From: an uncultured Gammaproteobacteria bacterium | Lineage (GTDB): Bacteria > Patescibacteriota > Microgenomatia > JALYQM01 | Length of the DNA stretch: 64,000 bases | Direction of reading: 5' to 3' | NCBI GenBank assembly: GCA_964535655.1 | Contig: CAZHTP010000006.1 | Span: 1,532 to 65,531, forward strand | Shown: one piece after another, positions 1 to 64,000 of the stretch | Layout of the letters: each line of letters opens with the position of its first letter | Numbering within the stretch: position 1 is the first letter of the stretch | The notes under the pieces: model-generated | Told to the model about the DNA's origin: nothing | The model's input: the letters and a program-made list of their open reading frames with translations, nothing else | The model's database searches: none | Made by a program: the position numbers and the translations under genes

Positions 1-860
1 CTTTAGGCATGCGCTTTGACGACCGCGTCACGGGCCGCTTAAAAGACTATGCACCCCACGCCAAAGTTATCCATGTTGAGGTAAATAACGAAGAAATAAA
101 TAAAAATGTTACGGCACATCTTTCCTTTAACGTAGACGTAAAAGAATGGTTAAAAAAAATTAACAGCAAACTTTCCGAAAAAAAACCAAATCGAAACTCT
201 TGGATATCTCAACTAAATACTTGGCAACAACAAGAAAATAAAGAAGTAACAACCAAAGAACAAAATAACCCCAATTTAAATGCCTATCATATTATTAAAG
301 CTATTTCCGACTACACACAAGGCAACACCATAATCGTTGCCGACGTCGGACAACATCAAATGTTTGCCGCCAGATATTTCCAAGCAGCAACACCAAATTC
401 ATTTATTACTTCAGGTGGTGCCGGAACCATGGGCTTCGCGCTGCCTGCAGCCATTGGTGCAAAAAAGGCAAACCCCGAACGCGACGTTTGGGTAATCGTT
501 GGCGATGGCTGTTTTCAAATGACCCTCCAGGAAATGCAAGTTTTGAGTCAGGAAAAATTAAATATAAAAATTGCCTTACTCAATAACAATTATTTAGGCA
601 TGGTTCGCCAATGGCAGGACATGTTTTTCCAACATAATTACTCCCAAGTTAATTTACATAATCCAAATTTTGTCGCTCTCGCCCAAGCCTTTGGTAGCCA
701 GTCCGAAAAAGTAACAGATAAATCACAAATCAACGATGCCCTAAGCCGTGCAACAAAATATCAAGGATCATATTTAATAGAATTCCAAACCGAAAAAGAA
801 GAAGCAGTATTCCCAATGATGTCACCTGGTGCCGCTACCTATGAAATGAGGTTGAAATGA
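1..860 (+). CDS. ilvB: Acetolactate synthase large subunit, C-terminal ThDP-binding part. The gene begins upstream of the window.
   Basis: Open reading frame runs to the window edge. ThDP-binding motif GDGCFQMTLQEMQV is present and the ALS C-terminal domain is conserved. Confidence 0.8.
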   Translation, partial: LGMRFDDRVTGRLKDYAPHAKVIHVEVNNEEINKNVTAHLSFNVDVKEWLKKINSKLSEKKPNRNSWISQLNTWQQQENKEVTTKEQNNPNLNAYHIIKAISDYTQGNTIIVADVGQHQMFAARYFQAATPNSFITSGGAGTMGFALPAAIGAKKANPERDVWVIVGDGCFQMTLQEMQVLSQEKLNIKIALLNNNYLGMVRQWQDMFFQHNYSQVNLHNPNFVALAQAFGSQSEKVTDKSQINDALSRATKYQGSYLIEFQTEKEEAVFPMMSPGAATYEMRLK

Positions 861-889
861 ATTTAAGAGTTGAAGCTTTCGAAGCTGAA

Positions 890-986
890 GTACTAAAGCC
901 GACCTTCTTTGCCTGACCTTTGAGTTGGCAAAGTAGAGCTTTAAATTCCGAGCAAAGTCGAGGAATTAAGCGTGTCGGCGTAGTAC
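890..986 (+). repeat. Structured ~97-bp intergenic element, copy A. Nested hairpins and terminal inverted repeats.
   Basis: Outer stem gtactaaagccgac/gtcggcgtagtac. Conserved inner stem cttctttgcc...ggcaaagtag, a second hairpin, then ttaagcgtgtc. Same architecture as the element at 19155-19253. Confidence 0.5.
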
Positions 987-1022
987 TTAGCGAGAAAGTA
1001 AATTAATAAAAAGGAGACCAAT

Positions 1023-1256
1023 ATGACCTATACATTAGACATTATTTTAAACGAACAAGAAAGCACTTTAACCAAAATCATTACCACCATTCGCAAATTA
1101 CAAGGCAACGTCCAACTCTTCCACATGGAGAAAGAGCCAAACACAGCAAATGCCTTTATTCAAGCGGAAATAGCTAATGTTAGTTCAATTAACCTACTCG
1201 AAAAATCATTAAAGAAAATACAAGGAGTACAAGAAGTATGCAATACTACACTATAA
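1023..1256 (+). CDS. ACT-domain protein, likely acetolactate synthase small regulatory subunit (short IlvM/IlvN-like form)
   Basis: 77-aa ACT-like fold immediately downstream of ilvB. RBS aaaggagacc precedes the ATG. Confidence 0.5.
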   Translation: MTYTLDIILNEQESTLTKIITTIRKLQGNVQLFHMEKEPNTANAFIQAEIANVSSINLLEKSLKKIQGVQEVCNTTL

Positions 1257-3061
1257 AATGTTTTAATTGTCACAAAGCCACCTCTCAAAATACGATTGAA
1301 ACCAATTGTCCCGACTGCAATGGACCACTTACAATCAAATACGACGAGGATGCGCTTAAACAAAAAGTTAACCTGCACCTTCTTCGCTCAGCACCAATCC
1401 AATCATATAAATACTTAGACTTCTTCCCTTTAGATAATAAAAACAACCTCGTCTCACTCAACGAAGGCAATACACCCCTCTACTCAGTCAAAAAAGTTTT
1501 CCCAGAATTTCCCAACGTCTATATAAAATACGAAGGAGCAAACCCAACTGGAGCATTCAAAGATCGCGGCAGTTTTGTCGAACTTAATAAAGCCAAAGAA
1601 ATGGGGGCAAAAGCTGTAGTTGTAGCATCAACTGGCAATATGGCCGCATCAGTATCTGCTTATGCATCTCAAATCGGTGTACCTTGTTACGTTTTTATCC
1701 CCGAAGGAACCCCTCAAGGCAAATTAGCCCAAGCCATCGCCTTCGGCGCTAAAGTAATTCAAGTTCGAGGCACATATAATGATGCTCAACGTCTCGCCGA
1801 AGAATCAGCCAAAAAATTTGGCTTCTTCCTATGTGGTGACTATGCTTTCCGGGCAGAAGGCCAAAAAAGTATCGCCTACGAAATTGTTGAACAACTCAAT
1901 TGGCAAGCGCCAGACTATGTGTTTGTTCCGGTTGGCATGGGTACTAATTTAGCTGGGGTTTTTCGGGGCTTTGAAGAATTTTATAATCTCAAACTTATCT
2001 CAAAAATTCCTCAATTCATCGCAGTACAAGCCAACGGTGCATCCCCAGCGGTAACGTCATACAATACCCAATCAAAGGAACTACAAAAAGTTACTAAGCC
2101 ACAAACCGTTTGCTCTGCAATAGCGGTAGGCAATCCACTGGACTATCCAAAGGTCGCCGACGCGCTCAATAAATCGAAAGGATATGCCGTGACAGTATCT
2201 GATGAAGCAACGTTAAAACAAGAAAAAGATCTCGCCGATAAAGAAAGCCTCTTTATTGAACCATCCTCAGCAACAACAGTTGCAGCACTTAATCAAATGA
2301 TCGAAGAAGGAAGAATTCGCCCATCAGATACTATCGCATTAATAGCAACAGGTAATGGCTTGAAAGATCCTCAAACACTCTTAAAAGTTTCAATCCAACC
2401 GCCAACCATTGAACCAATGCTTGAAGAAGTACAAAAAATTCTCGACACCAATACCTTCGCCGTTCGCACTCTCGGTATTCAAGATAAAGAAACCGTACTC
2501 TTTGACACAGCTCCAAGCGATACATCACTCAACGAAATTCTAAAAGATATCAACATCAATCTGTCCAAGGATAACAAAAAAGAGCTCCACAAGCATATCG
2601 TCAGCTTTTTACAAAAAGGCAAAAAAATAACAAAAGCCGATCTTATGTACATGCTTGAAAGCACGCTAAAAAATTCCGAAAAGTACAAACAGATCTTAAA
2701 AGTTAACGATTTTTCAGTTCAGACGACTAAACAGCAGCCGCCTCAGTCAACAGTAGATATTGAATTCCTCGGTAAAAAATTAACCGCTCAAAGTGAAGGC
2801 GTCGGCCCAGTTGATGCTATCATTAACGCGTTAACTCAAATCGTTAACGGCAAAGGCGACTTTCACTGGAAACTTATCGATTACAAAGTCGAAATTAATA
2901 ATGCGGGGACCAACGCGGTAGTTGAAGTTACCATGGTACTTGAAGATCAAGACAAAAATAAAGTCGTTGAAGTAGCCTCCTCACCAGACATTATCGTTGC
3001 CAGTGTCGAAGCTTTTGAAAAGGGATATAATGCATTATATTGGAAGAATCATAAATCATAA
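1238..3061 (+). CDS. Threonine synthase-like PLP enzyme with N-terminal zinc ribbon, fused to a C-terminal LeuA-type allosteric (LeuA_dimer) domain
   Basis: N-terminal CxxC...CxxC ribbon. PLP-lysine motif NPTGAFKDRGS and ASTGNMAAS. C-terminus carries GVGPVDAIINAL, LIDYKV and SPDIIVASVEAF, typical of the LeuA regulatory domain. Confidence 0.7.
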   Translation: MQYYTIKCFNCHKATSQNTIETNCPDCNGPLTIKYDEDALKQKVNLHLLRSAPIQSYKYLDFFPLDNKNNLVSLNEGNTPLYSVKKVFPEFPNVYIKYEGANPTGAFKDRGSFVELNKAKEMGAKAVVVASTGNMAASVSAYASQIGVPCYVFIPEGTPQGKLAQAIAFGAKVIQVRGTYNDAQRLAEESAKKFGFFLCGDYAFRAEGQKSIAYEIVEQLNWQAPDYVFVPVGMGTNLAGVFRGFEEFYNLKLISKIPQFIAVQANGASPAVTSYNTQSKELQKVTKPQTVCSAIAVGNPLDYPKVADALNKSKGYAVTVSDEATLKQEKDLADKESLFIEPSSATTVAALNQMIEEGRIRPSDTIALIATGNGLKDPQTLLKVSIQPPTIEPMLEEVQKILDTNTFAVRTLGIQDKETVLFDTAPSDTSLNEILKDININLSKDNKKELHKHIVSFLQKGKKITKADLMYMLESTLKNSEKYKQILKVNDFSVQTTKQQPPQSTVDIEFLGKKLTAQSEGVGPVDAIINALTQIVNGKGDFHWKLIDYKVEINNAGTNAVVEVTMVLEDQDKNKVVEVASSPDIIVASVEAFEKGYNALYWKNHKS

Positions 3062-3071
3062 GGAGTGAAAA

Positions 3072-3728
3072 ATGAGCATCTCAAGAAAAATAATATTTCT
3101 AGGTATAACGTCTATTTTACTCACTGCCTGCACGACAGTTGTTCAAAATAACACCTCCACCCCAACTAACACAACATCTGCTCCTCAAAGCACCTCAGCG
3201 CCAGCAGAAACCTCCAAGGGATCACCAAGTTCGTCGCCAAAAGCCTCAGATAGTACAGCAAGTTGGAAACTCTATTCAAATCAAAAAGAAGGGTATCAAA
3301 TAAAATATCCGCCTACTTGGTACGCCATGAATGGGTTTGAATCCACAATTGGAACTTCCGAGAATTATCTATCGAATGAGAATGTAAAATACACAGAGCT
3401 TTCCAAAAACGGTGTATATTTATTTATTAAAAGAGATAATGCTACCCAAGCGCCCGAAAACAATCCGGTAAAAAACTTTAATGCTTTGTATACTTCTCAA
3501 ACTCATACTAATATCCAAATAGCCAATACACAAGCAATCAAAATTATTTTCGAAAACGAATTTGATGCCGGTTCAAAAGGCGATACCAATAAACGAATCA
3601 TTCGCTATGCTCTTATGCACAACAACAAAATTTATGTGTTAGAATTCAGAAGTAAATTCAATGTAGCAATAACCCAAAACGAGTCCATATTTGATTCTAT
3701 AGCACAAACATTTAAATTTACAAACTAA
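3072..3728 (+). CDS. Lipoprotein. Signal peptide with lipobox LLTAC and a Ser/Thr/Pro-rich linker.
   Basis: N-terminal hydrophobic segment followed by a Cys lipobox. Low-complexity STP region. Confidence 0.55.
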   Translation: MSISRKIIFLGITSILLTACTTVVQNNTSTPTNTTSAPQSTSAPAETSKGSPSSSPKASDSTASWKLYSNQKEGYQIKYPPTWYAMNGFESTIGTSENYLSNENVKYTELSKNGVYLFIKRDNATQAPENNPVKNFNALYTSQTHTNIQIANTQAIKIIFENEFDAGSKGDTNKRIIRYALMHNNKIYVLEFRSKFNVAITQNESIFDSIAQTFKFTN

Positions 3729-3730
3729 AT

Positions 3731-4117
3731 ATGAAACAATCAATCTTCTCCCCTGCGGCACCCAAAGCAATAGGGCCGTATTCTCAAGCCATTCAAGTCG
3801 GAACAGCACTGTACATCTCGGGGCAAATACCGCTCAACCCTGAAACCAACCAGCTTGTTGAAGGAGATATCAAAACACAGACTAAACAAATACTAAAAAA
3901 TGTTAAAGAAATAATTAAAGCCGCCGATCCTTCCGCGTCAATACAAAATATTGTTAAAACAACCATATTTTTAATTAATTTAGAAGATTTTAACGCCATT
4001 AACGAAGTCTATACCGAAACATTTGAGAACCCACTCCCCGCTCGCACCACTATTCAAGTTTCAGCGCTGCCCAAAGGAGCACTAATTGAAATTGAAGCAA
4101 TCGCTTCAATTAATTAA
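3731..4117 (+). CDS. ridA: RidA/YjgF family reactive-intermediate (enamine/imine) deaminase
   Basis: Strong match to the RidA family across 128 aa, for example AIGPYSQAI and TTIFL...EVY. Confidence 0.85.
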   Translation: MKQSIFSPAAPKAIGPYSQAIQVGTALYISGQIPLNPETNQLVEGDIKTQTKQILKNVKEIIKAADPSASIQNIVKTTIFLINLEDFNAINEVYTETFENPLPARTTIQVSALPKGALIEIEAIASIN

Positions 4118-4142
4118 ACGGCGCATCAAACGTTTTAATCAC

Positions 4143-4172
4143 ACTTGACGTCTTCAAGCATTGCTTGATACA
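4143..4172 (+). promoter_or_regulatory. Sigma70-like promoter TTGACG-N18-TACACT upstream of a small ORF and dinB
   Basis: Near-consensus -35 and -10 hexamers, followed by RBS AGGAG and ATG at 4228. Confidence 0.35.
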
Positions 4173-4227
4173 CTAGACCCAAATAAAACCCAAATATATT
4201 ATTTTTCCAAAAGGAGCTGTACCGTGT

Positions 4228-4482
4228 ATGCAGATAAATGAAAAAGTGTCAGTTCTTACTATCTTCGATGCTCCTCAGAACAAGGTACTTCCCTACTTAC
4301 TAAAATGGCGCAATCGCAAATACACCATTACAAAAATTGGTTTCCGCCACAAATTAAACATCGGCACCACCCTCCACCATATTTTCTCAGTCACCGACGG
4401 CAATACCTTCTTCAGGCTCAATTTCGACACCAGCAACCTCCATTGGACCCTCGAAGAAATGAGCGATGGAATAGAGACATAA
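4228..4482 (+). CDS. Small hypothetical protein (84 aa) upstream of dinB
   Basis: Good RBS and promoter context. No recognizable domain. Confidence 0.35.
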   Translation: MQINEKVSVLTIFDAPQNKVLPYLLKWRNRKYTITKIGFRHKLNIGTTLHHIFSVTDGNTFFRLNFDTSNLHWTLEEMSDGIET

Positions 4483-4652
4483 CATTTATAAAAATGTGCG
4501 TATTGAGAGTTTCGTAGCGGAAGAAATTTGCATCCGTCCTGGGAAAAAATTATTCGAAAAAAGAGATCGAGAGCAGAAAAACTCTAAAGAAGAAAAACTT
4601 AAACTTCAAATTTCTAAGCAGCGAACTCTCAATAAAGCAATAGGAAATTTTT

Positions 4653-5888
4653 ATGCACCTACCATTCAACACCACCAACCCTAAAATCCTCCACATCGAC
4701 ATGAACTCCTGCTTTGCAACAATCGAACAGCAAGCCAACCCTCTACTCAGAAACAAACCAATCGCCGTGGCTGCATACACCACCCCAAACGCCTGCATTC
4801 TCGCACCATCCTACGAAGCAAAACGCTACGGCGTAAAAGTTGGCATGCCAGTCTGGCAAGGAAAATTATTATGCAAAGATCTTGTAGTTATGCCTCCCGA
4901 TCCGCCTAAATATCGCGTCGCCCACGTACAATTCGTTCAGATTCTTCAAAAATATGCTCCGACTGTAGTTCCTAAATCAATTGACGAAGCAGTGCTGGAT
5001 TTTCGAGATACTCAATACACTGATCTTGAAAGTATTGGCTACAGTATTAAAAAAGAAATTCGTCAAACTATTGGTGAATGGGTTTCCTGTAATATTGGTA
5101 TCGGTCCCAATAGATTTCTAGCAAAAACAGCGGCCAGTCTTAATAAACCTGACGGATTAGATATCATCACCCATAAAAATGTTGAAAACGTCTACCTATT
5201 TCTCACCCTTACCGATCTCTGTGGAATCAACACCCGTTTCGAACGCCGCTTACACAATGCCGGAATTTTTACTGTTCCTCAATTCTACGAAAGCTCACTA
5301 CAAAAATTACACAAAGAAGTATTTAAAAGTATTGCCGGATACCACTGGTATCATCGTCTTAGAGGATACGAAGCCGATGCGGTGGAATTTAAAAGAAAAA
5401 GTATTGGTCATGAATACTCATTGCATAAAAAAACCGCTAACCAATATGAACTCTCAAAAATTTTAATGAAAATGTGCGAAAAAGTTGGCCGGCGATTACG
5501 TAAAAATGACTATATCGCCCGGGGCATTTATCTCCGTCTCGGATACACCGACCACGATGGCTTTCATCAAAGTCGTACCTTCCCAAGCAGTATGTATTCC
5601 AGTTTAGATATTTACAAGCACGCTCTAAGAATATTACATGAACAACCCACACTTAAAGAAGTCAGGCTACTCGCAGTTGGAGTATTTAACCTCGAATCCA
5701 ACTTTCCCCATCAAGTTGAACTTTACAATCCGTACAAGGAAACCCTCATCAAAGCTATGGATGCAATAAACGATCGTTACGGAGAATTTATCGTCACTAC
5801 CGCCCGCATGATGGATACCACAAAAGAAGCACCCGATCGTATTGCTTTCGGTAAGATGCACGATTTAAACTATGAAGAAAACAACTAG
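4653..5888 (+). CDS. dinB: Y-family DNA polymerase IV
   Basis: N-terminal ILHIDMNSCFATIEQ motif. UmuC/DinB palm, fingers and little-finger layout. Confidence 0.85.
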   Translation: MHLPFNTTNPKILHIDMNSCFATIEQQANPLLRNKPIAVAAYTTPNACILAPSYEAKRYGVKVGMPVWQGKLLCKDLVVMPPDPPKYRVAHVQFVQILQKYAPTVVPKSIDEAVLDFRDTQYTDLESIGYSIKKEIRQTIGEWVSCNIGIGPNRFLAKTAASLNKPDGLDIITHKNVENVYLFLTLTDLCGINTRFERRLHNAGIFTVPQFYESSLQKLHKEVFKSIAGYHWYHRLRGYEADAVEFKRKSIGHEYSLHKKTANQYELSKILMKMCEKVGRRLRKNDYIARGIYLRLGYTDHDGFHQSRTFPSSMYSSLDIYKHALRILHEQPTLKEVRLLAVGVFNLESNFPHQVELYNPYKETLIKAMDAINDRYGEFIVTTARMMDTTKEAPDRIAFGKMHDLNYEENN

Positions 5889-6664
5889 CGATTACGCTCA
5901 CGACTCACAAATTGGAATGTTCCAATTACCAAAAAAATCAAGCCAGTTCCACAAATAACCAACAAATTAATCCATACTGGGAAAAGTACAATTTTATCGT
6001 AAGAAGGCGTACCCACATAATAAATACCTCGCAGCAAATCTACCGCATACCGCATTGGCGAGATTAATGACAAAATATTTAAAGGTGGGGGTAATACTTT
6101 GATCGGATTAAAAATTCCAGCCAGGAAGAACTGTGGGAAAATCACAAAGGGGAAAATCTCTCGTGCCGATCGCCCACTTCCCAAGTTAGAAATAACCAAA
6201 ATCCCAAATGCTCCACCAAAAAAGCAGCAAAGCAACATAAATGGAACAAGTTGAACTAGTTGAATAAATTCAAATGGAATTTGCATAACAAATCCAAACA
6301 GGATAATGCCAATCACCTGTAAGAAGGCCACAATCGACTCACCGAGTATTTTCCCAACAATAATTGAATAACGGGAAATTGGCGAAACAAAAATTTCCTG
6401 CGAAAAGTCCTGTTCGCGATCCTCAGTTAATGAAATTATCCCCGCCGCAGTAGACTGAAACAAAGTCTGCCCAATAACACCAATAAAGGTAAACAGCAAA
6501 AAATTATAACCCAGCTCTTTCCCAATATTCGCCTGCAAACTACCACCCAAAACGCCAATAAATATAATAGGAAAAATAAACGTCGCAATAATTCGCCCTC
6601 TATCACGCAGGAATTTCAATAAGTCTCGATACGCAATAGCAATAACTGCCTGAACTTCCTTCAT
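5885..6664 (-). CDS. ABC-2 type transporter permease
   Basis: Six-TM profile. Four-bp overlap with the upstream ATPase gene. Confidence 0.7.
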   Translation of the reverse strand: MKEVQAVIAIAYRDLLKFLRDRGRIIATFIFPIIFIGVLGGSLQANIGKELGYNFLLFTFIGVIGQTLFQSTAAGIISLTEDREQDFSQEIFVSPISRYSIIVGKILGESIVAFLQVIGIILFGFVMQIPFEFIQLVQLVPFMLLCCFFGGAFGILVISNLGSGRSAREIFPFVIFPQFFLAGIFNPIKVLPPPLNILSLISPMRYAVDLLRGIYYVGTPSYDKIVLFPVWINLLVICGTGLIFLVIGTFQFVSRERNR

Positions 6665-7602
6665 TATTTCTCCTCAACGATTTTCAAATACGCTTCTTCT
6701 AAACTAGGCGAATTTATCTGCAACACTGAAAGCGGAACACGAATTCCTTGAATCACGTGCTGCGATGAATGGCCATTCAAACGGATATGAAATGGACCTT
6801 CCTCTTCTAATTTTAACCCCATCGACTCAACTTCAATCCGCAATTTCAAACGATCTTCTGCGTCTACTATAATATATTCAGTGGTAAGGTCATGCTTTAT
6901 AGATTCTGGTGTACCCAATTTAACTATTTTACCCTTATTAATAATACAAACACGATCGCAATATTCTGCTTCATCTAAATAATGAGTAGTTAAAAAAATA
7001 GTAGTTTTTTCAGTCTTACGCACTTCAGTTAAATATTCCCACAAACTAGCGCGAGCCAAAGGATCAAGCCCAACCGTAGGTTCATCTAAAAATAAAACCT
7101 TCGGGTGATGCATTAAACTACGAATAATCTCTAGCTTGCGCTTCATTCCACCACTAAAAGTTCTAATTGGCTTAAAAATTTCTTTTTTAAGATCTAAAAC
7201 TTCAGCCAGTTCATACACCCGCTTCTGGTATTTTTGCGACATTCCCTTAAAAGTAGGCGCAAACGGCTCTATGCCGTAAAGCACAGCATGCATGCGGATA
7301 TTCTCTTCCGCAGTTAAATTTTGATCAAGGCTTGGATTTTGGAAAATAATTCCTACCCGTCTGCGGACTTCCGAAGCTTGTGTTTCAATATCGTAACCAG
7401 CAACTTTTACCTCACCAGACATCTTAGATAACGTTGTCGTTAAAATCGAAATAGTTGTAGTTTTTCCTGCGCCATTTGGTCCAAGTAAAGAAAAGAATTC
7501 TCCTTCCTCCACCTCAAAAGAAACGCCATCAACAGCATTTTGCTCAGCTTTTTTATATTGCTTAACCAAATTCGAAACAGTAATTATCGCACTCATATGC
7601 AA
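6664..7602 (-). CDS. ABC transporter ATP-binding protein
   Basis: Walker A GPNGAGKTT, signature LSGGMKRKL, Walker B FLDEPT. Confidence 0.85.
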   Translation of the reverse strand: MHMSAIITVSNLVKQYKKAEQNAVDGVSFEVEEGEFFSLLGPNGAGKTTTISILTTTLSKMSGEVKVAGYDIETQASEVRRRVGIIFQNPSLDQNLTAEENIRMHAVLYGIEPFAPTFKGMSQKYQKRVYELAEVLDLKKEIFKPIRTFSGGMKRKLEIIRSLMHHPKVLFLDEPTVGLDPLARASLWEYLTEVRKTEKTTIFLTTHYLDEAEYCDRVCIINKGKIVKLGTPESIKHDLTTEYIIVDAEDRLKLRIEVESMGLKLEEEGPFHIRLNGHSSQHVIQGIRVPLSVLQINSPSLEEAYLKIVEEK

Positions 7603-7637
7603 AGTATATCATGTTCACTCATATCTAATAAATTCGA

Positions 7638-9449
7638 ATGAGAAGAGTTTGTTCTCACACAATTATCAATGTACAATATATACAAATGTTCCATCTGTCC
7701 AAAATAAAAATTTTTCTTGCAATTCTCCTTTTGCCTTGCATAGTTCTCGCTGGCTACCAAATCTATTTTTTTAACCGGGCATATCCTAATATTCAAATCG
7801 GCAAAATCGACGTCGGGGGGAAAAGCCGCGAAGAAATTCAAGCTATAGTCGAACAAGAAAACCAGAATCGTCAAAACCAAACACTCTCTTTTTCAGTTAA
7901 CAAATCAAACTACATCTCAATTAAAATGAACAAAGGATTAATTTATTATGATCCTAAAAAAACCGCCGATGCGGTAATTAAATACGGCCGTACCGAATCA
8001 ATTTCAAAGCAGCTACAGCAACAAATTGCCGCATTCAAAGAGAAAAAGAAGGTTGCTCCAGTCTACAATTTCGATAGTTTCACATTCGACACCATCTTGG
8101 CCGATGCAGTACGCCCCTACGAAAAACCAGTTATAGAAACACAATTAATATATACAACATCCGGTCCAGCACTAACTCCTTCTAAACCAGGGATCGAAGC
8201 CAATCGAGACAAGGCCATGGAACAAGTAAAAAAATATTTTGCGCTAGAAGCAGAATCTGCAACCATAGATATGCAGCTTGAACCAACACAACCAAAAATG
8301 ACTCGCGAAAACAGTCAAGGAGTTTTAGAATTGGCCAAGCGAGCGGTATCCCGACCTGTAACACTGTACTCCTCACAAATCCCCGATAAAACCTGGACAC
8401 TCGATGCGCCACAGCTCTACGACTTTCTCGAGATAAAATATAATGAACAAAAACAGCGTCCTGAATTAACAGTCGCGGATTATAAAGTAGCTTCCTATTC
8501 TGCCCAATTCGCGCCCCTTGTTAAAAAAGAAGTCAAAGAAGCCAAATACGAAGCTGTTGGAAATAAAATGATAGTGCTACAAGAATCAGAGGATGGTCGC
8601 GAACTAGACTCCGAAAAATTAACAGCACAACTTTCTCAAGCATTGTTTAGTGTTTCCCAAAATAATCGAATCGACCTGCCCATAAAAGCAATCAAGCCCG
8701 CTCTTGCCTTCAATACAGTTAATCAATATGGAATTAAAGAAATTATCGCATCAGGAACATCGCATTTTAATGGGTCAACTCCCGCCCGCATACACAATAT
8801 CGAAATAGCAGCTCAAAAATTAAATGGAACACTTATTAAACCTGGTGCAGTATTCTCTATGTACCAAGTCGTCGGAAATATTGAAAAATCTACTGGCTTT
8901 GAAGATTCCTACATCATTAAAAATGGCCGAACAGTAACTGGAGTCGGGGGCGGAGTCTGTCAAGTTTCTACAACACTTTTCAGAGCGGCACTAAATGCCG
9001 GCTTTACCATCAATGAACGACACCCACATAGTTATCGAGTTAAGTATTATGAGCAAGATGCACCTGCTGGGTTCGATGCAGCGATCTTCTTCCCTGCTGC
9101 AGATTTAAAATTTACGAATAATACAGGAAATTATGCGTTAATCCAAACTAAAATGGATAAACAAACGCACAATCTTACGTTCAATATATATGGGGTGAAA
9201 GATGGAAGAACTGTTGAAATCAGTGGCATCAAAAACCAAAACCAGATACAGCCACCTAAAGAAGTTCGCATTCAAGACGTCTCGCTCCCTCGCGGAATCA
9301 TTAGACAAACTGAATATGCTGCAACTGGTTCAGATATTTCTTTCTCTCGCACCGTTACAAAAGATGGAAAGCAAATTTCCAAAGACATCTTCAAATCTCA
9401 TTATTACCCGTGGCAAGCAGTCTACTTAATTGGAACAAAAGAAAATTAA
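7638..9449 (+). CDS. VanW domain-containing membrane-anchored protein
   Basis: N-terminal TM segment. C-terminal VanW motif GGGVCQVSTTLFRAALNAGF. Confidence 0.75.
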   Translation: MRRVCSHTIINVQYIQMFHLSKIKIFLAILLLPCIVLAGYQIYFFNRAYPNIQIGKIDVGGKSREEIQAIVEQENQNRQNQTLSFSVNKSNYISIKMNKGLIYYDPKKTADAVIKYGRTESISKQLQQQIAAFKEKKKVAPVYNFDSFTFDTILADAVRPYEKPVIETQLIYTTSGPALTPSKPGIEANRDKAMEQVKKYFALEAESATIDMQLEPTQPKMTRENSQGVLELAKRAVSRPVTLYSSQIPDKTWTLDAPQLYDFLEIKYNEQKQRPELTVADYKVASYSAQFAPLVKKEVKEAKYEAVGNKMIVLQESEDGRELDSEKLTAQLSQALFSVSQNNRIDLPIKAIKPALAFNTVNQYGIKEIIASGTSHFNGSTPARIHNIEIAAQKLNGTLIKPGAVFSMYQVVGNIEKSTGFEDSYIIKNGRTVTGVGGGVCQVSTTLFRAALNAGFTINERHPHSYRVKYYEQDAPAGFDAAIFFPAADLKFTNNTGNYALIQTKMDKQTHNLTFNIYGVKDGRTVEISGIKNQNQIQPPKEVRIQDVSLPRGIIRQTEYAATGSDISFSRTVTKDGKQISKDIFKSHYYPWQAVYLIGTKEN

Positions 9450-10543
9450 CCAGAAATTTTATCGAGAACTTTGCCAGTAAAACTTTTTTCAGATTTAATC
9501 ACCGCTCCATTTGCAGCAGAAATAGTCAAGTCCTTTTCAATAGAAATCGGAATAAACCAAAGTATTTTTTTATCTTTTACTCCATGAATACGATAAACTA
9601 ATTGCCCATTAGCCATTTCAAGTCGAAATACATTGGTAACACCAGCAAGCTCCTTAGAACCAAGTGTCGCCCCCGACTCTCCTTCAATTCGATCAATTAC
9701 CCCATCCTTTTGTAGCCCTTCAATCGCCTTATTCGGCAACAATGTAATCGTTTTATTCCCATCAGGAGTAGAAACCGACAAAACATTTGTCTGCAGATTA
9801 ATCGAGACAGGAAGGTTTGTTTTAGCACCAACATCGCTCTTAAACAACACTAATGAGTTACCACTCGCAGAAGCAATTTTAATTTGATCGTTACCTTCTT
9901 TATCTTCCAAAGTTAACACATCATCCTCAAGCATCAAGTCATCTATAGTACTATCCTCTCCTGGCCCCAAAAGGCGTAATCCATCCTCACTAGATTCAAC
10001 TTCAATCTCTCTCTCCTTTTCTAAACCACTAGAAGACACATCTTCCTTTGCAGCAGCAGCATCAAGATCGTCTAGTTCCTGTAATACCTTGTCCGAGATT
10101 CCAAATGAATCATCAGATCCTTTACTCTCTGCTCTCTTGGTAGGAGTTACCGTAGCAACTGGTTTAGTAGTAGACACAGTACCGCTCGACGATTGAGGGG
10201 AGGTTAAAGCTTTTGACTCCGTTGAAGCTTTAGGAGTTGATTGGCTTGAACCACCCGATGAAGATCCGCTCCCCGAAGAACCACTCCCCGAATTCTCAGA
10301 TTTTCCTTTACCGCTATCATCGCTATCTATTGAATCACCAAGAACATGTCCACTCCGTACATAATTAACATGTCCATTGCGATCAATTTCCCAAGCAGCC
10401 TGAGCAAATGTAGGGGAAACAAGCACAGTCAAAAGAATGAACAAAATAAAATACCCAAAGTAATAAGACGTTTTACTTTTCATACTACAATAGTAAAAGC
10501 CTACGGAAATATTGTCAAATCGACAAAGTTGCAAGGAAATCAC
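9446..10543 (-). CDS. Secreted Ser/Gly-rich hypothetical protein
   Basis: Signal peptide and low-complexity SGSGSS tract. Confidence 0.5.
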   Translation of the reverse strand: MISLQLCRFDNISVGFYYCSMKSKTSYYFGYFILFILLTVLVSPTFAQAAWEIDRNGHVNYVRSGHVLGDSIDSDDSGKGKSENSGSGSSGSGSSSGGSSQSTPKASTESKALTSPQSSSGTVSTTKPVATVTPTKRAESKGSDDSFGISDKVLQELDDLDAAAAKEDVSSSGLEKEREIEVESSEDGLRLLGPGEDSTIDDLMLEDDVLTLEDKEGNDQIKIASASGNSLVLFKSDVGAKTNLPVSINLQTNVLSVSTPDGNKTITLLPNKAIEGLQKDGVIDRIEGESGATLGSKELAGVTNVFRLEMANGQLVYRIHGVKDKKILWFIPISIEKDLTISAANGAVIKSEKSFTGKVLDKISG

Positions 10544-11096
10544 TCACTGCCGTTTCTAATTCTTCAGGAGTTCCATTATTAGTTACTTCTGCCCGTGCTA
10601 ATTCGAAACAAGCCGTATAATTCATCGCGTTAACTGCAACTATATTCCCTAGTTCAACTTCATCAGCATAAACAAACGCTTCAAAAGTAGCTGGATCTCC
10701 AACTCGATTTCTTGCTTTCATACGATCAAAACGAATATGAGGGTCACAATAGACCTTTAAAACAACAACCTGATCGGGAAACTTATTTTGCAAATACAAT
10801 ATCTCTTCCGCTTGCCTGCATCCATCGATAACGTAATTAAATTTAGAAATATCCACTGACTGAGATAAATAAGCAGCCGCAAAATCTTTTCCTTTCTCTT
10901 TACGGATTTCATTTGCAGTTTTACCAATGTTCTCTCGGGTTAATTCAAGGCCACGTGCTGTCGTCAACTCTCGAAAAACATCAGAGGTTGAGTAAGATAT
11001 AAATCCATGCGACTCTGAGAGGATTTTACAAACCTTTCCTTTACCTGAACCATTTAAACCAACAGGACAAATAATAATATGACGATCGTGCAACAT
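10515..11096 (-). CDS. P-loop nucleotide/nucleoside kinase family protein (CoaE/adenylate kinase-like)
   Basis: N-terminal Walker A GLNGSGKG. About 190 aa, typical of a small kinase fold. Confidence 0.45.
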   Translation of the reverse strand: MLHDRHIIICPVGLNGSGKGKVCKILSESHGFISYSTSDVFRELTTARGLELTRENIGKTANEIRKEKGKDFAAAYLSQSVDISKFNYVIDGCRQAEEILYLQNKFPDQVVVLKVYCDPHIRFDRMKARNRVGDPATFEAFVYADEVELGNIVAVNAMNYTACFELARAEVTNNGTPEELETAVSDFLATLSI

Positions 11097-11141
11097 ATCC
11101 GCTAGTTTAGCATAACAGGCTATTATTGACTACCTATTGAA

Positions 11142-12659
11142 TTGACAAGTAGCACTCTAAGTGATAGAATGCTACCCGTAACAACGCTTGTCTTCATTTG
11201 CCCACACTACTATATGGAAAATCAAATCAAACAAACAGAGAGTAACTTCAAACACTTTAGGAATAGAGCAGAAACAGCCATACTAAAAAGGCCATTCACG
11301 TTCTTTATTGGAACACTTATCGCCTTAGTAGCTCTCATTGGTATAGCAAGTGTTATAAACAAACCAAAAATCGAAACAAAAACTGAAGAAAAACCGGCTA
11401 AAGAGGTCACCCTGTTTTCTATCGGATCAAGTCCAAAAATATTCGCTCAAGCCAGTATACGTAAAAGTGGAATCATCTCAATCTACGCTCAAACTACGGG
11501 GGTTGTTCAGGCTATATATAAAAAAGAAGGAGAAACAGTAAATAAAGGAGCCAATATTTTTTGGATATCAAATACATATACTGGGGGAACTATTTCTTCC
11601 TTACAACGCCAACTCGCTCAAAAAAATTACGAAGCAACAAAAAATAATTTCTCTTTAAATATAGATACTATAGATAAGCAACGCGAACAGGCTCAATTAA
11701 GTAAAAATAACACTGAAGAACTACGCAAGATTACAGATAAATCGGTTCAGGAAAATCATGATCTTCTCGATCTTAACAATAAAATGTATCGCAGTGTTGT
11801 AGATTCAGTAAGCCGCCTCGAGCAAAACACATCTCCTTCCGCCTCTGATTCAGCTCAAATTACCCAGTTAAAAGGTCAGCAAGCACAACTCTCTGCTGCG
11901 ATAAATCAGCTGATGTCGGCAACTCGTAATGCGCAGTATCAAAGAGACACTAATAATCCCCCTGCTAAACTTGCAGATGTTCAATACGATCTAACAATGA
12001 AGCAACTTGAGCTACAAGAACGTAGCACTAACTTGCAATTAGAGATAAATAAACTTAACTATCAGGTTGCTCAAGTCTCTGAAGGGTTAAATTATCCTGG
12101 CTCCCCGGTAACCGGCAAGGTCGAACGTATTAATGCAATTGTCGGACAAACAGTCAGCCCGGGAGATTTACTCGCTGTAGTTTCAACAGGCAGCACATCT
12201 GCTATAGCTGACGCTTTTGTATCAAAGGAAACAGCGCTACGCGCTTCTAAGCTGGATAATTCCATTCTTCATATTGGCAAAAATACCATAGAAGCAACCC
12301 CTGCCTATGTCTCAACTCAACCCACAAGCGGCCAACTATACAGCATTAGCTATCAAATACCAACAAAATACAGTGAAGACCTATCAAATCAAAGTTATAT
12401 TAAAGTAGAAATCCCTCTAGGATCAACCGAAACTGGCGCAACCAAATTCATACCTATCGACGCCGTGTATCAAACCCAAGACGGCGCATATGTATACGTA
12501 GTTGAGAAGAAAGACAATAAAGATATCGCTAAAAGTAAAAAGATTGAACTCGGAGATATAAATGGAAATTATGTTGAAGTAATTTCCGGATTAACCAAAG
12601 ACGACAAAATAATAATTGACCGCAATATTTTAGAGGAAGATGTAGTTAAAGCTAACTAA
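11142..12659 (+). CDS. Efflux RND transporter periplasmic adaptor (membrane fusion protein)
   Basis: N-terminal TM segment, long coiled-coil, C-terminal beta-barrel. Immediately upstream of the RND permease. Confidence 0.7.
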   Translation: MTSSTLSDRMLPVTTLVFICPHYYMENQIKQTESNFKHFRNRAETAILKRPFTFFIGTLIALVALIGIASVINKPKIETKTEEKPAKEVTLFSIGSSPKIFAQASIRKSGIISIYAQTTGVVQAIYKKEGETVNKGANIFWISNTYTGGTISSLQRQLAQKNYEATKNNFSLNIDTIDKQREQAQLSKNNTEELRKITDKSVQENHDLLDLNNKMYRSVVDSVSRLEQNTSPSASDSAQITQLKGQQAQLSAAINQLMSATRNAQYQRDTNNPPAKLADVQYDLTMKQLELQERSTNLQLEINKLNYQVAQVSEGLNYPGSPVTGKVERINAIVGQTVSPGDLLAVVSTGSTSAIADAFVSKETALRASKLDNSILHIGKNTIEATPAYVSTQPTSGQLYSISYQIPTKYSEDLSNQSYIKVEIPLGSTETGATKFIPIDAVYQTQDGAYVYVVEKKDNKDIAKSKKIELGDINGNYVEVISGLTKDDKIIIDRNILEEDVVKAN

Positions 12660-12665
12660 TCGATA

Positions 12666-15600
12666 ATGTCAGACCAAAATCTTTATCTCGATCGGCTTTC
12701 TTTCCCCTCCAAACTCAACTTTGGCTTAGTCGCTTCGTATTTAAAAAACTTCCGACTGACATTGTTACTTCTTATCGCGATTTTAATCGGCGGAATTGTA
12801 AGTTTCTTCAACTTACCACAACGCCTAAACCCACCCATTAATATCCCCATTGTCACCGTATCAACAGTTCTTGCTGGCGCCTCCCCTCAGGATATTGAAA
12901 CATTAGTAACCATTCCGCTTGAAGACCAAATTAATACCGTAAAGGGAGTCGACACTATTTCCTCTACCTCTCAAGACAACCTCTCCATAATCCAGATTCA
13001 ATTTCTATCCGGAACAGATATTAAACAGGCTGAAGCAGACGTGAAATCGGCAGTAGATAAAATAACATCACTTCCAACCGATGCACTAGATCCAAACGTA
13101 AAAGCCTTAGATTTCGAAGACCAGCCTATTTGGACCTTCACACTCTCCACAAATGAAGCAATCCCTACCTTAATGCGAGAATCAGATAAGCTAGAGAAGG
13201 TAATTGCAAAATCTCAGAAAGTTGATCGAGTAACCACATCAGGTTTTGAAACGCAGGAAGTACAAGTGCAGCTATCTCCTGAAAAAATGCGCGAATACGG
13301 CATTAATCCGCAGAATTTAGCTCAGAGTATAAAAAGGGCTGCGAGTAGTTTTCCAGCTGGAAACGTAAACACAGAAACCAATACCTTTTCAGTTACTATT
13401 AACCCTGAAATACAGACCCTGGAAGACATCCGCAATATCCGAATCTCAGTTCAGGGAACAATCGTTCGCTTAGGCGAAATTGCCGATGTGTCTGAACGTC
13501 CTGTAGAGAATCAAGCAAAATCATATATTGCATCAAATAATAGCACTGATCAGCGCGTGGTTCATTTCAGTGTGTACAAAACACGCGATGCAGATATCAA
13601 CAAAACCTCAGATGAAGTAAAAAAAATTGTTGAAGACGAGTTAAATACTACAAATAATCGCTTTAAACTTACAACCGTACTGAATACATCAGACATGATT
13701 CGGACACAATTCACTGACTTACTTGGAGAATTTCAAAGTACTATTTTCTTAGTATTCCTCTGTCTCTTCTTATTTGTCGGTTTACGTCAAGCAATAATCT
13801 CAGCAGTTACAATTCCTCTAACATTTCTTTCGGCCTTCATTTTTATGAATATGGTTGGCATGTCAATCAACTTCTTAACACTGTTCGCCTTTTTACTTTC
13901 ACTCGGGTTACTCGTCGACGACACTATCGTTATTGTGTCAGCAATGACTACCTATTTCAAAAATGGTAAATTCAGCACTAAAGAAACTGGGTTACTCGTG
14001 TGGAGAGATTTCATTGTTCCAATCTGGTCAACCACTATCACAACAATTTGGGCATTCGTTCCCCTGCTACTTGCAACAGGCATCATTGGCGAGTTTATTA
14101 AGCCAATCCCAATTGTTATTTCCATAGTAATGATCTCCTCAACAGCAATCGCAGTTCTTATCACCTTGCCGCTCATGATGATCATTCTAAAGCCTCAGTT
14201 CCCTGATCGCATAAAAAAGCTATTCCGAATACTATTTTTTATCCTTGCAATAGTAGTAATTGTAATAATTTCACCTAAAAACATCCTACTGCCATTTATA
14301 GTTGTTGCGTATTTCGCTGTCTTGGGCATTCTCATCACCATTAGATCAATAATTAAGTCACGATCACAGCAAGTCATCGCAAGAAGTAAACCGGCCAGCA
14401 CAGTTACCTCAATCATTAAAAGATATATGGATCGACCAGTATTGAATTTAGATATTGTTGCGCATGCCTACTATAAGTTAATAAATCGGATTTTAGATAA
14501 TAAATTATCCAGGCGTAAAATTATCGCAGCCATTATTATATTTGCCCTCGTATCATATGCCCTAGTTCCACTAGGATTCGTTAAAAATGAATTTTTCCCT
14601 AAAACCGATGAGGACTATGTCTATGTAAATATTGAATATCCTGCCGGAACCAATACTCAGGCGCTAAATGACGAAGCAGTACAGATGCTTAACGATCTAC
14701 GAAAAACAAACGAAACAATATTTGTTGCCATGGACATCGGCCGCGCAGCCGGTGGAGGCAACCTAGGACCAAGTGGAAGCCAAAGCACGGTTGCCTATAC
14801 CCTTCATTTAAAACCGAAAGCCGAACGACATGTTCCTTCTATGGATGTAGCTGAACAACTTCGCAAAAAACTTGCTGGATACACCAAAGGAACAGTTTCT
14901 GTAGTTGAAGAAAGTGGCGGGCCACCTGCTGGATCAGATTTACAAATTGAGCTCTCAGGTGACGATTTAAATACCGTAGATTCCTACGCTGATAAAGTAA
15001 TGGACTATCTAAAAACTCGGCACGGAGTAAATAACGTCAGTAAATCTCTCAAACAAGGAACAAGCCAAATTGTCTTTGTTCCCAATGAAGAAGAATTAAG
15101 CAAAGCTGGTATCACAACAGATACCATCGGCTTTACAATACGCACCTTCACTAGTGGGCTTGAACTGGACAGCATAAAATTTAAAAATAATGGCAATGAC
15201 AAAGAAAAAGTAATACTCATAGTTGGTGATGGAACAAAAACGCTCGATGAGTTAAATCAAATCACAATTCCTTCAGGTAAAAATAATATTCCGATCTCTT
15301 CACTAGGAACGTTTCAAACGCAGCAAAGTCCTACTCAAATTTCCCGATCAGACCGCAAACGAACAATTACCGTTTCGGCTGGAGTCCAGGTAGGTCAGGC
15401 TAATGTCACTGATGAAGGTCAACATCTTGAACAATTTGCTACGAAAAAGCTCAATCTTCCCGATGGCTATGCGTGGAAAACGGGTGGTGTAAACGAAGAA
15501 AATGCTAAATCAATTCAATCAATTGTGCAAGCAATGGGCGTTGCCTTTTTACTAATCTTAGTAACAATGGTGATACAGTTTGGATCATTTCGACAAGCGT

Positions 15601-16016
15601 TTATCGCGCTTATCGTTATTCCACTCGCTGTCTCCAGTGTATTTTTTGTTTTCGCACTAACGGGAACTCCGCTTTCATTCCCAGCACTCATTGGAATATT
15701 GGCACTGTTCGGAATCATCGTTACCAACTCAATGTTTATTATCGACAAAATAAATTTAAACAAACGAGAAGGGCTTCCCTTTAAAGAAGCTATCGCAGAC
15801 GCCGGAGCGTCACGACTTGAGCCAATCGTACTAACAAAATTGTGTACAGTATTAGGACTATTACCTATTACATTGGCAGAACCGCTATGGCGTGGATTAG
15901 GCGGAGCTATCATCGCAGGAGTACTTTTAGCATCAACTTTTATGCTGCTCTTTATTCCGGTAGTATACTACTCCTTATTCATTAAAGAAGAAACCGCTTC
16001 AAAATTTGCCCCATAA
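12666..16016 (+). CDS. Efflux RND transporter permease subunit (AcrB/MMPL family)
   Basis: 1116 aa, 12-TM topology with two large periplasmic loops. Conserved RND TM4/TM10 motifs. Confidence 0.85.
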   Translation: MSDQNLYLDRLSFPSKLNFGLVASYLKNFRLTLLLLIAILIGGIVSFFNLPQRLNPPINIPIVTVSTVLAGASPQDIETLVTIPLEDQINTVKGVDTISSTSQDNLSIIQIQFLSGTDIKQAEADVKSAVDKITSLPTDALDPNVKALDFEDQPIWTFTLSTNEAIPTLMRESDKLEKVIAKSQKVDRVTTSGFETQEVQVQLSPEKMREYGINPQNLAQSIKRAASSFPAGNVNTETNTFSVTINPEIQTLEDIRNIRISVQGTIVRLGEIADVSERPVENQAKSYIASNNSTDQRVVHFSVYKTRDADINKTSDEVKKIVEDELNTTNNRFKLTTVLNTSDMIRTQFTDLLGEFQSTIFLVFLCLFLFVGLRQAIISAVTIPLTFLSAFIFMNMVGMSINFLTLFAFLLSLGLLVDDTIVIVSAMTTYFKNGKFSTKETGLLVWRDFIVPIWSTTITTIWAFVPLLLATGIIGEFIKPIPIVISIVMISSTAIAVLITLPLMMIILKPQFPDRIKKLFRILFFILAIVVIVIISPKNILLPFIVVAYFAVLGILITIRSIIKSRSQQVIARSKPASTVTSIIKRYMDRPVLNLDIVAHAYYKLINRILDNKLSRRKIIAAIIIFALVSYALVPLGFVKNEFFPKTDEDYVYVNIEYPAGTNTQALNDEAVQMLNDLRKTNETIFVAMDIGRAAGGGNLGPSGSQSTVAYTLHLKPKAERHVPSMDVAEQLRKKLAGYTKGTVSVVEESGGPPAGSDLQIELSGDDLNTVDSYADKVMDYLKTRHGVNNVSKSLKQGTSQIVFVPNEEELSKAGITTDTIGFTIRTFTSGLELDSIKFKNNGNDKEKVILIVGDGTKTLDELNQITIPSGKNNIPISSLGTFQTQQSPTQISRSDRKRTITVSAGVQVGQANVTDEGQHLEQFATKKLNLPDGYAWKTGGVNEENAKSIQSIVQAMGVAFLLILVTMVIQFGSFRQAFIALIVIPLAVSSVFFVFALTGTPLSFPALIGILALFGIIVTNSMFIIDKINLNKREGLPFKEAIADAGASRLEPIVLTKLCTVLGLLPITLAEPLWRGLGGAIIAGVLLASTFMLLFIPVVYYSLFIKEETASKFAP

Positions 16017-16696
16017 TAATTCTTTAAATTACCAGACACCCAGCCAAAAAAGGATTGATCTTTATTCACAAAAAAATCATGGCTATGGTGCACAAATCCT
16101 GCTGGCTCAAGGATCACGGAATTATAAAGGTGATGAAATGGGGCAAGATCCGCTCTATTGACGCTTCTATAAAGTGGAAGAAATGGTGAGGATTTAAAGA
16201 ATTCATGACTGCTTTTTACATACTCACCTTTTCGATGCGTATCAGTAATAAAATCATTAGCTCGTTCCAACGATCTACTCGCTGCAAAAACATCTCTACT
16301 TAACTCCACACTGAGTAAGTTAATGAAGGCTCGCAAATCAGGAATAACTACTTCAATTAAATAAGATGGCATCTGTTGCGGACTTGTCAACGTATCGCGA
16401 TATTTCAGGTAAAAGTTTTCCCAGAGCAAAACTCCAGCTAGTGCGCTATGAATTTTATTTTCCTTATCAGACAACCTTAATTTATCAGAAATTTCATGAA
16501 CAAAAGAAGGTAGTAAATCTTGCGGAATCATCCATTCAGGTAACAAAGGTCCTAGCAGCTGTTCTGCTCCTTTTCGGTGAATAGAGCCACGGCTCACGGC
16601 AACAGGCTTACTAGGTTTATACGATATTCTTCGACGAAGTATTGCAACTTTATCCATTGCAAAATCATTGGGTTTTTCTAAATCTAACTCAACCAT
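15968..16696 (-). CDS. Hypothetical protein
   Basis: 242-aa ORF with coding-like composition. No recognized domain. Confidence 0.4.
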   Translation of the reverse strand: MVELDLEKPNDFAMDKVAILRRRISYKPSKPVAVSRGSIHRKGAEQLLGPLLPEWMIPQDLLPSFVHEISDKLRLSDKENKIHSALAGVLLWENFYLKYRDTLTSPQQMPSYLIEVVIPDLRAFINLLSVELSRDVFAASRSLERANDFITDTHRKGEYVKSSHEFFKSSPFLPLYRSVNRADLAPFHHLYNSVILEPAGFVHHSHDFFVNKDQSFFGWVSGNLKNYYGANFEAVSSLMNKE

Positions 16697-16793
16697 AAAA
16701 AAAGGCGCTCAGTGAGCGTCATTTAAAAGATAAATATAATGAAACAGAAACCAATTGTAGCATTAATTAAAGACAAAAAGAAGCATTAATTAA

Positions 16794-17984
16794 CTAGTGA
16801 TAATACTTTTTCCCCTTCAACTTATCCGGTAGCAAATCCTTATCCGTATACGCCTCATATCCCTTCCCATAGCCTATTTCCCTCATTAATTTAGTAGGTG
16901 CGTTCCGCAAGTTTAGTGGAATCGGCAAATTTCCAGTCTGCTTTACATCAGCAAGGGCGGTAAAATAAGCATCATATGAAGATCTGTTTTTAGGTGCACC
17001 TGCAAGGTATGCAACACCATGCGCCAGATTAATCTGACACTCTGGATACCCAATTGTCTCACAGGCACGAAACACTTCGTTAGCAACAACAAGCGCCGTT
17101 GGCTGAGCCATCCCAATATCTTCACTCGCAAAAATAACCATTCTTCGAGCAATAAACAAAGCGTCTTCTCCTGCTTCCACCATCCGTGCCAAATAATATA
17201 ATGCCGCATCGACATTCGAAGCGCGCATCGACTTAATAAATGCCGAAATAGTATTGTAATGCTCTTCACCACCCTTATCATAACCCAAACTGCGCCGCTG
17301 CATCGATTCTTCAACCAGCTCCTTAGTAAGTTGAATAGAGTCTCCACCACTTTCAGCCGCAACCATCACCGCTACTTCAAGCGTGTTAAGAAGACGTCGC
17401 GCATCACCAGTTGAACCCTCAATCAAAAAGTCTACGGCATCCTCATCAGCCTGCACAGAGTAAGCTCCTAAACCATTCTCTATATCTTCTAGAGCTCGCT
17501 GCACCACTTCCTTAAGTTCATTTTCAGACAATTGCTGAAGCACAAATACCCGAGCGCGGGATAACAACGGACCAATCACTTCAAAGGAAGGGTTCTCCGT
17601 TGTCGCACCTATTAAAATTATTTTTCCATTTTCAACAAGCGGCAAAAACACATCCTGTTGAGCCTTATTAAATCGATGAATTTCATCAACAAAAACAATT
17701 GGGGTAAAAAGCTGAAGACCTTCGCCAAATTCTCCAATCATCTTCTTAATCTCGGCGATTCCAGTCGTAACGGCGCTAAATTCCAAAAAATCACTTTCAC
17801 TTTCTTTAGCAAGCAGCCGCGCCAAAGTAGTCTTGCCTACTCCCGGAGGTCCCCATAATATCATTGAAAATAATTTCTTTTGCTCTAATGCGCGGCGAAG
17901 TAGCTTGCCTTTACCAAGTAGGTGCTTTTGGCCAATATAGTCATCAATTTTTTTCGGACGAAGCCTATCTGCAAGAGGAATCAT
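16794..17984 (-). CDS. rarA: Replication-associated recombination protein A (AAA+ ATPase)
   Basis: Walker A MILWGPPGVGKTTLARLLA. MgsA/RarA family length and C-terminal domain. Confidence 0.9.
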   Translation of the reverse strand: MIPLADRLRPKKIDDYIGQKHLLGKGKLLRRALEQKKLFSMILWGPPGVGKTTLARLLAKESESDFLEFSAVTTGIAEIKKMIGEFGEGLQLFTPIVFVDEIHRFNKAQQDVFLPLVENGKIILIGATTENPSFEVIGPLLSRARVFVLQQLSENELKEVVQRALEDIENGLGAYSVQADEDAVDFLIEGSTGDARRLLNTLEVAVMVAAESGGDSIQLTKELVEESMQRRSLGYDKGGEEHYNTISAFIKSMRASNVDAALYYLARMVEAGEDALFIARRMVIFASEDIGMAQPTALVVANEVFRACETIGYPECQINLAHGVAYLAGAPKNRSSYDAYFTALADVKQTGNLPIPLNLRNAPTKLMREIGYGKGYEAYTDKDLLPDKLKGKKYYH

Positions 17985-18061
17985 TTATCAATTCTACCCG
18001 AATAAAAACCAAACAACAAGAAGAAAACCAACTAAAACTATCTCAATGATATAATCATAGC

Positions 18062-18400
18062 ATGGAAAAAGAACCTTCTCCTGAAAACAGCACTTCAAGT
18101 CCATCTACTGGAGGTAGTTTTATCACTCTTCAAAAAGCCATCGAGCTCGGTGAATACGAGCCAATGGTGTTAGCCAGATTTGATGAGTGGCACAAATTAA
18201 GTATCCATGCACAGTTCCAACTGGTACGAAAAGGCCTAGATAATCGTGAACATCAAATAGTTAGCGAATGGGCTGAAGTAAACAACGTGCTGGATTTTAG
18301 CAAAAAGCCTGAATTACAGCCAGTACTCCGCAATCTAGAAGCACAACGAAAAAAGATACTACGTGATCGCGAGCGCCTGTATATAGAGTTTACAAAATAG
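18062..18400 (+). CDS. Hypothetical protein
   Basis: 112-aa ORF followed by hairpin caaggagagacattccttg. Confidence 0.4.
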   Translation: MEKEPSPENSTSSPSTGGSFITLQKAIELGEYEPMVLARFDEWHKLSIHAQFQLVRKGLDNREHQIVSEWAEVNNVLDFSKKPELQPVLRNLEAQRKKILRDRERLYIEFTK

Positions 18401-18514
18401 TCACTTTTCCCTTCCATTCTCAATTAAAATCTTGAGCATATCACGAGTATTCTTCATCGTTTCAAGGAGAGACATTCCTTGAGAATCAACAACCGCTTGA
18501 TAACCAACACCATG

Positions 18515-19180
18515 CTACACTCTTTTATATTGAATATACAAAACATACGGCAAAATACTGCCTAAATTTAAGCATCCTGCTAAAATAAACAAAGTCATGA
18601 AACCAAATTGATGTGCAACTAACCCACCAGCAAAAGCCGTCAGCGCCATACTAAACATCGCCAGAGCGTCCTGAATACTCCATTCAAACGCTTCCTTATG
18701 AGGATCAAGATGAGAAGAAAAAAGAGAGTTTTTTGCTGGCGAGGCAACTCCTAAACCAAATCCAGCCAACGCATAAAACAAATACACCATGAAGGAAGTA
18801 GTACTAAAAGCAAAACCAAAATAGGCTAAACTCATCGCCGAAATCCCAAAAATACTAAACACAAATTTAGTAAGGTCGCCGGAATTGAGCAGCAACCTAC
18901 CACTAATAAGTTCAAATACAACGCGTGACATCAAATAAATACTATAAGCAAAGGCCGCAGTTTCAATATTTCCGCCTTTAAGTGTAACTGCATAGAGCGC
19001 AAAAATAGGAGTTATAGCATTCCAAGCCGACCACAACATCATCTCGGATAAAATAAACACCTTAATTACTGGATCCATCTGGAAATGCGACGGCGATTTA
19101 CCCAAGAAAATCTCTTTAATCATTACTAGTAGTTTAGCAAAGCCATCGAGGAAAGAGTATATGGTGACCTTCTTTGCCAA
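18515..19180 (-). CDS. MFS transporter, C-terminal 6-TM half only. Likely truncated or a pseudogene.
   Basis: 221 aa with six TM helices resembling MFS TM7-12. The annotated 5' end lies inside repeat element B. Confidence 0.4.
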   Translation of the reverse strand: MAKKVTIYSFLDGFAKLLVMIKEIFLGKSPSHFQMDPVIKVFILSEMMLWSAWNAITPIFALYAVTLKGGNIETAAFAYSIYLMSRVVFELISGRLLLNSGDLTKFVFSIFGISAMSLAYFGFAFSTTSFMVYLFYALAGFGLGVASPAKNSLFSSHLDPHKEAFEWSIQDALAMFSMALTAFAGGLVAHQFGFMTLFILAGCLNLGSILPYVLYIQYKRV

Positions 19181-19253
19181 ACCCTAAACGGCAAAGTAGC
19201 GCTTCTTAACGCGCTATATACATATAGCGCGTTAAGCGTGTCACCATATACTC
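19155..19253 (+). repeat. Structured ~99-bp element, copy B (MITE-like or small structured RNA)
   Basis: Perfect 14-bp terminal inverted repeats gagtatatggtgac/gtcaccatatactc. Inner cttctttgcc/ggcaaagtag identical to copy A. A 32-bp perfect palindrome. Confidence 0.5.
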
Positions 19254-19275
19254 GTCCGAGTTGGTTTTGAAACGC

Positions 19276-19884
19276 TTAATACCCTAAAACTTCCTTCACC
19301 AACACAACAGTCGCCCTATTGCGATCAGCATTAACAATCAGAATTTTATTCACATTACTGCCAGGAACGCCATATGCTTTTTGTGCACGAACACTCTCAA
19401 GCGGCAAACTATGCTCATAAATACGCTTCATTCCCTCATCCATATCTTTAACCAACTTCTGCGTACCAACAACATACACCACATGCCCGGCTCCATACGC
19501 ATAAGAAGCCAACTGACTCCCCGTTCCCGAAGCAATCAGTAGCTGCCCCGATTCAGTAACCGCGTGCACACTACCTACAACCCAATTCGGAGTACTACGC
19601 AGTTTACGAATTTCATCCCCTTGAGTTGTATGATCTAAAGCGAAAATTTCTTCGTGTGCAGCCTTATAACGACCAGATTCACGAATTTCCTTAGCAATAC
19701 CAGTTGTTGCCAAAGTCTCCGATGTGCTATCAAAAACCTGCTCGCCTTCAGGAATAACTTCAAAAACAATCCGTTTTGCATCCTCACCGTTCTCAGCAAC
19801 TTTTACCACAAAACCATGCTCTTCAAGAGCAGCAACTGTAGCTTGCAAACGTTCATCACTTGCAAGTGTAGTCCAATCAGACAT
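19276..19884 (-). CDS. LUD (DUF162) domain protein, LutB/LutC-like
   Basis: LUD-domain-like sequence pattern. Likely start at MSDW. Confidence 0.55.
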   Translation of the reverse strand: MSDWTTLASDERLQATVAALEEHGFVVKVAENGEDAKRIVFEVIPEGEQVFDSTSETLATTGIAKEIRESGRYKAAHEEIFALDHTTQGDEIRKLRSTPNWVVGSVHAVTESGQLLIASGTGSQLASYAYGAGHVVYVVGTQKLVKDMDEGMKRIYEHSLPLESVRAQKAYGVPGSNVNKILIVNADRNRATVVLVKEVLGY

Positions 19885-20018
19885 AAAAATCCTCCATAAA
19901 AATACAAATAAAGGCTTCCTCGCCAAAAACCTAATTAGAGTATACTCCAATACTTCAATAAGTAAAGTAGTTACAAATAGTATAGTAAATATCCAAGATA
20001 TATGTTATAATTATTTCC

Positions 20019-20375
20019 ATGGAGCAAATACCAATCATCATCAAGCACAAAAAAACCAAAAAAAACCAGTTAGACGATAAAACCTGTGGAGTAACCAAAA
20101 CGATTAAAATAATTGGAAGTAAGTGGACAATTCTTATTTTGTATAATCTCTTAGTAGGCCCACGTCGCTTCGGTGAACTCCAAAAACTCTTAACCGGCAT
20201 AAGTCCCCGCACGTTATCACTTCGCCTCGCCGAACTAGAAGAAGACGGCTTAATTTCTAAAAAAATTTTCGCCGAAGTCCCCCCTCATGTCGAATATACC
20301 TTGACTAAAAAAGGACAAACACTAAACGACATAATTTGCAAAATGCGCGATTGGGGTGAAAACTCCGAAATGTAA
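20019..20375 (+). CDS. HxlR family transcriptional regulator
   Basis: CGVTKTIKIIGSKWTILIL...FGELQK...ISPRTLSLRL winged HTH. Confidence 0.8.
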   Translation: MEQIPIIIKHKKTKKNQLDDKTCGVTKTIKIIGSKWTILILYNLLVGPRRFGELQKLLTGISPRTLSLRLAELEEDGLISKKIFAEVPPHVEYTLTKKGQTLNDIICKMRDWGENSEM

Positions 20376-20438
20376 TTTTTAAATCTCGTTTTCATCCCGA
20401 GCATAAGTTGCTCGGGGGGAATCTTCCAATATTTAATA

Positions 20439-20996
20439 TCAACCCAATTTCAATCGAGCAACAAGATCATCAACCTTCTCTTTTATTAACTCAAATGTAT
20501 TTTGGCTAATCCTTACCGCCTCAAGAGTCTCTTCAATTTCTAATGTTCGCAGCTCATCTAAATCTGGTACATTCCAAATTTCAAATTTCTCAAGCGAAAA
20601 ACCACACTGCTCAACAGCATACCGGTAATGCATCTCAGCCATAAAAACAACATAATCAACATTTTCAAAAGACCTCTCAGAAGTCTGATTCCAATATACC
20701 GATTGATACGGAACTAAATTACTTGCTTCAATAATTCGTTGAGTATACCAACAAACTGGACCACAGGTATTATCCGATGCCTCAGTTCCACTCGAAGAAA
20801 CTTCAACATCCAATTTTTTAGAATTAAGATACGCCTCAGCTAATCTACTTCTATAAACATTCCCTGTACACACAAAATGGATTCTCATCTCCCGGCAATG
20901 ACAATACTGAGCATGTTCAACATGCCAGGCAATTCGCTGTTCTGTTGTAGGATTTTTAGGCATTCTGTTCTTTTCGTGCCATTCCTTAGTAATCAT
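20439..20996 (-). CDS. Low-molecular-weight protein tyrosine phosphatase / ArsC-like arsenate reductase
   Basis: CX5R P-loop in VCTGNVYRS. Terminator hairpin cccgagcataagttgctcggg at 20383. Confidence 0.7.
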   Translation of the reverse strand: MITKEWHEKNRMPKNPTTEQRIAWHVEHAQYCHCREMRIHFVCTGNVYRSRLAEAYLNSKKLDVEVSSSGTEASDNTCGPVCWYTQRIIEASNLVPYQSVYWNQTSERSFENVDYVVFMAEMHYRYAVEQCGFSLEKFEIWNVPDLDELRTLEIEETLEAVRISQNTFELIKEKVDDLVARLKLG

Positions 20997-21008
20997 AAAA
21001 CCATCATT

Positions 21009-21745
21009 CTAAGATTGGAGTAAGTTATGCCAATCTTCAAAAAATTTAGCTAGTCCTTTATCGGTGAGCCTATGAGAAATAGTAAAAGATTGCCACTCAG
21101 CAGAAAGAGCAACTTTTTCGTATGCAATTTTTTTCAATTCAGAATTTTCCTTTCCACCATGTACAGGCATTCCCTGCTCCTGCCAATTCTTAAGTACATT
21201 TAAGGGAACAGTAACACACCGTTCTCACCAATATCATCAAGCCGCCCTATAAACGGTGACAAAAATACGTCTCCCCTATCAGCACCGCCAGTTGCAGCAT
21301 ACACAGCTGCTCCTTGTCGCTGCGAAAAAACCAAGGTCATATTGACGCGCATTTTCTCAGCAATACTTTTCTCAGCAGCTGTAAGTCCAGCAGCGATCGC
21401 AGGATATTTAACATGTGCATTTGGGATCCATTGAAAAAATTCTGCGCCCTGATAAAACAACAGGTCAGCGCTTGAAGAACTATCGGCATCAACTTCAATT
21501 GAAACCGATCCATTAGGAATAAGTCTTGAGATTTCAGTCACAATCTCTTTATACAAAGCAAGAATTTCTTCCTTGGAGTACTTTTTTCCATCAGCTCGAG
21601 CTGCCACAATTTCCGGGTGTTTAACCACCAAACTAGGATTCGTTGTTTGACCATCTAAAAATCCTAACAGTTGCAAAGCTTCTTTGGTACCTGCAGGGTT
21701 GCCACTATCCAAAAATATTTTAGTGGTAAGCGCAGCAGGTCGCAT
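21009..21745 (-). pseudogene. tal: Transaldolase/fructose-6-phosphate aldolase family gene interrupted by a -1 frameshift near 21200
   Basis: N-terminal part (21200-21745) matches FLDSGN...GQTTNPSLV and SPFIGRLDDIGENG. The C-terminal part ...HRLTDKGLAKFFEDWHNLL is in another frame (about 21009-21215). Confidence 0.6.
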
Positions 21746-21996
21746 TACTCAGTCCTTTCTACAGAAATAGTACACTCACCTACTAAAGCAGCAACTGCAC
21801 CAATAGCGGCAAGTACAGGAGCAACCACGGCTCCAACGACTCCAAAAGTAAGAGGAAAACTCATTAAAACTTTATCATCCCTGTCTTTTATGGTTATTTT
21901 CCGCGCATTCCCTTCAGCAATAATTTCTTTTACCTTCTTCAATAAATTCTCACCAGATACTTTAAACTCCTCAGTTTTTTTTATTTCTTCAGACAT
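21745..21996 (-). CDS. DUF4342 family small protein
   Basis: VKEIIAEGNARKITIKD...PLTFGVVGAVVAPVLAAIGAVAALV pattern. Confidence 0.55.
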   Translation of the reverse strand: MSEEIKKTEEFKVSGENLLKKVKEIIAEGNARKITIKDRDDKVLMSFPLTFGVVGAVVAPVLAAIGAVAALVGECTISVERTE

Positions 21997-22059
21997 ATAG
22001 CCTCCTTAATTATACCCACAGTATAATACATTTATGCAAAAAATTCTTCTCGCATTCTT

Positions 22060-22785
22060 TCACCCCAACGATGATGCTTTCAATTTTTTAATCTCCACTT
22101 CACTTAACATCCTCCACGCTCCATCCTTCAAGTCCCCTAGCCTAACCTCACCAATCGCAACTCTTATCAATCGTACAACATGCAAATGCAACGCCGCACA
22201 CATCCGCCGAATCTCACGCTTCTTCCCTTCCAGTAACACCACTTCAATCCACACACCAAAAGAGCCGTGAGACAATACTTGCGTAGATAATGCTTTTGCA
22301 TACCCATCTTCAAGAAGCACTCCCGATTTCATTTTATTTAACGCTTCAGGAATAGCTTTACCAACAACAAGCACATGATACGTCTTAGGAACCCCGTAGC
22401 GGGGATGCGTTAATTTTAATGATAAATCCCCATCATTAGTTAAAAGAAGTAACCCTTCAGAATCCTTATCTAACCGACCAACTGGATAAACGCGCTCTTT
22501 GGTGGAGAACAAATCAAGCACCGTTTTATCAGCAAAAACATCCTTCACTGTCGAAACATAATCAACCGGTTTATTCACAGCCACATAAATCAATTTCTTT
22601 TCGGCAAGACCTATCTGAACCCCGCGAACTTTTACTACTGCGACATCCGGGTCAATTTGCATCCCGAGTTCGCGCAAGATATGCCCGTTAACGGTAACAA
22701 CTCCTTCCGCAATCAAAGCATCAGCACCCCGCCGCGAAGTTACGCCGCAATCTGCAATATATTTATTAATTCGTACCTTAGCCAT
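22060..22785 (-). CDS. rRNA pseudouridine synthase (RsuA/RluB family)
   Basis: S4 domain at the N-terminus. Catalytic motif VYPVGRLDKDSEGLLLLTNDG. Confidence 0.85.
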   Translation of the reverse strand: MAKVRINKYIADCGVTSRRGADALIAEGVVTVNGHILRELGMQIDPDVAVVKVRGVQIGLAEKKLIYVAVNKPVDYVSTVKDVFADKTVLDLFSTKERVYPVGRLDKDSEGLLLLTNDGDLSLKLTHPRYGVPKTYHVLVVGKAIPEALNKMKSGVLLEDGYAKALSTQVLSHGSFGVWIEVVLLEGKKREIRRMCAALHLHVVRLIRVAIGEVRLGDLKDGAWRMLSEVEIKKLKASSLG

Positions 22786-22835
22786 ATGTATAGTATAACT
22801 TATCCAAACCTATCCAATATGATACTATAAATACC

Positions 22836-23534
22836 ATGCTGTTTGCTTTAGTTATGACAGTGTTTTCATATTTCTCACAAGCGCATACTTCTACTACGCT
22901 ACTCTCACCGGTACCCGATGATACTTTATCACCTCAAATATTGGGAACATCAACAAACCCTACCCCCTCACCTTTACCAACAGATAGCCCAGTCGCGGCA
23001 CCATCATCAACACCGTTAGCATTAAACATCATAGCCTCCAGTCAGTCACCTTCACCTCCCAACACGCCATTCACTACAACAGAACCTGCAATAATGCCTT
23101 CACCAACAATACAAAACACCGCGGAGCCAACACCATCAGCATTACCATCTGCTTCTCAAGCAAAAACAAATGGACCCACTCCTATCAATACAGTTACTCC
23201 ATCAGCTTCCCCCACACCTTCAGTAAGTCCAACCACTAAGCCGCTCACCGCAAGCGAAATCGATACTCTTTTCACTGAATATGGCCAAAAATATGGAGTA
23301 GATAAAGATCAACTGAAAAGAATTGCCAAATGCGAGTCAGGATTAAATCCTAAGGCTACGAATTTATACTACGGAGGGCTATTCCAATTTTCAGCAGGGT
23401 CGTGGAAAGAATATCGAAGATTAATGGGTAAAGGTACCGATCCAGATCTACGATTCGACCCAGAAGCAGCAATAAATACAGCAGCCTATCTCATTTCAAC
23501 AGGCCACGCATCAGCATGGCCAAACTGCAAATAA
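22836..23534 (+). CDS. Secreted Pro/Thr/Ser-rich protein with C-terminal Rpf-like transglycosylase domain
   Basis: Signal peptide, PT-rich linker, CESGLNP...YYGGLFQFS...AWPNC. Confidence 0.65.
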   Translation: MLFALVMTVFSYFSQAHTSTTLLSPVPDDTLSPQILGTSTNPTPSPLPTDSPVAAPSSTPLALNIIASSQSPSPPNTPFTTTEPAIMPSPTIQNTAEPTPSALPSASQAKTNGPTPINTVTPSASPTPSVSPTTKPLTASEIDTLFTEYGQKYGVDKDQLKRIAKCESGLNPKATNLYYGGLFQFSAGSWKEYRRLMGKGTDPDLRFDPEAAINTAAYLISTGHASAWPNCK

Positions 23535-23538
23535 CTTA

Positions 23539-23751
23539 TTACTTTGTTCCACACACCTTACAATCAGCTTTATGTGTAGCCATAATATACACCGCACAAA
23601 CGCCTACTACCACATATACTATTTTGGTGATTACAGAAGCACCAAATAATAACTCAACGAGGTTAAGATTGAGTAATCCAACCAACCCCCAATTAACAGC
23701 TCCCACAATAACAAGTAAAAACGCAACCATATGAACCATTTTCATATTCAT
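23539..23751 (-). CDS. DUF378 family membrane protein
   Basis: VGAVNWGLVGL...VYVVVGVCAVY motif. Confidence 0.6.
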   Translation of the reverse strand: MNMKMVHMVAFLLVIVGAVNWGLVGLLNLNLVELLFGASVITKIVYVVVGVCAVYIMATHKADCKVCGTK

Positions 23752-24113
23752 AAAAGCACCTCCTTAAATTAAGGTTAGGCGCTACATTGTGCAATTGCAA
23801 TAAGGAAAAAATCAAACAACCCGCTCTTCTTCACCATCTTTAAGGACATACAATTTCTTCCAGTACAACAAATAACCACACGCTCCTCCCTCAACCCAAA
23901 CAATATCCCTTCCTGCTAAGTTCGCTCGGGCCTGCTCTTCTGAGCAATATTCCAATTCACAAACGGTAACACGGCACCACAATTTTGCAGCAAACTCCAT
24001 GCTCCTCCTTCTTTCCACCTACCCCATTCCTCGCCAATTAAAAACAGTACAGCATTGGTATAACATAAAACACGTATCCATATTTTCAATACAAATTGTA
24101 AAATAAAAACAAA

Positions 24114-25670
24114 ATGAATCGCTACACAGAAAAAATGATAAAATACTGTAAAGAAAATAAATATACAGTTGTTATATTTCTCATCCTCATATTTGCTGCA
24201 TTCCTGCGTTTTTATAACTTTCAAAATCACTGGGGAATCGGTAACGACGACACTCGAGATATTTCCATTGCCAAAGAAGCGCTTAAGAGGCACGAACTCC
24301 CACTCATCGGTTCTTTTAGTTCCGCCGGACCGTTTGTCTTTGGCCCTCTATTCTACTGGACTATTATGTTAAGCTTAGTGCTATTTCCTTTCACCATTAT
24401 AGCGCCCTGGATATTTATGGGAATTTTCGGAATGATCACGGTGGCAATACTTATCTATTGCGGGAAATTATTGGGAGGGAAACAATTAGCAGTGCTAACC
24501 GCCCTTTTTGCAGCAACTTCACCCCAACTCGTAATTCGATCATTAACTTTAGGGCAACACTCGTATGTAGCCTTCGCCACCGCCTTACTTTTACTAAGCT
24601 TCATTCTCCTATGGCAACAACAACAAGCACGCTTTGCTTTTTTAATGGGAATTGCGATAGGTATAGCAATAAGCATGCATTACCAGGCTCTTAACTTAGT
24701 GCTCTTTTTCCCATCCGTACTATTCATTCCTAAAACAACGATCAAAAAGAAAATACTCTTTCTAGTGAACATAAGTTTCGGATTTTTAATCCCCTCACTC
24801 CCGCTCATTATTTGGGATGCTCAGCAACAGTTTGCTAATGTCCGCAATATTCTAGATTATTTCTTAATTGGTCAATACCGCTTCTATGTACCTAATAGTT
24901 GGAAATTATTCCTATTCACGTCATTTCCCAAATATTGGTCGTTTGTAATTGGTGGATACCCTATTCTCGGATTAATCCTAATGTTTGTTACCGCCCTTGT
25001 TTTAGCAGTAGCAATAGCTAAGAAAAAAATCCCGGGAGTTCTCATTGCCGCAGGCGCCATTTTTGCAATACTCTTTGTTCTCAACAGATACTATAAAGGT
25101 GAACGATCAGAAGGCTATCTAGTATACTTCCTTCCCTTTATTCTAATTTTTACCATCTACACTATGTACCTTTTATTGTTCAACGAAGCACTCTCTCCTC
25201 GTCTTCGCGTAATCTTGCAAACAACAGGAGTAATGCTTGCAGCAGCGATCTTTATTGGCAATATGAATGAATACAGAAAATATAGCCAGTACATTTCACC
25301 AACCCTCAAAGCGATTTCAGGATCAAAAGCCCTAATAAAAAAATACCCGAACACCAAATTTTCTGTTTTCGATTACAAAGCTCACTATTCGTACCATAGC
25401 CAACCTTTAAGCTTCTTTCTCCAACACGAAGGCAAGATTGATCCCAATGGTATGAAGGTAGGTTTTTCTTGCAATGAACAATGCAATCAAAACTTCCCTG
25501 AGCTAACAACCTTCGTCGATCGCCCTATCCTCGATCTCTCCTCAGAGCCAGAACTTACTCAAAAAAACAACTGGGTCAATGTCAATCAAAAAAGCATGTA
25601 TGACGATCTAATCGGCTGGTCCAAAAAACACCAATTAAAATCCAATCATAAAGTCTTCAATAAATTTTAG
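24114..25670 (+). CDS. GT-C fold membrane glycosyltransferase (PMT/ArnT/GT39-like)
   Basis: About 12 N-terminal TM helices plus a C-terminal soluble domain. 518 aa. Confidence 0.5.
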   Translation: MNRYTEKMIKYCKENKYTVVIFLILIFAAFLRFYNFQNHWGIGNDDTRDISIAKEALKRHELPLIGSFSSAGPFVFGPLFYWTIMLSLVLFPFTIIAPWIFMGIFGMITVAILIYCGKLLGGKQLAVLTALFAATSPQLVIRSLTLGQHSYVAFATALLLLSFILLWQQQQARFAFLMGIAIGIAISMHYQALNLVLFFPSVLFIPKTTIKKKILFLVNISFGFLIPSLPLIIWDAQQQFANVRNILDYFLIGQYRFYVPNSWKLFLFTSFPKYWSFVIGGYPILGLILMFVTALVLAVAIAKKKIPGVLIAAGAIFAILFVLNRYYKGERSEGYLVYFLPFILIFTIYTMYLLLFNEALSPRLRVILQTTGVMLAAAIFIGNMNEYRKYSQYISPTLKAISGSKALIKKYPNTKFSVFDYKAHYSYHSQPLSFFLQHEGKIDPNGMKVGFSCNEQCNQNFPELTTFVDRPILDLSSEPELTQKNNWVNVNQKSMYDDLIGWSKKHQLKSNHKVFNKF

Positions 25671-25678
25671 TTACCTAA

Positions 25679-28600
25679 TTACTTTATTCGTCGCACATTG
25701 AGGCGAGAATGTAAAGGAGAATTCGCCTCCACAACAATAACCCTTTTATCAATAAGCATTTGTTTATAAGCAGACTTCTCAATCATTAGCCTCATCGCAG
25801 ACAGGCAAGTTACAACTTTTTTATACTCCATCCCCACCTCCGAAGCGATCTCTCTCTCAGACAGTCGATCAATCTGCTCTCCGTCCTCAGTAAGCCCATT
25901 GAACAATAAATAAACTCGAAGGTTTTCTCGGGCTCTACTTCGCAATGAGTCAAATAATTCTTTCGTCATAACACTTCTAGAAACACTGTCCGTAATTCCC
26001 CGTAATGAAAGATACGTTAAAACACTATACACTTGCCGCCAGTTATTATCTTCAAAAGGGCCATCTGGCGCATGCAACAATAGTTTTCCATTATCAATAA
26101 TAAATGGATAAATTTCCGTCGATTCTCTTTCCTGTCGCTCTTCCCGTGCTAAAATCGAATTATCTTCAATCATAAGTGACCCAGGCGAGTATTCTATAGT
26201 AACTGGAAAACACAAAGAAGAAACCATACCAGCAGGCACAAAAATCTTATTCTGCGCTCGCACTTCCTCCATCTGTGCCCTGAGGTTTATATTCACTTCA
26301 TCAGTAGAGATTTTAAATCGACTTGCAATCTCACCTACACTCCATCTCCGGTTATTAATATACCCATGAGCAAGCAGCCACATTTCGTACCGAAACATAA
26401 TTTTCTCATCTAAAAAGGAACTCGGCATTATCAAGAAAGGAGACTGACTCTCTTGTCCGTCTCTACTATCCAGAAACTCATTCACCTTTTGACCCAATTC
26501 GAAAGGCACCACCACTCGCTTCAAAACACGCATTGGAGATTCAACACTCTTAATCCTATGACGAATCTTGAAGGTTTCAAGGTCTGGAAATTTAGATTGC
26601 AACTGGGAAGCACTATAATAATGACCATCAACAAATCCATTTTGCCATAACCACAGCGTTCGCTTCGATGCATACATTAAGTACGCCAAGTCTCCTCCAT
26701 TTTTTAACTTATATTGTTCGCGCTCCCCCTCAGTTTCAAATTCTACCGTAATACCTTTATACTTCCTCGGCAGAAATCGCGGCTCTTCTCTTTCTTTCGT
26801 CTTTCCAGTAATCCATTTAGTCGTAACACTCTCAACCAAGCTTAAGTTCTCAGGCGTAATTTCTATATCTACTCCTTCTGCTGAGTTTCCCAAAGCTGAA
26901 ACAATCGAAAATCCCAAAGGTATAGCCAAACGAGTAGCATCAAAAGTGACTAAGGCCGCGCGCATAGCACGCATAAAATACGGCAAGTCCTTTCCAGCCA
27001 AGTTTAAGTAGCCTTGCCTAAATTGCTCAAGAGCAACACCTGTTAATTCCGACTCATAAATCCGTACTCCACCCAATTTGTCAAAATAAGGAAATACCAC
27101 CTCTCGAATCAGTTGTGCAACATTAACGTTGTCATCCCGCACACCACCCCCTAGGCGATTTGCATATGCCGGACTAAATACGTGGGTTTTCGGATTAAAA
27201 ACGACAGATATCTGTACACCATCATCATCAATATTTTTAAGCGAAAATAAATCTTCACGGGAGACTACTGAGTAAACAGACTCCCCGCCCCCTAGTTCAA
27301 TTTCCAAAGAACCAGCCCCCAGTGCATCTCTAACCTGCTGTACTAAGTCTTTAGGCACAGGTAAATTACCTCTATCTTTCGCTAAAACACCTACTCCAGA
27401 TACACCGATCTTCTCATTTTTCAATACACTCGCCCGAGGTAGTGCTACCGTCGGGGTCTTTATCGCGGCATTAAGTTGCTTTTTCTCTTCTACTCCGTAA
27501 GCCGTTTCAACTACACGCCTATTTTCCACCACTGGTTTTAAAGCGCCACCAACATCATCAGTGGCTTGAGCAATTTTTTTATCCAAAGCAGCAGGCAGTT
27601 CACCAAGCCTTCCATACAAGACACTAAAGATAACATGATTCCAAACAGCAGGGTTGTAAGAAAAATTCTCTGAAGTAGCTTGAATTGAAGTAAGTACTTC
27701 ATTAATCATCACGGCAGAATTATATTTCTTCCCTCGATTAGGCAAAACACGCAGTAGCTTTTCAGTAATATACTGTACTGCTAAAACTGAACCATACGCA
27801 TCAGCAGCCGAAAAGGTCTGAGATACTAACCACTGCAGACATTCACGTAAGGCGACTCTGCTTTCATTTGTCGAAAGCAATGCTCCTTCATCTCCATAAA
27901 GGTTAATTATTTCACGATAACGCTCCAAGGCTTTTAAAGCACTCGCAGAGGATAAACTACGAAGATCATCAACAATACTTCCCAGTACAGAATCAACCGT
28001 AGGAGCTGTTGTAGTTTTCTCACCACTCTGAAGAAACCTAACCGAGTGATGTGCAACATTCCGCCTCCAAGAAGAAACATTGCCAGTAATTTCAAAGCTC
28101 GCATCAACTCCACTAAACATTCGATCAAACCGCTCCCCTAACGCCCCTTTACAATCAGAACGTGACACTGTCGGCACAATAACTGTAACTGGCTCAGATC
28201 CAGTCCCAATTGGACGATATGCCCGCGCAATAGCCTGAGGGATATCAGCCGGATTAAAAGGAGGATGCAATAGCACTATGTATATATTTAACCCTTCTGC
28301 ATTAAAGGTAAAAGAATTTGCCCCAGTAAGAAATGTAGTCCCAAGTGTTTGGCCATTTGCTAAAAAATCTACTGTCGCAGTATGTTGGTTAAGAGTTCTA
28401 GCATACAAAGTATCTGCTCGAATTCCTTGAAACTGCAACTTATCTTGCAAAGCAAGTAAACTCGCTTCACCATAACCAGTATCTCGATCAACATACGGTG
28501 AAAAAAATAGTATCCGCGCGCGAGGATCCAAAAGCACTCGTGGTGCAAGCATTGTTGCAGCCCACTCAGTTACTATCTCCGCTTCCTGCTGTAATGCAGA

Positions 28601-29539
28601 ATCGGTCACTTGTCGAAGGGGAGGCAAGGTGGTTTGAATATCATACAATTGGGTAGATATTGGGGGCATATCAAAAAATTGCTCACTGGACCGGCTAACA
28701 ACGGGAACTGTCGGAGTTCGCCAAACACTTGCCCAATCTCCTAGCTCACTCAAGTCATACACAACCGGTGTCGCGCTCAGCAGCAAGCCTCTTGCCCCTC
28801 GTTCGCTTAGTTTAGAAGAAAGCGCTCTAACACTTTTTGTCCTCACAGCAAGATCATCACCCGCCCCCTTAAGTTCATGCGATTCATCAACAACCACAAC
28901 ATGTTGACCAATACCTTTCCCGCCACCATCAAGTGATTCTAAAAATCGACTTTGCACAACCGCAGTAAAGGGGCACATAATAATATCAGCTTTGGTTCCC
29001 TGAAGTCTTTTTAATTTACCCGCAGTGCTTTCTGTTTCTCCGTTTGGCACATCCCATACGAATATGCGCTCACGATTAACCCCAGCAGAAACCAAATCTT
29101 CATATGCTCGAGAAAGCGGCTTATTTTCAGCCAAAAATAGCATTTTGGAGTTCGTCTCTTCGCCAGCATGCGCCTTCCACCCATAAAAGGCAAGTAAAGC
29201 CGTATAAGTCTTACCCATGCCATAATCATCAAATAACCCAACCAATCTACGCGATTCCCAGGCACAAACAATATCATAAGCCCCCATAACTTGCGAAGCA
29301 AAGGGGACTCTGCGCGCTAAGTCGCGCGATCGCAACGGCCTCAAAGATTCATAAAACCGCGCAATTTCTCGGTATCTTGAGATTTCAGAATTTGTGCCTA
29401 CTAAACCCGTAGCGGCTTTCACAAATTCTCTTGACGATCTGAACTCATTATTAGTGATAGCAGCCAAAGAACTATCCGTCAAAGGATTACCAACGCGCAC
29501 ACAAATCTCGACACTCCCAGCATGATTTTCCTGAATCAT
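25679..29539 (-). CDS. Large SF2 (SNF2/DExH-like) helicase with extended unknown C-terminal region ending in a sigma-70 region-4-like HTH
   Basis: Walker A GMGKTYTALLA, DESH box, SAT motif III, motif VI QAIARAYR. C-terminal LSEREIASEVGMEYKKVVTCLSAMRLMIEK. Confidence 0.75.
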   Translation of the reverse strand: MIQENHAGSVEICVRVGNPLTDSSLAAITNNEFRSSREFVKAATGLVGTNSEISRYREIARFYESLRPLRSRDLARRVPFASQVMGAYDIVCAWESRRLVGLFDDYGMGKTYTALLAFYGWKAHAGEETNSKMLFLAENKPLSRAYEDLVSAGVNRERIFVWDVPNGETESTAGKLKRLQGTKADIIMCPFTAVVQSRFLESLDGGGKGIGQHVVVVDESHELKGAGDDLAVRTKSVRALSSKLSERGARGLLLSATPVVYDLSELGDWASVWRTPTVPVVSRSSEQFFDMPPISTQLYDIQTTLPPLRQVTDSALQQEAEIVTEWAATMLAPRVLLDPRARILFFSPYVDRDTGYGEASLLALQDKLQFQGIRADTLYARTLNQHTATVDFLANGQTLGTTFLTGANSFTFNAEGLNIYIVLLHPPFNPADIPQAIARAYRPIGTGSEPVTVIVPTVSRSDCKGALGERFDRMFSGVDASFEITGNVSSWRRNVAHHSVRFLQSGEKTTTAPTVDSVLGSIVDDLRSLSSASALKALERYREIINLYGDEGALLSTNESRVALRECLQWLVSQTFSAADAYGSVLAVQYITEKLLRVLPNRGKKYNSAVMINEVLTSIQATSENFSYNPAVWNHVIFSVLYGRLGELPAALDKKIAQATDDVGGALKPVVENRRVVETAYGVEEKKQLNAAIKTPTVALPRASVLKNEKIGVSGVGVLAKDRGNLPVPKDLVQQVRDALGAGSLEIELGGGESVYSVVSREDLFSLKNIDDDGVQISVVFNPKTHVFSPAYANRLGGGVRDDNVNVAQLIREVVFPYFDKLGGVRIYESELTGVALEQFRQGYLNLAGKDLPYFMRAMRAALVTFDATRLAIPLGFSIVSALGNSAEGVDIEITPENLSLVESVTTKWITGKTKEREEPRFLPRKYKGITVEFETEGEREQYKLKNGGDLAYLMYASKRTLWLWQNGFVDGHYYSASQLQSKFPDLETFKIRHRIKSVESPMRVLKRVVVPFELGQKVNEFLDSRDGQESQSPFLIMPSSFLDEKIMFRYEMWLLAHGYINNRRWSVGEIASRFKISTDEVNINLRAQMEEVRAQNKIFVPAGMVSSLCFPVTIEYSPGSLMIEDNSILAREERQERESTEIYPFIIDNGKLLLHAPDGPFEDNNWRQVYSVLTYLSLRGITDSVSRSVMTKELFDSLRSRARENLRVYLLFNGLTEDGEQIDRLSEREIASEVGMEYKKVVTCLSAMRLMIEKSAYKQMLIDKRVIVVEANSPLHSRLNVRRIK

Positions 29540-29583
29540 GTCCTATAGTATATCAAATTGGGTTTCGCATGACAACATTCAGC

Positions 29584-29943
29584 TCAACTTTTCTCCCACG
29601 GACTCATCAATTGAAAATAGTTCCCATCAGGGTCAGAAAAAGTAGCAATCCAACCTGGACCCATTTCATAAGGCTTCGCAACAACAGTTGCCCCTAATCC
29701 TTTTATTCTCTCAAATTCTTCCTTCACTTCCTGAGTTTCGAAATTAAACAGTAAACGCTGTGGCTCAGTAGCTTTATCTTTCACCTCTGAATGGGCGCCT
29801 ATACCAATAAAGCATTTTCCTACCTGCCAACCATACCAATTGTCTTCTACCATGTCAGCAGGCCGCCCAATCACGTTACGATAAAACTCAGCCATAACGT
29901 CAACTTGTGATGTTCCAATCATTATAGAATTTAAATTTAACAT
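29584..29943 (-). CDS. VOC (glyoxalase/bleomycin-resistance fold) family protein
   Basis: 119-aa single VOC module pattern. Confidence 0.55.
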   Translation of the reverse strand: MLNLNSIMIGTSQVDVMAEFYRNVIGRPADMVEDNWYGWQVGKCFIGIGAHSEVKDKATEPQRLLFNFETQEVKEEFERIKGLGATVVAKPYEMGPGWIATFSDPDGNYFQLMSPWEKS

Positions 29944-30059
29944 TGTGAATCTCCTTTATATAGTCACACTATCAAGTAATACTACTTTACACTCTCCAAT
30001 TATACCGCATTATATGATAATCTACCCTCGCTTTTAAAATAGACAAGGAAAGAACAAAA

Positions 30060-31152
30060 ATGAAAAACACTCAAATTGCTATTATTGGATTAGGATACGT
30101 CGGCCTTCCTCTTGCGCTACTTGCAACAAAAAAAAGATATAGCGTTACTGGGATAGATTTAGATTCTCAAAAAGTGCGAAAAATTAATAATAAGATCTCT
30201 CCTTTCAAAGACGAAGAGATTCAAACCAACCTTACTAAATATCCTTTTACAGCATCAACAAATACCAATTCTCGAAAAAAAATCTAAGCTAAAAGCAGGA
30301 AAAGATTTCTACATAGCTCATTGCCCGGAACGCATTGACCCAGGAAACAAAAAATGGAATGTTGAAAACATTAACCGCATTGTCGGAGGATATGATACTA
30401 TCTCAACTCAAAAAGCAGCACAGTTTTATCGCTCAATCATTACTGGACAAGTTACAGAAATGAGTTCTCTCAAAGAAGCAGAAGCGGTAAAAGTAGTAGA
30501 AAATTCATTCAGAGATGTTAATATAGCCTTTGTAAATGAATTAGCTCAATCCTTTCACGAAATGGGGATCGATGTTGTTAATGTTATTAACGGCGCAGCA
30601 ACCAAACCATTCGCCTTTATGCCCCACTATCCAGGCTGTGGTGTAGGAGGTCACTGTATTCCAGTTGATCCCTATTACCTCATTGAAGAGGCCAGGAAAA
30701 AAGGCTTTGAACATGATTTTCTACGTCTCGCGCGCAGAATTAACAGTAATATGCCGCATTACACTATCAAGATACTCAAAGAAGGATTAAATCAAATTCA
30801 AAAATCCGTATCAGGAACTAAAATAGCAATCCTAGGTGTTTCCTATAAAGCAAATATTGACGATTGTCGCGAAAGCCCCTCCTTTGAAATTATAAAATTG
30901 ATTAATACTTTGGGAGCAATAACTAAAGTATACGATCCATATGTACCGCAACACTCTACAGTTAACACTCTCTCAGAGGCACTTAACGACTGTGAAGCCA
31001 TTGTTCTAACAACAGCACATAATGAATTTAAAGAGCTAACCGTGGCTGAGCTTCACAATAAGGGAATAAGGTTAGTTATCGATGGGCGGAATTGTTTGGA
31101 CAAAACGACGTATCTATCGGCTGGAATCGAATATCGAGGAATCGGCTGCTAA
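30060..31152 (+). pseudogene. UDP-glucose/GDP-mannose 6-dehydrogenase family gene split by a frameshift inside an A8 homopolymer (30275-30282)
   Basis: N-terminus GLGYVGLPLA (frame 0). Middle AHCPERIDPGN...NRIVGGYD and C-terminus GCGVGGHCIPVDPYYL in frame +1. Removing one A restores the frame. Confidence 0.65.
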
Positions 31153-31173
31153 CTCTACGTAGGCGACTGTATA

Positions 31174-31983
31174 TCAAAGGTTTGGAACATCATTAACAAG
31201 CAGAATCCCCAAGCTAACAAAATAAAGAGTCGAAACATAAAATACGTCAGGATAGTCCGCTATAAAATAAAGTCCTTGGTTAAACCGATAAAAAAAGAAA
31301 AAATCGGCAAGATAAACAGTAGTGAATCCACAAACTAAAAACACTACCGCATTTCCTATTCCAATTTTTCTATATGCGCCTAAAGATAATAGCAAGAAAA
31401 AACTAAGTGCTAAAATCAATGAATCCCCCAAATTATAATATAAATCCAAAGCAAAGGAAGTGGGGCTTGCTGCACTTTGCAAATTCAATGGACGAACCTG
31501 AACTATAACTAAAAATGCTGAAACGCCTACTGCAATTACAATAAACGGAATAATGGTATGCAAAAGCATAGTTGGGAAACTTACCGTATCCTCTACAGTT
31601 CGACCCAATCCAAGAAGTAACAGTATCCCCAAACACGCCAACAGTGGAAAAGCTCCATAAAAAATATCGGCTACACCAGGATAGGGAACTTCACTTATAT
31701 TCGAGAAATTATAATAAGAAAAAACTAAAGCCCCAATAGACTGAAACACAACTGCCAACGAAAAGGCTAATATACTGTAAGCGAATCGAGGTGACTTAGT
31801 TCTCCAACGAAAAAATTTACCTAAGCAAGCACCACCACTTAAGAATCCAAAAATAGCGATAGAAAGATTGAACCAATAATTTTCAGCACCACGGGATTGC
31901 CTAAGATATATAAAACACCACCAAGTAATTAATATTGCAAAAGATGAGTGAAATAGAATTCTAAGAATACGCGTGTAAGACAT
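31174..31983 (-). CDS. Integral membrane hypothetical protein
   Basis: Multi-TM hydrophobic profile. Confidence 0.4.
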   Translation of the reverse strand: MSYTRILRILFHSSFAILITWWCFIYLRQSRGAENYWFNLSIAIFGFLSGGACLGKFFRWRTKSPRFAYSILAFSLAVVFQSIGALVFSYYNFSNISEVPYPGVADIFYGAFPLLACLGILLLLGLGRTVEDTVSFPTMLLHTIIPFIVIAVGVSAFLVIVQVRPLNLQSAASPTSFALDLYYNLGDSLILALSFFLLLSLGAYRKIGIGNAVVFLVCGFTTVYLADFFFFYRFNQGLYFIADYPDVFYVSTLYFVSLGILLVNDVPNL

Positions 31984-32080
31984 AATGTAAGAATAGCCTA
32001 CCTAACAAAGATAATCAATTGACAACATAATTTATGTTTATCGTGAAACAACATTGGTGTACAGTGTTCATTAATCCCAA

Positions 32081-32980
32081 CTAGTTACCATTATATGCAT
32101 CAATTAATTTTTGAACATCCAACTTTTTCATCTGCATCATAGCGTCCAGAGCCCGTTTTGAACCTTCAGGATCTTTTCCGCCTACGGTTTCTTCCAAAGC
32201 CTTCGGAACAATCTGCCAGGAAATACCATAACGATCTTTTACCCAACCGCACTGCTCGGCCTCAGGAGTATGAGATAATTTTTCCCAAAAGTAGTCCACT
32301 TCTGCTTGATCAGCACAGGCGACATAAAAAGAAATTGCGCTCCCCACTTCAAATGTATGCCCCATACCACTCTCCATTAATGTAAACTGCTCACCACCTA
32401 AAGTAAACGCAGAATACATAACTCTTCCTACCTCATCGCCTTCGCCTTCTTCGTAGTGAGAAATCATCTCAACTGAAGAATTCTTAAAAACGCTTACATA
32501 GTAGTTGATCGCTTCTTCTGCTTTACCAACCTTATCACCAACTAACATGATTGAATTAGAAATTAGTTTCGGCTTTTTACCTACACTAATTTGCCATGAC
32601 ACTCCAAACTTATCACTAATCCACGCAAATTTTTCGCTAAAAGGATATGTATCCAGAGGCATCATTACAGTACCACCTTCTACAAGTTTTGCATAATATG
32701 ATTCAACAGCTGCAATAGTTTCGCAGTTAACAAAAAACCCTACTGAGGGGTTAAAAGTAAAGACATTAGGACCACCGTCCAAACACATAAAGCGTTGCCC
32801 AAAAAGTTCAAACACCCCATTAATTACTTTTCCTTCCATTCCTGCCAGTGGTCCTTCGGTATAACCCGTAGGGTAGCGCACAATATCTATAATCTTAGAA
32901 TCTTCAAAAACAGAAGTATAAAACTGCATTGCAGCTTCTGAATCTTTCTCAAACCAAAAAAATGGGGTAATTTTTTGCAT
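32081..32980 (-). CDS. Two-module VOC / PhnB-like family protein
   Basis: Two tandem glyoxalase-fold modules. Confidence 0.5.
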   Translation of the reverse strand: MQKITPFFWFEKDSEAAMQFYTSVFEDSKIIDIVRYPTGYTEGPLAGMEGKVINGVFELFGQRFMCLDGGPNVFTFNPSVGFFVNCETIAAVESYYAKLVEGGTVMMPLDTYPFSEKFAWISDKFGVSWQISVGKKPKLISNSIMLVGDKVGKAEEAINYYVSVFKNSSVEMISHYEEGEGDEVGRVMYSAFTLGGEQFTLMESGMGHTFEVGSAISFYVACADQAEVDYFWEKLSHTPEAEQCGWVKDRYGISWQIVPKALEETVGGKDPEGSKRALDAMMQMKKLDVQKLIDAYNGN

Positions 32981-33001
32981 TCTATCCTCCTTGCAATAAC
33001 C

Positions 33002-34237
33002 TTAAAAAGCAGACTCTTTTCTACCTGGACGTAGTACCTGAAACGATAACACAAAGCAGATCAACACCAAAACTGCACCCGTCAAAAATGTCATTGGAAT
33101 TGAGGTCGCAGTTGCAATGTATCCTCCCAATAACGGCCCAACAATCATACCAATACTTTGATAAGACGAATTAAGTCCCATAATTGTCCCCTGCGATCTC
33201 TCATCAGCTTCTTGAGACAAAATTGTAGGTAACAATGTTTGTACAATACTATTAACTACGCCAAGAATTAACGACGCAACAACAAATACAGGAAGCGTAG
33301 TCGAAAAGAACATTAATATAAAGGATAAAGCTACAGCCAAAATTCCGTAGGTAAAGGTATTTTTCATCCCAAACATCTTAGAAACCCGACCAACAATAAA
33401 ATTCTGCGAGATCAATCCAACAATACCAAAGGTCATAAAGAGATAAGAATTTTGAGCCTCAGTTATATGTAAAACATTCTTGGTAAACGGTTGAAATCCA
33501 TAAATAATGGCGCAAGAGAAAGCCAACATGAAGATCAAGGTAATTATAAACGTGGTACCTACATTTGGATCAAACAAAGTATGCCACATCTTTTTAAAGT
33601 CAAACAACTTGCCTTTTTGTACTTCACCCATATGCTTATTAGTTTCAGGCAAATAGAGGTAAGTCAATACTGCCGCAACAGCAGTGATTATCCCTGCAAT
33701 AACAAAAGGAACCCCTACCCCATAGCCAAGAGACAATACTATTCCCGCAATTGCCGGACCAAAAATAAATCCAAAGTTAAAAGCTGAACCAATTAAGCCG
33801 AAAGCTCCAGCTCGTTCCTCAGGCTTTGTAGAATCCGAAATCACCGCAAAAGCAACTGGAATATTTCCAGCAGTGATACCATCTAAAGCTCGAGCAAGGA
33901 ATAAAAAGATCGCACTTGGTGCAAACGCCGTCATAAAGAACGATAACGCAGTCCCAATAATTGAAACCAACAGTAATGGCCGCCGACCATATTTATCAGA
34001 CATGCGTCCAATTATCGGGGTAGATACAAATTGGCACACCGAATAAACAGCAAACAGCTCAGCATTCTGAAAGTCAGACAGACCAAATCTTTTTGAATAC
34101 GCATAAAGTATCGGAATAATAATCCCATACCCAAGCATGTTCACAAACGCAATAAGAGCGATAATAAGAAGGTTTCTATTACTTTTTATCATAGGTAAAA
34201 ATTCTATGCATGACTTCCAGTAATATTCACCATCCAC
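33002..34237 (-). CDS. MFS transporter (drug:H+ antiporter-like)
   Basis: 12 TM helices. Loop motif GRMSDKYGRRP. Confidence 0.8.
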   Translation of the reverse strand: MDGEYYWKSCIEFLPMIKSNRNLLIIALIAFVNMLGYGIIIPILYAYSKRFGLSDFQNAELFAVYSVCQFVSTPIIGRMSDKYGRRPLLLVSIIGTALSFFMTAFAPSAIFLFLARALDGITAGNIPVAFAVISDSTKPEERAGAFGLIGSAFNFGFIFGPAIAGIVLSLGYGVGVPFVIAGIITAVAAVLTYLYLPETNKHMGEVQKGKLFDFKKMWHTLFDPNVGTTFIITLIFMLAFSCAIIYGFQPFTKNVLHITEAQNSYLFMTFGIVGLISQNFIVGRVSKMFGMKNTFTYGILAVALSFILMFFSTTLPVFVVASLILGVVNSIVQTLLPTILSQEADERSQGTIMGLNSSYQSIGMIVGPLLGGYIATATSIPMTFLTGAVLVLICFVLSFQVLRPGRKESAF

Positions 34238-34611
34238 CCTATACCAAACTTATCTGTTAACATGCCAAACATATCTCCCCAAGGAGCCTTATCGAGTGCT
34301 ACTTCTACGTGAGCACCATCAGTTAAAGCTTCCCAATATCCTTTAAGCAAAGCTTCATCGTCCCCGCTCAAAGACATTCTAATATTTTGACCAGGATCAA
34401 AAGTCATTTCAGAAGGCACATCAGATGCCATAAACAATACGCCATTATCGCCTTCAAGAGTCGCATGCATTACACCATCTTTTTCCGAAGGGTCATGCGC
34501 CATCTCGCCAAATGTGCTAATATCCAACTTTCCACCAAAAATAGATTTATAAAATTCCATTGCCTCACGAGCATTGGACTTAAAACTTAAATACGGATTA
34601 AGGCGAACCAT
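34204..34611 (-). CDS. VOC family protein (PhnB-like)
   Basis: 135-aa glyoxalase-fold pattern. Confidence 0.5.
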   Translation of the reverse strand: MVRLNPYLSFKSNAREAMEFYKSIFGGKLDISTFGEMAHDPSEKDGVMHATLEGDNGVLFMASDVPSEMTFDPGQNIRMSLSGDDEALLKGYWEALTDGAHVEVALDKAPWGDMFGMLTDKFGIGWMVNITGSHA

Positions 34612-34770
34612 AGAAAACTCCTTTCAGAGGTAATGAGTGATATATATCACATTATACACTATTCGATCGTGGAAGGTATATTGAATCTAAGCTCAACTAT
34701 GATATAATAATAACTATAGGTTTATTAAATTTTTCTTGTATATCACTATTTAGAGTGGTACCGTAATACT

Positions 34771-35697
34771 ATGGATAATGAAGTAACCAGTTCAAACTTA
34801 GCAGAAGTTGGCATAGAAAATTTCCCTGGGGATACATTTACCACTACCCCTCCTCAGGAATATATTGTCCGCCCAGAGCATACCGATGGAATTCCCCGAT
34901 TAATGGACAGTCTTGGAGAAAATGCCCCCTTAACACCCGAGGAACGAAAAAGCCTAGTAAATTTTGAAGAAAGACTTATTCAGTACGAAAAAAAGGCTAT
35001 AGAAAATGGCAAACCGGTCGGCATAGATTACTTTGCCAACTACAAACCAGGCTTCAAAGAAAAATTTGTCGCAGCCGGCGGAGCGGCCGCGCTCGCTGTA
35101 TTAATCCCAATCGTACTAAAAATGCAGGAAGGTGTTACCTACATCGATCAAGAAACAGGAGAAGAAAAGCCAATCTCGTTATTCTACACTCCAGATGGGA
35201 AAAAAGGGAGTGAAGTTCTCAAATTTCAATCAATGGATCCTTCTAAACAACTTTCAGAAGAGCAAAAGCAAAGAGCATCATTGCTCGGTAAGTTACCCGA
35301 TGATCCACGCATCATTAAAGGCATGAAAGCATTAAGAAAAGCAAGTTTAGATGAAGCCCCGCAAGCATTAACTGTAGGCTGGGGTGGTGTGATGAATGTA
35401 ATTGGCCCACGAAGTTTACATCGCATGGCCGATCGGTTAAAAACGGAAAAAGTAAATGGTGTAGAAGTTCGCTACGATTTGCAATATCCGGAAATTTACC
35501 AAGTATTTGAAGAAGCCATGGAAGCAAATGTAACCAAGGGGATCGCTAGCGGATATACCGCTGTTGCACGGGGGCAAAGCACCTTTGCTCAGGCCGCAGC
35601 CGACGCAATACTAATGCGCCACGCATCTCAATATTCAGAAAACTTTATCCTCGGACAAACCTTAGTCACGGCGCTTTCTGGAAAAGGTGCTAAGTAA
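34771..35697 (+). CDS. Hypothetical protein
   Basis: 308-aa ORF. No recognized domain. Confidence 0.4.
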   Translation: MDNEVTSSNLAEVGIENFPGDTFTTTPPQEYIVRPEHTDGIPRLMDSLGENAPLTPEERKSLVNFEERLIQYEKKAIENGKPVGIDYFANYKPGFKEKFVAAGGAAALAVLIPIVLKMQEGVTYIDQETGEEKPISLFYTPDGKKGSEVLKFQSMDPSKQLSEEQKQRASLLGKLPDDPRIIKGMKALRKASLDEAPQALTVGWGGVMNVIGPRSLHRMADRLKTEKVNGVEVRYDLQYPEIYQVFEEAMEANVTKGIASGYTAVARGQSTFAQAAADAILMRHASQYSENFILGQTLVTALSGKGAK

Positions 35698-35772
35698 TCA
35701 CATCCACTGTACATATACACTACAATCGTAGTATAAAAACCACACTATAGTAATTATGTGTAAGGAGGATAT

Positions 35773-36174
35773 ATGACCGTATCAGATATTGAAGGTATAG
35801 GCGAAGTTCAAGCAAAAAAACTTGCCGAGGCAGGAATAAAATCAGTCGAAGCACTACTTGAACACGGTGCTAGCGCAAGCCAACGCAAAGCGCTTTCCGA
35901 ACAAACAGGAATCAGCGAAACAATGCTTCTTGAGTGGGTTAACCGCGCAGACCTTTATCGCATTAAAGGGATAGGCTCAGAGTTTTCCGATCTTCTTGAG
36001 GCAGCAGGAGTCGACTCAGTTCCAGAACTCGCTCAAAGAAATCCTGAAAATTTATACACCACACTAATAAAGACCAACGAAGAAAAACAATTAGTTCGCA
36101 CAATGCCCACAGTAAGTCAAGTTGAAGACTTCATTGCACAGGCAAAATTATTAGACAAAGTAGTCACTCACTAA
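35773..36174 (+). CDS. DUF4332 (tandem helix-hairpin-helix) protein
   Basis: Two HhH-like GIG motifs (IEGIGEV, IKGIGSE). RBS AAGGAGG. Confidence 0.55.
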   Translation: MTVSDIEGIGEVQAKKLAEAGIKSVEALLEHGASASQRKALSEQTGISETMLLEWVNRADLYRIKGIGSEFSDLLEAAGVDSVPELAQRNPENLYTTLIKTNEEKQLVRTMPTVSQVEDFIAQAKLLDKVVTH

Positions 36175-36753
36175 CTACTTGCCGTTTTTCGGGAGGCTTT
36201 CACAAGCCTCCCCGTCTTTATTACCATCAAGACGGTTTACATCATTACCTTTTCCACCGACCCTCAGATAAAATGATTGGGCTTCAGGCTGTGTTGAAAA
36301 GTCCGAACAGTTATAGTCGTCTGCTTTTTTGCCTTTGCTCAAGTCGGTAGTAATCTCCCCCGTTTTGTCATAGAGAATATTACCTAAAGTATCCCGACTC
36401 ACTTTAGACTCTTGAAATGATTTTGTTTTCATGAGCGTGCCTAAGTCATAGTCACTCTTACTTGCTTCCAAGCCAAATGCAGCACCCAAAGCAATTAAGG
36501 CAATAGCCAAAAAAACCCGCGCTTTTGTCCAAAAAACAAAAAGAATCGCAACAATAACAAACATCCCACCAATAACCCACAATCGAAATTTATGATTCGA
36601 GCGAAGCTGCTGAAACTTCGAAGGAGATTTCACCGAATTACCAGTCACTCCGCGAGCGGTCTTCTCAGATCCAGTCTCATCATCAGTTACATCCTGATCA
36701 ACATGTTCTTTATCCATATTTAAGATTTTACAAGAACAACCGGTGAATAACAA
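36175..36753 (-). CDS. Membrane-anchored protein with C-terminal Excalibur calcium-binding domain
   Basis: TM segment. DGNKDGEACE Excalibur motif. Confidence 0.55.
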   Translation of the reverse strand: MLFTGCSCKILNMDKEHVDQDVTDDETGSEKTARGVTGNSVKSPSKFQQLRSNHKFRLWVIGGMFVIVAILFVFWTKARVFLAIALIALGAAFGLEASKSDYDLGTLMKTKSFQESKVSRDTLGNILYDKTGEITTDLSKGKKADDYNCSDFSTQPEAQSFYLRVGGKGNDVNRLDGNKDGEACESLPKNGK

Positions 36754-36794
36754 TATGATTAATAGTACAAACGTGCTATACTATAGGATTATGA

Positions 36795-37904
36795 TTGAGG
36801 CAAATCCCTGTTTTAGACGAAAAAGTACTATCAAAATATCATTGGGATAGAGTCAAACTCTTAACCCAAGGCATAATTCCTTCGCCAAGCAACGTAGAGA
36901 TTGACCTTACAGATGAAGGGTGCAACCAGGCATGCATTCATTGTTGCTTCCAAAGCGGACGAAACAAAAAAGTCCGTAAGCTCAACTCCTCAGACTTGCT
37001 CACATTTATTAAAGAAGTATACGCAAACGGAACATCTGCGTTCGAACTCGTAGGTGGAGGAGAGCCAACCAATCACCCAGAAATTGGCCAAATAATCGAT
37101 GCCATTCACGCGCTAGATGTTAGAAAAACCCGTCCAGCAAAAATTGGCCTCGTAACCAACGGTCTTTTATTGCAAAGAATATTTAAAGAAGCCAGCGAAG
37201 GGAAAATCACCTGGGCAAGAATTAGCCTAGATTCAGCCGATCCCAACACCTACCATTTACTTCATGGAGTTCCTGCAACAAATCATTTCGCCCAAGTCCT
37301 AGCCAATATTACAGAAATAACTAAGCTAATGCCAGCAAACGATGTCGGAATTGGTTATCTTGTAGTTCCACCATATAACCATAGGTATGAGCAAATTATG
37401 GCCGGAGCGCAGCTTGCCAGTGAGTTGGGCGTCGGCCACATCGGCTTTCGACCTGCAGAGCTTGATGAGCAAATTATCTCTCAAGACATGTGGGCAGAAG
37501 CTGAAAAAGGTATTGCTGACGCTCGCTTAAAATACGGATCAATAGTAAAAGCAACGAAAGGTTCTTGGGATTTCATCACGAGTAAAAAGCAACGAGGCAG
37601 TAAATCATGTCTTACTCGCCCTCTCGTAATGGTGATTAAAGCCAATGGTGATCTTGCTTCCTGTTTTTTGTTCAGAAACGAAACAAGAAATAATGCAAAA
37701 CGCCCTATATTAGGCAACATTAAGCAAGGATATGAGGCAGTTTGGCTGGGGGAAGCACATCGCGCTAGCCTGCGCGCGGTCAACCGCGATGAATGCCCTT
37801 CTCCATGCAAACTCGATCGATCAAACTATACAGCAGAGCAGGTTCTTGCAGGGGTTCAGCCCTTCAGGGAAGTTTCTCAAATTCAACATACTGAATTTAT
37901 TTAA
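36795..37904 (+). CDS. Radical SAM enzyme with Cys-rich SPASM/twitch-like C-terminus
   Basis: CNQACIHC (CX3CX2C), GGGEP. C-terminal C...C...CPSPC cluster. Confidence 0.75.
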   Translation: MRQIPVLDEKVLSKYHWDRVKLLTQGIIPSPSNVEIDLTDEGCNQACIHCCFQSGRNKKVRKLNSSDLLTFIKEVYANGTSAFELVGGGEPTNHPEIGQIIDAIHALDVRKTRPAKIGLVTNGLLLQRIFKEASEGKITWARISLDSADPNTYHLLHGVPATNHFAQVLANITEITKLMPANDVGIGYLVVPPYNHRYEQIMAGAQLASELGVGHIGFRPAELDEQIISQDMWAEAEKGIADARLKYGSIVKATKGSWDFITSKKQRGSKSCLTRPLVMVIKANGDLASCFLFRNETRNNAKRPILGNIKQGYEAVWLGEAHRASLRAVNRDECPSPCKLDRSNYTAEQVLAGVQPFREVSQIQHTEFI

Positions 37905-37915
37905 TGCAAATTCGT

Positions 37916-38386
37916 TCAAATCTGTCCTGCTCCACCCACTTTTTCAGCTCTCTTAATAATTTCAGTAAGAACATCCAAATCAACATCCGAAACCCCTTTA
38001 AAGCGAATACAGCTTTTACCAATACTCACCTTAGGTAATCTACCTTTATATTTTTCGGCGATATATTCGCCATCTTCAATCGCACAAACATACACCGAAA
38101 TATAATTTTTTTGATTTGCAAGACAAATCAGCGACCAATCTCCTTCTTTGCCGCTTGCATAGCGGTAATGGTACGTACCATAACCAATCATCCCAGAAAG
38201 AATATGAGGTTCAAAGGAGGGTAATGCTTTTTTAATCAGCTCATGAATCGTTTCAAAATCCTGCCGACGCGACTCAGGAAGAGATTCGACATACTCATCG
38301 GGGGTTAAAGCCGTAGTAGACTTAAACATATTCATAGCCAAAGTATACCAGATTACAAAAACCACACTCAAACAGAAAATATACAT
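37916..38386 (-). CDS. DUF1801 (YdhG-like) domain protein
   Basis: DEYVESLPESRRQDFETIHELI pattern. Confidence 0.5.
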   Translation of the reverse strand: MYIFCLSVVFVIWYTLAMNMFKSTTALTPDEYVESLPESRRQDFETIHELIKKALPSFEPHILSGMIGYGTYHYRYASGKEGDWSLICLANQKNYISVYVCAIEDGEYIAEKYKGRLPKVSIGKSCIRFKGVSDVDLDVLTEIIKRAEKVGGAGQI

Positions 38387-38412
38387 GTAGCTCTCTCTTT
38401 GGTATACTAACT

Positions 38413-39204
38413 TTGGTTTATCGCAATAACAGCTTTAACATAACAATACTAATGTCAGAACAAACCGGAGAATCACCATCATCTCAAATAAAAGAGGATA
38501 TTAAAGCCGATCAATTTGATCGCACACTTATCGAAATGACCCATTTACCATGGGCTTATGGAGTTTGGCCAACACACATCGATACAGGTGCCTCTTGGGC
38601 AAGTCGCATGGATCAACTCATGGTAGAAACCATGAACCATCCAGATAAAGTTGAACATGCTCGCACGGCCTTAGTGCGAAATGGAGTGATCCATTACGAT
38701 CAGCAATCAACAATTGGAAAAATAACAGATCATGGGCAAGAGGTAGTAACAGTAATACCCGTAAGAACTCAATCTTATCCAACAATTATTAAAGGGCAAG
38801 TCAAAGTTTATACAAAAACTGACGCAGGGCTATTACAAATTCATACTCATGGAGACCAATTCGAACCTCCATCGCCTTCCGATTTTACTCGACTTCTTAT
38901 TGAAGGTTCCCATCCGGCAGCCACAGTAATGGAAGCAATAGTTACACAAAACCTGCGAATCCTCATGTTTCGCACCCTCGAATCACCAGAATTAGCACTT
39001 GAGCGAGCCTTAAATAATGTTGGAAAATGGGTCCAAACTCTCCGAACCAAATTAGCAACATATCAAGAGCACCACGACCCAGGCGAAGATTACAACCGCT
39101 ACAAGTATCGCGTCGGATCTCAAGCTCTGCGTGACATCGCCAAAGCCACAAAGGTGCGCCTTTACTCCTCAACTGGCGGATCACAATTTACACGGTTTGA
39201 ATAA
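38413..39204 (+). CDS. JAB/MPN (JAMM) metalloprotease-motif protein
   Basis: Exact JAMM signature HTHGDQFEPPSPSD (HxHx7Sx2D), with an upstream Glu. Confidence 0.5.
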   Translation: MVYRNNSFNITILMSEQTGESPSSQIKEDIKADQFDRTLIEMTHLPWAYGVWPTHIDTGASWASRMDQLMVETMNHPDKVEHARTALVRNGVIHYDQQSTIGKITDHGQEVVTVIPVRTQSYPTIIKGQVKVYTKTDAGLLQIHTHGDQFEPPSPSDFTRLLIEGSHPAATVMEAIVTQNLRILMFRTLESPELALERALNNVGKWVQTLRTKLATYQEHHDPGEDYNRYKYRVGSQALRDIAKATKVRLYSSTGGSQFTRFE

Positions 39205-39425
39205 ATACTGTGAAAAAATCTCCTATGTATAAATCTCTTCGCGTTTCGGCTTCAATTTGCCATCATCAGATAGAGAAAACTCTATAACGCGGGGTATGGA
39301 TCGGCTGGTGGCTTTGCGAGAAAAAACTCAAATAACTAAGACTGCTTAAAAAGCAGCCAAAGCACTTAAATCTCATCAAGCAAGGCAACCATTCGCGCCG
39401 ATCCATACATACCGCAGACAACCTC

Positions 39426-40112
39426 CTAGTCAATGAACTCAAACTTCCTAATTTTCTCCTTATCAGCATCAAGGGCGATCCCCTTGTGGGGTCGCTCATG
39501 ATTAATGGAACGGATAATGAGAACCGACCAAATACCAGCTACAATCGATATAACGGCTGTCACAAGATTGACTGGCAATGAATAGCTTGTAATACTTACC
39601 AACCAGCTACCAATTGCCGCAATCATGAGCAGACCGATAATCGATGTGAATGCATCCTTAGCAATGCCGCCGATATTTGTAGACGGGAAAGGAGTAGAAA
39701 TTCGTTCGGCACCCAAGGTCTGCAAGAAAAGTTCAATCCTGTAGCGAACCTCAGCCTGTTGCCCAATCTTCTTATTGATCGCGGACCACTCCTTTGCTCG
39801 ATTATGGAAGTAGACAAGCGCAAGGAACGCACCAAGCGTTACTGCAGGAACTGGTAACTGGATCGGGGACACTGATGTAGAGAGCGGCTGTGCAACAAGA
39901 AACACGCCAAGGGTGAGGATCTTCTCCCAGGATTCTTTAACGATATCCTGTCGATCACTCTTTCCAGACAGAATCTCATCAAACATTTGTTGATGCGATT
40001 GAATCAATAATTCAATCTGCGCCGCGTTTGGCTGTTGAAGAGTTTCCATTGTACACTCCTTTTGATTAAATAACGGGAGTTTCGGTGGTTGTGTCTGCGT
40101 CGTAAAGCTCAC
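39426..40112 (-). CDS. Membrane hypothetical protein
   Basis: C-terminal multi-TM region. Upstream operator-like repeats. Confidence 0.4.
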   Translation of the reverse strand: MSFTTQTQPPKLPLFNQKECTMETLQQPNAAQIELLIQSHQQMFDEILSGKSDRQDIVKESWEKILTLGVFLVAQPLSTSVSPIQLPVPAVTLGAFLALVYFHNRAKEWSAINKKIGQQAEVRYRIELFLQTLGAERISTPFPSTNIGGIAKDAFTSIIGLLMIAAIGSWLVSITSYSLPVNLVTAVISIVAGIWSVLIIRSINHERPHKGIALDADKEKIRKFEFID

Positions 40113-40127
40113 AACAACACGCTAAGG

Positions 40128-40340
40128 GATGAAGTGACATACTTCGTCACATTCACGCTCAACGCGTCATTTTAGCCTACTTGGCCAACACCCAAAATGA
40201 GCTCAATTCAATTCAGCCCATATTGGGTGCCGTCATGTAGGATTAGATTTAAGCTTTACACTTTAAATGTGCAACTAGCTCAAAATGAGCCAGGCTCAAA
40301 CTCAGTAAAGCTTATTTAAGCTCAAATATGAGTTCAAGCA
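40128..40340. promoter_or_regulatory. Cluster of palindromic GCTCA-N3/4-TGAGC-like motifs and GTGAC-N7-GTCAC
   Basis: gtgacatacttcgtcac, agctcaaaatgagcc, ggctcaaactcag, agctcaaatatgagttc. Confidence 0.3.
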
Positions 40341-41029
40341 CTTTGTATTTTAGCACAGAATATCACTTTTGTAAATACTATAGGATATTATCGTAATTGT
40401 TATGATTTACCCCTTGGATGGACTAAAACACATGGTTCAAAACCACTTTTTACAGGAGTACTAACCAAGTTTCCCTGAAGCACCAATTTCTTGATAGATA
40501 CCCTTCACCTTCTCCATCTCTTTTGAAAATACCCACACTCCCTCATACTCTTCCACTTTGCCCGATGCATAAAAGCTACTCAATCCTCCGCCATCAAGTT
40601 CACACAAACCACAAAAGCACTAACAAAACACATTCGATACCGAAAGATACATCAATTATTTGAAATTACCACAAAATGAACCATTTTCCCACCAAGAGCG
40701 AGTATCATCCGAGTATCTCGTAATCCCTACTCTACAAACAGCTGTTACATGAGAATTTTCTACAAATACACCGAGTACTTTATTGTTTTGATCATTATTT
40801 GCATATATCCCTATACCAGTTTTTGGCTCCTGAACTCGGCAAGATGACAAGGCAAGCCCAACAAAAACAATCGCAAAATTCTTCTTAAAGTGGGATTTCC
40901 TCCCAAAAGACTAGGGTGCGTAACTTCTGGAGAGATTTGTTCAGGTTGAGACATAACGTGATAATTATAATATAATCACAACACAAAGTCAAAGTATACC
41001 CAGAGGCACAATTGAGACTAAGGCGATAA

Positions 41030-42124
41030 TTAACCATTAATTATTCCTAGTAATTTATAAAATGCATACAACTTTGCACCGGCATTTCCTTTTTGATCTA
41101 GTATTTCCTCAACAATCCCATCTTTCTGCAATTGTTCCACAAATCTAACAGCCGTCAATCGAGCCTTTAATCCTAATTTTTCTTGCAATTTTGGGATAGT
41201 AAATATTGGTGAATCAAACATGAAATCAATAAATCTACTCATGTACGGGGATTTGGATGTTTCATACTTTGACTGAATTTCTTTGTGCAAAGTTTTGATA
41301 CTTTCTATCAGATGCAGTGTCTCTTTCGCTTGCTCTGTAATTGCACTAAAAAAGAATCTTAACCAGCCTTCATATTCCCCAGAGCTATCCACTTTCCTAA
41401 GCGCCTCTCTGTATTCATCAGGGCGCGCTTCAAAATACCCGCTACTATAAACTATAGGTAGGGATAAATCACCTTTATAATGCAGAACCAAAGGAATTAA
41501 TAATCTCCCAATTCTACCGTTACCATCTTCAAACGGATGAACCGCTTCAAATTGGTAGTGTATTACTCCAGCCTTCACTAATGGCATATCCCCTTCGTCA
41601 TCCTCTATATATTTCAAAATATTGTCCATATAGGCTGGTATATGAATATGTTCAGGCGGAACATACAGGGCTTTTTCAATTGGATCTGTTGCTCTTTCGG
41701 CAATCCAAACTTTATCTGAACGAAAAGCTCCCAAAGCTCCTTTATGTCGCACACCTTTTAATAATGTTCCATGTAATGATTTAATTAGTTGAGAAGTTAG
41801 CTGACCTCCAACTTTAATTCCATGTATTGCATCAAGCATTGCAATTCTATAGTTAGACACTACCGGGGTATCTGAAAATGTCGGCTTTCCACCTGCATCG
41901 TAAATATATATATCCGAGGAAGTACTCTGTGTCCCTTCGATTTTAGAGCTAACTGCCGCTTCTCTAGCGACGAGAGGGCCGATCAAGTGCATTGCATTCT
42001 TCACTCCACCCTGCGAACCTTGAAGTAGACCTATAGCATATTGAGCTGTAGCTAATTCTTTTGCAAACTTACCATAGTCAAGTTTTGGGGGTAAATATTC
42101 AGGTAAATGATGTTTTATCTTCAT
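41030..42124 (-). CDS. Fic/DOC family protein (AMPylation/phosphocholination toxin-like)
   Basis: Fic motif HPFEDGNGRIGRL. 364 aa with a C-terminal winged-helix-like region. Confidence 0.85.
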   Translation of the reverse strand: MKIKHHLPEYLPPKLDYGKFAKELATAQYAIGLLQGSQGGVKNAMHLIGPLVAREAAVSSKIEGTQSTSSDIYIYDAGGKPTFSDTPVVSNYRIAMLDAIHGIKVGGQLTSQLIKSLHGTLLKGVRHKGALGAFRSDKVWIAERATDPIEKALYVPPEHIHIPAYMDNILKYIEDDEGDMPLVKAGVIHYQFEAVHPFEDGNGRIGRLLIPLVLHYKGDLSLPIVYSSGYFEARPDEYREALRKVDSSGEYEGWLRFFFSAITEQAKETLHLIESIKTLHKEIQSKYETSKSPYMSRFIDFMFDSPIFTIPKLQEKLGLKARLTAVRFVEQLQKDGIVEEILDQKGNAGAKLYAFYKLLGIING

Positions 42125-42486
42125 TTCAGCTATAATATCACAGTATATCAGAATGTAAAGATTCTGTTATATACAATCAAAAGTGTATAACACTAGTGAT
42201 ATATCCGTTAATTCTGTATATCAGTATTACGAAAATATGATACAAACTTCCAAACAGTGTATCTTTCCTGTTATAGAGAAACATTATATGGAAAAGGCCG
42301 GCGGGGTCTGGGATTGTGCGATAAAGTGAATGATTGATGCTTGTGGCATCCCTCATGCTTCGTCTGCACGCTCCGCTTTTGACCCGACCGGCCTTCTCTC
42401 TGCTCGACACGAATGTCTCTCACAACGCCACGCTTTCGCGCAGTCCGCTCATGCAGTTGCATGACGTTGTGAGAGACTTCAAATTA

Positions 42487-42924
42487 CTATTGGGTCGCCA
42501 CGCAAGGGCGCCGATTGTAGATAGGCAGAATGGTGACCAGCCCTTGGCGAACGTCAGCGGCAGCAGCGACTTGCAGGGACTCTACGTATCCGGTACAGCC
42601 GTTGATGTTAATGCGTTGGACGTAGTAGTCGCCATCCTGGATCACGTTGAACAACTCGCCACCTGCGGACTCGTAGACTGAGTCGATGTCGTTGTAGTCG
42701 ATAACGCGGCCACTGCTGTCGGTGATCTCCGTGTTGGTGGCATTGACATGGATGAGTCCATTGGGTGCAGCATCGTCGCTGAGATCGGCCAGGTCGACCT
42801 GCTGGGTGGAGGTGGGGTTCTGGATCTGTGTAATCAGTTTGCTCGGGTCGAGGTTCACCGCGCCGCCATTCTCTACGTTAATGACGAGGTTGTTTGAATT
42901 GTTTTGGGAAAAATAACCCTCCAT
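42487..42924 (-). CDS. Hypothetical protein in a GC-rich patch. Frame assignment uncertain.
   Basis: Local GC is far above the genome background. Long ORFs appear on both strands. Confidence 0.25.
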   Translation of the reverse strand: MEGYFSQNNSNNLVINVENGGAVNLDPSKLITQIQNPTSTQQVDLADLSDDAAPNGLIHVNATNTEITDSSGRVIDYNDIDSVYESAGGELFNVIQDGDYYVQRININGCTGYVESLQVAAAADVRQGLVTILPIYNRRPCVATQ

Positions 42925-43331
42925 TTATAATCGGTGATGCCGATAGGCTCATTGCCCTATTACAGAGTGACGATGCCAATCATACCATAGCTGTGAGGGT
43001 TGCTCAGAAACTAGTCGAGCAACAGACCGAGGTACTATTCCCAATGACAGCCATTATTGAAGCAGCCACAACCTTACAACGACGGTTAAACAGCCCGCAG
43101 TTAGCAGAGATTGTGCGTGACCAGGTGATTGCTGGGAAATTGCTCATCGAAAAAGTCGAGAAAGACACGCTACAAAAAGCCAGCCAGCTTTTTGACCCAC
43201 TTGGCTCCAAACAAAATACGCTCCTTGACGCTATTGTAGCCACGGTTGCTCGCAAGTATGCTGCCGCTGGTATCTTTTCCTTTGACGGGTGGTACACCAA
43301 ACAAGGTTTCCTGCTGATACCACAGATGTAA
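42894..43331 (+). CDS. PIN domain protein (VapC-like RNase)
   Basis: C-terminal LLDAIVATVA...FSFDG pattern of a PIN catalytic Asp-containing helix. Confidence 0.5.
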   Translation: MNCFGKNNPPFIIGDADRLIALLQSDDANHTIAVRVAQKLVEQQTEVLFPMTAIIEAATTLQRRLNSPQLAEIVRDQVIAGKLLIEKVEKDTLQKASQLFDPLGSKQNTLLDAIVATVARKYAAAGIFSFDGWYTKQGFLLIPQM

Positions 43332-43345
43332 GGGTCTCACGTCTT

Positions 43346-43412
43346 GTATAAAGTAGTCGTCCTTAAAGCGTATGTAATACATACCTTCTTTATCAGACTT
43401 GGCTGCCCTCAA
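43346..43412 (-). pseudogene. Short fragment homologous to peptidase E (57496-58158), residues about 36-55
   Basis: AKSDKEGMYYIRFKDDY vs AKSDKEGKYYTRFKDYY. About 85% nucleotide identity over about 48 nt. Confidence 0.5.
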
Positions 43413-43782
43413 CTTCTACTTGAAACCCACCATACATCATTCGCTTCATATCCACAGGCATCTGAAAATCTTTTAGTTCTGCCATCTGTTGTCCCATCTC
43501 TTCCATTACTTTCGCATTCACTTCATCACGATGCTCTTTTGATTTAAAGACAATAAATGAAAACCACACTGTCTCGCCGCTAGAAGCTCCCATGACATCA
43601 GGAAAAGCACGTGATTTCTCATCACCCATCTCTGCAGCCTTAAGGTCATTGCCACTACATTCATAGTATGCAAGTGCACCATTTTTGATCCATGAGTCTC
43701 TACCCATCTCAGCCATTTTTTTGTATTCTTCAGACTTATCTTTTGGAACAACGAGTACAAACCCATCCACATATTTTTCCAT
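43393..43782 (-). CDS. DUF1428 family protein
   Basis: YVDGFVLVVPKDK...YYEC...FIVFKSKEHRDEVNAKVM...MKRMMYGGF. Confidence 0.7.
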   Translation of the reverse strand: MEKYVDGFVLVVPKDKSEEYKKMAEMGRDSWIKNGALAYYECSGNDLKAAEMGDEKSRAFPDVMGASSGETVWFSFIVFKSKEHRDEVNAKVMEEMGQQMAELKDFQMPVDMKRMMYGGFQVEVEGSQV

Positions 43783-44018
43783 AATATTGACCTTTCTTTT
43801 ACTAAATCTGAATACAATTACATTATACTAAAAAAACCTAAATGTAGTAACTCAGTTGGCGCTAAAAAAGAGCCATTTCAAAACGGTATCCCGTTTCTGA
43901 ACGGTATCGGTATCCGATGCTCCCCCTAGTAAATACGCTTAGAACTTTTGACTACTCTATATTTCAGGTCCACTACTAGCTCTAGCAAAATAACAAACAT
44001 TTAGAGTAAACTATAATT

Positions 44019-45257
44019 ATGGAAAAAGGTAATGACTTAAATAACCTTGAAACTGGTAATCTGCAACCTCAACAAACCCAATCTGGCACAAAACAACAAT
44101 CAGTTAACGAAACTTTACCACAATCCCCACAACCCCAACCTAGTAAGAAATGGTTAATTCCAGGATTGATTGTCCTCGTCTTACTATCCGTTAGCCTTGC
44201 TGGTTATTTTGACTATCAAAACACTCAACCAAAAAAACAATCTAGTTCAATTCAACCAACACCCATATCTTCTACCCCTCAAGCTATGTCACCCACCAAT
44301 ACCCCTGTAAACAAACCGGAATTAAGCAACAAGCTTATTTCATATACTACAAACGAAGGATTGGTTGTGTCTGACATTGATGGAAATAATAAAAAGGTTG
44401 TTTTTACAGTAAAAGACCCTTATTTTTCTTGGGATTGGAACCCCAAGGCAAATGAAGTTGTTGCAAGTAATGGAATTATGAAAAATTTAGATACTGGCAT
44501 TGAAAAGAAAGTCCCAAGTGGTAGATGTCATAACTGGTCTCCTGATGGGAAAATGATTGCTTACGAAGGTTCGAGTGGTCTTTACTATGTTGAGGTAAGT
44601 AATCTTGCAAGCCCCATCAAAATTTCTGAGACTGGCGAGTTATGTGGTGGCTCCAACAGCGTTTTCCATTGGTCGCCAGATAGCAAATCCCTAATATACC
44701 TGACTAGTAATGGTGCTGGAATTACCAGCGAAGTAATTCACTCTATTATGAAGTATGACATTAACAGTCGGTCTACTACGAAAATATACCAAGATGAAAA
44801 AAGTTCTGGTCAAATTAGAACCCCATCAATTTCACCAGATGGAACAAAAGTGATGTTTATGATGAGTGTTGATAAAGGGAACAATTCTCAATTGACTGAA
44901 AATGTTTACACTATAAACATAGATGGTTCAGGCCTCACTCAACTTACAAATTTAGAGGCAGAAGGTGAATATGGTCAAGGTATAGGTATGCCTATTTTTA
45001 GCACGGATAGTAAGAGCATCTTCTTTGTCAGTAATAGCACTATAAGCAAATATCAAGGTTTAACAATGTTGGATATTCAACCAAAAACGATTACTCGTCT
45101 GGCAAACGAGACTGCAAACGCATATTCGCCCGCAACTGTTTCTCCTGATGGTAAATATGTAGCATATGACGCTTTTGGTAAAGTAGTAGTAGTCAACTTG
45201 CAAACAAAAGACAAAACTCTAATCAGCAACGCAGGGTTTGTGTTGTGGCAAAAATAA
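44019..45257 (+). CDS. TolB-like beta-propeller (PD40/WD40-like repeat) protein with N-terminal TM anchor
   Basis: Repeated WSPDGK / SPDGT / VSPDGKYVAY motifs. Confidence 0.7.
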   Translation: MEKGNDLNNLETGNLQPQQTQSGTKQQSVNETLPQSPQPQPSKKWLIPGLIVLVLLSVSLAGYFDYQNTQPKKQSSSIQPTPISSTPQAMSPTNTPVNKPELSNKLISYTTNEGLVVSDIDGNNKKVVFTVKDPYFSWDWNPKANEVVASNGIMKNLDTGIEKKVPSGRCHNWSPDGKMIAYEGSSGLYYVEVSNLASPIKISETGELCGGSNSVFHWSPDSKSLIYLTSNGAGITSEVIHSIMKYDINSRSTTKIYQDEKSSGQIRTPSISPDGTKVMFMMSVDKGNNSQLTENVYTINIDGSGLTQLTNLEAEGEYGQGIGMPIFSTDSKSIFFVSNSTISKYQGLTMLDIQPKTITRLANETANAYSPATVSPDGKYVAYDAFGKVVVVNLQTKDKTLISNAGFVLWQK

Positions 45258-45371
45258 TTCCTCAAAAATAAGCTCCTTACTTTTTAATCCACAAGATTAA
45301 CTCCAAGCAGTATAATTGCATTGGAGCATAGTAATGAAAAAAGTAACGAAACTACCATAAGTTGACCTGGA

Positions 45372-45969
45372 TTTAGATAAGGTTAGCGATAATAAAAATA
45401 TCACTTTAGAAAAACTGAACCAGTTGTCCCTTGAAGAACGAGTCAAGTTTATTGAGCCAATTGTTCAGGCAAATAATGAGCAGTTTAGTAGACTTGCTAA
45501 TACAATTGCCGAAGTAGCCAACTTTGGTAAAACCTTTAGCAACCTTGCTGCCTCGATAAGATTACCTATTATTGACATTTTAGATAACCTTAAGCTCCCA
45601 GAGTTATCACAGATATCCGATTTTTATAGGGGTATTGATAGCAAAGCTATAAGTTTTGAAAGATATGACCCGCCAGTGACGATTAAAAAATCCAAATCGG
45701 AACTTGAGTTAGATGACGAAAGAAAAAAATTAACAGAAAAAAAGAATAAACTACTTTCCAATAACCAGGATTGGAAGCAAAAAGCTTCGAACTTCTTTTT
45801 AACGCTTATTGATGCTAAAAACAAATTTCTAGAAGCAAATCAGGAAAAACAGTACGCTTCTGTGAGACGTGTATCTTCGAACCTCTTACTACTAAACAAA
45901 AGTGTTATTGTAGAGGACAAAACGCCGTATTCATATCTCTTAAATTATCAATCTGTACTATTGGGCTGA
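45372..45969 (+). pseudogene. 3' remnant of a large serine recombinase (coiled-coil/C-terminal region only)
   Basis: C-terminal about 80 aa and DNA (gcttcgaacttcttttta) nearly identical to the C-terminus of the recombinase at 54903-56443. No catalytic N-terminal domain. Confidence 0.65.
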
Positions 45970-46058
45970 GAGCGTTTCAAAACGGGCGCTTGGCATAGGT
46001 AGATTAGGGGATGATGTAAGGATAAATAAGTAGTTTCACTAGGTGAAGAGAAATATAA

Positions 46059-47013
46059 GATAGAATAATAAGATATGAAAAAAAGTATGGGTGTCCAACA
46101 TGTAAGAGTAACGAAGTAATACGCAAAGGGGTACGAGAAGGAAGAGAACGGTATAAGTGTAAAGGATGTGGCAAATGGTTTTCAATTAACAGGAAGGCAA
46201 AAGTAAGTAATAAGCAACTGTTACTTGAACACATTGATGGGTATTCTTTTCGTACCCTAGCACTTCATCACAACAGTTCAGCGGCAACAATATACAGACA
46301 GTGCAAAAAAGCATGGGAAGAATTACCGCATTGTGCAGACATAACGAGAAAGTACTGCAACCGGTTTAGTGGGACATTACTGGTTGATGGGAAGTATGTA
46401 AAAGTAAAAGGATACGAGCGAGAGATACCCGTGTTGTATGGAGTAGACTACTATACACATGACATACCAACATATTTGTTTTCAATAGGAGAGAATTACC
46501 AAACATGTGATGAATTTTTTCGAGACTTACGGTTACTCAATTATCCACTCCAAAATCTTGTGTGTGATGACAACAAAAATATATACCAAGCGTGTAGTCA
46601 CACATACCCGAAGGTAGTAACACAACTGTGCTTGAATCACTACAAAGAAAATCTAAGAAGGATTCTTCAATCACGAAGACAAGGAAATGAGTACTATGCA
46701 AAATTTATGTATGAAATAACGCAACTATTTGCCAAGAAGAGGTCGCGTGTTGAGTTCAATACACATGCAACAAAGAGTAGATATGCTGTGTGCTCACTGG
46801 TACAACAAGGAAATACCTCAGACAAATAATTTAATAGAGGGATTAAATTCACATTTGGAAGCTCGTTTAAAGACTATCCAAGGTTTTGAAACATTTGACC
46901 ATGCAGATAATTGGTTAAACAGTTATTTCCTCAGAAGAAGGCTCAGACCATTTACTGACTGCAATAAAAAGTTTAAAGAACTAAACGGAAAAATATCTTT
47001 ACAGCAAACATGA
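46059..47013 (+). mobile_element. IS1-family-like DDE transposase gene, disrupted. Frame change near 46780 and no in-frame ATG at the 5' end.
   Basis: N-terminal Zn ribbon CPTC...CKGC, HTH, DDE-like LLVDGKYVKV / VCDDNKN. C-terminal NNLIEGLNSHLEARLK in +1 frame. Confidence 0.6.
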
Positions 47014-47073
47014 GACTGTCAAGTCTTTTGTGTAAATGGGATTTAGATTCATAAATATTTTGTTAACCTCCCC

Positions 47074-47517
47074 TCAAACATAATGGCAAACTGAGAGATA
47101 GCAATAAAGTTTCTCGACAAATAAGTCATTTATTGAATGCACGCTTACATTAACTGACTTATCCTTAAAAGAATACTCCTTTATGCTGTACTCGCAAATA
47201 GTAGAAGGAACAACATAAATATCAATGTGCAATATTTCGTTTTTATTATCATAAAAAGTAATTCGGTTATCCTTATAAAGACTGGATCGATTATGGGCAG
47301 TATCCCCATCGCAGTATAAAAATCTCAATGAATTCTTAGTAAGATATTCTAAGGATTTACTATTCTCAATCGTTAAATCTACATCGTAGGAATAGTTACG
47401 ATTGAATTGAAAGATTTTTACAATGGCAGTCCCTCCTTGCACATGGACAACATCTTTTAAGAGAAAGTCTGAGTAGAGATTAAATAGAAAGCAATTAATA
47501 TATTGTTCTGTTGTCAT
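47074..47517 (-). CDS. Pol-beta-fold nucleotidyltransferase domain protein (AbiEii/minimal NTase-like), possibly truncated
   Basis: QGGTAIVKIF...SYDVDLT motif (GG[ST]x9-13DxD). Ends near the IS. Confidence 0.45.
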   Translation of the reverse strand: MTTEQYINCFLFNLYSDFLLKDVVHVQGGTAIVKIFQFNRNYSYDVDLTIENSKSLEYLTKNSLRFLYCDGDTAHNRSSLYKDNRITFYDNKNEILHIDIYVVPSTICEYSIKEYSFKDKSVNVSVHSINDLFVEKLYCYLSVCHYV

Positions 47518-48308
47518 AATGTATCGATAAAAGCAGTTATTTTATTTAGCGAATTAGAGTCAATTATTCCTTTAGTTTTTTTGGTATATATTAAGTCATA
47601 TAAATTAAAAAAGAATTTTTGAGTACGAATCATTTCTTCAAAACATAAAGGAGAATTATATTCCTGTATAAAAATATCTTCTAACTCTGCTACAAGATTA
47701 GTTAAATGGAAGAATTGAACAACATCAGAAATGCCAACATCTATTCTACAGTCAGTCCAATCAATAAATTTAACCTCATCCTTTTTAGTAAAAATTATAT
47801 TATTACCGCTTAAATCACCGTGAACAATCGATAAAGAATAAGCAACTTGCTCTAATTCAGTCCTTAGCTCAACAAGGTTAAACATGGCCTTATCTATATT
47901 CAAGATCGACTTTACCCATTCTTGGCTATCTCCAACAATTAAGTCAAAAACTAAAATAGGATCGTACTTTTTATCTTTATATATAAAATTATCGAAGTGA
48001 TTATAAGTATTATCGCTTAGAAAAAATCTATGTATTTGCGAGAGCGACTGAGCAATTTGCCTAATCTGATGTTCTGATGGATTAGGGATGGAGTTATACA
48101 TATCACCTTCAATAAACTCTTCAAGGAAGCCATCGGGTGTATAGCTCTCACAATACGGCACATGTCCAGTCTGAATCAAAAGTCGTTGAATAAAATACTC
48201 AGTTTCTTGTACTGATTTATCTTGAACACTTTTATGTACCCAACGCTTACCGTCTTTTGTAATAAATTCGTTATTATGGGGGTTATCAGTAAATATTATT
48301 TTAGCCAT
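47514..48308 (-). CDS. Aminoglycoside-phosphotransferase-like (APH/choline kinase fold) small-molecule kinase
   Basis: SIVHGDLSGNNIIF catalytic loop and FIDWTD motif. Confidence 0.7.
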   Translation of the reverse strand: MAKIIFTDNPHNNEFITKDGKRWVHKSVQDKSVQETEYFIQRLLIQTGHVPYCESYTPDGFLEEFIEGDMYNSIPNPSEHQIRQIAQSLSQIHRFFLSDNTYNHFDNFIYKDKKYDPILVFDLIVGDSQEWVKSILNIDKAMFNLVELRTELEQVAYSLSIVHGDLSGNNIIFTKKDEVKFIDWTDCRIDVGISDVVQFFHLTNLVAELEDIFIQEYNSPLCFEEMIRTQKFFFNLYDLIYTKKTKGIIDSNSLNKITAFIDTL

Positions 48309-48942
48309 TTATTGTGAATTGAGTGTTAAACCATTTCCTGAAATCTTTATATCCATTGTCGTAGTCAATATATTGATAAAAATTGCCGCCAAAGTCTTTC
48401 ATAAATTCTCCATTTTTTGGCTTATCATCAATAAAAAGGGTTTGCTCTGGCTCTATTGAAAGCTTGTCTAAAACGTATCTTAAAAATTTACCATCATTAT
48501 GTGATTTAAGCATCTGATATTTTGAAGAAGAAAAAATATTATCAAAGTGATAATTAAGCTCATTAAGTGGGACAAAAATATTATCAAAGACATCCATATT
48601 ATCTGTAAAGATTGAAACAGTCACGCCATTAGTGCGAAGTTCTTTAGCAAATTTAAACAAGTTACTATTCATTTTCATTTTCTTAACACTATCAATTAAG
48701 CTCTTATTTAAAAAGTCCTCGTCCACTTGGATTTGCTCAGATACAATTGAATGGATATCTCTGTACGATTTATCTCCGATCATCCAAGTCTGTATTAATG
48801 GCCATGCTTCTTTACTAAAAATTTTACTTATAATTTTTTCTTTTATATCTGATTTCTTTGGAGAAATAGTGCTATAAAACCTACCGTTCGACAAAACCCC
48901 ATCAAAATCGAATAATACAGACTTTATGTTATTGTTTTTCAT
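48301..48942 (-). CDS. HAD superfamily hydrolase/phosphatase
   Basis: Motif I VLFDFDGVL. C-terminal FIDDKPKN motif IV. Confidence 0.7.
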   Translation of the reverse strand: MKNNNIKSVLFDFDGVLSNGRFYSTISPKKSDIKEKIISKIFSKEAWPLIQTWMIGDKSYRDIHSIVSEQIQVDEDFLNKSLIDSVKKMKMNSNLFKFAKELRTNGVTVSIFTDNMDVFDNIFVPLNELNYHFDNIFSSSKYQMLKSHNDGKFLRYVLDKLSIEPEQTLFIDDKPKNGEFMKDFGGNFYQYIDYDNGYKDFRKWFNTQFTING

Positions 48943-48946
48943 ATAA

Positions 48947-50194
48947 TTATATATTTAAATTAATGCTACTTATTAATTTATCATAAAAACTATCGAGTTT
49001 TTGACTCATTTGCTGTTCTGTTATCTCCAGTCCTCTTTTTATCGAACTATCCCAAAGAGCATATCTTTGATCTTTTGTCCTATTTTCTAGTTCAGCATCC
49101 CCTGTAAAACTGTTCTTATCTTCAACATAGTTTTTATATTCCATTAATGCAAACGTCATAGCATAATCGAGATTAGCTTTAAGGTAAAAAGAGAGAAAGC
49201 TTCCAATCTTAACTTTTAAAAATGTTTCATTATCTACACGACATCCCGTCTGAGAAAATGCTTGATTTGACATAACTCTAATTTCTTCTAGCGAGTATGG
49301 AATTGATTGATATTTTATATTTTTTAATGAAGGATCTAATCGGTCTTTTGAAGACCCGTATTTAAGATGAGTACATGCAATTCGTGCATCTGGTAAATGA
49401 TAAATAGTATATCCATGATTAATAACATTATGTGCTAATTCTAAGTGTTCCGAGTAGTCATTTGCCCATACTGACAAATCCAAAAAATTGCCTGATTTTA
49501 AAATAGCATCTCTGTTATTTATAGTTGGAACCTTAAAGGTATCTACTTGGAAAGGTTTGAGAATAGTTTTAGTATCATCAAAATAAATATTTTGAGTTGT
49601 TCTGTATTCAGTTGGATAACAGTCAAAATTATGATAAAACCATGCATTTTTAAAGTCTGTTCGTCCAATTTTCTCTATATGCTCATCTCTCACAAAATCG
49701 ACTTGATAATCTTCAATCATTGGAAGATTAATACAGGCAAGATTTTCATCACGACTCTGTAATTCGATGTATGCAATTAGCCCACCCAAAATAAAGTCCT
49801 TTTTATACAAGCAGTCATCATCGACTAGAAAGAAAATATTATTAGAGATCGCATCTATACCTTCTCTACGACTAAAAGAGCATCCTTTTCTAAAATTCCT
49901 AGATATAACTTTAATATTCAACTTATATTTAGAACGAAGCCAGTCAAGATTTTCCAAAGTATAGTCAGTTGAACCATCAACAACTACTAGAAATTCAATG
50001 GTTTGGGAATATGATCCATTAATCAAAGTCAAAAAAGCCCATGTCAATGGGTTGAGCATGAAGTCTTTATTTGGACATCTGTTATATGTCACAAAAATAA
50101 TGCTAAAAGCTAATTCTGCAATTTGAGGATATTTCTGCAATAGACTGACCACTTGTTGGTCAGATAATTGAGGCGATGGAAGATTAGACTGCAT
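48947..50194 (-). CDS. Family 2 glycosyltransferase
   Basis: IIFVTYNR...VVVDGSTD GT2 N-terminal motifs. Confidence 0.7.
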   Translation of the reverse strand: MQSNLPSPQLSDQQVVSLLQKYPQIAELAFSIIFVTYNRCPNKDFMLNPLTWAFLTLINGSYSQTIEFLVVVDGSTDYTLENLDWLRSKYKLNIKVISRNFRKGCSFSRREGIDAISNNIFFLVDDDCLYKKDFILGGLIAYIELQSRDENLACINLPMIEDYQVDFVRDEHIEKIGRTDFKNAWFYHNFDCYPTEYRTTQNIYFDDTKTILKPFQVDTFKVPTINNRDAILKSGNFLDLSVWANDYSEHLELAHNVINHGYTIYHLPDARIACTHLKYGSSKDRLDPSLKNIKYQSIPYSLEEIRVMSNQAFSQTGCRVDNETFLKVKIGSFLSFYLKANLDYAMTFALMEYKNYVEDKNSFTGDAELENRTKDQRYALWDSSIKRGLEITEQQMSQKLDSFYDKLISSINLNI

Positions 50195-50279
50195 TTGTCA
50201 GCATAATAGACTTAAGCTTTGTTGAAGTCAAGGCTATAAATAAGCTATTTCAATATAAAAATCACTGAAATTAAAATTA

Positions 50280-50489
50280 TCAGTTAAACAACTCACTCAT
50301 CCGACATTTCAACACCTGAGAAATTCTAAAAATCGTATAAACTGGAGAGTTCGCTTCGCCTCTCTCAATTCGACTCAACGTCGTGTAGTGAATACCTACT
50401 TTGTGCGAAAGTTCCTCTTGAGACAAGCCCATCTCCTCACGGAACTTCCTAATACGTTTACCCAACTCGATATTAACTTTATACTTCAT
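50280..50489 (-). CDS. XRE/Cro-C1 family HTH transcriptional regulator
   Basis: LGKRIRKFREEMGLSQEELSHKVGIHYTTLSRIERG. Confidence 0.8.
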   Translation of the reverse strand: MKYKVNIELGKRIRKFREEMGLSQEELSHKVGIHYTTLSRIERGEANSPVYTIFRISQVLKCRMSELFN

Positions 50490-50588
50490 TACTTTACAAC
50501 GTAATGAAAGTCGGGTTTAATGAGTATAGCGTCAGACGCTATATTTGAGTTATAATCAAGCGTGAAGAAGAACAAGTCACAATAACCT

Positions 50589-51401
50589 ATGGCACAAACA
50601 CAATACATATGTTCAAACTGCAACCATCTCGGAAAAGGAAAAATAAAATATCAAGGGAGCTTCTTTATCGAGGCAATTTTATGGTTATTCTTCATAATCC
50701 CTGGACTGATTTACTCCGCTTGGCGCAGTAACAGCAAGCAATATATTTGCACCCAATGCGGAAGCAGTCCACTAATTCCAACTAATACGCCTAAGGGTCA
50801 AGAGTTATACAAATCAATCCAAGAAAAACACCCAGATACAATCGCAGCAAACCAACAAGAAGGAATAACAGCTTCAAAATCACGACGCAAAAAGTTCATC
50901 ACTTATATGGGTTTAGCAATATTTTTTATAATCGGGTTCACCACAATTCGAAACCTAGCCACATCACAACCAATAGAAGGCTCACAACAAGTTCAATCAA
51001 TCACGCTGACAAATACACCTAGTCCAACAACATTACTTATCGATATTCCCTATCAAACATATCCAACTCAAATAGATAATGAAGTAAATACAGATTTTGA
51101 AACAAAAAATATAATAATCGATCCAAAATATGTAAATCAAACGGATTTAACCGCATTAGGAGAAAAACTTAAAAACGAAACCAAAAATCAATCGCATGTC
51201 TTTATTTCTATTTACGACAATACTAAGGCTGCTCAACTACGCGACAAGGCAACAAGAGATGAACTAAACAAAACTGACGCAACATTTTATGACAAACATT
51301 TTGTCGGGCAATACACAAAAAATACAGCAACCGGCTTTCATCAGTTTCAAATATATATCAACGGCTTAAGCGGTAAAAATCAAAAGACGATTACTTACTA
51401 A
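50589..51401 (+). CDS. LITAF-like membrane-inserted zinc-ribbon protein with long Thr/Gln-rich C-terminal region
   Basis: CSNC - 23-residue hydrophobic stretch - CTQC, the LITAF/SIMPLE architecture. Confidence 0.45.
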   Translation: MAQTQYICSNCNHLGKGKIKYQGSFFIEAILWLFFIIPGLIYSAWRSNSKQYICTQCGSSPLIPTNTPKGQELYKSIQEKHPDTIAANQQEGITASKSRRKKFITYMGLAIFFIIGFTTIRNLATSQPIEGSQQVQSITLTNTPSPTTLLIDIPYQTYPTQIDNEVNTDFETKNIIIDPKYVNQTDLTALGEKLKNETKNQSHVFISIYDNTKAAQLRDKATRDELNKTDATFYDKHFVGQYTKNTATGFHQFQIYINGLSGKNQKTITY

Positions 51402-51550
51402 CTTCACCAATTATCAACCAGCATACACAGCTACAGAAGCTCTTAGGCCATTCGTTTAGTAGTTTTAACAAAATAAAATTTCATAATAAGTTAAAGTAAT
51501 TATCTTATGATCATCTCAGAGCAATATTTAAGTCTCTGAAAACTCCTGCC

Positions 51551-51750
51551 TAAAAAGGGGGTTTCTAGAAAAAACAATCTGTGTCTGAAGAAAGACGATA
51601 CTACAAACATCTCACATCAAATTGAAAATTTACGAAAACTCGAACTCCAAACGATAATTTTCGGAAAAAACTGAATTGTTTCTACAAACAACCATCTTAC
51701 ACTTTTCTGCGAAAACTCGAGCGTAAAAATGGGGTTTCCTCAAAAAAAAT
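51551..51750 (+). repeat. Two pairs of about 20-nt direct repeats upstream of 51749 gene
   Basis: aaaaagggggtttctagaaaaaa vs aaaaatggggtttcctcaaaaaaaa. cgaaaactcgaac vs cgaaaactcgagc. Confidence 0.3.
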
Positions 51751-52435
51751 GAAATGTTTTTACCATGATAAAATCAAAAATATACAAGACAAAATGACAA
51801 ACCCAACCGAAAAAGAAAAATCTCACATAGAGTTTTTCGGCATTATATTTGGCAAGGGATTCCCAGCCTCAAATAGTCGACTCTACCCTCACGATAGACT
51901 ATTAGCGTTATTAAATGTGAATCCTAAAATGGATCACGAAATTTATAATTATTGCAAAAACCACCTATTTATACCTCGCGACGTTACCAACGGACTAGTT
52001 CAAGGCTTTATAAAAGAACAAGCCGAAATCAAGAAAGCCGTCGAAAAACTTATGTCCAATCAACCTACAAAACAATCACTCAGTAAAATAACCAAAAATA
52101 TAAGTACGATCAAGCAAGTTAAAGGCGCTTTGCCAAAAAGTTCTTTGGTAAACTACAACTTAGCAATAGGAGAAAAAGATGGCGATGACGATTATTTAGC
52201 TGAAATGGTAGAAGATAACGTCGAGACAATCATATCTCACCACAAAGGTACTATTGCATCAATCTGGGAGGATATCGCTAACATGCAAATAACTCAAAAA
52301 ATACCAATCAATTGCCTCGAATGCACAAAATACTTTATTCCAACCGGCAGAGGACGCACGCAGCTTTATTGTAGTCAGAAATGTTCCAACAATGCCAACC
52401 ATCTGAAACGATACGCAGAAAAAAAGATCACTTAA
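51749..52435 (+). CDS. Hypothetical protein with C-terminal zinc ribbon
   Basis: CLEC...CSQKC. Confidence 0.4.
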   Translation: MKCFYHDKIKNIQDKMTNPTEKEKSHIEFFGIIFGKGFPASNSRLYPHDRLLALLNVNPKMDHEIYNYCKNHLFIPRDVTNGLVQGFIKEQAEIKKAVEKLMSNQPTKQSLSKITKNISTIKQVKGALPKSSLVNYNLAIGEKDGDDDYLAEMVEDNVETIISHHKGTIASIWEDIANMQITQKIPINCLECTKYFIPTGRGRTQLYCSQKCSNNANHLKRYAEKKIT

Positions 52436-52514
52436 CGTAAAATTTTTTCCTAAGCTCAAAATCTCCCTGTTATTCTCCCTCATCACTTCCAAGTAGGCAT
52501 CCTACAATGCCACT

Positions 52515-52754
52515 ATGACAACACAAGATACATACAAAACAAAAGATATTTTCGAAGCCTCATGGATTCACTCACAAGACAATCCTCTTATTCGACTTGA
52601 ACCAGACGGAAAATATTTCTGGTTTGTATTCCTCAATTGCGAAACCTGTCAAAATCTCTCCTCTGCATATTGGTCTCAAAAAGCAACCGGTAACATTAAG
52701 CAATTTGTGAATAGTCTCAAAACTGTTAAAGATTTAGTCTTTTCACAAAAGTAA
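52515..52754 (+). CDS. Hypothetical small protein
   Basis: 79-aa ORF in a co-oriented phage-like gene string. Confidence 0.3.
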   Translation: MTTQDTYKTKDIFEASWIHSQDNPLIRLEPDGKYFWFVFLNCETCQNLSSAYWSQKATGNIKQFVNSLKTVKDLVFSQK

Positions 52755-52799
52755 CAAATGGTTGGATAGAACACAAAAAATACACAAGGAGACAAAAGT

Positions 52800-54461
52800 A
52801 TGAATGAAGATAAAAACACGCCTATCGAGAAAAGTGGTCAATTTGAAAATAGCTCATCCAAAAAAGTATTTGCACAAATGATGGATATCACTACAGAATC
52901 CAACGCTGAACTCTTTTTAGATGAGCAGAGCGAACCCCACATAGCTTTTCCAGAAAAGCCTATCGGAGCATATCGCTTAGAAGGAACTCATTTCAAACAA
53001 TGGATGGCTGCCAAATTTTGGGGAAAACACCAAAATGGATTCGCCAATGAAACATGGTCAGCAATAATAAATACCCTATCAGGCAAGGCTCTCCACGAAA
53101 AAAATATCCTACACCAGTACAACAGGGTCGCTAAAATCAACAATACAATCTATTACGACCTTGGAGATGACCAAAATATAGTAAAGATTACCTCAACCGA
53201 ATGGAATATACAAAAAACATGTCCAGTAAAGTTTAAACGTCATAAGCATCAAAAAATACAAGTTCTACCTATAATTGGTGGGCAAATCCAAGACATACTC
53301 AAATACGTCAACATACAAAACAACAATGACCAGCTTTTATTTCTCACATACTTAGTAATCATACTAATTCCCGATATACCACGAGTACTCTTAGTTATCA
53401 CGGGCAACCAAGGAGCAGCAAAAAGCACTACTCTACGACTAGTACGTTCACTGATCGATCCAAGTGAAGCTGAGTTATTGCATCTCTCCAATGATCCCAA
53501 CACTCTAGCCCAAATAGCTAACCAACATTATTGCCTGTATTTTGATAATCTCTCACAGCTTCGAAGTGACACCTCTGATATCTTTTGTGAACTCATAACT
53601 GGAACATCTTTTACTAAAAGAAAGCTTTATACTGACGATGGCGAAATCATCCACACCCAAAAATCTGCCATAGGGGTCACAGGCATAAATCAAATAGCTG
53701 AAAAACCAGATCTTCTTGATCGATCACTCATACTCTCCCTTGAACGAATACCAACAGAACAACGACTTGAAGAAAGTAAATTCTGGGAAGCATTTAACGA
53801 CGAAAAGCCGTATATCCTCGGAGCGATATTTACCCTATTAAGTAAAAGTCTTCAAACAATCAACTCGTTTGAGCTAAAGCATAAACCACGCATGGCTGAT
53901 TATGCCAAATTTGCAGCAGCCGCATCCCTATCGATGGGACATACTCAAGAAAATTTTATTGAAGCTTTCAAACAAAATATAGCTCGACAAAACGAGGCAG
54001 CTATAGATTCTTCACCATTAGCACAAGTAATTATCCATTTCATGAAGGATAAAAGCTTATGGTCAGGTCATAGCACAGATTTATACAAAGAACTATCTAA
54101 GGTAGCCCAGAGTTTACAAATCGATAACCAAAGCTTTCCGCGAGGTGAGAACTGGTTAAAAAGAAGGATTAACTCCATTAGGATAAATCTAGAAGCTCTC
54201 GGAATCGAAGTTACTTATCATCGAGACAGCACAGCAAACTCGATTACTTTAAAAAAACATATCGATCAAAATACTTCCACTACTCCCATACCACCATTTC
54301 TCACTCCTGACTGCAATAACATCCCTGTTGATATTTCCAATAATACCAACATGCAAAAAGGCGCTTGCAACAATCAGGATGATGGCATGGAAGCAGTGGA
54401 AGTAAAAACACTACCAATTGACGAAGAGGAACTCGCCGAGATCTTATCAGAATTAGAATAG
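52800..54461 (+). CDS. VirE / phage-plasmid primase-helicase-like P-loop ATPase (SF3-type)
   Basis: Walker A ITGNQGAAKSTT. Walker B-like CLYFDN. 553 aa. Confidence 0.6.
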   Translation: MNEDKNTPIEKSGQFENSSSKKVFAQMMDITTESNAELFLDEQSEPHIAFPEKPIGAYRLEGTHFKQWMAAKFWGKHQNGFANETWSAIINTLSGKALHEKNILHQYNRVAKINNTIYYDLGDDQNIVKITSTEWNIQKTCPVKFKRHKHQKIQVLPIIGGQIQDILKYVNIQNNNDQLLFLTYLVIILIPDIPRVLLVITGNQGAAKSTTLRLVRSLIDPSEAELLHLSNDPNTLAQIANQHYCLYFDNLSQLRSDTSDIFCELITGTSFTKRKLYTDDGEIIHTQKSAIGVTGINQIAEKPDLLDRSLILSLERIPTEQRLEESKFWEAFNDEKPYILGAIFTLLSKSLQTINSFELKHKPRMADYAKFAAAASLSMGHTQENFIEAFKQNIARQNEAAIDSSPLAQVIIHFMKDKSLWSGHSTDLYKELSKVAQSLQIDNQSFPRGENWLKRRINSIRINLEALGIEVTYHRDSTANSITLKKHIDQNTSTTPIPPFLTPDCNNIPVDISNNTNMQKGACNNQDDGMEAVEVKTLPIDEEELAEILSELE

Positions 54462-54687
54462 TATAAAACAGAATTATTGAGTAAATAAAAGTTGAGTCAG
54501 ATATGAGAAAACCAACCATCACATCTACTATAAAACTTCAAGTTATCCTTGAAAAACGGCTCAATCGAAAAGTAACTGAGCAAGAAATTCAAGAGGCCTA
54601 CAACACACTAATGGATTTTGCTTTCGCAATCTACGACTTAACCTCTGAGAGAAAAACAGCCCCAACCTAATAAACAAAATCCAGTTC

Positions 54688-54906
54688 TTGCGGCTCGATG
54701 ATGTAATGTTATTTAATGATGACAAAGGTTTAAGTATGAAAAAAGGTTTAATAACTATTAAAGAAGCCGCAGAACTCTTCGGAGTTCATCCATCTACGCT
54801 CAGACGATGGGACAAAATTGGTAAATTAAAAGCAACCAGACATCCCATGAGCAATTATCGTTTATACAGAATAATTGATGTAGAAAAAATAACGGAGAAA
54901 ATATGA
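54688..54906 (+). CDS. Excisionase/MerR-like HTH DNA-binding protein
   Basis: ITIKEAAELFGVHPSTLRRWDKIGKL. Confidence 0.65.
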   Translation: MRLDDVMLFNDDKGLSMKKGLITIKEAAELFGVHPSTLRRWDKIGKLKATRHPMSNYRLYRIIDVEKITEKI

Positions 54907-56443
54907 ATACCCCTTTACGAGAATATTATCTGACATACGAACGAGTCAGTACCGACGACCAAGTAAAAACACAATCGTGTAACGATCAGAAATTAGTGAA
55001 TGACCGGTATATAAATTCAAATGGCTGGAAACTTGCAGACAACGCTGATTACCGAGACGAAGGTATACCCGGGAGCACCTTGGAGAGACCAAGCTTACAG
55101 GACTTAATCATTAGATGTAGCGAAGACAAAACTATAGTTGCGGTAGTAATAACAGAGTCCGACCGTTTAGCCCGAGGCAACATAAGTTATATATTTATAC
55201 GCGAAGCACTTAAAAATGTGGCGTAAAAGTCATCGCAGTAACTCAACCAATGATCGACGATAGCGATGAAGGTGAAATGCTTGGTGAAATAATTGGCGCA
55301 GTCAATGGATTCCTCTCAAAAATGACACGCCGTAAATCGATGCGCGCACTAGATGAGAAAGCCGCTCGCGGTTGGTACCCATCTCTTGCCCCTGTTGGAT
55401 ATATAAATGTTAATATCGGCACAGAAGATACTCCTGAACGAATTATCAAAATTAACGAAGAACAAGCTCCCTATCTACGCCAAATACCTCACTTATATAA
55501 CCAAGGTTATGGATACGCAGAAATAGCAATTCAACTACATAATCAAGGTCTACGAAGCCTCAGAGGGAATAAAGTCTCACATAACGAAATTCGTAAAATA
55601 TTATTCAGCGATTTCTATCTTGGAGAATTTGAATGGCGTGGTAAACGTTACAAGGGTAATCATACCCCTCTCTTTGAGTTCTTCGAAGTCCAAAAAGCGC
55701 GCCAACGCTCAAAAGAAAAAGGCCATCTCCACCCAACAGAAAAATTCCGTGACAAGTTCATTTTTAAACGCCTCAACTTTCACTGTGGCGAGTGCCTTGA
55801 GTGCAAGGTTACGGCGGAACTCAAAATAAAACACTATAAAAAACGCACCGCCGAATACATACTCTACCACTGTTCCAAGTCCAGAGGCGGGTGGAAAACC
55901 TGTAGGCAAGGAATTATTAATCAAGACGATCTCATTATCCAGTTCGCAGAAAAAGTAGTAAAACCAATTGCAGTTGATGAAGAGCTAGCCGAATTTATGC
56001 TCGAAGAAATGGATCATGAATTCTCCAACAAAAAAGAAGAGCAAGAAAAACTTTCAATAGCAATTAACCGACGTTTAGGGCAATTAGACACCGAACTGAA
56101 AAATCTATTTGAAATGCGTATGCGCGGCCAAATATATAGCATGGGCGACAAGTCAGCTGACGAAGTATACGAAGGTTACCGTATGGAAAAAGAAAATGAA
56201 CGCAAACGACTAGTTATAAGCAAAGAAAAGCTACTCCAAAGCAATGGGGACTGGAAAAAGAAGGCTTCGAACTTCTTTTTAATGCTCAATGACGCCGTAA
56301 ATAGATTTTTAAATGCTGCACAGGAAAAACAATTCAATTTTCTAAACAAAGTAACTTCGAACTTGTTACTACTGGATAAAAACATCATTGTAACGCACAA
56401 ATTTCCATTTTCAGAGTTACAAAAATGCCCTCTTATCTATTAA
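54903..56443 (+). CDS. Large serine recombinase (integrase) interrupted by a -1 frameshift in an A5 run near 55213-55217
   Basis: N-terminal YERVSTDDQ resolvase catalytic motif. Reading ...ALKKCGVKVIAVTQP is restored by adding one A. Recombinase domain plus coiled-coil C-terminus. Confidence 0.8.
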
Positions 56444-56606
56444 TTAGCGATTGACTCCCGAGCCCAAGCGATAATATAAAATTCAACTCAAAGCTAGAAC
56501 GAGCTACAAACAATATCCTTAATGTCTTCAAAGATACCACATATGCTATACAACTGAAAATGAGATGGGAGTCAATAAAAAACATACACAGCAAAGCTAC
56601 ACAAAA

Positions 56607-57506
56607 CTACTGAAGCACTTGTTGCTCATCGTCAATATAGAAGTTGAGAGGTTTCGCCTGCATATTCTCACAATAGTATATAACCTGACCTGTAATACGC
56701 TCCCCATGTTTAACCCTATACACTAAAGAACCAACTCTAATTGCAATATTATTAGGATGAATTACACCGATGTTTCCCTCACATGACACGGTAGGAATCC
56801 GATTCAAATGTGTGACATTAGATAACTCAGTTACACTTAGTATTTCCATATTAAGGGAAAATTTACACAGAAAACCATAATATTTTGCTACAGCTCTACC
56901 TTGGTTCGTAAATGTAAACACAAGCTCCCTTTGAGAATCATCACCTTTGATTGGGTTTAAACTCAATGACAAGTTTAGTAACGGCCTCTGCCTGCGTCCA
57001 AACATATCTTCAAGGTCAAAATGTTCTAATTTATAGAACCCTTCGGTACTACGCTTGTAATACTCTCTATCAGCCAACACTGCTCTATGCGGTGTTTTAT
57101 CACTACGAGGAATTAAACATTTAACGTAACCTGCACTGGATTTCTTTGAAACATAAATAGGTTCAATTCGGACATCATCTACAAAAGGCTGCACTGCATT
57201 TATGAGAATCTTTTTTAAGCTCTTAATAAATTCATCCAAGTCTTCAATGGGTTTTAAACTCTTTGCCGTCTCATTTTTTCCCCGCTCTAATCCCCAAACT
57301 AAAACACCCCCGTCAGAATTAGCAAAACCAGATAATGACTTAGAGAAATTCTTCTTATCATCGTCACTCAATTTTCCGTCTCGCCTGTCAGACTTTTCTT
57401 TAAACTCCAAATACAAGTCTTCTCGGACTTTATCTTTTACTAACCTCCGTAAATCTAATTGTGAAGACAGCGATTGGTAGAATCGAAATATGTCATCAAC
57501 TTGCAT
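56607..57506 (-). CDS. AlbA_2 / Schlafen-like (divergent AAA, putative DNA-binding) domain protein
   Basis: FANSDGGVLVWGLERG motif. Last gene of the minus-strand operon. Confidence 0.55.
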   Translation of the reverse strand: MQVDDIFRFYQSLSSQLDLRRLVKDKVREDLYLEFKEKSDRRDGKLSDDDKKNFSKSLSGFANSDGGVLVWGLERGKNETAKSLKPIEDLDEFIKSLKKILINAVQPFVDDVRIEPIYVSKKSSAGYVKCLIPRSDKTPHRAVLADREYYKRSTEGFYKLEHFDLEDMFGRRQRPLLNLSLSLNPIKGDDSQRELVFTFTNQGRAVAKYYGFLCKFSLNMEILSVTELSNVTHLNRIPTVSCEGNIGVIHPNNIAIRVGSLVYRVKHGERITGQVIYYCENMQAKPLNFYIDDEQQVLQ

Positions 57507-58158
57507 AGTTATTTAATTCAAACACCTCACCATAAAATTCAATTTTGTCATCATGAACCACAATTCCACTACCATCAGGGCAACCATAAATCGTATTAGT
57601 AGCTCCACGAACAAACTCCTCTACATATCGTCCTTTTGTGTCCGTCACGAAATGTGGTACAAACTCAAAGTTAACTAAACCTAGTCCTGTAAAATCTGAC
57701 AGGCCTAGTTCATTAAGTGCATCAAAGTCACCTTTATGCTGATGATAGATAGCAGTAGTACGTATTGTCGGAGTCATAATCATAGAACCTGCACTCACAC
57801 CAATTAATGTCGTGTTGTCTCTACGGGCATAATCTTTCAATTTATCCATCAATCCACGGACTTTAAGGTTATAAAGAAAACGAAAAGTGTTACCACCAGA
57901 TAGATATATAACATCAGACAAAAACAGGTTGTGTATTGCATTAGGGTCAAAGTCTTCATCAACGTCGAAGTAGGTATAGTTGTGGAAACCGTACTTAGAA
58001 TAATAATCCTTAAAGCGTGTGTAATACTTACCTTCCTTATCAGATTTTGCAGGAATAAAGGCAATGGAAGCATCTATACTACCCACCATTTGAACAAATG
58101 CTACGTCCAACTTTTCACTAACTGAATTATCACCACCGCTATACAGGACCAAATTCAT
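57496..58158 (-). CDS. pepE: Peptidase E (S51 family alpha-aspartyl dipeptidase)
   Basis: SGGNTFRFL, SAGS, PTIRTT, DFDALNELG, VPHF line up with the PepE catalytic triad regions. Confidence 0.8.
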   Translation of the reverse strand: MNLVLYSGGDNSVSEKLDVAFVQMVGSIDASIAFIPAKSDKEGKYYTRFKDYYSKYGFHNYTYFDVDEDFDPNAIHNLFLSDVIYLSGGNTFRFLYNLKVRGLMDKLKDYARRDNTTLIGVSAGSMIMTPTIRTTAIYHQHKGDFDALNELGLSDFTGLGLVNFEFVPHFVTDTKGRYVEEFVRGATNTIYGCPDGSGIVVHDDKIEFYGEVFELNNYAS

Positions 58159-58165
58159 ATATTTT

Positions 58166-58774
58166 CTACTCCATCAAATGGGCAGTATCATTAACTACAA
58201 CTTCGGAATATACACCGCTTTCATATTCAAATATTGTCACAGAAGCATTTTCAAAGTCATACTTCAAACTCACTTCTTTAGGTGTATCTTTTAAGATAGG
58301 CATTAAACCTCTCAATGCTCCTCCATGAGTAACAATTGCAATTGCATAAACTTGCTTAGCCTCTCCACCTGCGACTATGTTATCAACACACTGTTTCAGT
58401 CGTGTTTCCATTTGTTGCCATGATTCGCCAGAAGGTGGAATAAAAGTATACCTTTGTTGGATATTCATTGTGTCCAATTCGTTTTTTATTTCTGTCCAAG
58501 TTCTACCTCCCCATTCACCCCAATTACGTTCATGCAATGCATTTGTAGGATTATTTTTAATACCTAATCCTACTGCGATAATTTCAGCTGTTTGTTTAGC
58601 TCTGTTTTCATTGGAAGAATAGAGCATTTGAACACCGTGGTCTTTACAAACTCGTATAAGCTTCTGTGCTTGAAGCAGTCCCAACTCACTTAAACCAGCG
58701 TCATCATTTAAAGTATGCATCGAACCAGATGCATTAACTTCAGTTTGTCCGTGGCGGATAAGTAATAACTTCAT
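58166..58774 (-). CDS. Histidine phosphatase (phosphoglycerate mutase-like) family protein
   Basis: LIRHGQTEVN catalytic RHG motif. Downstream His in TWEIVTHG. Confidence 0.8.
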   Translation of the reverse strand: MKLLLIRHGQTEVNASGSMHTLNDDAGLSELGLLQAQKLIRVCKDHGVQMLYSSNENRAKQTAEIIAVGLGIKNNPTNALHERNWGEWGGRTWTEIKNELDTMNIQQRYTFIPPSGESWQQMETRLKQCVDNIVAGGEAKQVYAIAIVTHGGALRGLMPILKDTPKEVSLKYDFENASVTIFEYESGVYSEVVVNDTAHLME

Positions 58775-58789
58775 GTTTAAACTACCAAA

Positions 58790-59344
58790 CTACGTTAAAT
58801 TAATAATACATCTCGTTTCGTGTAAGTCGAAATCATCTCGCTTATCAACTTTAGTTTTACCTTCCACAGTCCATCCTTTCTTCTCATAAAATCGACGAGT
58901 TTTTTCATTCGTATCGAGTACCCACAACGTAGCTTTCTCATATCCATCTTTCCTAAGCACATTCAATGCGTATTCCATTAATGACGAACCTAAACCTTTT
59001 CCAATAAAATCAGGATGAATATATATACCGTACAACTCACCAATTTCCGGTGTAACGTCCTCATCTCGTGTTTTACCCACAGTACACCAACCAACAATCT
59101 GTCCATCTACTTCCACAACAAACGAATGTCGACCTTCGGGTGGCTCTTGTAATTGTTTCCTCCAACTTTCAGTTCGCTTCTCAACAGATAGTCCATCAAG
59201 CAATGTATCGGGCATCTGACCACGGTATGCACATTGCCAAGTCTTAACATGAACAATGGCAATACCCTCTGCATCGTTAGGAGTAGCGTCACGGATAGTA
59301 AAATCACTCATGTTATTTTCCTTTGGCATTAATTGATTTTTCAT
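58790..59344 (-). CDS. GNAT family N-acetyltransferase
   Basis: Acetyl-CoA binding motif IHPDFIGKGLGSSLM. About 170 aa. Confidence 0.8.
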   Translation of the reverse strand: MKNQLMPKENNMSDFTIRDATPNDAEGIAIVHVKTWQCAYRGQMPDTLLDGLSVEKRTESWRKQLQEPPEGRHSFVVEVDGQIVGWCTVGKTRDEDVTPEIGELYGIYIHPDFIGKGLGSSLMEYALNVLRKDGYEKATLWVLDTNEKTRRFYEKKGWTVEGKTKVDKRDDFDLHETRCIINLT

Positions 59345-59651
59345 TTATACGGTTATTGAGTTCGTCTACGGTGGAAACAAACTCACTCTCTAAATCAATG
59401 TTCAATTCCTTTGCAAGAACCATAACCGACCATAGACAATCTGCTAACTCATGTGCAAGCTTTTTATCTACATCCGGTATATTGCGATAATTATTTTTAG
59501 CCATTATCAGTTTAACCAAGTCGCCCACATCACCAACAAATCCCTGCATGTACTCCGCACTTGTCCACTTCTTATTACCCTCAATTGCATTCAGCTCATC
59601 ATATGCATTCTTCACTGAAATTGCTTTATCCGATAAGTCTTTATAATCCAT
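59313..59651 (-). CDS. MazG-like all-alpha NTP pyrophosphohydrolase
   Basis: GFVGDVGDLVKLI ... HELADCLWSVMVLA metal-binding EExxE/D-like helices. Confidence 0.6.
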   Translation of the reverse strand: MDYKDLSDKAISVKNAYDELNAIEGNKKWTSAEYMQGFVGDVGDLVKLIMAKNNYRNIPDVDKKLAHELADCLWSVMVLAKELNIDLESEFVSTVDELNNRINEKSINAKGK

Positions 59652-59653
59652 AA

Positions 59654-60370
59654 TTACTCCTCAATTTTAGTATCGTTAATAACGTCATAGACAACATGAA
59701 TGTACGAGTTTTCTAAGACATCACATTTCACAAGGTTTAAAGCTTTCATCTTAAGCAAGTCGCTTTGAGTATGTAGTGACTGTCCATCAACTAACGTAGA
59801 GGTGTTTTTACCCCCTACAAGCACTGGTGCAAAAACAATAGAAACGCGGTCAATTAATCCTTGCCGCACCCACTCGGCATTAAGCGTACCGCCGGATTGA
59901 ATCGTAATTCTATCTACTCCATGTTCCGTTTTCAGCCGTACCAACAAATTACTCAAATCTACTTCATCTTGATACAACAAGGCTTCGATGTTTGGATACG
60001 AATCTTTTAACTGAAATGCTGGATGGTTCTGATTTGTTGTCACCAAGTATAAAGTCTTAACCCATTGTGTCAAATATGCTACACCTTTTTCATTTAAGTG
60101 AGGCTTGTTATCAATAATAATAAAACTACAGTCCATTTTCTTAGGGGGTGTAGTACGTTCATTGACCCCAATCTTTTGCATAACACGACCAGTATTTAAA
60201 GAGAAAGGGTCTGTCTGTTTTTCCAAATCATAGTATTGCTTTAAGCCTTCCTTAACGCCCACAATTCGCTTAAGGTCTTTGTCCACATCCAATTCATCAA
60301 CATCACCCGTAGAAATCTTTCCGTCCAACGACTCAATCATGAATAACGTAGTTTCAGGTCTATTTTTCAT
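59654..60370 (-). CDS. DHFR-fold reductase (RibD C-terminal domain family)
   Basis: LFMIESLDGKIS and ITIQSGGTLNAEWVRQGLIDRVSIVFAPVLVGG. Confidence 0.7.
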   Translation of the reverse strand: MKNRPETTLFMIESLDGKISTGDVDELDVDKDLKRIVGVKEGLKQYYDLEKQTDPFSLNTGRVMQKIGVNERTTPPKKMDCSFIIIDNKPHLNEKGVAYLTQWVKTLYLVTTNQNHPAFQLKDSYPNIEALLYQDEVDLSNLLVRLKTEHGVDRITIQSGGTLNAEWVRQGLIDRVSIVFAPVLVGGKNTSTLVDGQSLHTQSDLLKMKALNLVKCDVLENSYIHVVYDVINDTKIEE

Positions 60371-60969
60371 TATATTTGCTCCTTATTGGCATAGAAATCT
60401 ATTCTACTTTGAAACACTTTTTCAAACATCTCTTTAGCATAATCAGTAATAAGTAAGGGTTGCCGACGTTTCCGAAAACCATTCATAATCCGTTCGTTTG
60501 AATCCTTATCAAATGTTGGCGTAATAAACGAAACATCTAAACCACCGAGAGTGTCCGCTTCCATTAATATAAGTTCGTCAGTATCTTTTAACTCTTCTAA
60601 ACGGTCATGCATTGCAACTAAGTGTGCTATGCGAGCTTTTCGCTCATCAGATAAATAATCAAAAATTGAATCCTGTAAAAGTTTAGTAACATATTCAGCA
60701 GACAACTTAGCATGTAGCGGTTTTTCCTCTTTAACTCTATCCAAATTAATCGGTCGTCCATCTTGGAACAAACCAGCATAACCCCAATCATGAGCATATG
60801 CAGATATAATTAAAACATCTTCATCTAAATTAAGTTGAGAGTTACGCTTAAGGATTTCTTTGATATGGTGGACTACTCCTTGTGTATGAGGCTTATCAAA
60901 ATTAGGTCGACCACGTTCAAGTTCAGGGAATATATGTTCTTGTAAGAAATTTTCTGTAGCATTATTCAT
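60370..60969 (-). CDS. HD-domain phosphohydrolase (YfbR-like 5'-deoxynucleotidase size class)
   Basis: H...HH and AHDWGY HD motif. 199 aa. Confidence 0.6.
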   Translation of the reverse strand: MNNATENFLQEHIFPELERGRPNFDKPHTQGVVHHIKEILKRNSQLNLDEDVLIISAYAHDWGYAGLFQDGRPINLDRVKEEKPLHAKLSAEYVTKLLQDSIFDYLSDERKARIAHLVAMHDRLEELKDTDELILMEADTLGGLDVSFITPTFDKDSNERIMNGFRKRRQPLLITDYAKEMFEKVFQSRIDFYANKEQI

Positions 60970-60984
60970 AGGTTTGTTTTAGGT

Positions 60985-61470
60985 TTAGTTGATGGGACTC
61001 CAATTCCTAATATTCTTCATAAGTTCTCTGCATTCATCTCTCAAAACCCCACCTTCAACAGGTATACTTCGACCATCAAAGGTGACTAATCGTTTTCCAT
61101 GCTCCTCAGCATGATAATCCTTCAATTCATAAGGGTTTGGTTGTACATCTTCCTTATACGCTCCAAAAACAATACGAGATACTCCAGACCAACCAGCACA
61201 GCCCAAGCACATCGAACATGATTCTAATGTAGAATACAAAGTGCAACCCGATAAGTCTAAACTACCTAGCTTTTGACAGGCACTTCGTAAACATTCCGTT
61301 TCACCATGAGCAGACGGGTCTTTTTTAGGCCACACTAAACTCCATCCAGTAGAAATAACATTGTCATCCTTTACAAGAACTGCTCCAATCGGCGCGCCAC
61401 CAGCAGCTTGAGATTTTTTAGCTTCCTCAATCGCTAGTCCAATATATTTTTCATCAATGCTAGATTGCAT
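60985..61470 (-). CDS. CDA-fold nucleoside/nucleotide deaminase (TadA/dCMP-deaminase/RibD-N like)
   Basis: HGETE (HAE-like) and CSMCLGCA (PCxxC-like) zinc motifs. Likely start at MQSSIDEK. Confidence 0.7.
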   Translation of the reverse strand: MQSSIDEKYIGLAIEEAKKSQAAGGAPIGAVLVKDDNVISTGWSLVWPKKDPSAHGETECLRSACQKLGSLDLSGCTLYSTLESCSMCLGCAGWSGVSRIVFGAYKEDVQPNPYELKDYHAEEHGKRLVTFDGRSIPVEGGVLRDECRELMKNIRNWSPIN

Positions 61471-61951
61471 AAAAACTCTCCTTTGGTGCAATATCTTCAG
61501 GCAAAACCGCTCTACCACCATACAAATACTCTTCCAAACTCTTTGCGGTACGCCTTTTCTCTTCCTCTCTACCCAACATCAACAAACCGTCTCCTGCTGA
61601 CACACCAATACCCGTTTCCAACTTCATATTCCTAAAAATATTTACATCAACAAGTGGACCTGAACCCCACGAATCTAATTTGTCGAAAATCCACACGTCA
61701 GACATAACATCAATAGATTGCGCGTCCTTATCGTCAGAAGCTTCATCCCACAAAATCACAATATGATAAGCACCAACATAAAGAATTGCTTTATTTTCAG
61801 AGTACAATTTCGACAAGTGAGTATTTATACTATTAGGTTCATTTCTTGAAATTACTTTTTCAACACCAATACAGGGATAGACAATTATCGGCGTATCATT
61901 AATTTGAGTAGTAAAAGGTTTATAAAATCCAGCCATTAATATTCTCCTCAC
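61460..61951 (-). CDS. Possible nucleoside 2-deoxyribosyltransferase / DNPH1-like protein
   Basis: N-terminal RILMAGFYKPF resembles the NDT IYLAGPFF motif. Size about 160 aa. Confidence 0.3.
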   Translation of the reverse strand: MRRILMAGFYKPFTTQINDTPIIVYPCIGVEKVISRNEPNSINTHLSKLYSENKAILYVGAYHIVILWDEASDDKDAQSIDVMSDVWIFDKLDSWGSGPLVDVNIFRNMKLETGIGVSAGDGLLMLGREEEKRRTAKSLEEYLYGGRAVLPEDIAPKESFYAI

Positions 61952-62964
61952 AATATTCCTGTATATTTTGCTAATGCCTGAACTATTGCCTGCGACAACA
62001 ATGGATGACTCAAAATTTTCTCATTCACCCAGACCGCCGAGCTCTTCAACCTATCCAATATCCCTTTAACCTTTTCAGGGCTTCCACCAGTAGACAACTC
62101 TGCGTTCAAGCTATCAATTAACTGAAGAACTTCGCTTTTGTTAGGTGTTTCCTGTTTTTGAACTTCCGATTTAATCTCATTAAACGCAATATTAATGTTG
62201 TGACTGTCGACAATAACAGGGCTGTAGTTACCTTTTGTTGAAGCATTTATTTGATTACCCATAATTTTTTGATACACGAATTCGTACGGAACTTTGATAC
62301 TAAATTCCGATTGGTCTTCGATGAATTTTATGCCTTCATTTTTAATTTTAATATGATGGTATCCAGCTGTACTTTTCGAAAAGCTTATTCGGTCATCATC
62401 ACCCAAAAACTCCACATTACGCTCCAAGGCAACTTTATCTACAGGGACAAAAATACCCAGCATTTCCAAACCGATAACTTCCTGACTTCCTATAGACCAA
62501 TAGTTATAAAGGGTGGTAAGTATTTGCCTACGTATTTGGTCATTTGTAGGAGAGCCGCCGAACATGATTCTTTGTGCAGTTCGCTTAAAGCCACCTTCTA
62601 GTTTAATACTGTACCCAAATCCATTTTCAGCTAAACCTTCAACACCTGTATTAAACATATATTTGAAACAAGTGTAGCCTTGATTTTGATATAAATTAGA
62701 AATTTTTTCGGGAAAGAATGGCAAATATGGAATCAGTGCCAAATAAGCCAGCTCTTCTTCATTTGAATTTCGGTAAGTTTGTCCTGTCGCGACTGCACGA
62801 GCAGTCCCGCTCCAACTAAAGGTTATACAACCTATACCTTCATCATTTTCATCATCAACACGATACATGAAACTATCGGAGGAATCCCCAGAGGAAGCCC
62901 GTGGATTATTTTCAACAGGGCGTATCGAATAGGTATGTGCACCATCACGTACTTTTACGAGCAT
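61948..62964 (-). CDS. Hypothetical protein, first gene of the operon
   Basis: 338-aa ORF. Four-bp overlap with the next gene. No recognized domain. Confidence 0.4.
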   Translation of the reverse strand: MLVKVRDGAHTYSIRPVENNPRASSGDSSDSFMYRVDDENDEGIGCITFSWSGTARAVATGQTYRNSNEEELAYLALIPYLPFFPEKISNLYQNQGYTCFKYMFNTGVEGLAENGFGYSIKLEGGFKRTAQRIMFGGSPTNDQIRRQILTTLYNYWSIGSQEVIGLEMLGIFVPVDKVALERNVEFLGDDDRISFSKSTAGYHHIKIKNEGIKFIEDQSEFSIKVPYEFVYQKIMGNQINASTKGNYSPVIVDSHNINIAFNEIKSEVQKQETPNKSEVLQLIDSLNAELSTGGSPEKVKGILDRLKSSAVWVNEKILSHPLLSQAIVQALAKYTGIL

Positions 62965-63214
62965 AGGATTAAATCTTAATTACACACAGGAACTTAATAA
63001 TTTGCCTGCATTATACAAAATCCGAAGATATCAATAGAAGGCCTAATTATTCCAACGAAAAGCATTAATTCTCAATTGCAAACCTAAACTTAATAACTCC
63101 CTCTACAATTCGACAAAACGACCACGGCATGTCTGACCTAACTATTTTCACTACTTAATGTATACACACACTGTAAACAGAGTTTTAAACCGCTTACAGG
63201 TATAAATTATCCTG

Positions 63215-64000
63215 TCATTTACAGAAGGAATTATAACCCGCACGGCATAGTGCCTTATAAAGCAAATCTATTGGATTAGCTGATGGGCGTGGTGTTGGTG
63301 CAACAGTAGGTCTTGGTGTTTTCGTGGGTTTAGGAGTTTTAGTTGGCTTTATAGTAGGCACGAATGTTGGTGTTGAAGTAGGAGTAACAGTAGGTGTCGG
63401 CGTTGGAGCAAGAGTTGGACTTGAAGTTGGAGAAGGAGTTACCACCTGTGTCGGAGTAGGTGTAATCGTCGGAGTTGGAGTCGAGGTTGTTAAATCATTT
63501 GGATTCCAAAGTACTGCATGAGCCTTACCTTCAGGAGTAAAGCTATATCCAACAATTTGCCCTTTGCTATTAATATCCTTTGCAAAACTGTCACTACCAC
63601 CAAGAGTGCCCAAATCAACCATATTTCCGTTTTTGATAACAAAAGCATGTAAAGCTCCACCCGCTTTTATTCGACTCCCCCCAACAATTACTCCCTCCTC
63701 GTTAATATCCATGGCATAACTATCATCGCCACCGAGAGTACCTAAATCCTGTACCGCACGATTTTCCCATAAAGCAGCATGAGGACTTTTGCTAGAAGTA
63801 TCTGAAATACCTACAATCTGATTTTTATTGTTGATACTCATAGCATAGCTAGAGTTAATGACTTTAGGGACTAATGTGGGAAGACGAAAAGCTTGACCAT
63901 TCTCCCAAATCACTGGATTACTATTCATTTCATCAGGATAGTTAGCATATCCAACTGCAATCTCTCCTTCATTTACACCAAGGGCAACACTATCAACTGC
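63215..64000 (-). CDS. HAF-repeat extracellular protein with Thr/Pro-rich linker. N-terminus lies beyond the window.
   Basis: Repeated G(T/S)LGG..S.A.DIN..GQIVG...HA. Frame remains open to position 64000. Confidence 0.6.
   Translation of the reverse strand, partial: AVDSVALGVNEGEIAVGYANYPDEMNSNPVIWENGQAFRLPTLVPKVINSSYAMSINNKNQIVGISDTSSKSPHAALWENRAVQDLGTLGGDDSYAMDINEEGVIVGGSRIKAGGALHAFVIKNGNMVDLGTLGGSDSFAKDINSKGQIVGYSFTPEGKAHAVLWNPNDLTTSTPTPTITPTPTQVVTPSPTSSPTLAPTPTPTVTPTSTPTFVPTIKPTKTPKPTKTPRPTVAPTPRPSANPIDLLYKALCRAGYNSFCK

Follow-up and report, generated by a model that had tools for sequence, protein, structure and literature searches.

A clade-restricted family of strand-specific three-way-junction elements in intergenic spacers of Patescibacteria

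Two intergenic spacers of a Patescibacteria genome hold copies of a structured element that is a real, previously uncatalogued and clade-restricted family of about 125 to 132 nt. Both copies were found in the window, the whole 64,000-nucleotide stretch of DNA analysed here, at the places given in the original prediction and on the + strand. Selection keeps the fold and some 45 core nucleotides, and most letters of the stems change freely in pairs. The element is very probably functional as the fold of one specific single strand with a sequence-specific partner. Tentatively, we take it to be a structured RNA module that is recognised by such a partner, was inserted or duplicated in the ancestor of the clade and has since been passed on vertically. 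We infer the nature of the folding molecule (RNA rather than single-stranded DNA), the existence of a partner and the way in which the element spread. Patescibacteria have tiny genomes, in which very few non-coding elements have been described.

Two copies in the window

The pattern CTTCTTTGCC-N(8-20)-GGCAAAGTAG occurs twice in the window and in none of 100 dinucleotide shuffles, and TTAAGCGTGTC, a segment already reported as shared, is matched exactly in copy A and copy B. Because this paired-core pattern is missing from the shuffles, and because the copies have a common fold and paired changes in stem P1, the two-copy observation is real and not due to chance. Its extent needs correction. 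A length of about 97 bp had been proposed, but the element measures about 125 nt in copy A and 132 nt in copy B, with the outermost helix P0, a G.A loop and a 3-bp helix all lying outside the stem first claimed. The full extent was recognised once three, and then four, sequences were compared. A covariance model (CM) search with filters off finds no third paralogue in the window. A DNA-uptake sequence was considered and rejected, as the 10-mer is not enriched.

Copy A is laid out as follows.

875-999, + strand: copy A, whole element, 125 nt (match to model CM R2, 107.5 bits, E 2e-26)
875-887, + strand: 5′ side of the outer stem; P0 is the wobble G875 plus CTTTC (876-880), followed by the tandem G.A loop GAA (881-883), P0.5 GCT (884-886) and the bulge G887
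888-903, + strand: 5′ arm of P1, AAGTACTA-AA-GCCGAC; its partner is 974-988, with compensatory changes relative to the other copies
904-936, + strand: P2 hairpin, CTTCTTTGCC, a 13-nt loop with ACCTT, then GGCAAAGTAG; U.U mismatch 906/934
937-973, + strand: junction A937, the P3 hairpin (GCTT, TA bulge, AATTCC, loop GAGCAAAGTCGA, GGAATT, AAGC), then junction G972 and T973
974-999, + strand: 3′ side, with the 3′ arm of P1 (974-988), P0.5 AGC (989-991), GA (992-993) and P0 GAAAGT (994-999)

By sequence reading and by the minimum free energy (MFE) fold, 875-887 pairs with 989-999 (AGC, GA, GAAAG and T). Copy A lies between the stop codon (858-860) of an ilvB-like gene for a TPP enzyme and the start (1023) of a gene for a 77-aa ACT-domain protein. 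Both genes are on the + strand and the element is sense to both; a + strand transcript is therefore expected there, inside a co-directional gene pair. The MFE of copy A is -49.3 kcal/mol on the + strand and -43.7 kcal/mol on the - strand, and the fold of P1, P2 and P3 alone reaches -35.3 kcal/mol (z -4.5). An identical copy A is present in Logan contig L001 (SRR8893623). The next gene in this region (1238-3061, + strand), whose start overlaps the end of the ACT gene, encodes a threonine synthase (PALP) fused to a LeuA_dimer domain, 607 aa in all; the fusion is widespread, with more than 6000 matches at E≤1e-30.

Copy B and its two neighbours are laid out as follows.

19138-19269, + strand: copy B, whole element, 132 nt (match to model CM R2, 139.2 bits, E 8e-35)
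19138-19168, + strand: 5′ side of the stem; P0 CAAAGCCATC (19138-19147), GA (19148-19149), P0.5 GGA (19150-19152), AA (19153-19154) and P1 GAGTATATGGTGAC (19155-19168)
19169-19199, + strand: P2 hairpin, CTTCTTTGCC, then AAACCCTAAAC, then GGCAAAGTAG
19200-19239, + strand: P3, with CGCTT, a CTT bulge and a perfect 15-bp palindrome (19205-19236); junction T19239
19240-19269, + strand: 3′ side of the stem; 3′ arm of P1 (19240-19253), G19254, P0.5 TCC (19255-19257), GA (19258-19259) and P0 GTTGGTTTTG (19260-19269)
18515-19123, - strand: half-size MFS gene, 202 aa, flanking the element and not part of it
19276-19884, - strand: LUD-domain gene, 202 aa, flanking

Positions 19138-19168 pair with 19240-19269. 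Copy B is antisense to both neighbours, which are on the - strand, and it nearly fills the spacer between them: 6 nt separate it from the LUD stop codon (19276-19278) and 14 nt separate P0 from the MFS start (19123). Its MFE is -66.9 kcal/mol on the + strand and -60.9 kcal/mol on the - strand, and P1, P2 and P3 together fold at -50.8 kcal/mol (z -11.4). A sequence beside the copy (TTAAGCGTTTC, 19269-19279) was considered as the remnant of a further, inverted copy and rejected, since it is the conserved LUD C-terminus plus stop codon and is also found in relatives that lack the element.

The MFS gene had been described as truncated at copy B. It is not: about 200 aa is the normal size in this family, and a database protein that is 100% identical has 202 aa and the start at 19123. 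Such half-size MFS_1 proteins form a large family in Patescibacteria, with more than 100 homologues of 190-240 aa. The Pfam alignment places residues 44-211 on profile positions 3-167, and the extension of the reading frame into copy B is an artefact of ORF listing. Copy B lies directly upstream of an extended -10 lookalike (TGnTAmACT), TGCTAAACT, which lies within 19124-19140 on the - strand and ends 7 nt before the MFS ATG. A similar motif about 7 nt before the MFS start is found in the related contigs L023, L024 and L025, and L022 has a matching TACAAT about 30 nt upstream of this start. These motifs suggest that the MFS gene may be transcribed from a promoter of its own, as a leaderless or near-leaderless mRNA. 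A 112-aa ORF without a Pfam match lies at 18062-18400 (+ strand), and L024 has a 112-aa gene at the same position.

Orthologues and element-free relatives

The 90%-identity protein clusters of MFS and LUD led to contigs L024 (ERR8482628) and L025 (SRR25018342). Each of the two has an orthologue of copy B, which again sits between LUD and MFS and has the same orientation. The covariance model CM R1, made from the two window copies only, scores the element of L024 at 66.7 bits. In the three species that share this site the flanking genes are 84-90% identical at the nucleotide level, with 90% for MFS between the window and L024 and 84-87% for LUD among the window, L024 and L025. Four-fold degenerate sites are only 52-65% identical. 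The window, L024 and L025 come from different species. Homologues of the flanking proteins carry the names of Patescibacteria, namely Levybacteria, Woesebacteria and Gottesmanbacteria.

The same spacers lack the element in more distant relatives. The spacer between the ilvB-like and ACT genes measures 162 bp in the window, 52 bp in L018 and 46 bp in a JGI contig, and in L021 the two genes overlap; ThrC of these relatives is 83% (L018), 81% (L021) and 81% (JGI contig) identical to that of the window. The LUD/MFS spacer measures 152 bp in the window, 37 bp in L023 (72% protein identity), 127 bp in L022 (80%) and 138 bp in a second JGI contig, which was compared by length only. A covariance model search with filters off finds none of the window's elements in 90 kb of these more distant relatives. 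Their element-free spacers indicate that the element was gained in a narrow lineage or lost elsewhere.

The LUD/MFS spacer of L022 (GCA_030154765.1, about 80% protein identity) holds a hairpin repeat of its own, about 70 nt long. Its two copies (6490-6556 and 9892-9958) lie 3.4 kb apart with 91% identity over 67 nt, and changes in one arm of the outer stem are compensated in the other (GTAAAATTTTTCT/AGAAAAATTTTAC versus GCAAACTTTTCT/AGAAAAGTTCGC). Kinship with the window's element was rejected, as there is no covariance model or BLAST similarity. The ilvB-like/ACT and LUD/MFS spacers are sites that accept hairpin elements.

Rfam 15 has no match to any part of the window at gathering score, gives only noise at E≤10 for the two copies and has no match at E≤1 for the orthologues in L024 and L025. 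This comparison covered the hammerhead, twister, twister-sister, pistol, hatchet and hairpin ribozymes as well as 5S, Y RNA and SRP. Exact-pattern scans of GTDB genomes and JGI metagenomes returned only chance matches in GC-rich coding DNA. These negatives are weak, because the patterns demanded GTAG and CTTCTTTGCC, or AAGCGTGTC, and were too strict for variants of the L024 and L025 type, which they would miss. Pattern scans of IMG/VR gave one chance coding match and were otherwise empty, and BLAST against phages and plasmids gave no match. None of the scanned collections returned the window's own copies.

Anatomy of the fold

The fold of the + strand is an irregular stem, about 30 bp long, that is capped by a three-way junction. 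Folded singly, all four sequences adopt this architecture, and RNAalifold recovers it on three of the four. The outermost helix, P0, has 5-10 bp and a different sequence in every copy, its arms being CTTTC, CAAAGCCATC, AGGTAGTC and GTGGTAGCC. Inside P0 come an invariant C-G pair, a tandem G.A / A.G (A.A in L024 and L025) and an invariant G-C pair; this G.A loop has CGA(A)G as its 5′ strand and C(G/A)AG as its 3′ strand. The adjoining 3-bp helix, P0.5, covaries (GCU:AGC, GGA:UCC, GAU:AUC and GAC:GUC) and is separated from P1 by a small bulge. P1 has about 14 bp, with a semi-conserved outer AGUA:UACU, a free middle and an invariant inner GAC:GUC. The only unpaired residues of the three-way junction are A, G and U. 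P2, with its 10 positions, keeps a pyrimidine-pyrimidine mismatch (U.U, U.U, U.C and U.U) and has a loop that contains ACCYU.

The third helix, P3, had been reported to differ completely between the two copies. This holds for its distal part, but the base is conserved and consists of GCUU:AAGC, a bulge of 2-3 nt and AA:UU. In copy A, L024 and L025 the variable distal part carries a second tandem-G.A motif of the form GAG...CGA. In copy B a 15-bp palindrome with a 2-nt centre takes its place, which looks like a recent rebuilding of the arm. Two further structural features were considered and rejected: a K-turn at the G.A loop, since the G.A pairs have the bulge on the wrong side, and kissing of the P2 and P3 loops (L2-L3), which is possible in copy A only.

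Covariation and selection

Covariation is found in every helix. When the two window copies are aligned on a conservative structure of 24 pairs, five pairs of P1 show double changes and none a one-sided change. In an alignment of four sequences from one narrow clade, which was fitted to a structure-based model and is biased to that structure, 96.1% of 181 cells over 46 pairs are paired; 28 of the 46 pairs have changed on both sides and one on one side only. None of 500 shuffles equals any of the pairing or covariation measures. When the 3′ partners are slid by 1-3 columns as a control, 34-42% of cells are paired and at most five pairs are double-changed.

The core stems had been called identical. 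They are exactly so in both window copies, but P2 and the base of P3 vary, with compensation, in the orthologues. In P2 a U-A pair has become C-G in L024 and A-U in L025, and at the base of P3 a C-G pair has become U-A in L025. GTAG is changed to GCAG in L024 and to GTTG in L025; given these compensated core changes, it is not conserved. Invariant columns number 45 of 143. The earlier argument that covariation reflects a selected secondary structure is thus supported, and it is strengthened by the orthologues from two other species.

Pairwise identity between elements is 50-62%, for paralogues and orthologues alike. This equality suggests that the free positions are near saturation and that the duplication that gave rise to A and B is probably at least as old as the speciation. 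An origin of the stems by insertion into existing palindromes was rejected, since it needs loop-less perfect 28-bp palindromes centred on GACGTC.

Strand asymmetry

The + strand folds more stably than the - strand in all four copies, by 5.6, 6.0, 6.4 and 12.3 kcal/mol. The + strand folds contain 10 G.U pairs, and their 1x1 mismatches are the pyrimidine pair of P2 and one U.U in P0 of copy B, with no A.C. The tandem G.A motif is conserved in the + reading only. Together, the stability, the G.U pairs and the mismatch pattern of the + strand indicate that one specific strand is under selection. This asymmetry argues against a palindrome of duplex DNA that is kept symmetric by template switching.

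GC skew is negative throughout the window (-0.06 to -0.27) and AT skew is positive, regardless of gene orientation and with no switch. By the usual rule, the uniformly negative GC skew makes the + strand, which is the folding strand, the C-rich lagging strand. Elements of the IS200/IS605 type use the lagging-strand template, the opposite of the C-rich folding strand here.

RNA module or mobile DNA

The candidates first listed were a small structured RNA, a REP- or MITE-like element and a recombination site. The list still includes both leading readings, RNA and mobile DNA, while the recombination site has become improbable. In the reading that we tentatively prefer, the element would be an RNA module with a sequence-specific partner, probably a protein, that recognises its junction, its G.A loop and P2. 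The RNA of site A would be made within the transcript of the ilvB-like/ACT operon. At site B it would need antisense transcription or divergent transcription from the MFS promoter region. Insertion or duplication in the ancestor of a small clade of Patescibacteria would have brought the element to its two sites, and its inheritance would have been vertical since.

Several features appear to favour RNA: selection at a fixed locus despite synonymous divergence, the G.U pairs together with the tandem G.A, the combination of a conserved centre with free ends, and the position of copy A in an operon. Other features tell against it. At site B the folding strand is antisense to both neighbours in all three species, and an independent + strand transcript there is putative. 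Moreover, the conserved sequence lies largely in Watson-Crick helices (P2, GAC/GUC and GCUU/AAGC), a pattern that is at least as typical of the read-out of a DNA hairpin by a protein. No sigma-70-type promoter or intrinsic terminator is detected at either copy on either strand, by a scan whose consensus does not extend to Patescibacteria promoters; an independent sRNA gene would have both signals, along with a transcript of its own. Covariation alone cannot settle between RNA and DNA, since compensatory changes are reported in REPINs and G-T pairs in REP stems.

A riboswitch or other cis-regulatory leader was rejected: it needs a fixed orientation upstream of a gene, and the element is sense at A and antisense at B. 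Orientation relative to genes is likewise unfixed across the family (sense in A; antisense in B, L024 and L025), which excludes a riboswitch. In a bolder form of the RNA reading, which we consider doubtful, the element would represent a new class of structured RNA with a function, about 130 nt long and mobile now or once, whose conserved junction, tandem G.A loops and exposed ACCYU loop would bind a dedicated partner or catalyse a reaction. By eye, the CU-rich GACCUUCUUU and the ACCYU segment look similar to the anti-Shine-Dalgarno end of 16S rRNA, and on this resemblance the element might even act on ribosome-binding sites.

The chief alternative to an RNA module, possible though we would not bet on it, is a non-autonomous mobile DNA of the REPIN/REP kind. 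Its + strand would fold as single-stranded DNA, an enzyme of the HUH/Y1 type or a similar one would recognise P2 and the junction and copy or move the element, and any RNA structure would be a by-product of co-transcription. The distribution suits this reading: two dispersed copies occupy short spacers between co-directional genes, one sense and one antisense to those genes but both on the same chromosomal strand, in spaces with no room for a promoter or terminator, of which none is detected. Relatives at 72-83% protein identity lack it in these spacers, and in L022 the place between LUD and MFS is taken by another hairpin repeat, about 70 nt long, whose outer stem also covaries. Compensatory hairpin changes (PMC3116915) and G-T pairs in REP stems (PMC3733652) are on record, and conserved helix sequence suits the reading of a DNA hairpin by a protein.

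The make-up of the element, however, fits mobile DNA of this kind poorly. Its interior is conserved and its P0 termini are free, the reverse of REPINs and MITEs, and it does not consist of two inverted REPs. Its GTAG takes part in base pairing and varies (GCAG in L024, GTTG in L025). A check for target-site duplications, proposed at the outset, found no direct repeat bordering either copy. Copy A differs from copy B as much as the orthologues differ (50-62% identity), which gives no hint of recent activity. Pairing at the fixed locus has been kept despite differences at 35-48% of four-fold sites, for which selection at that locus is needed. No Y1/HUH transposase is found by Pfam among the 63 ORFs of the window, and the folding strand is the C-rich one and not the lagging-strand template of the IS200/IS605 type.

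We think it improbable that the element is a folded single-stranded DNA or cruciform site for a recombinase or other DNA-binding protein, in principle like an integron attC site. Such a site would share the conserved structure, the free arms and the strand-specific fold, and a split gene for a large serine recombinase does lie in the window (54903-56440). Serine recombinases, however, act on duplex sites. The ends carry no R′′/R′ boxes (RYYYAAC / GTTRRRY), and the window ORFs contain, by Pfam, no integron integrase and no cassette array. The order of the flanking genes is the same in relatives with and without the element, so no trace of cassette exchange is seen.

A sub-case of the RNA reading is a new self-cleaving ribozyme or other catalytic RNA with an active site built from the junction core and the G.A loops. 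In its closed P1 with a three-way junction, and in having variable stems and a conserved core, the element recalls the layout of hammerhead-type ribozymes, which are likewise scattered, occur in either gene orientation and have no promoter of their own. Even so, we hold this to be highly improbable: the conserved unpaired nucleotides of the junction are few (A, G and U) and conservation is mostly in helices, there is no CUGAUGA/GAAA hammerhead core, no Rfam ribozyme family matches even at E≤10, and loop-loop complementarity is not conserved, the CUUUG/CAAAG of copy A being missing in the others.

Finally, chance similarity or a set of unrelated generic terminator hairpins, for which nothing speaks beyond the commonness of intergenic hairpins, can be set aside almost entirely: no matches are expected by chance, the covariance model scores reach 107-142 bits, the element is conserved at orthologous sites across species, and the generic terminator feared at first is contradicted by both copies, which have no U-tract, no terminator call and no terminator-like site on either strand.

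Other features of the window

A stretch of low GC content (0.34-0.38) at 40000-57500 is probably an integrated mobile or defence island. It holds genes for Fic (41033-42124), PIN (42894-43328), a fragment of a Mutator transposase (46431-46826), AbiEii (47077-47517), the split large serine recombinase (54903-55223 and 55250-56440) and Schlafen/AlbA_2 (56610-57506). A 55-nt direct repeat (43349-43403 and 57996-58050) is 82% identical between its copies, with a 38-nt core at 92%; a DUF1428 gene has one of them at its 3′ edge, and the S51 peptidase gene contains the other. Elsewhere, a UDP-glucose dehydrogenase ORF (30460-31152, + strand) has 230 aa and comprises the central and C-terminal domains only, its counterpart in L022 having 425 aa, and a transaldolase ORF (21200-21745, - strand) covers profile positions 1-167 of 285. 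These two short ORFs may reflect frameshifts or split genes.

Significance

With its conserved centre and free ends, the element reverses the layout of classical REP, REPIN and MITE repeats. If it is RNA, it represents a new RNA family that conserves non-canonical motifs and is open to biochemical study. As DNA, it would be a structured repeat with an internal conserved part that is presumably recognised, which bears on how hairpin enzymes define the ends of an element. In either case its covariance model can be used for mining Patescibacteria genomes.

Comparison with known systems

REPINs consist of two inverted REPs that flank a spacer, with conserved ends and a variable middle, and compensatory changes across their hairpin are reported to be common (Bertels & Rainey 2011, PMC3116915). 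A REP carries an unpaired terminal GTAG (or CGTC) tag beside a palindrome of 6-13 bp, and its stem is reported to include G-T pairs (Di Nocera et al. 2013, PMC3733652). The element resembles both in forming long intergenic hairpins of about 100 nt (as single-stranded DNA or RNA) with compensatory changes and G.T pairs and in belonging to a lineage-specific family. It also resembles them in lying between co-directional genes in either orientation, and long vertical persistence has been claimed for REPINs. In contrast to REPINs, its middle is conserved and its ends are free, and its top is a three-way junction in which P2 and P3 are unrelated in sequence. Unlike the REP tag, the GTAG of the element ends P2 in the window copies, where three of its four bases pair with CTTC. 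REP and REPIN systems usually come with a RAYT (Y1) gene and tens to hundreds of copies per genome. The element has two copies in the 64 kb of the window and Y1_Tnp is found in none of the 63 window ORFs; copy number thus appears low, and no RAYT gene is seen in the window.

MITEs such as Correia/CREE, ERIC, RUP and BOX are, like the element, small, non-coding, dispersed, structured when transcribed and found in operon spacers. They have conserved terminal inverted repeats and target-site duplications, however, and the element has neither. The similarity between the flanks of its two copies is marginal (p ~0.03) and is explained by the conserved loop beside P0. Integron attC sites share a conserved structure with free sequence, a strand-specific fold and a role for non-canonical or extrahelical features. 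They differ in having outer R boxes, a position at cassette boundaries and an integron integrase nearby, none of which the element has, and in being a simple bulged hairpin where the element has a stem with a conserved three-way junction.

Three-way-junction RNAs (hammerhead, aptamers of purine-type riboswitches and 5S rRNA) have in common with the element a closing helix, two hairpins, covarying stems and a conserved centre, and 5S rRNA is also of similar size. The element differs in that it has none of their core motifs and no Rfam match at E≤10, its junction is almost fully paired, and its closing stem, at about 30 bp, is unusually long. On this comparison, the element appears most REPIN-like in its location and distribution, and the way in which it is conserved comes closest to that of a small three-way-junction RNA.

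What the first reader, a model, noticed from the sequence alone, without database searches (positions are those of the whole stretch)
45372..56443. Composite mobile region: recombinase 3' remnant and intact-but-frameshifted serine recombinase as direct repeats bracketing IS and cargo
The ORF at 45424-45969 encodes only the C-terminal ~180 aa of a large serine recombinase. It shares near-identical protein and DNA segments (for example gcttcgaacttcttttta) with the C-terminus of the full recombinase at 54903-56443, on the same strand. Between them lie an IS1-like transposase, a nucleotidyltransferase/kinase/HAD/GT2 cassette, and a repressor/VirE-ATPase/excisionase module. This pattern suggests successive insertions of related integrative elements at one site, with decay of the older integrase.
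Basis: seen in the sequence. Interest (0 to 1): 0.55.

Follow-up and report, generated by a model that had tools for sequence, protein, structure and literature searches.

The report
Stacked, decayed serine-recombinase mobile elements
This stretch of a groundwater CPR (Microgenomates) genome holds wrecked integrative elements: a 640-bp fusion of an older element's first and last genes, next to a younger, nearly complete element whose integrase is frameshifted, which is an ordinary pattern of mobile-element stacking and decay.

Summary
The ORF at 45424-45969 shares real homology with the C-terminus of the serine recombinase at 54903-56443. That homology covers only 79 aa at 57% identity (154 nt at 70%), so it is not near-identical.

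The ORF is not a 180-aa recombinase remnant. It is a chimera.
- Its first ~95 codons, plus 30 upstream codons carrying a TAA stop, are the 5' half of "geneX". GeneX is an element-borne regulator of ~240 aa.
- Its last ~88 codons are the 3' end of a second recombinase of the same family, from a different lineage.

So it is a deletion relic of older element(s). To its right lie a degraded IS256-like IS (not IS1), a low-GC cargo operon, and a typical family core: repressor, DUF5659, primase-like ATPase, excisionase-like protein and recombinase. The recombinase is broken by a one-base deletion in an A-run.

In six other lineages this recombinase family abuts tRNA-Asn. In the window it does not, so the right junction is non-canonical.

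Tandem accretion with integrase decay is supported and has known precedents (Dehalococcoides ssrA islands, tycheposons, ICESt1/CIME). Adjacency of the relic and the younger element rests on assembly across a 280-nt repeat. Interest is modest.

The parts
44019..45257 (+). PD40/Tricorn-like beta-propeller gene, the chromosomal left flank
   Evidence: Pfam PD40. Orthologue P0079 in Daviesbacteria contig JACQIX010000038 is also followed by a geneX fragment. More distant orthologues (L033/L034 at 70%, L035 at 56%) have no geneX downstream.
45292..45333 (+). Conserved geneX leader (TATAAT box and GGAG Shine-Dalgarno). Homology to geneX loci with other left neighbours starts near 45292, which gives the approximate left edge of the inserted DNA.
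   Evidence: Alignment A3, tblastx L012 against window, start contexts.
45334..45711 (+). GeneX 5' fragment (codons 1 to ~126 of a ~240-255-aa family). It is a pseudogene with an in-frame TAA at 45358-45360 where relatives have CAA.
   Evidence: tblastn with P0068 matches 45334-45756 at 76%. Alignment A1. Six-frame translation.
45700..45712 (+). Fusion junction (…KSKSELEL|DDERKKL…) between geneX-derived and LSR-derived sequence
   Evidence: GeneX homology ends and LSR homology begins here. The junction lies inside Logan contig L001, which is 100% identical to the window.
45703..45969 (+). 3' remnant (last ~88 codons plus stop) of a second family-A large serine recombinase. It comprises the end of the coiled coil and the C-terminal helices and beta-hairpin.
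   Evidence: BLASTP E=3e-25 to the window LSR. It is 40-59% identical to the C-termini of ~40 family members. Mapped onto the AlphaFold model of P0002, residues 427-506.
46006..47074 (+). Degraded IS256-like insertion sequence. The transposase reading frame runs 46074-47013 with at least two frame disruptions. The left end is uncertain (46006 or 46041). No target-site duplication was seen.
   Evidence: NCBIfam NF048019 IS256 Zn-variant 49 bits and IS1/IS1595 Zn domain 35 bits. Pfam Transposase_mut. Frames. Ends. Logan contigs stop at 46794 and restart at 47075.
47074..50194 (-). Low-GC (~30%) cargo operon: AbiEii-like nucleotidyltransferase, APH/choline-kinase-like kinase, HAD phosphatase and GT2 glycosyltransferase. 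It runs in the same direction as the HTH_3 gene and downstream of it.
   Evidence: Pfam, PADLOC AbiEii weak, composition. No homologues in any related locus.
50280..50489 (-). HTH_3 (Cro/CI-type) repressor, the start of the conserved family-A element core
   Evidence: Pfam E=7e-16. Homologous HTH_3 genes sit in the same position in L002, L022, L023 and L024.
50589..54670 (+). Element core genes: 270-aa zinc-ribbon/membrane protein, 228-aa protein, DUF5659 protein (52515-52754), 553-aa P-loop primase/helicase-like protein (52800-54461) and a 55-aa protein
   Evidence: Pfam DUF5659 weak. PHROG 47 DNA primase region E=4.8e-6 for the 553-aa protein. The 55-aa and DUF5659 homologues are conserved upstream of family-A LSRs.
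54688..54906 (+). MerR/HTH_17 excisionase-like protein (candidate recombination directionality factor). Its stop overlaps the LSR start.
   Evidence: Pfam MerR E=3.8e-15 and HTH_17. PHROG excisionase families. 50-70% identical homologues lie directly upstream of every family-A LSR.
54903..56443 (+). Family-A large serine recombinase. It is full length but broken by a 1-nt deletion in the A-run at 55212-55216. The catalytic motif YERVSTDDQ is present.
   Evidence: The frameshift is reproduced in independent Logan contig L036.
56444..56606 (.). Non-canonical right junction. There is no tRNA-Asn, no tRNA fragment and no group I intron. The LSR tail (…QKCPLIY*) departs from the family's tRNA-encoded tail.
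   Evidence: ARAGORN found none. Rfam at E<=10 found none. Local alignment to tRNA-Asn is not above shuffles. Tails compared.

Best explanation
The region is a stack of decayed site-specific integrative elements in a Microgenomates (Daviesbacteria-like) genome.

(1) Positions 45292-45969 are a relic. The promoter and 5' ~126 codons of geneX are joined at ~45700-45712 to the last ~88 codons of a family-A large serine recombinase gene. GeneX encodes an element-borne protein with a C-terminal OmpR/ToxR-like winged-helix domain. In related elements it lies at or near the end opposite the integrase. The simplest origin is an internal deletion. That deletion removed everything between the first and last genes of one older element, or of a tandem pair of older elements. 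The fusion carries a nonsense codon and lacks every folded or catalytic domain of both parents, so it is a pseudogene.

(2) To its right sits a degraded IS256-like IS without a target-site duplication. This probably marks a further deletion or rearrangement.

(3) Positions 47075-56443 are a younger family-A element. It has cargo downstream of a Cro/CI-type repressor, then divergently DUF5659, a primase-like ATPase, a MerR-type excisionase and the recombinase. It would integrate and excise by serine-recombinase attP x attB exchange, with the MerR protein as directionality factor. It is now disabled by a 1-nt deletion in the recombinase and is cut off from the family's normal target, the 3' side of tRNA-Asn(GTT).

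Shown: the homologies, the chimera, the frameshift, and the family's tRNA-Asn association elsewhere.
Inferred: the deletion origin, the order of events, the role of the IS, and the mechanism of mobility.
For: Chimera:
- The geneX family (P0068-P0075, ~240 aa) aligns to ORF aa 1-95 and to the 30 upstream codons.
- The LSR C-terminus aligns to aa 94-172 or further.
- GeneX and LSRs are otherwise unrelated.

Pseudogene status:
- There is a TAA at codon 9, the Shine-Dalgarno is present only at the 45334 ATG, and there is none at the 45424 TTG.
- The AlphaFold model of geneX places the only confident domain (OmpR-like wHTH, residues ~150-255) in the part that was lost.
- The retained LSR part maps to residues 427-506, after the catalytic, recombinase and zinc-ribbon domains.

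GeneX and an LSR at opposite ends of compact elements:
- The order geneX, small ORF, SpoVG, ~380-aa protein, (HTH_17), LSR is seen in L006-L011, L016, L018 and L019.
- L004/L027 shows PD40, geneX', IS3 fragment, cargo, HTH_3, xis, LSR-A, tRNA-Asn.

Independent second case: L012 has geneX(1-~206) fused in frame to the C-terminus of a different LSR family.

The relic is not a copy of the resident LSR: it is 57% identical to it and 59% to P0008.

Family-A target: the LSR stop overlaps tRNA-Asn(GTT) on the opposite strand in L002, L003, L004, L022 and L024-26, and in L023 where the tRNA carries a group I intron.

Frameshift and fusion junction are real: Logan contigs L001 and L036 are 100% identical to the window over them.

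GeneX is inserted DNA: PD40 orthologues in L033-L035 lack it.
Against: - No att sites, tRNA fragment or direct repeats could be identified at any junction, so element boundaries are inferred only from homology breaks.
- GeneX was found intact only with a different LSR family (B-type). With family A it appears only as fragments (window, L004). The relic may therefore span two different older elements rather than one.
- Both known geneX::LSR fusions are in frame (window and L012). By chance this has probability ~1/9, which leaves some room for a selected product.
- Adjacency of the relic and the younger element depends on the assembly across 46795-47074.
- The absence of tRNA-Asn next to either LSR copy is unexplained.
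Confidence: 0.72

Rival explanations
1. One reading: the left ORF is simply the C-terminal ~180 aa of an older integrase. Together with the intact integrase it forms direct repeats bracketing a composite mobile unit (IS plus cargo plus module).
For: Same strand, significant C-terminal homology and a shared 18-mer.
Against: Only 79-88 aa are LSR-like, and the remaining ~95 aa are geneX. The repeat is 154 nt at 70% identity, too diverged for homologous recombination and irrelevant to serine-recombinase site recognition. tblastn finds no further LSR fragments upstream.
Confidence: 0.05
2. The relic is a still-mobilizable mini-element (CIME-like). It keeps both element ends (attL and attR) and can be excised or accreted in trans by a family-A recombinase plus excisionase. 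The tandem arrangement then reflects accretion-mobilization.
For: It retains the outermost genes of both ends. A second such geneX::LSR relic exists in L012. Accretion and CIMEs are documented for other integrative elements, including LSR-driven Dehalococcoides ssrA islands (PMC3146451).
Against: No att sequences are recognisable. Downstream of the relic there are only 36-70 nt before the IS and no tRNA-Asn. The only resident recombinase is frameshifted.
Confidence: 0.1
3. The fusion ORF is a functional gene, for example a decoy or inhibitor that uses the recombinase's C-terminal coiled-coil segment to bind and modulate family-A recombinases.
For: 181 codons are open in an AT-rich genome. Both known geneX::LSR fusions are in frame. 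The coiled coil of LSRs mediates subunit and RDF interactions (general knowledge of LI, Bxb1 and phiC31 integrases).
Against: There is a nonsense codon 24 codons after the only start with a Shine-Dalgarno, and the TTG start lacks one. The protein cluster has a single member. The geneX part kept is the low-confidence N-terminus. L012's version carries several frameshifts.
Confidence: 0.05
4. The juxtaposition is an assembly artefact: the relic and the younger element were joined through a repeated IS segment and are not neighbours in the cell.
For: Two independent Logan contigs of the same run end at 46794 and start at 47075, leaving a 280-nt IS 3' segment unbridged. There is no target-site duplication around the IS. 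The transposase frame break coincides with the contig end.
Against: The MAG assembler bridged it. Logan contigs break at any repeated k-mer, so a break is not evidence of chimerism. L004 shows the same overall order, geneX', IS, cargo, HTH_3 … LSR-A, on one 67-kb contig. The fusion junction itself lies inside a single Logan contig, so the relic is real either way.
Confidence: 0.08

Closest known systems
Dehalococcoides ssrA-specific genomic islands (DsiB large serine recombinase; McMurdie et al. 2011, PMC3146451)
   Same: Large serine recombinase elements inserted at the 3' side of a small structured-RNA gene. Several islands are stacked in tandem. Some lack integration modules and are interpreted as CIME/accretion products. 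Cargo is variable.
   Different: The target there is tmRNA with a 20-bp direct repeat. Here the family target is tRNA-Asn and no repeat is detectable. DsiB comes with a second small recombinase, DsiA, whereas here there is a MerR-type excisionase. In the window the tRNA junction is missing altogether.
Tycheposons of Prochlorococcus (Hackl et al., bioRxiv 10.1101/2020.12.28.424599)
   Same: tRNA-associated integrative elements with integrase, excisionase, regulator, primase/helicase and cargo. Successive integrations push older elements inward and leave fragmented integrases.
   Different: 910 of 937 use tyrosine recombinases and are flanked by partial tRNAs. Here the enzyme is a large serine recombinase, no partial tRNAs are found, and the host is a CPR bacterium.
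ICESt1/ICESt3 and CIMEs of Streptococcus thermophilus (Pavlovic et al. 2004, cited in PMC3146451)
   Same: Deletion derivatives that keep element ends, sitting in tandem with a complete element (accretion).
   Different: Those use tyrosine integrases with recognisable att repeats, and mobilization has been shown experimentally. Here the att sites are unidentified and nothing has been tested.
Characterised phage large serine integrases (TP901-1, SPbeta SprA, A118/LI, Bxb1, phiC31)
   Same: Domain order of resolvase catalytic domain, recombinase domain, then zinc ribbon with inserted coiled coil. A small separate directionality factor is present.
   Different: Identity is at most 26%. There is an extra C-terminal helical/beta subdomain. 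The reading frame ends inside the target tRNA gene. Known examples mostly target protein-coding genes (my knowledge).

Membership tests
Large serine recombinase (for 54903-56443) | N-terminal resolvase-type catalytic domain with serine nucleophile | tested here: met
   PF00239 E=1e-12. Motif YERVSTDDQ is present. TP901-1 integrase catalytic domain E=1.3e-9.
Large serine recombinase (for 54903-56443) | Recombinase domain followed by a zinc ribbon with an inserted coiled coil | tested here: met
   PF07508 E=2.8e-11. Cys motifs CGEC…HC…C are present. The AlphaFold model of 65%-identical P0002 shows beta-rich residues 290-355 and then long paired helices 359-445.
Large serine recombinase (for 54903-56443) | Uninterrupted reading frame | tested here: not met
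   One-base deletion in the A-run at 55212-55216. It is reproduced in Logan contig L036.
Large serine recombinase (for ORF 45424-45969) | Catalytic, recombinase and zinc-ribbon domains | tested here: not met
   No Pfam hit. Only residues equivalent to 427-506 of ~517 are present. The N-terminal 95 aa belong to geneX.
Family-A tRNA-Asn-associated LSR elements of Microgenomates (defined here) | More than 55% identity to P0002-P0040 across the full length, preceded by MerR/HTH_17 and 55-75-aa genes | tested here: met
   58-67% identity over 97-99% of the length. xis and 55-aa homologues are conserved.
Family-A tRNA-Asn-associated LSR elements of Microgenomates (defined here) | LSR 3' end overlapping tRNA-Asn(GTT) on the opposite strand | tested here: not met
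   Present in L002, L003, L004, L022, L023 and L024-26. Absent after both window copies.
IS1 family insertion sequence | Match to the IS1 transposase model over its catalytic region | tested here: not met
   NF033558 scores 34 bits against a cut-off of 100, over the N-terminal Zn finger only.
IS256 family (Zn-binding variant) | Match to the family transposase model above its cut-off, with terminal inverted repeats and a target duplication | tested here: inconclusive
   NF048019 scores 49 bits against a cut-off of 150. PF00872 scores 20.9 against 21. Inverted repeats are weak and there is no TSD.
Cis-mobilizable element (CIME) / tandem accretion | Element remnant flanked by functional attL and attR, adjacent to a complete element in the same orientation | tested here: inconclusive
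   Orientation and adjacency are met. att sites are not identifiable. Function is not testable with these tools.
SSV-type split integrase (attP inside the int gene) | Integration leaves an N-terminal int part at one end and the C-terminal part at the other | tested here: not met
   The right-hand LSR keeps its own complete C-terminus. All family members are contiguous.

The most novel reading that the evidence does not exclude
Family-A recombinases are a CPR-specific clade of serine integrases dedicated to the 3' flank of tRNA-Asn, and their reading frame is completed by the tRNA gene itself. The geneX::recombinase fusions (window and L012, both in frame) would then not be random wreckage. They would be a recurrent class of miniature end-to-end derivatives that stay mobilizable in trans or encode a coiled-coil decoy regulating integration.
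Probability: 0.1. Interest if true: 0.55.

Novelty: new member of a known kind. Interest (0 to 1): 0.3.

Why it matters
As a single locus it matters little. It shows that small CPR genomes accumulate and erode integrative elements in the same way as better-studied bacteria.

The by-product is more useful. It is a coherent family of large serine recombinases (58-67% identical across Microgenomates). In six of six other lineages examined, the family sits against tRNA-Asn, with a conserved MerR-type partner. This gives a testable natural attB for elements of an uncultivated phylum. It is also a possible source of new site-specific integrases and of genetic tools for CPR bacteria.

Tried and rejected
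- **att core repeats.** I searched the junction windows 45258-45430, 45950-46045, 47060-47110, 50190-50290 and 56430-56610. No exact match exceeded 10 nt and none stood out convincingly from shuffles. The 16/19 match of 45385-45403 with 56467-56485 is reached by 1.5% of shuffles. It lies inside uninterrupted geneX coding sequence, so it is not a junction.
- **tRNA-Asn remnants.** Searches after the relic, after the LSR and upstream of geneX gave nothing above shuffles. ARAGORN and Rfam were negative.
- **Duplicated tRNA pieces in related loci.** I looked at the far ends of the elements and found none.
- **Empty site.** PD40 orthologues without geneX exist (L033-L035), but none shows PD40 next to tRNA-Asn. 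The window has no rpoD, dnaG or GIY-YIG synteny with L004's right flank.
- **GeneX as a general LSR C-terminal homologue.** This would have made the chimera a natural variant. It is rejected because there was no significant BLASTP match.
- **Other collections.** GeneX was not found in IMG/VR. GeneX has no PHROG, Pfam or NCBIfam family.
- **Programmed frameshifting in the LSR.** This is considered unlikely. The -1 frame has a TAA at 55211-55213, and T AAA AAT is not a canonical slippery heptamer (sequence inspection).
Full report
**What is at the coordinates**

ORF listing shows a 181-codon ORF at 45424-45969 on the + strand. On the same strand is a recombinase split into 54903-55226 and 55250-56443. 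Pfam assigns Resolvase to the first piece (E=1e-12) and Recombinase to the second (E=2.8e-11).

The split is a single missing base in the A-run at 55212-55216. Restoring one A gives a 513-aa protein reading …REALKKCGVKVIAVTQPMIDD…, exactly as in its homologues. The same frameshift is present in an independent Logan assembly contig of run SRR8893623, L036, which is 100% identical to window 47075-60137. It is therefore not an artefact of the MAG assembly. A programmed shift is unlikely, because the -1 frame has a TAA at 55211-55213 and there is no slippery heptamer.

**The claimed similarity**

The similarity is real but weaker than described.
- BLASTP gives 45/79 identities (57%), E=3e-25, between ORF residues 94-172 and residues 312-390 of the 55250 ORF.
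- At DNA level there are 154 nt at 70% identity, 45768-45921 against 56248-56401.
- The quoted 18-mer is shared exactly, at 45784 and 56264.
- tblastn with the whole recombinase finds no other fragment in the window.
- An AlphaFold model of homologue P0002 (pLDDT 84) places the shared part at residues 427-506. That covers the end of the second coiled-coil helix, three short helices and a beta-hairpin. The similarity is therefore not just low-complexity coiled coil.

**The left ORF is a chimera**

A search of 5.8 billion proteins with the 181-aa ORF found a family of ~237-255-aa proteins without any Pfam domain (P0068-P0075). They match only its first ~95 residues, at 48-80% identity. I call this family geneX.

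These proteins also match 30 codons upstream of the TTG that the ORF lister chose. The true start is the ATG at 45334, which has a GGAG Shine-Dalgarno and a TATAAT box. Codon 9 is TAA where relatives have CAA.

GeneX homology stops at …KSKSELEL and recombinase homology starts at DDERKKL…, that is at 45700-45712. GeneX and serine recombinases are otherwise unrelated.

A model of geneX (P0068) has one confident domain, at residues ~150-255. This domain resembles OmpR/PhoB/ToxR winged-helix DNA-binding domains, with TM-scores of 0.6-0.73 relative to target. That domain is missing from the window's fragment.

The fusion junction lies within Logan contig L001, which is 100% identical to window 40080-46794, so the junction is real. 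The product has a nonsense codon, has no ribosome-binding site at the internal TTG, and carries no folded domain of either parent. I read it as a pseudogene.

**Where geneX and the recombinase normally sit**

Contexts of geneX relatives show compact elements ordered geneX, small ORF, SpoVG-like, ~380-aa protein, (HTH_17), optional cargo, then a large serine recombinase of another family ("B", 494 aa). These lie next to tRNA genes and are often stacked behind another recombinase-ending element (L006-L011, L016, L018, L019).

The window's recombinase belongs to a well-populated family ("A"). It has 44 proteins at 53-67% identity, named by their sources as Woesebacteria, Levyibacteriota, Microgenomates or Daviesbacteria.

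In every other family-A lineage I could inspect, the recombinase stop codon lies inside tRNA-Asn(GTT) on the opposite strand (L002, L003, L004, L022, L024-26). In L023 the tRNA carries a group I intron. These recombinases are always preceded by a MerR/HTH_17 gene and a 55-75-aa gene. Further upstream are DUF5659 and a divergent HTH_3 repressor. The window's 50280-56443 has exactly this core.

**The closest relative locus**

L004/L027 is Daviesbacteria contig JACQIX010000038. It shares with the window the order Fic, then PD40, then intergenic leader, then geneX 5' fragment. Nucleotide identities are 84% (PD40 3' end), 72% (intergenic) and 80% (geneX fragment).

There geneX stops at residue ~106 against a truncated IS3. 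It is followed by defence-like cargo, HTH_3, xis, LSR-A and tRNA-Asn.

More distant PD40 orthologues (L033/L034, L035) have no geneX after them. GeneX is therefore inserted DNA that probably predates the split of the two Daviesbacteria-like genomes.

**Interpretation**

The 45292-45969 segment is what remains of older integrated element(s) after an internal deletion joined the first gene to the last. It retains geneX's promoter and 5' half, plus the recombinase's last 88 codons.

The retained recombinase piece is as far from the resident recombinase (57%) as from other family members (best 59%, P0008). It is therefore a separate lineage, not a duplication.

An independent parallel exists in L012. 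There geneX (to residue ~206, with frameshifts) runs in frame into the C-terminal ~110 residues of a family-B recombinase.

Intact geneX was only seen with family B. The window's relic may therefore span a B-type and an A-type element that once sat in tandem.

**The IS and the cargo**

Between relic and younger element lies a ~1.05-kb IS remnant.
- Its transposase reading frame (46074-47013) needs at least two frame corrections.
- It has an IS1/IS1595-type zinc finger but matches IS256 Zn-variant and Mutator models best, all below their cut-offs.
- Terminal repeats are weak and no target duplication is visible. This fits IS-associated deletion.

The cargo is GT2, HAD, kinase and AbiEii-like nucleotidyltransferase, with ~30% GC against ~38% for the window. 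It runs in the same direction as the HTH_3 gene and downstream of it, a position where other family-A elements also carry variable genes. It has no homologue in any related locus.

**What does not fit**

- Neither recombinase copy in the window is followed by tRNA-Asn, a fragment of it, or an intron. The resident recombinase's last residues (…QKCPLIY) depart from the family's tRNA-encoded tail.
- No att-like repeats were found. This is expected for serine recombinases, which need only a 2-bp crossover, but it leaves boundaries defined by homology breaks alone.
- Two Logan contigs stop at 46794 and restart at 47075. The physical linkage of relic and younger element therefore rests on the MAG assembler's path through a 280-nt repeated IS segment. 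L004's similar order on one contig makes the linkage plausible but does not prove it.

**Comparison with known systems**

Stacking of site-specific elements at a small-RNA gene, with decay of older integrases and integrase-less derivatives, is documented in three systems.
- Dehalococcoides ssrA islands, which also use a large serine recombinase (PMC3146451).
- Prochlorococcus tycheposons (bioRxiv 10.1101/2020.12.28.424599).
- ICESt1/CIME accretion (cited in PMC3146451).

Characterised phage serine integrases are at most 26% identical. Searches of the held literature for serine recombinases or integrative elements in CPR bacteria returned nothing specific.

**Verdict**

The thing itself is an ordinary, decayed composite of integrative elements. 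It is a new member of a known kind, not a new mechanism.

The most interesting by-product is the family-level regularity: a tRNA-Asn-associated serine integrase clade in Microgenomates whose reading frame ends inside the tRNA. That regularity lies outside the finding as given.

Noticed in passing
L002 11524-11598; L003 5146-5218; L004 11524-11596; L022 10149-10225; L024 11535-11608: In every other lineage examined, the family-A recombinase ORF ends inside tRNA-Asn(GTT) on the opposite strand. The last ~4-13 codons are encoded by the tRNA's 3' end. This suggests a tRNA-Asn-specific clade of large serine integrases in Microgenomates.
   Followed up: partly
L023 11562-11788 (- strand): The tRNA-Asn next to this family-A recombinase is interrupted in its anticodon loop by a group I intron (Rfam RF00028, 61.7 bits, E=3e-15). 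ARAGORN therefore missed the tRNA.
   Followed up: partly
L012 5146-6025: A second, independent fusion of geneX (to residue ~206, with frameshifts) running in frame into the C-terminal part of a different (B-type) serine recombinase. The same truncated 105-aa product (P0070) is found in three samples.
   Followed up: partly
L006 7202-8890 vs L007 3817-5415; L018 7464-7580: Two recombinases that are only 28% identical overall share their last ~40 residues at 83-100% identity. The same tail-coding sequence occurs in L018 without any recombinase upstream. The ORF tails thus seem to be supplied by the target DNA beyond the crossover, at the left end of another element.
   Followed up: no
window 46795-47074: Independent Logan contigs of the same run stop at 46794 and restart at 47075. 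This 280-nt 3' part of the transposase gene behaves as a repeat, and its start coincides with the frame break in the transposase.
   Followed up: partly
window 45385-45403 and 56467-56485: A 16/19 direct match (AGCGATAATAAAAATATCA / AGCGATAATATAAAATTCA) between the geneX 5' coding region and the sequence 24 nt after the recombinase stop. Only 1.5% of shuffles reach it. GeneX is continuous across it, so it is probably chance.
   Followed up: yes
window 41030-42124 (-): A Fic-domain protein matches the PADLOC SoFic defence model strongly (E=8e-94). Together with a PIN gene (42894-43331) and a Schlafen/AlbA_2 gene (56607-57506), it suggests the surroundings are a variable defence and accessory region.
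   Followed up: no
window 47074-50194 (-): The cargo operon (GT2, HAD, choline/aminoglycoside-kinase-like, AbiEii-like nucleotidyltransferase) has ~30% GC against ~38% for the window and no homologue in any related element. It may be a surface-glycan or small-molecule modification cassette.
   Followed up: no
P0068 residues ~150-255 (geneX family); L007 6526-7239: The element gene geneX has no Pfam, PHROG or NCBIfam family. Its predicted C-terminal domain folds like OmpR/PhoB/ToxR winged-helix DNA-binding domains. Its N-terminal 120 residues are predicted with low confidence.
   Followed up: partly
L003 (contig CAYSOG010000021.1): A contig labelled 'uncultured Gammaproteobacteria' carries a family-A recombinase 63% identical to the Microgenomates ones, next to tRNA-Asn. 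The label may be a binning or taxonomy error.
   Followed up: no
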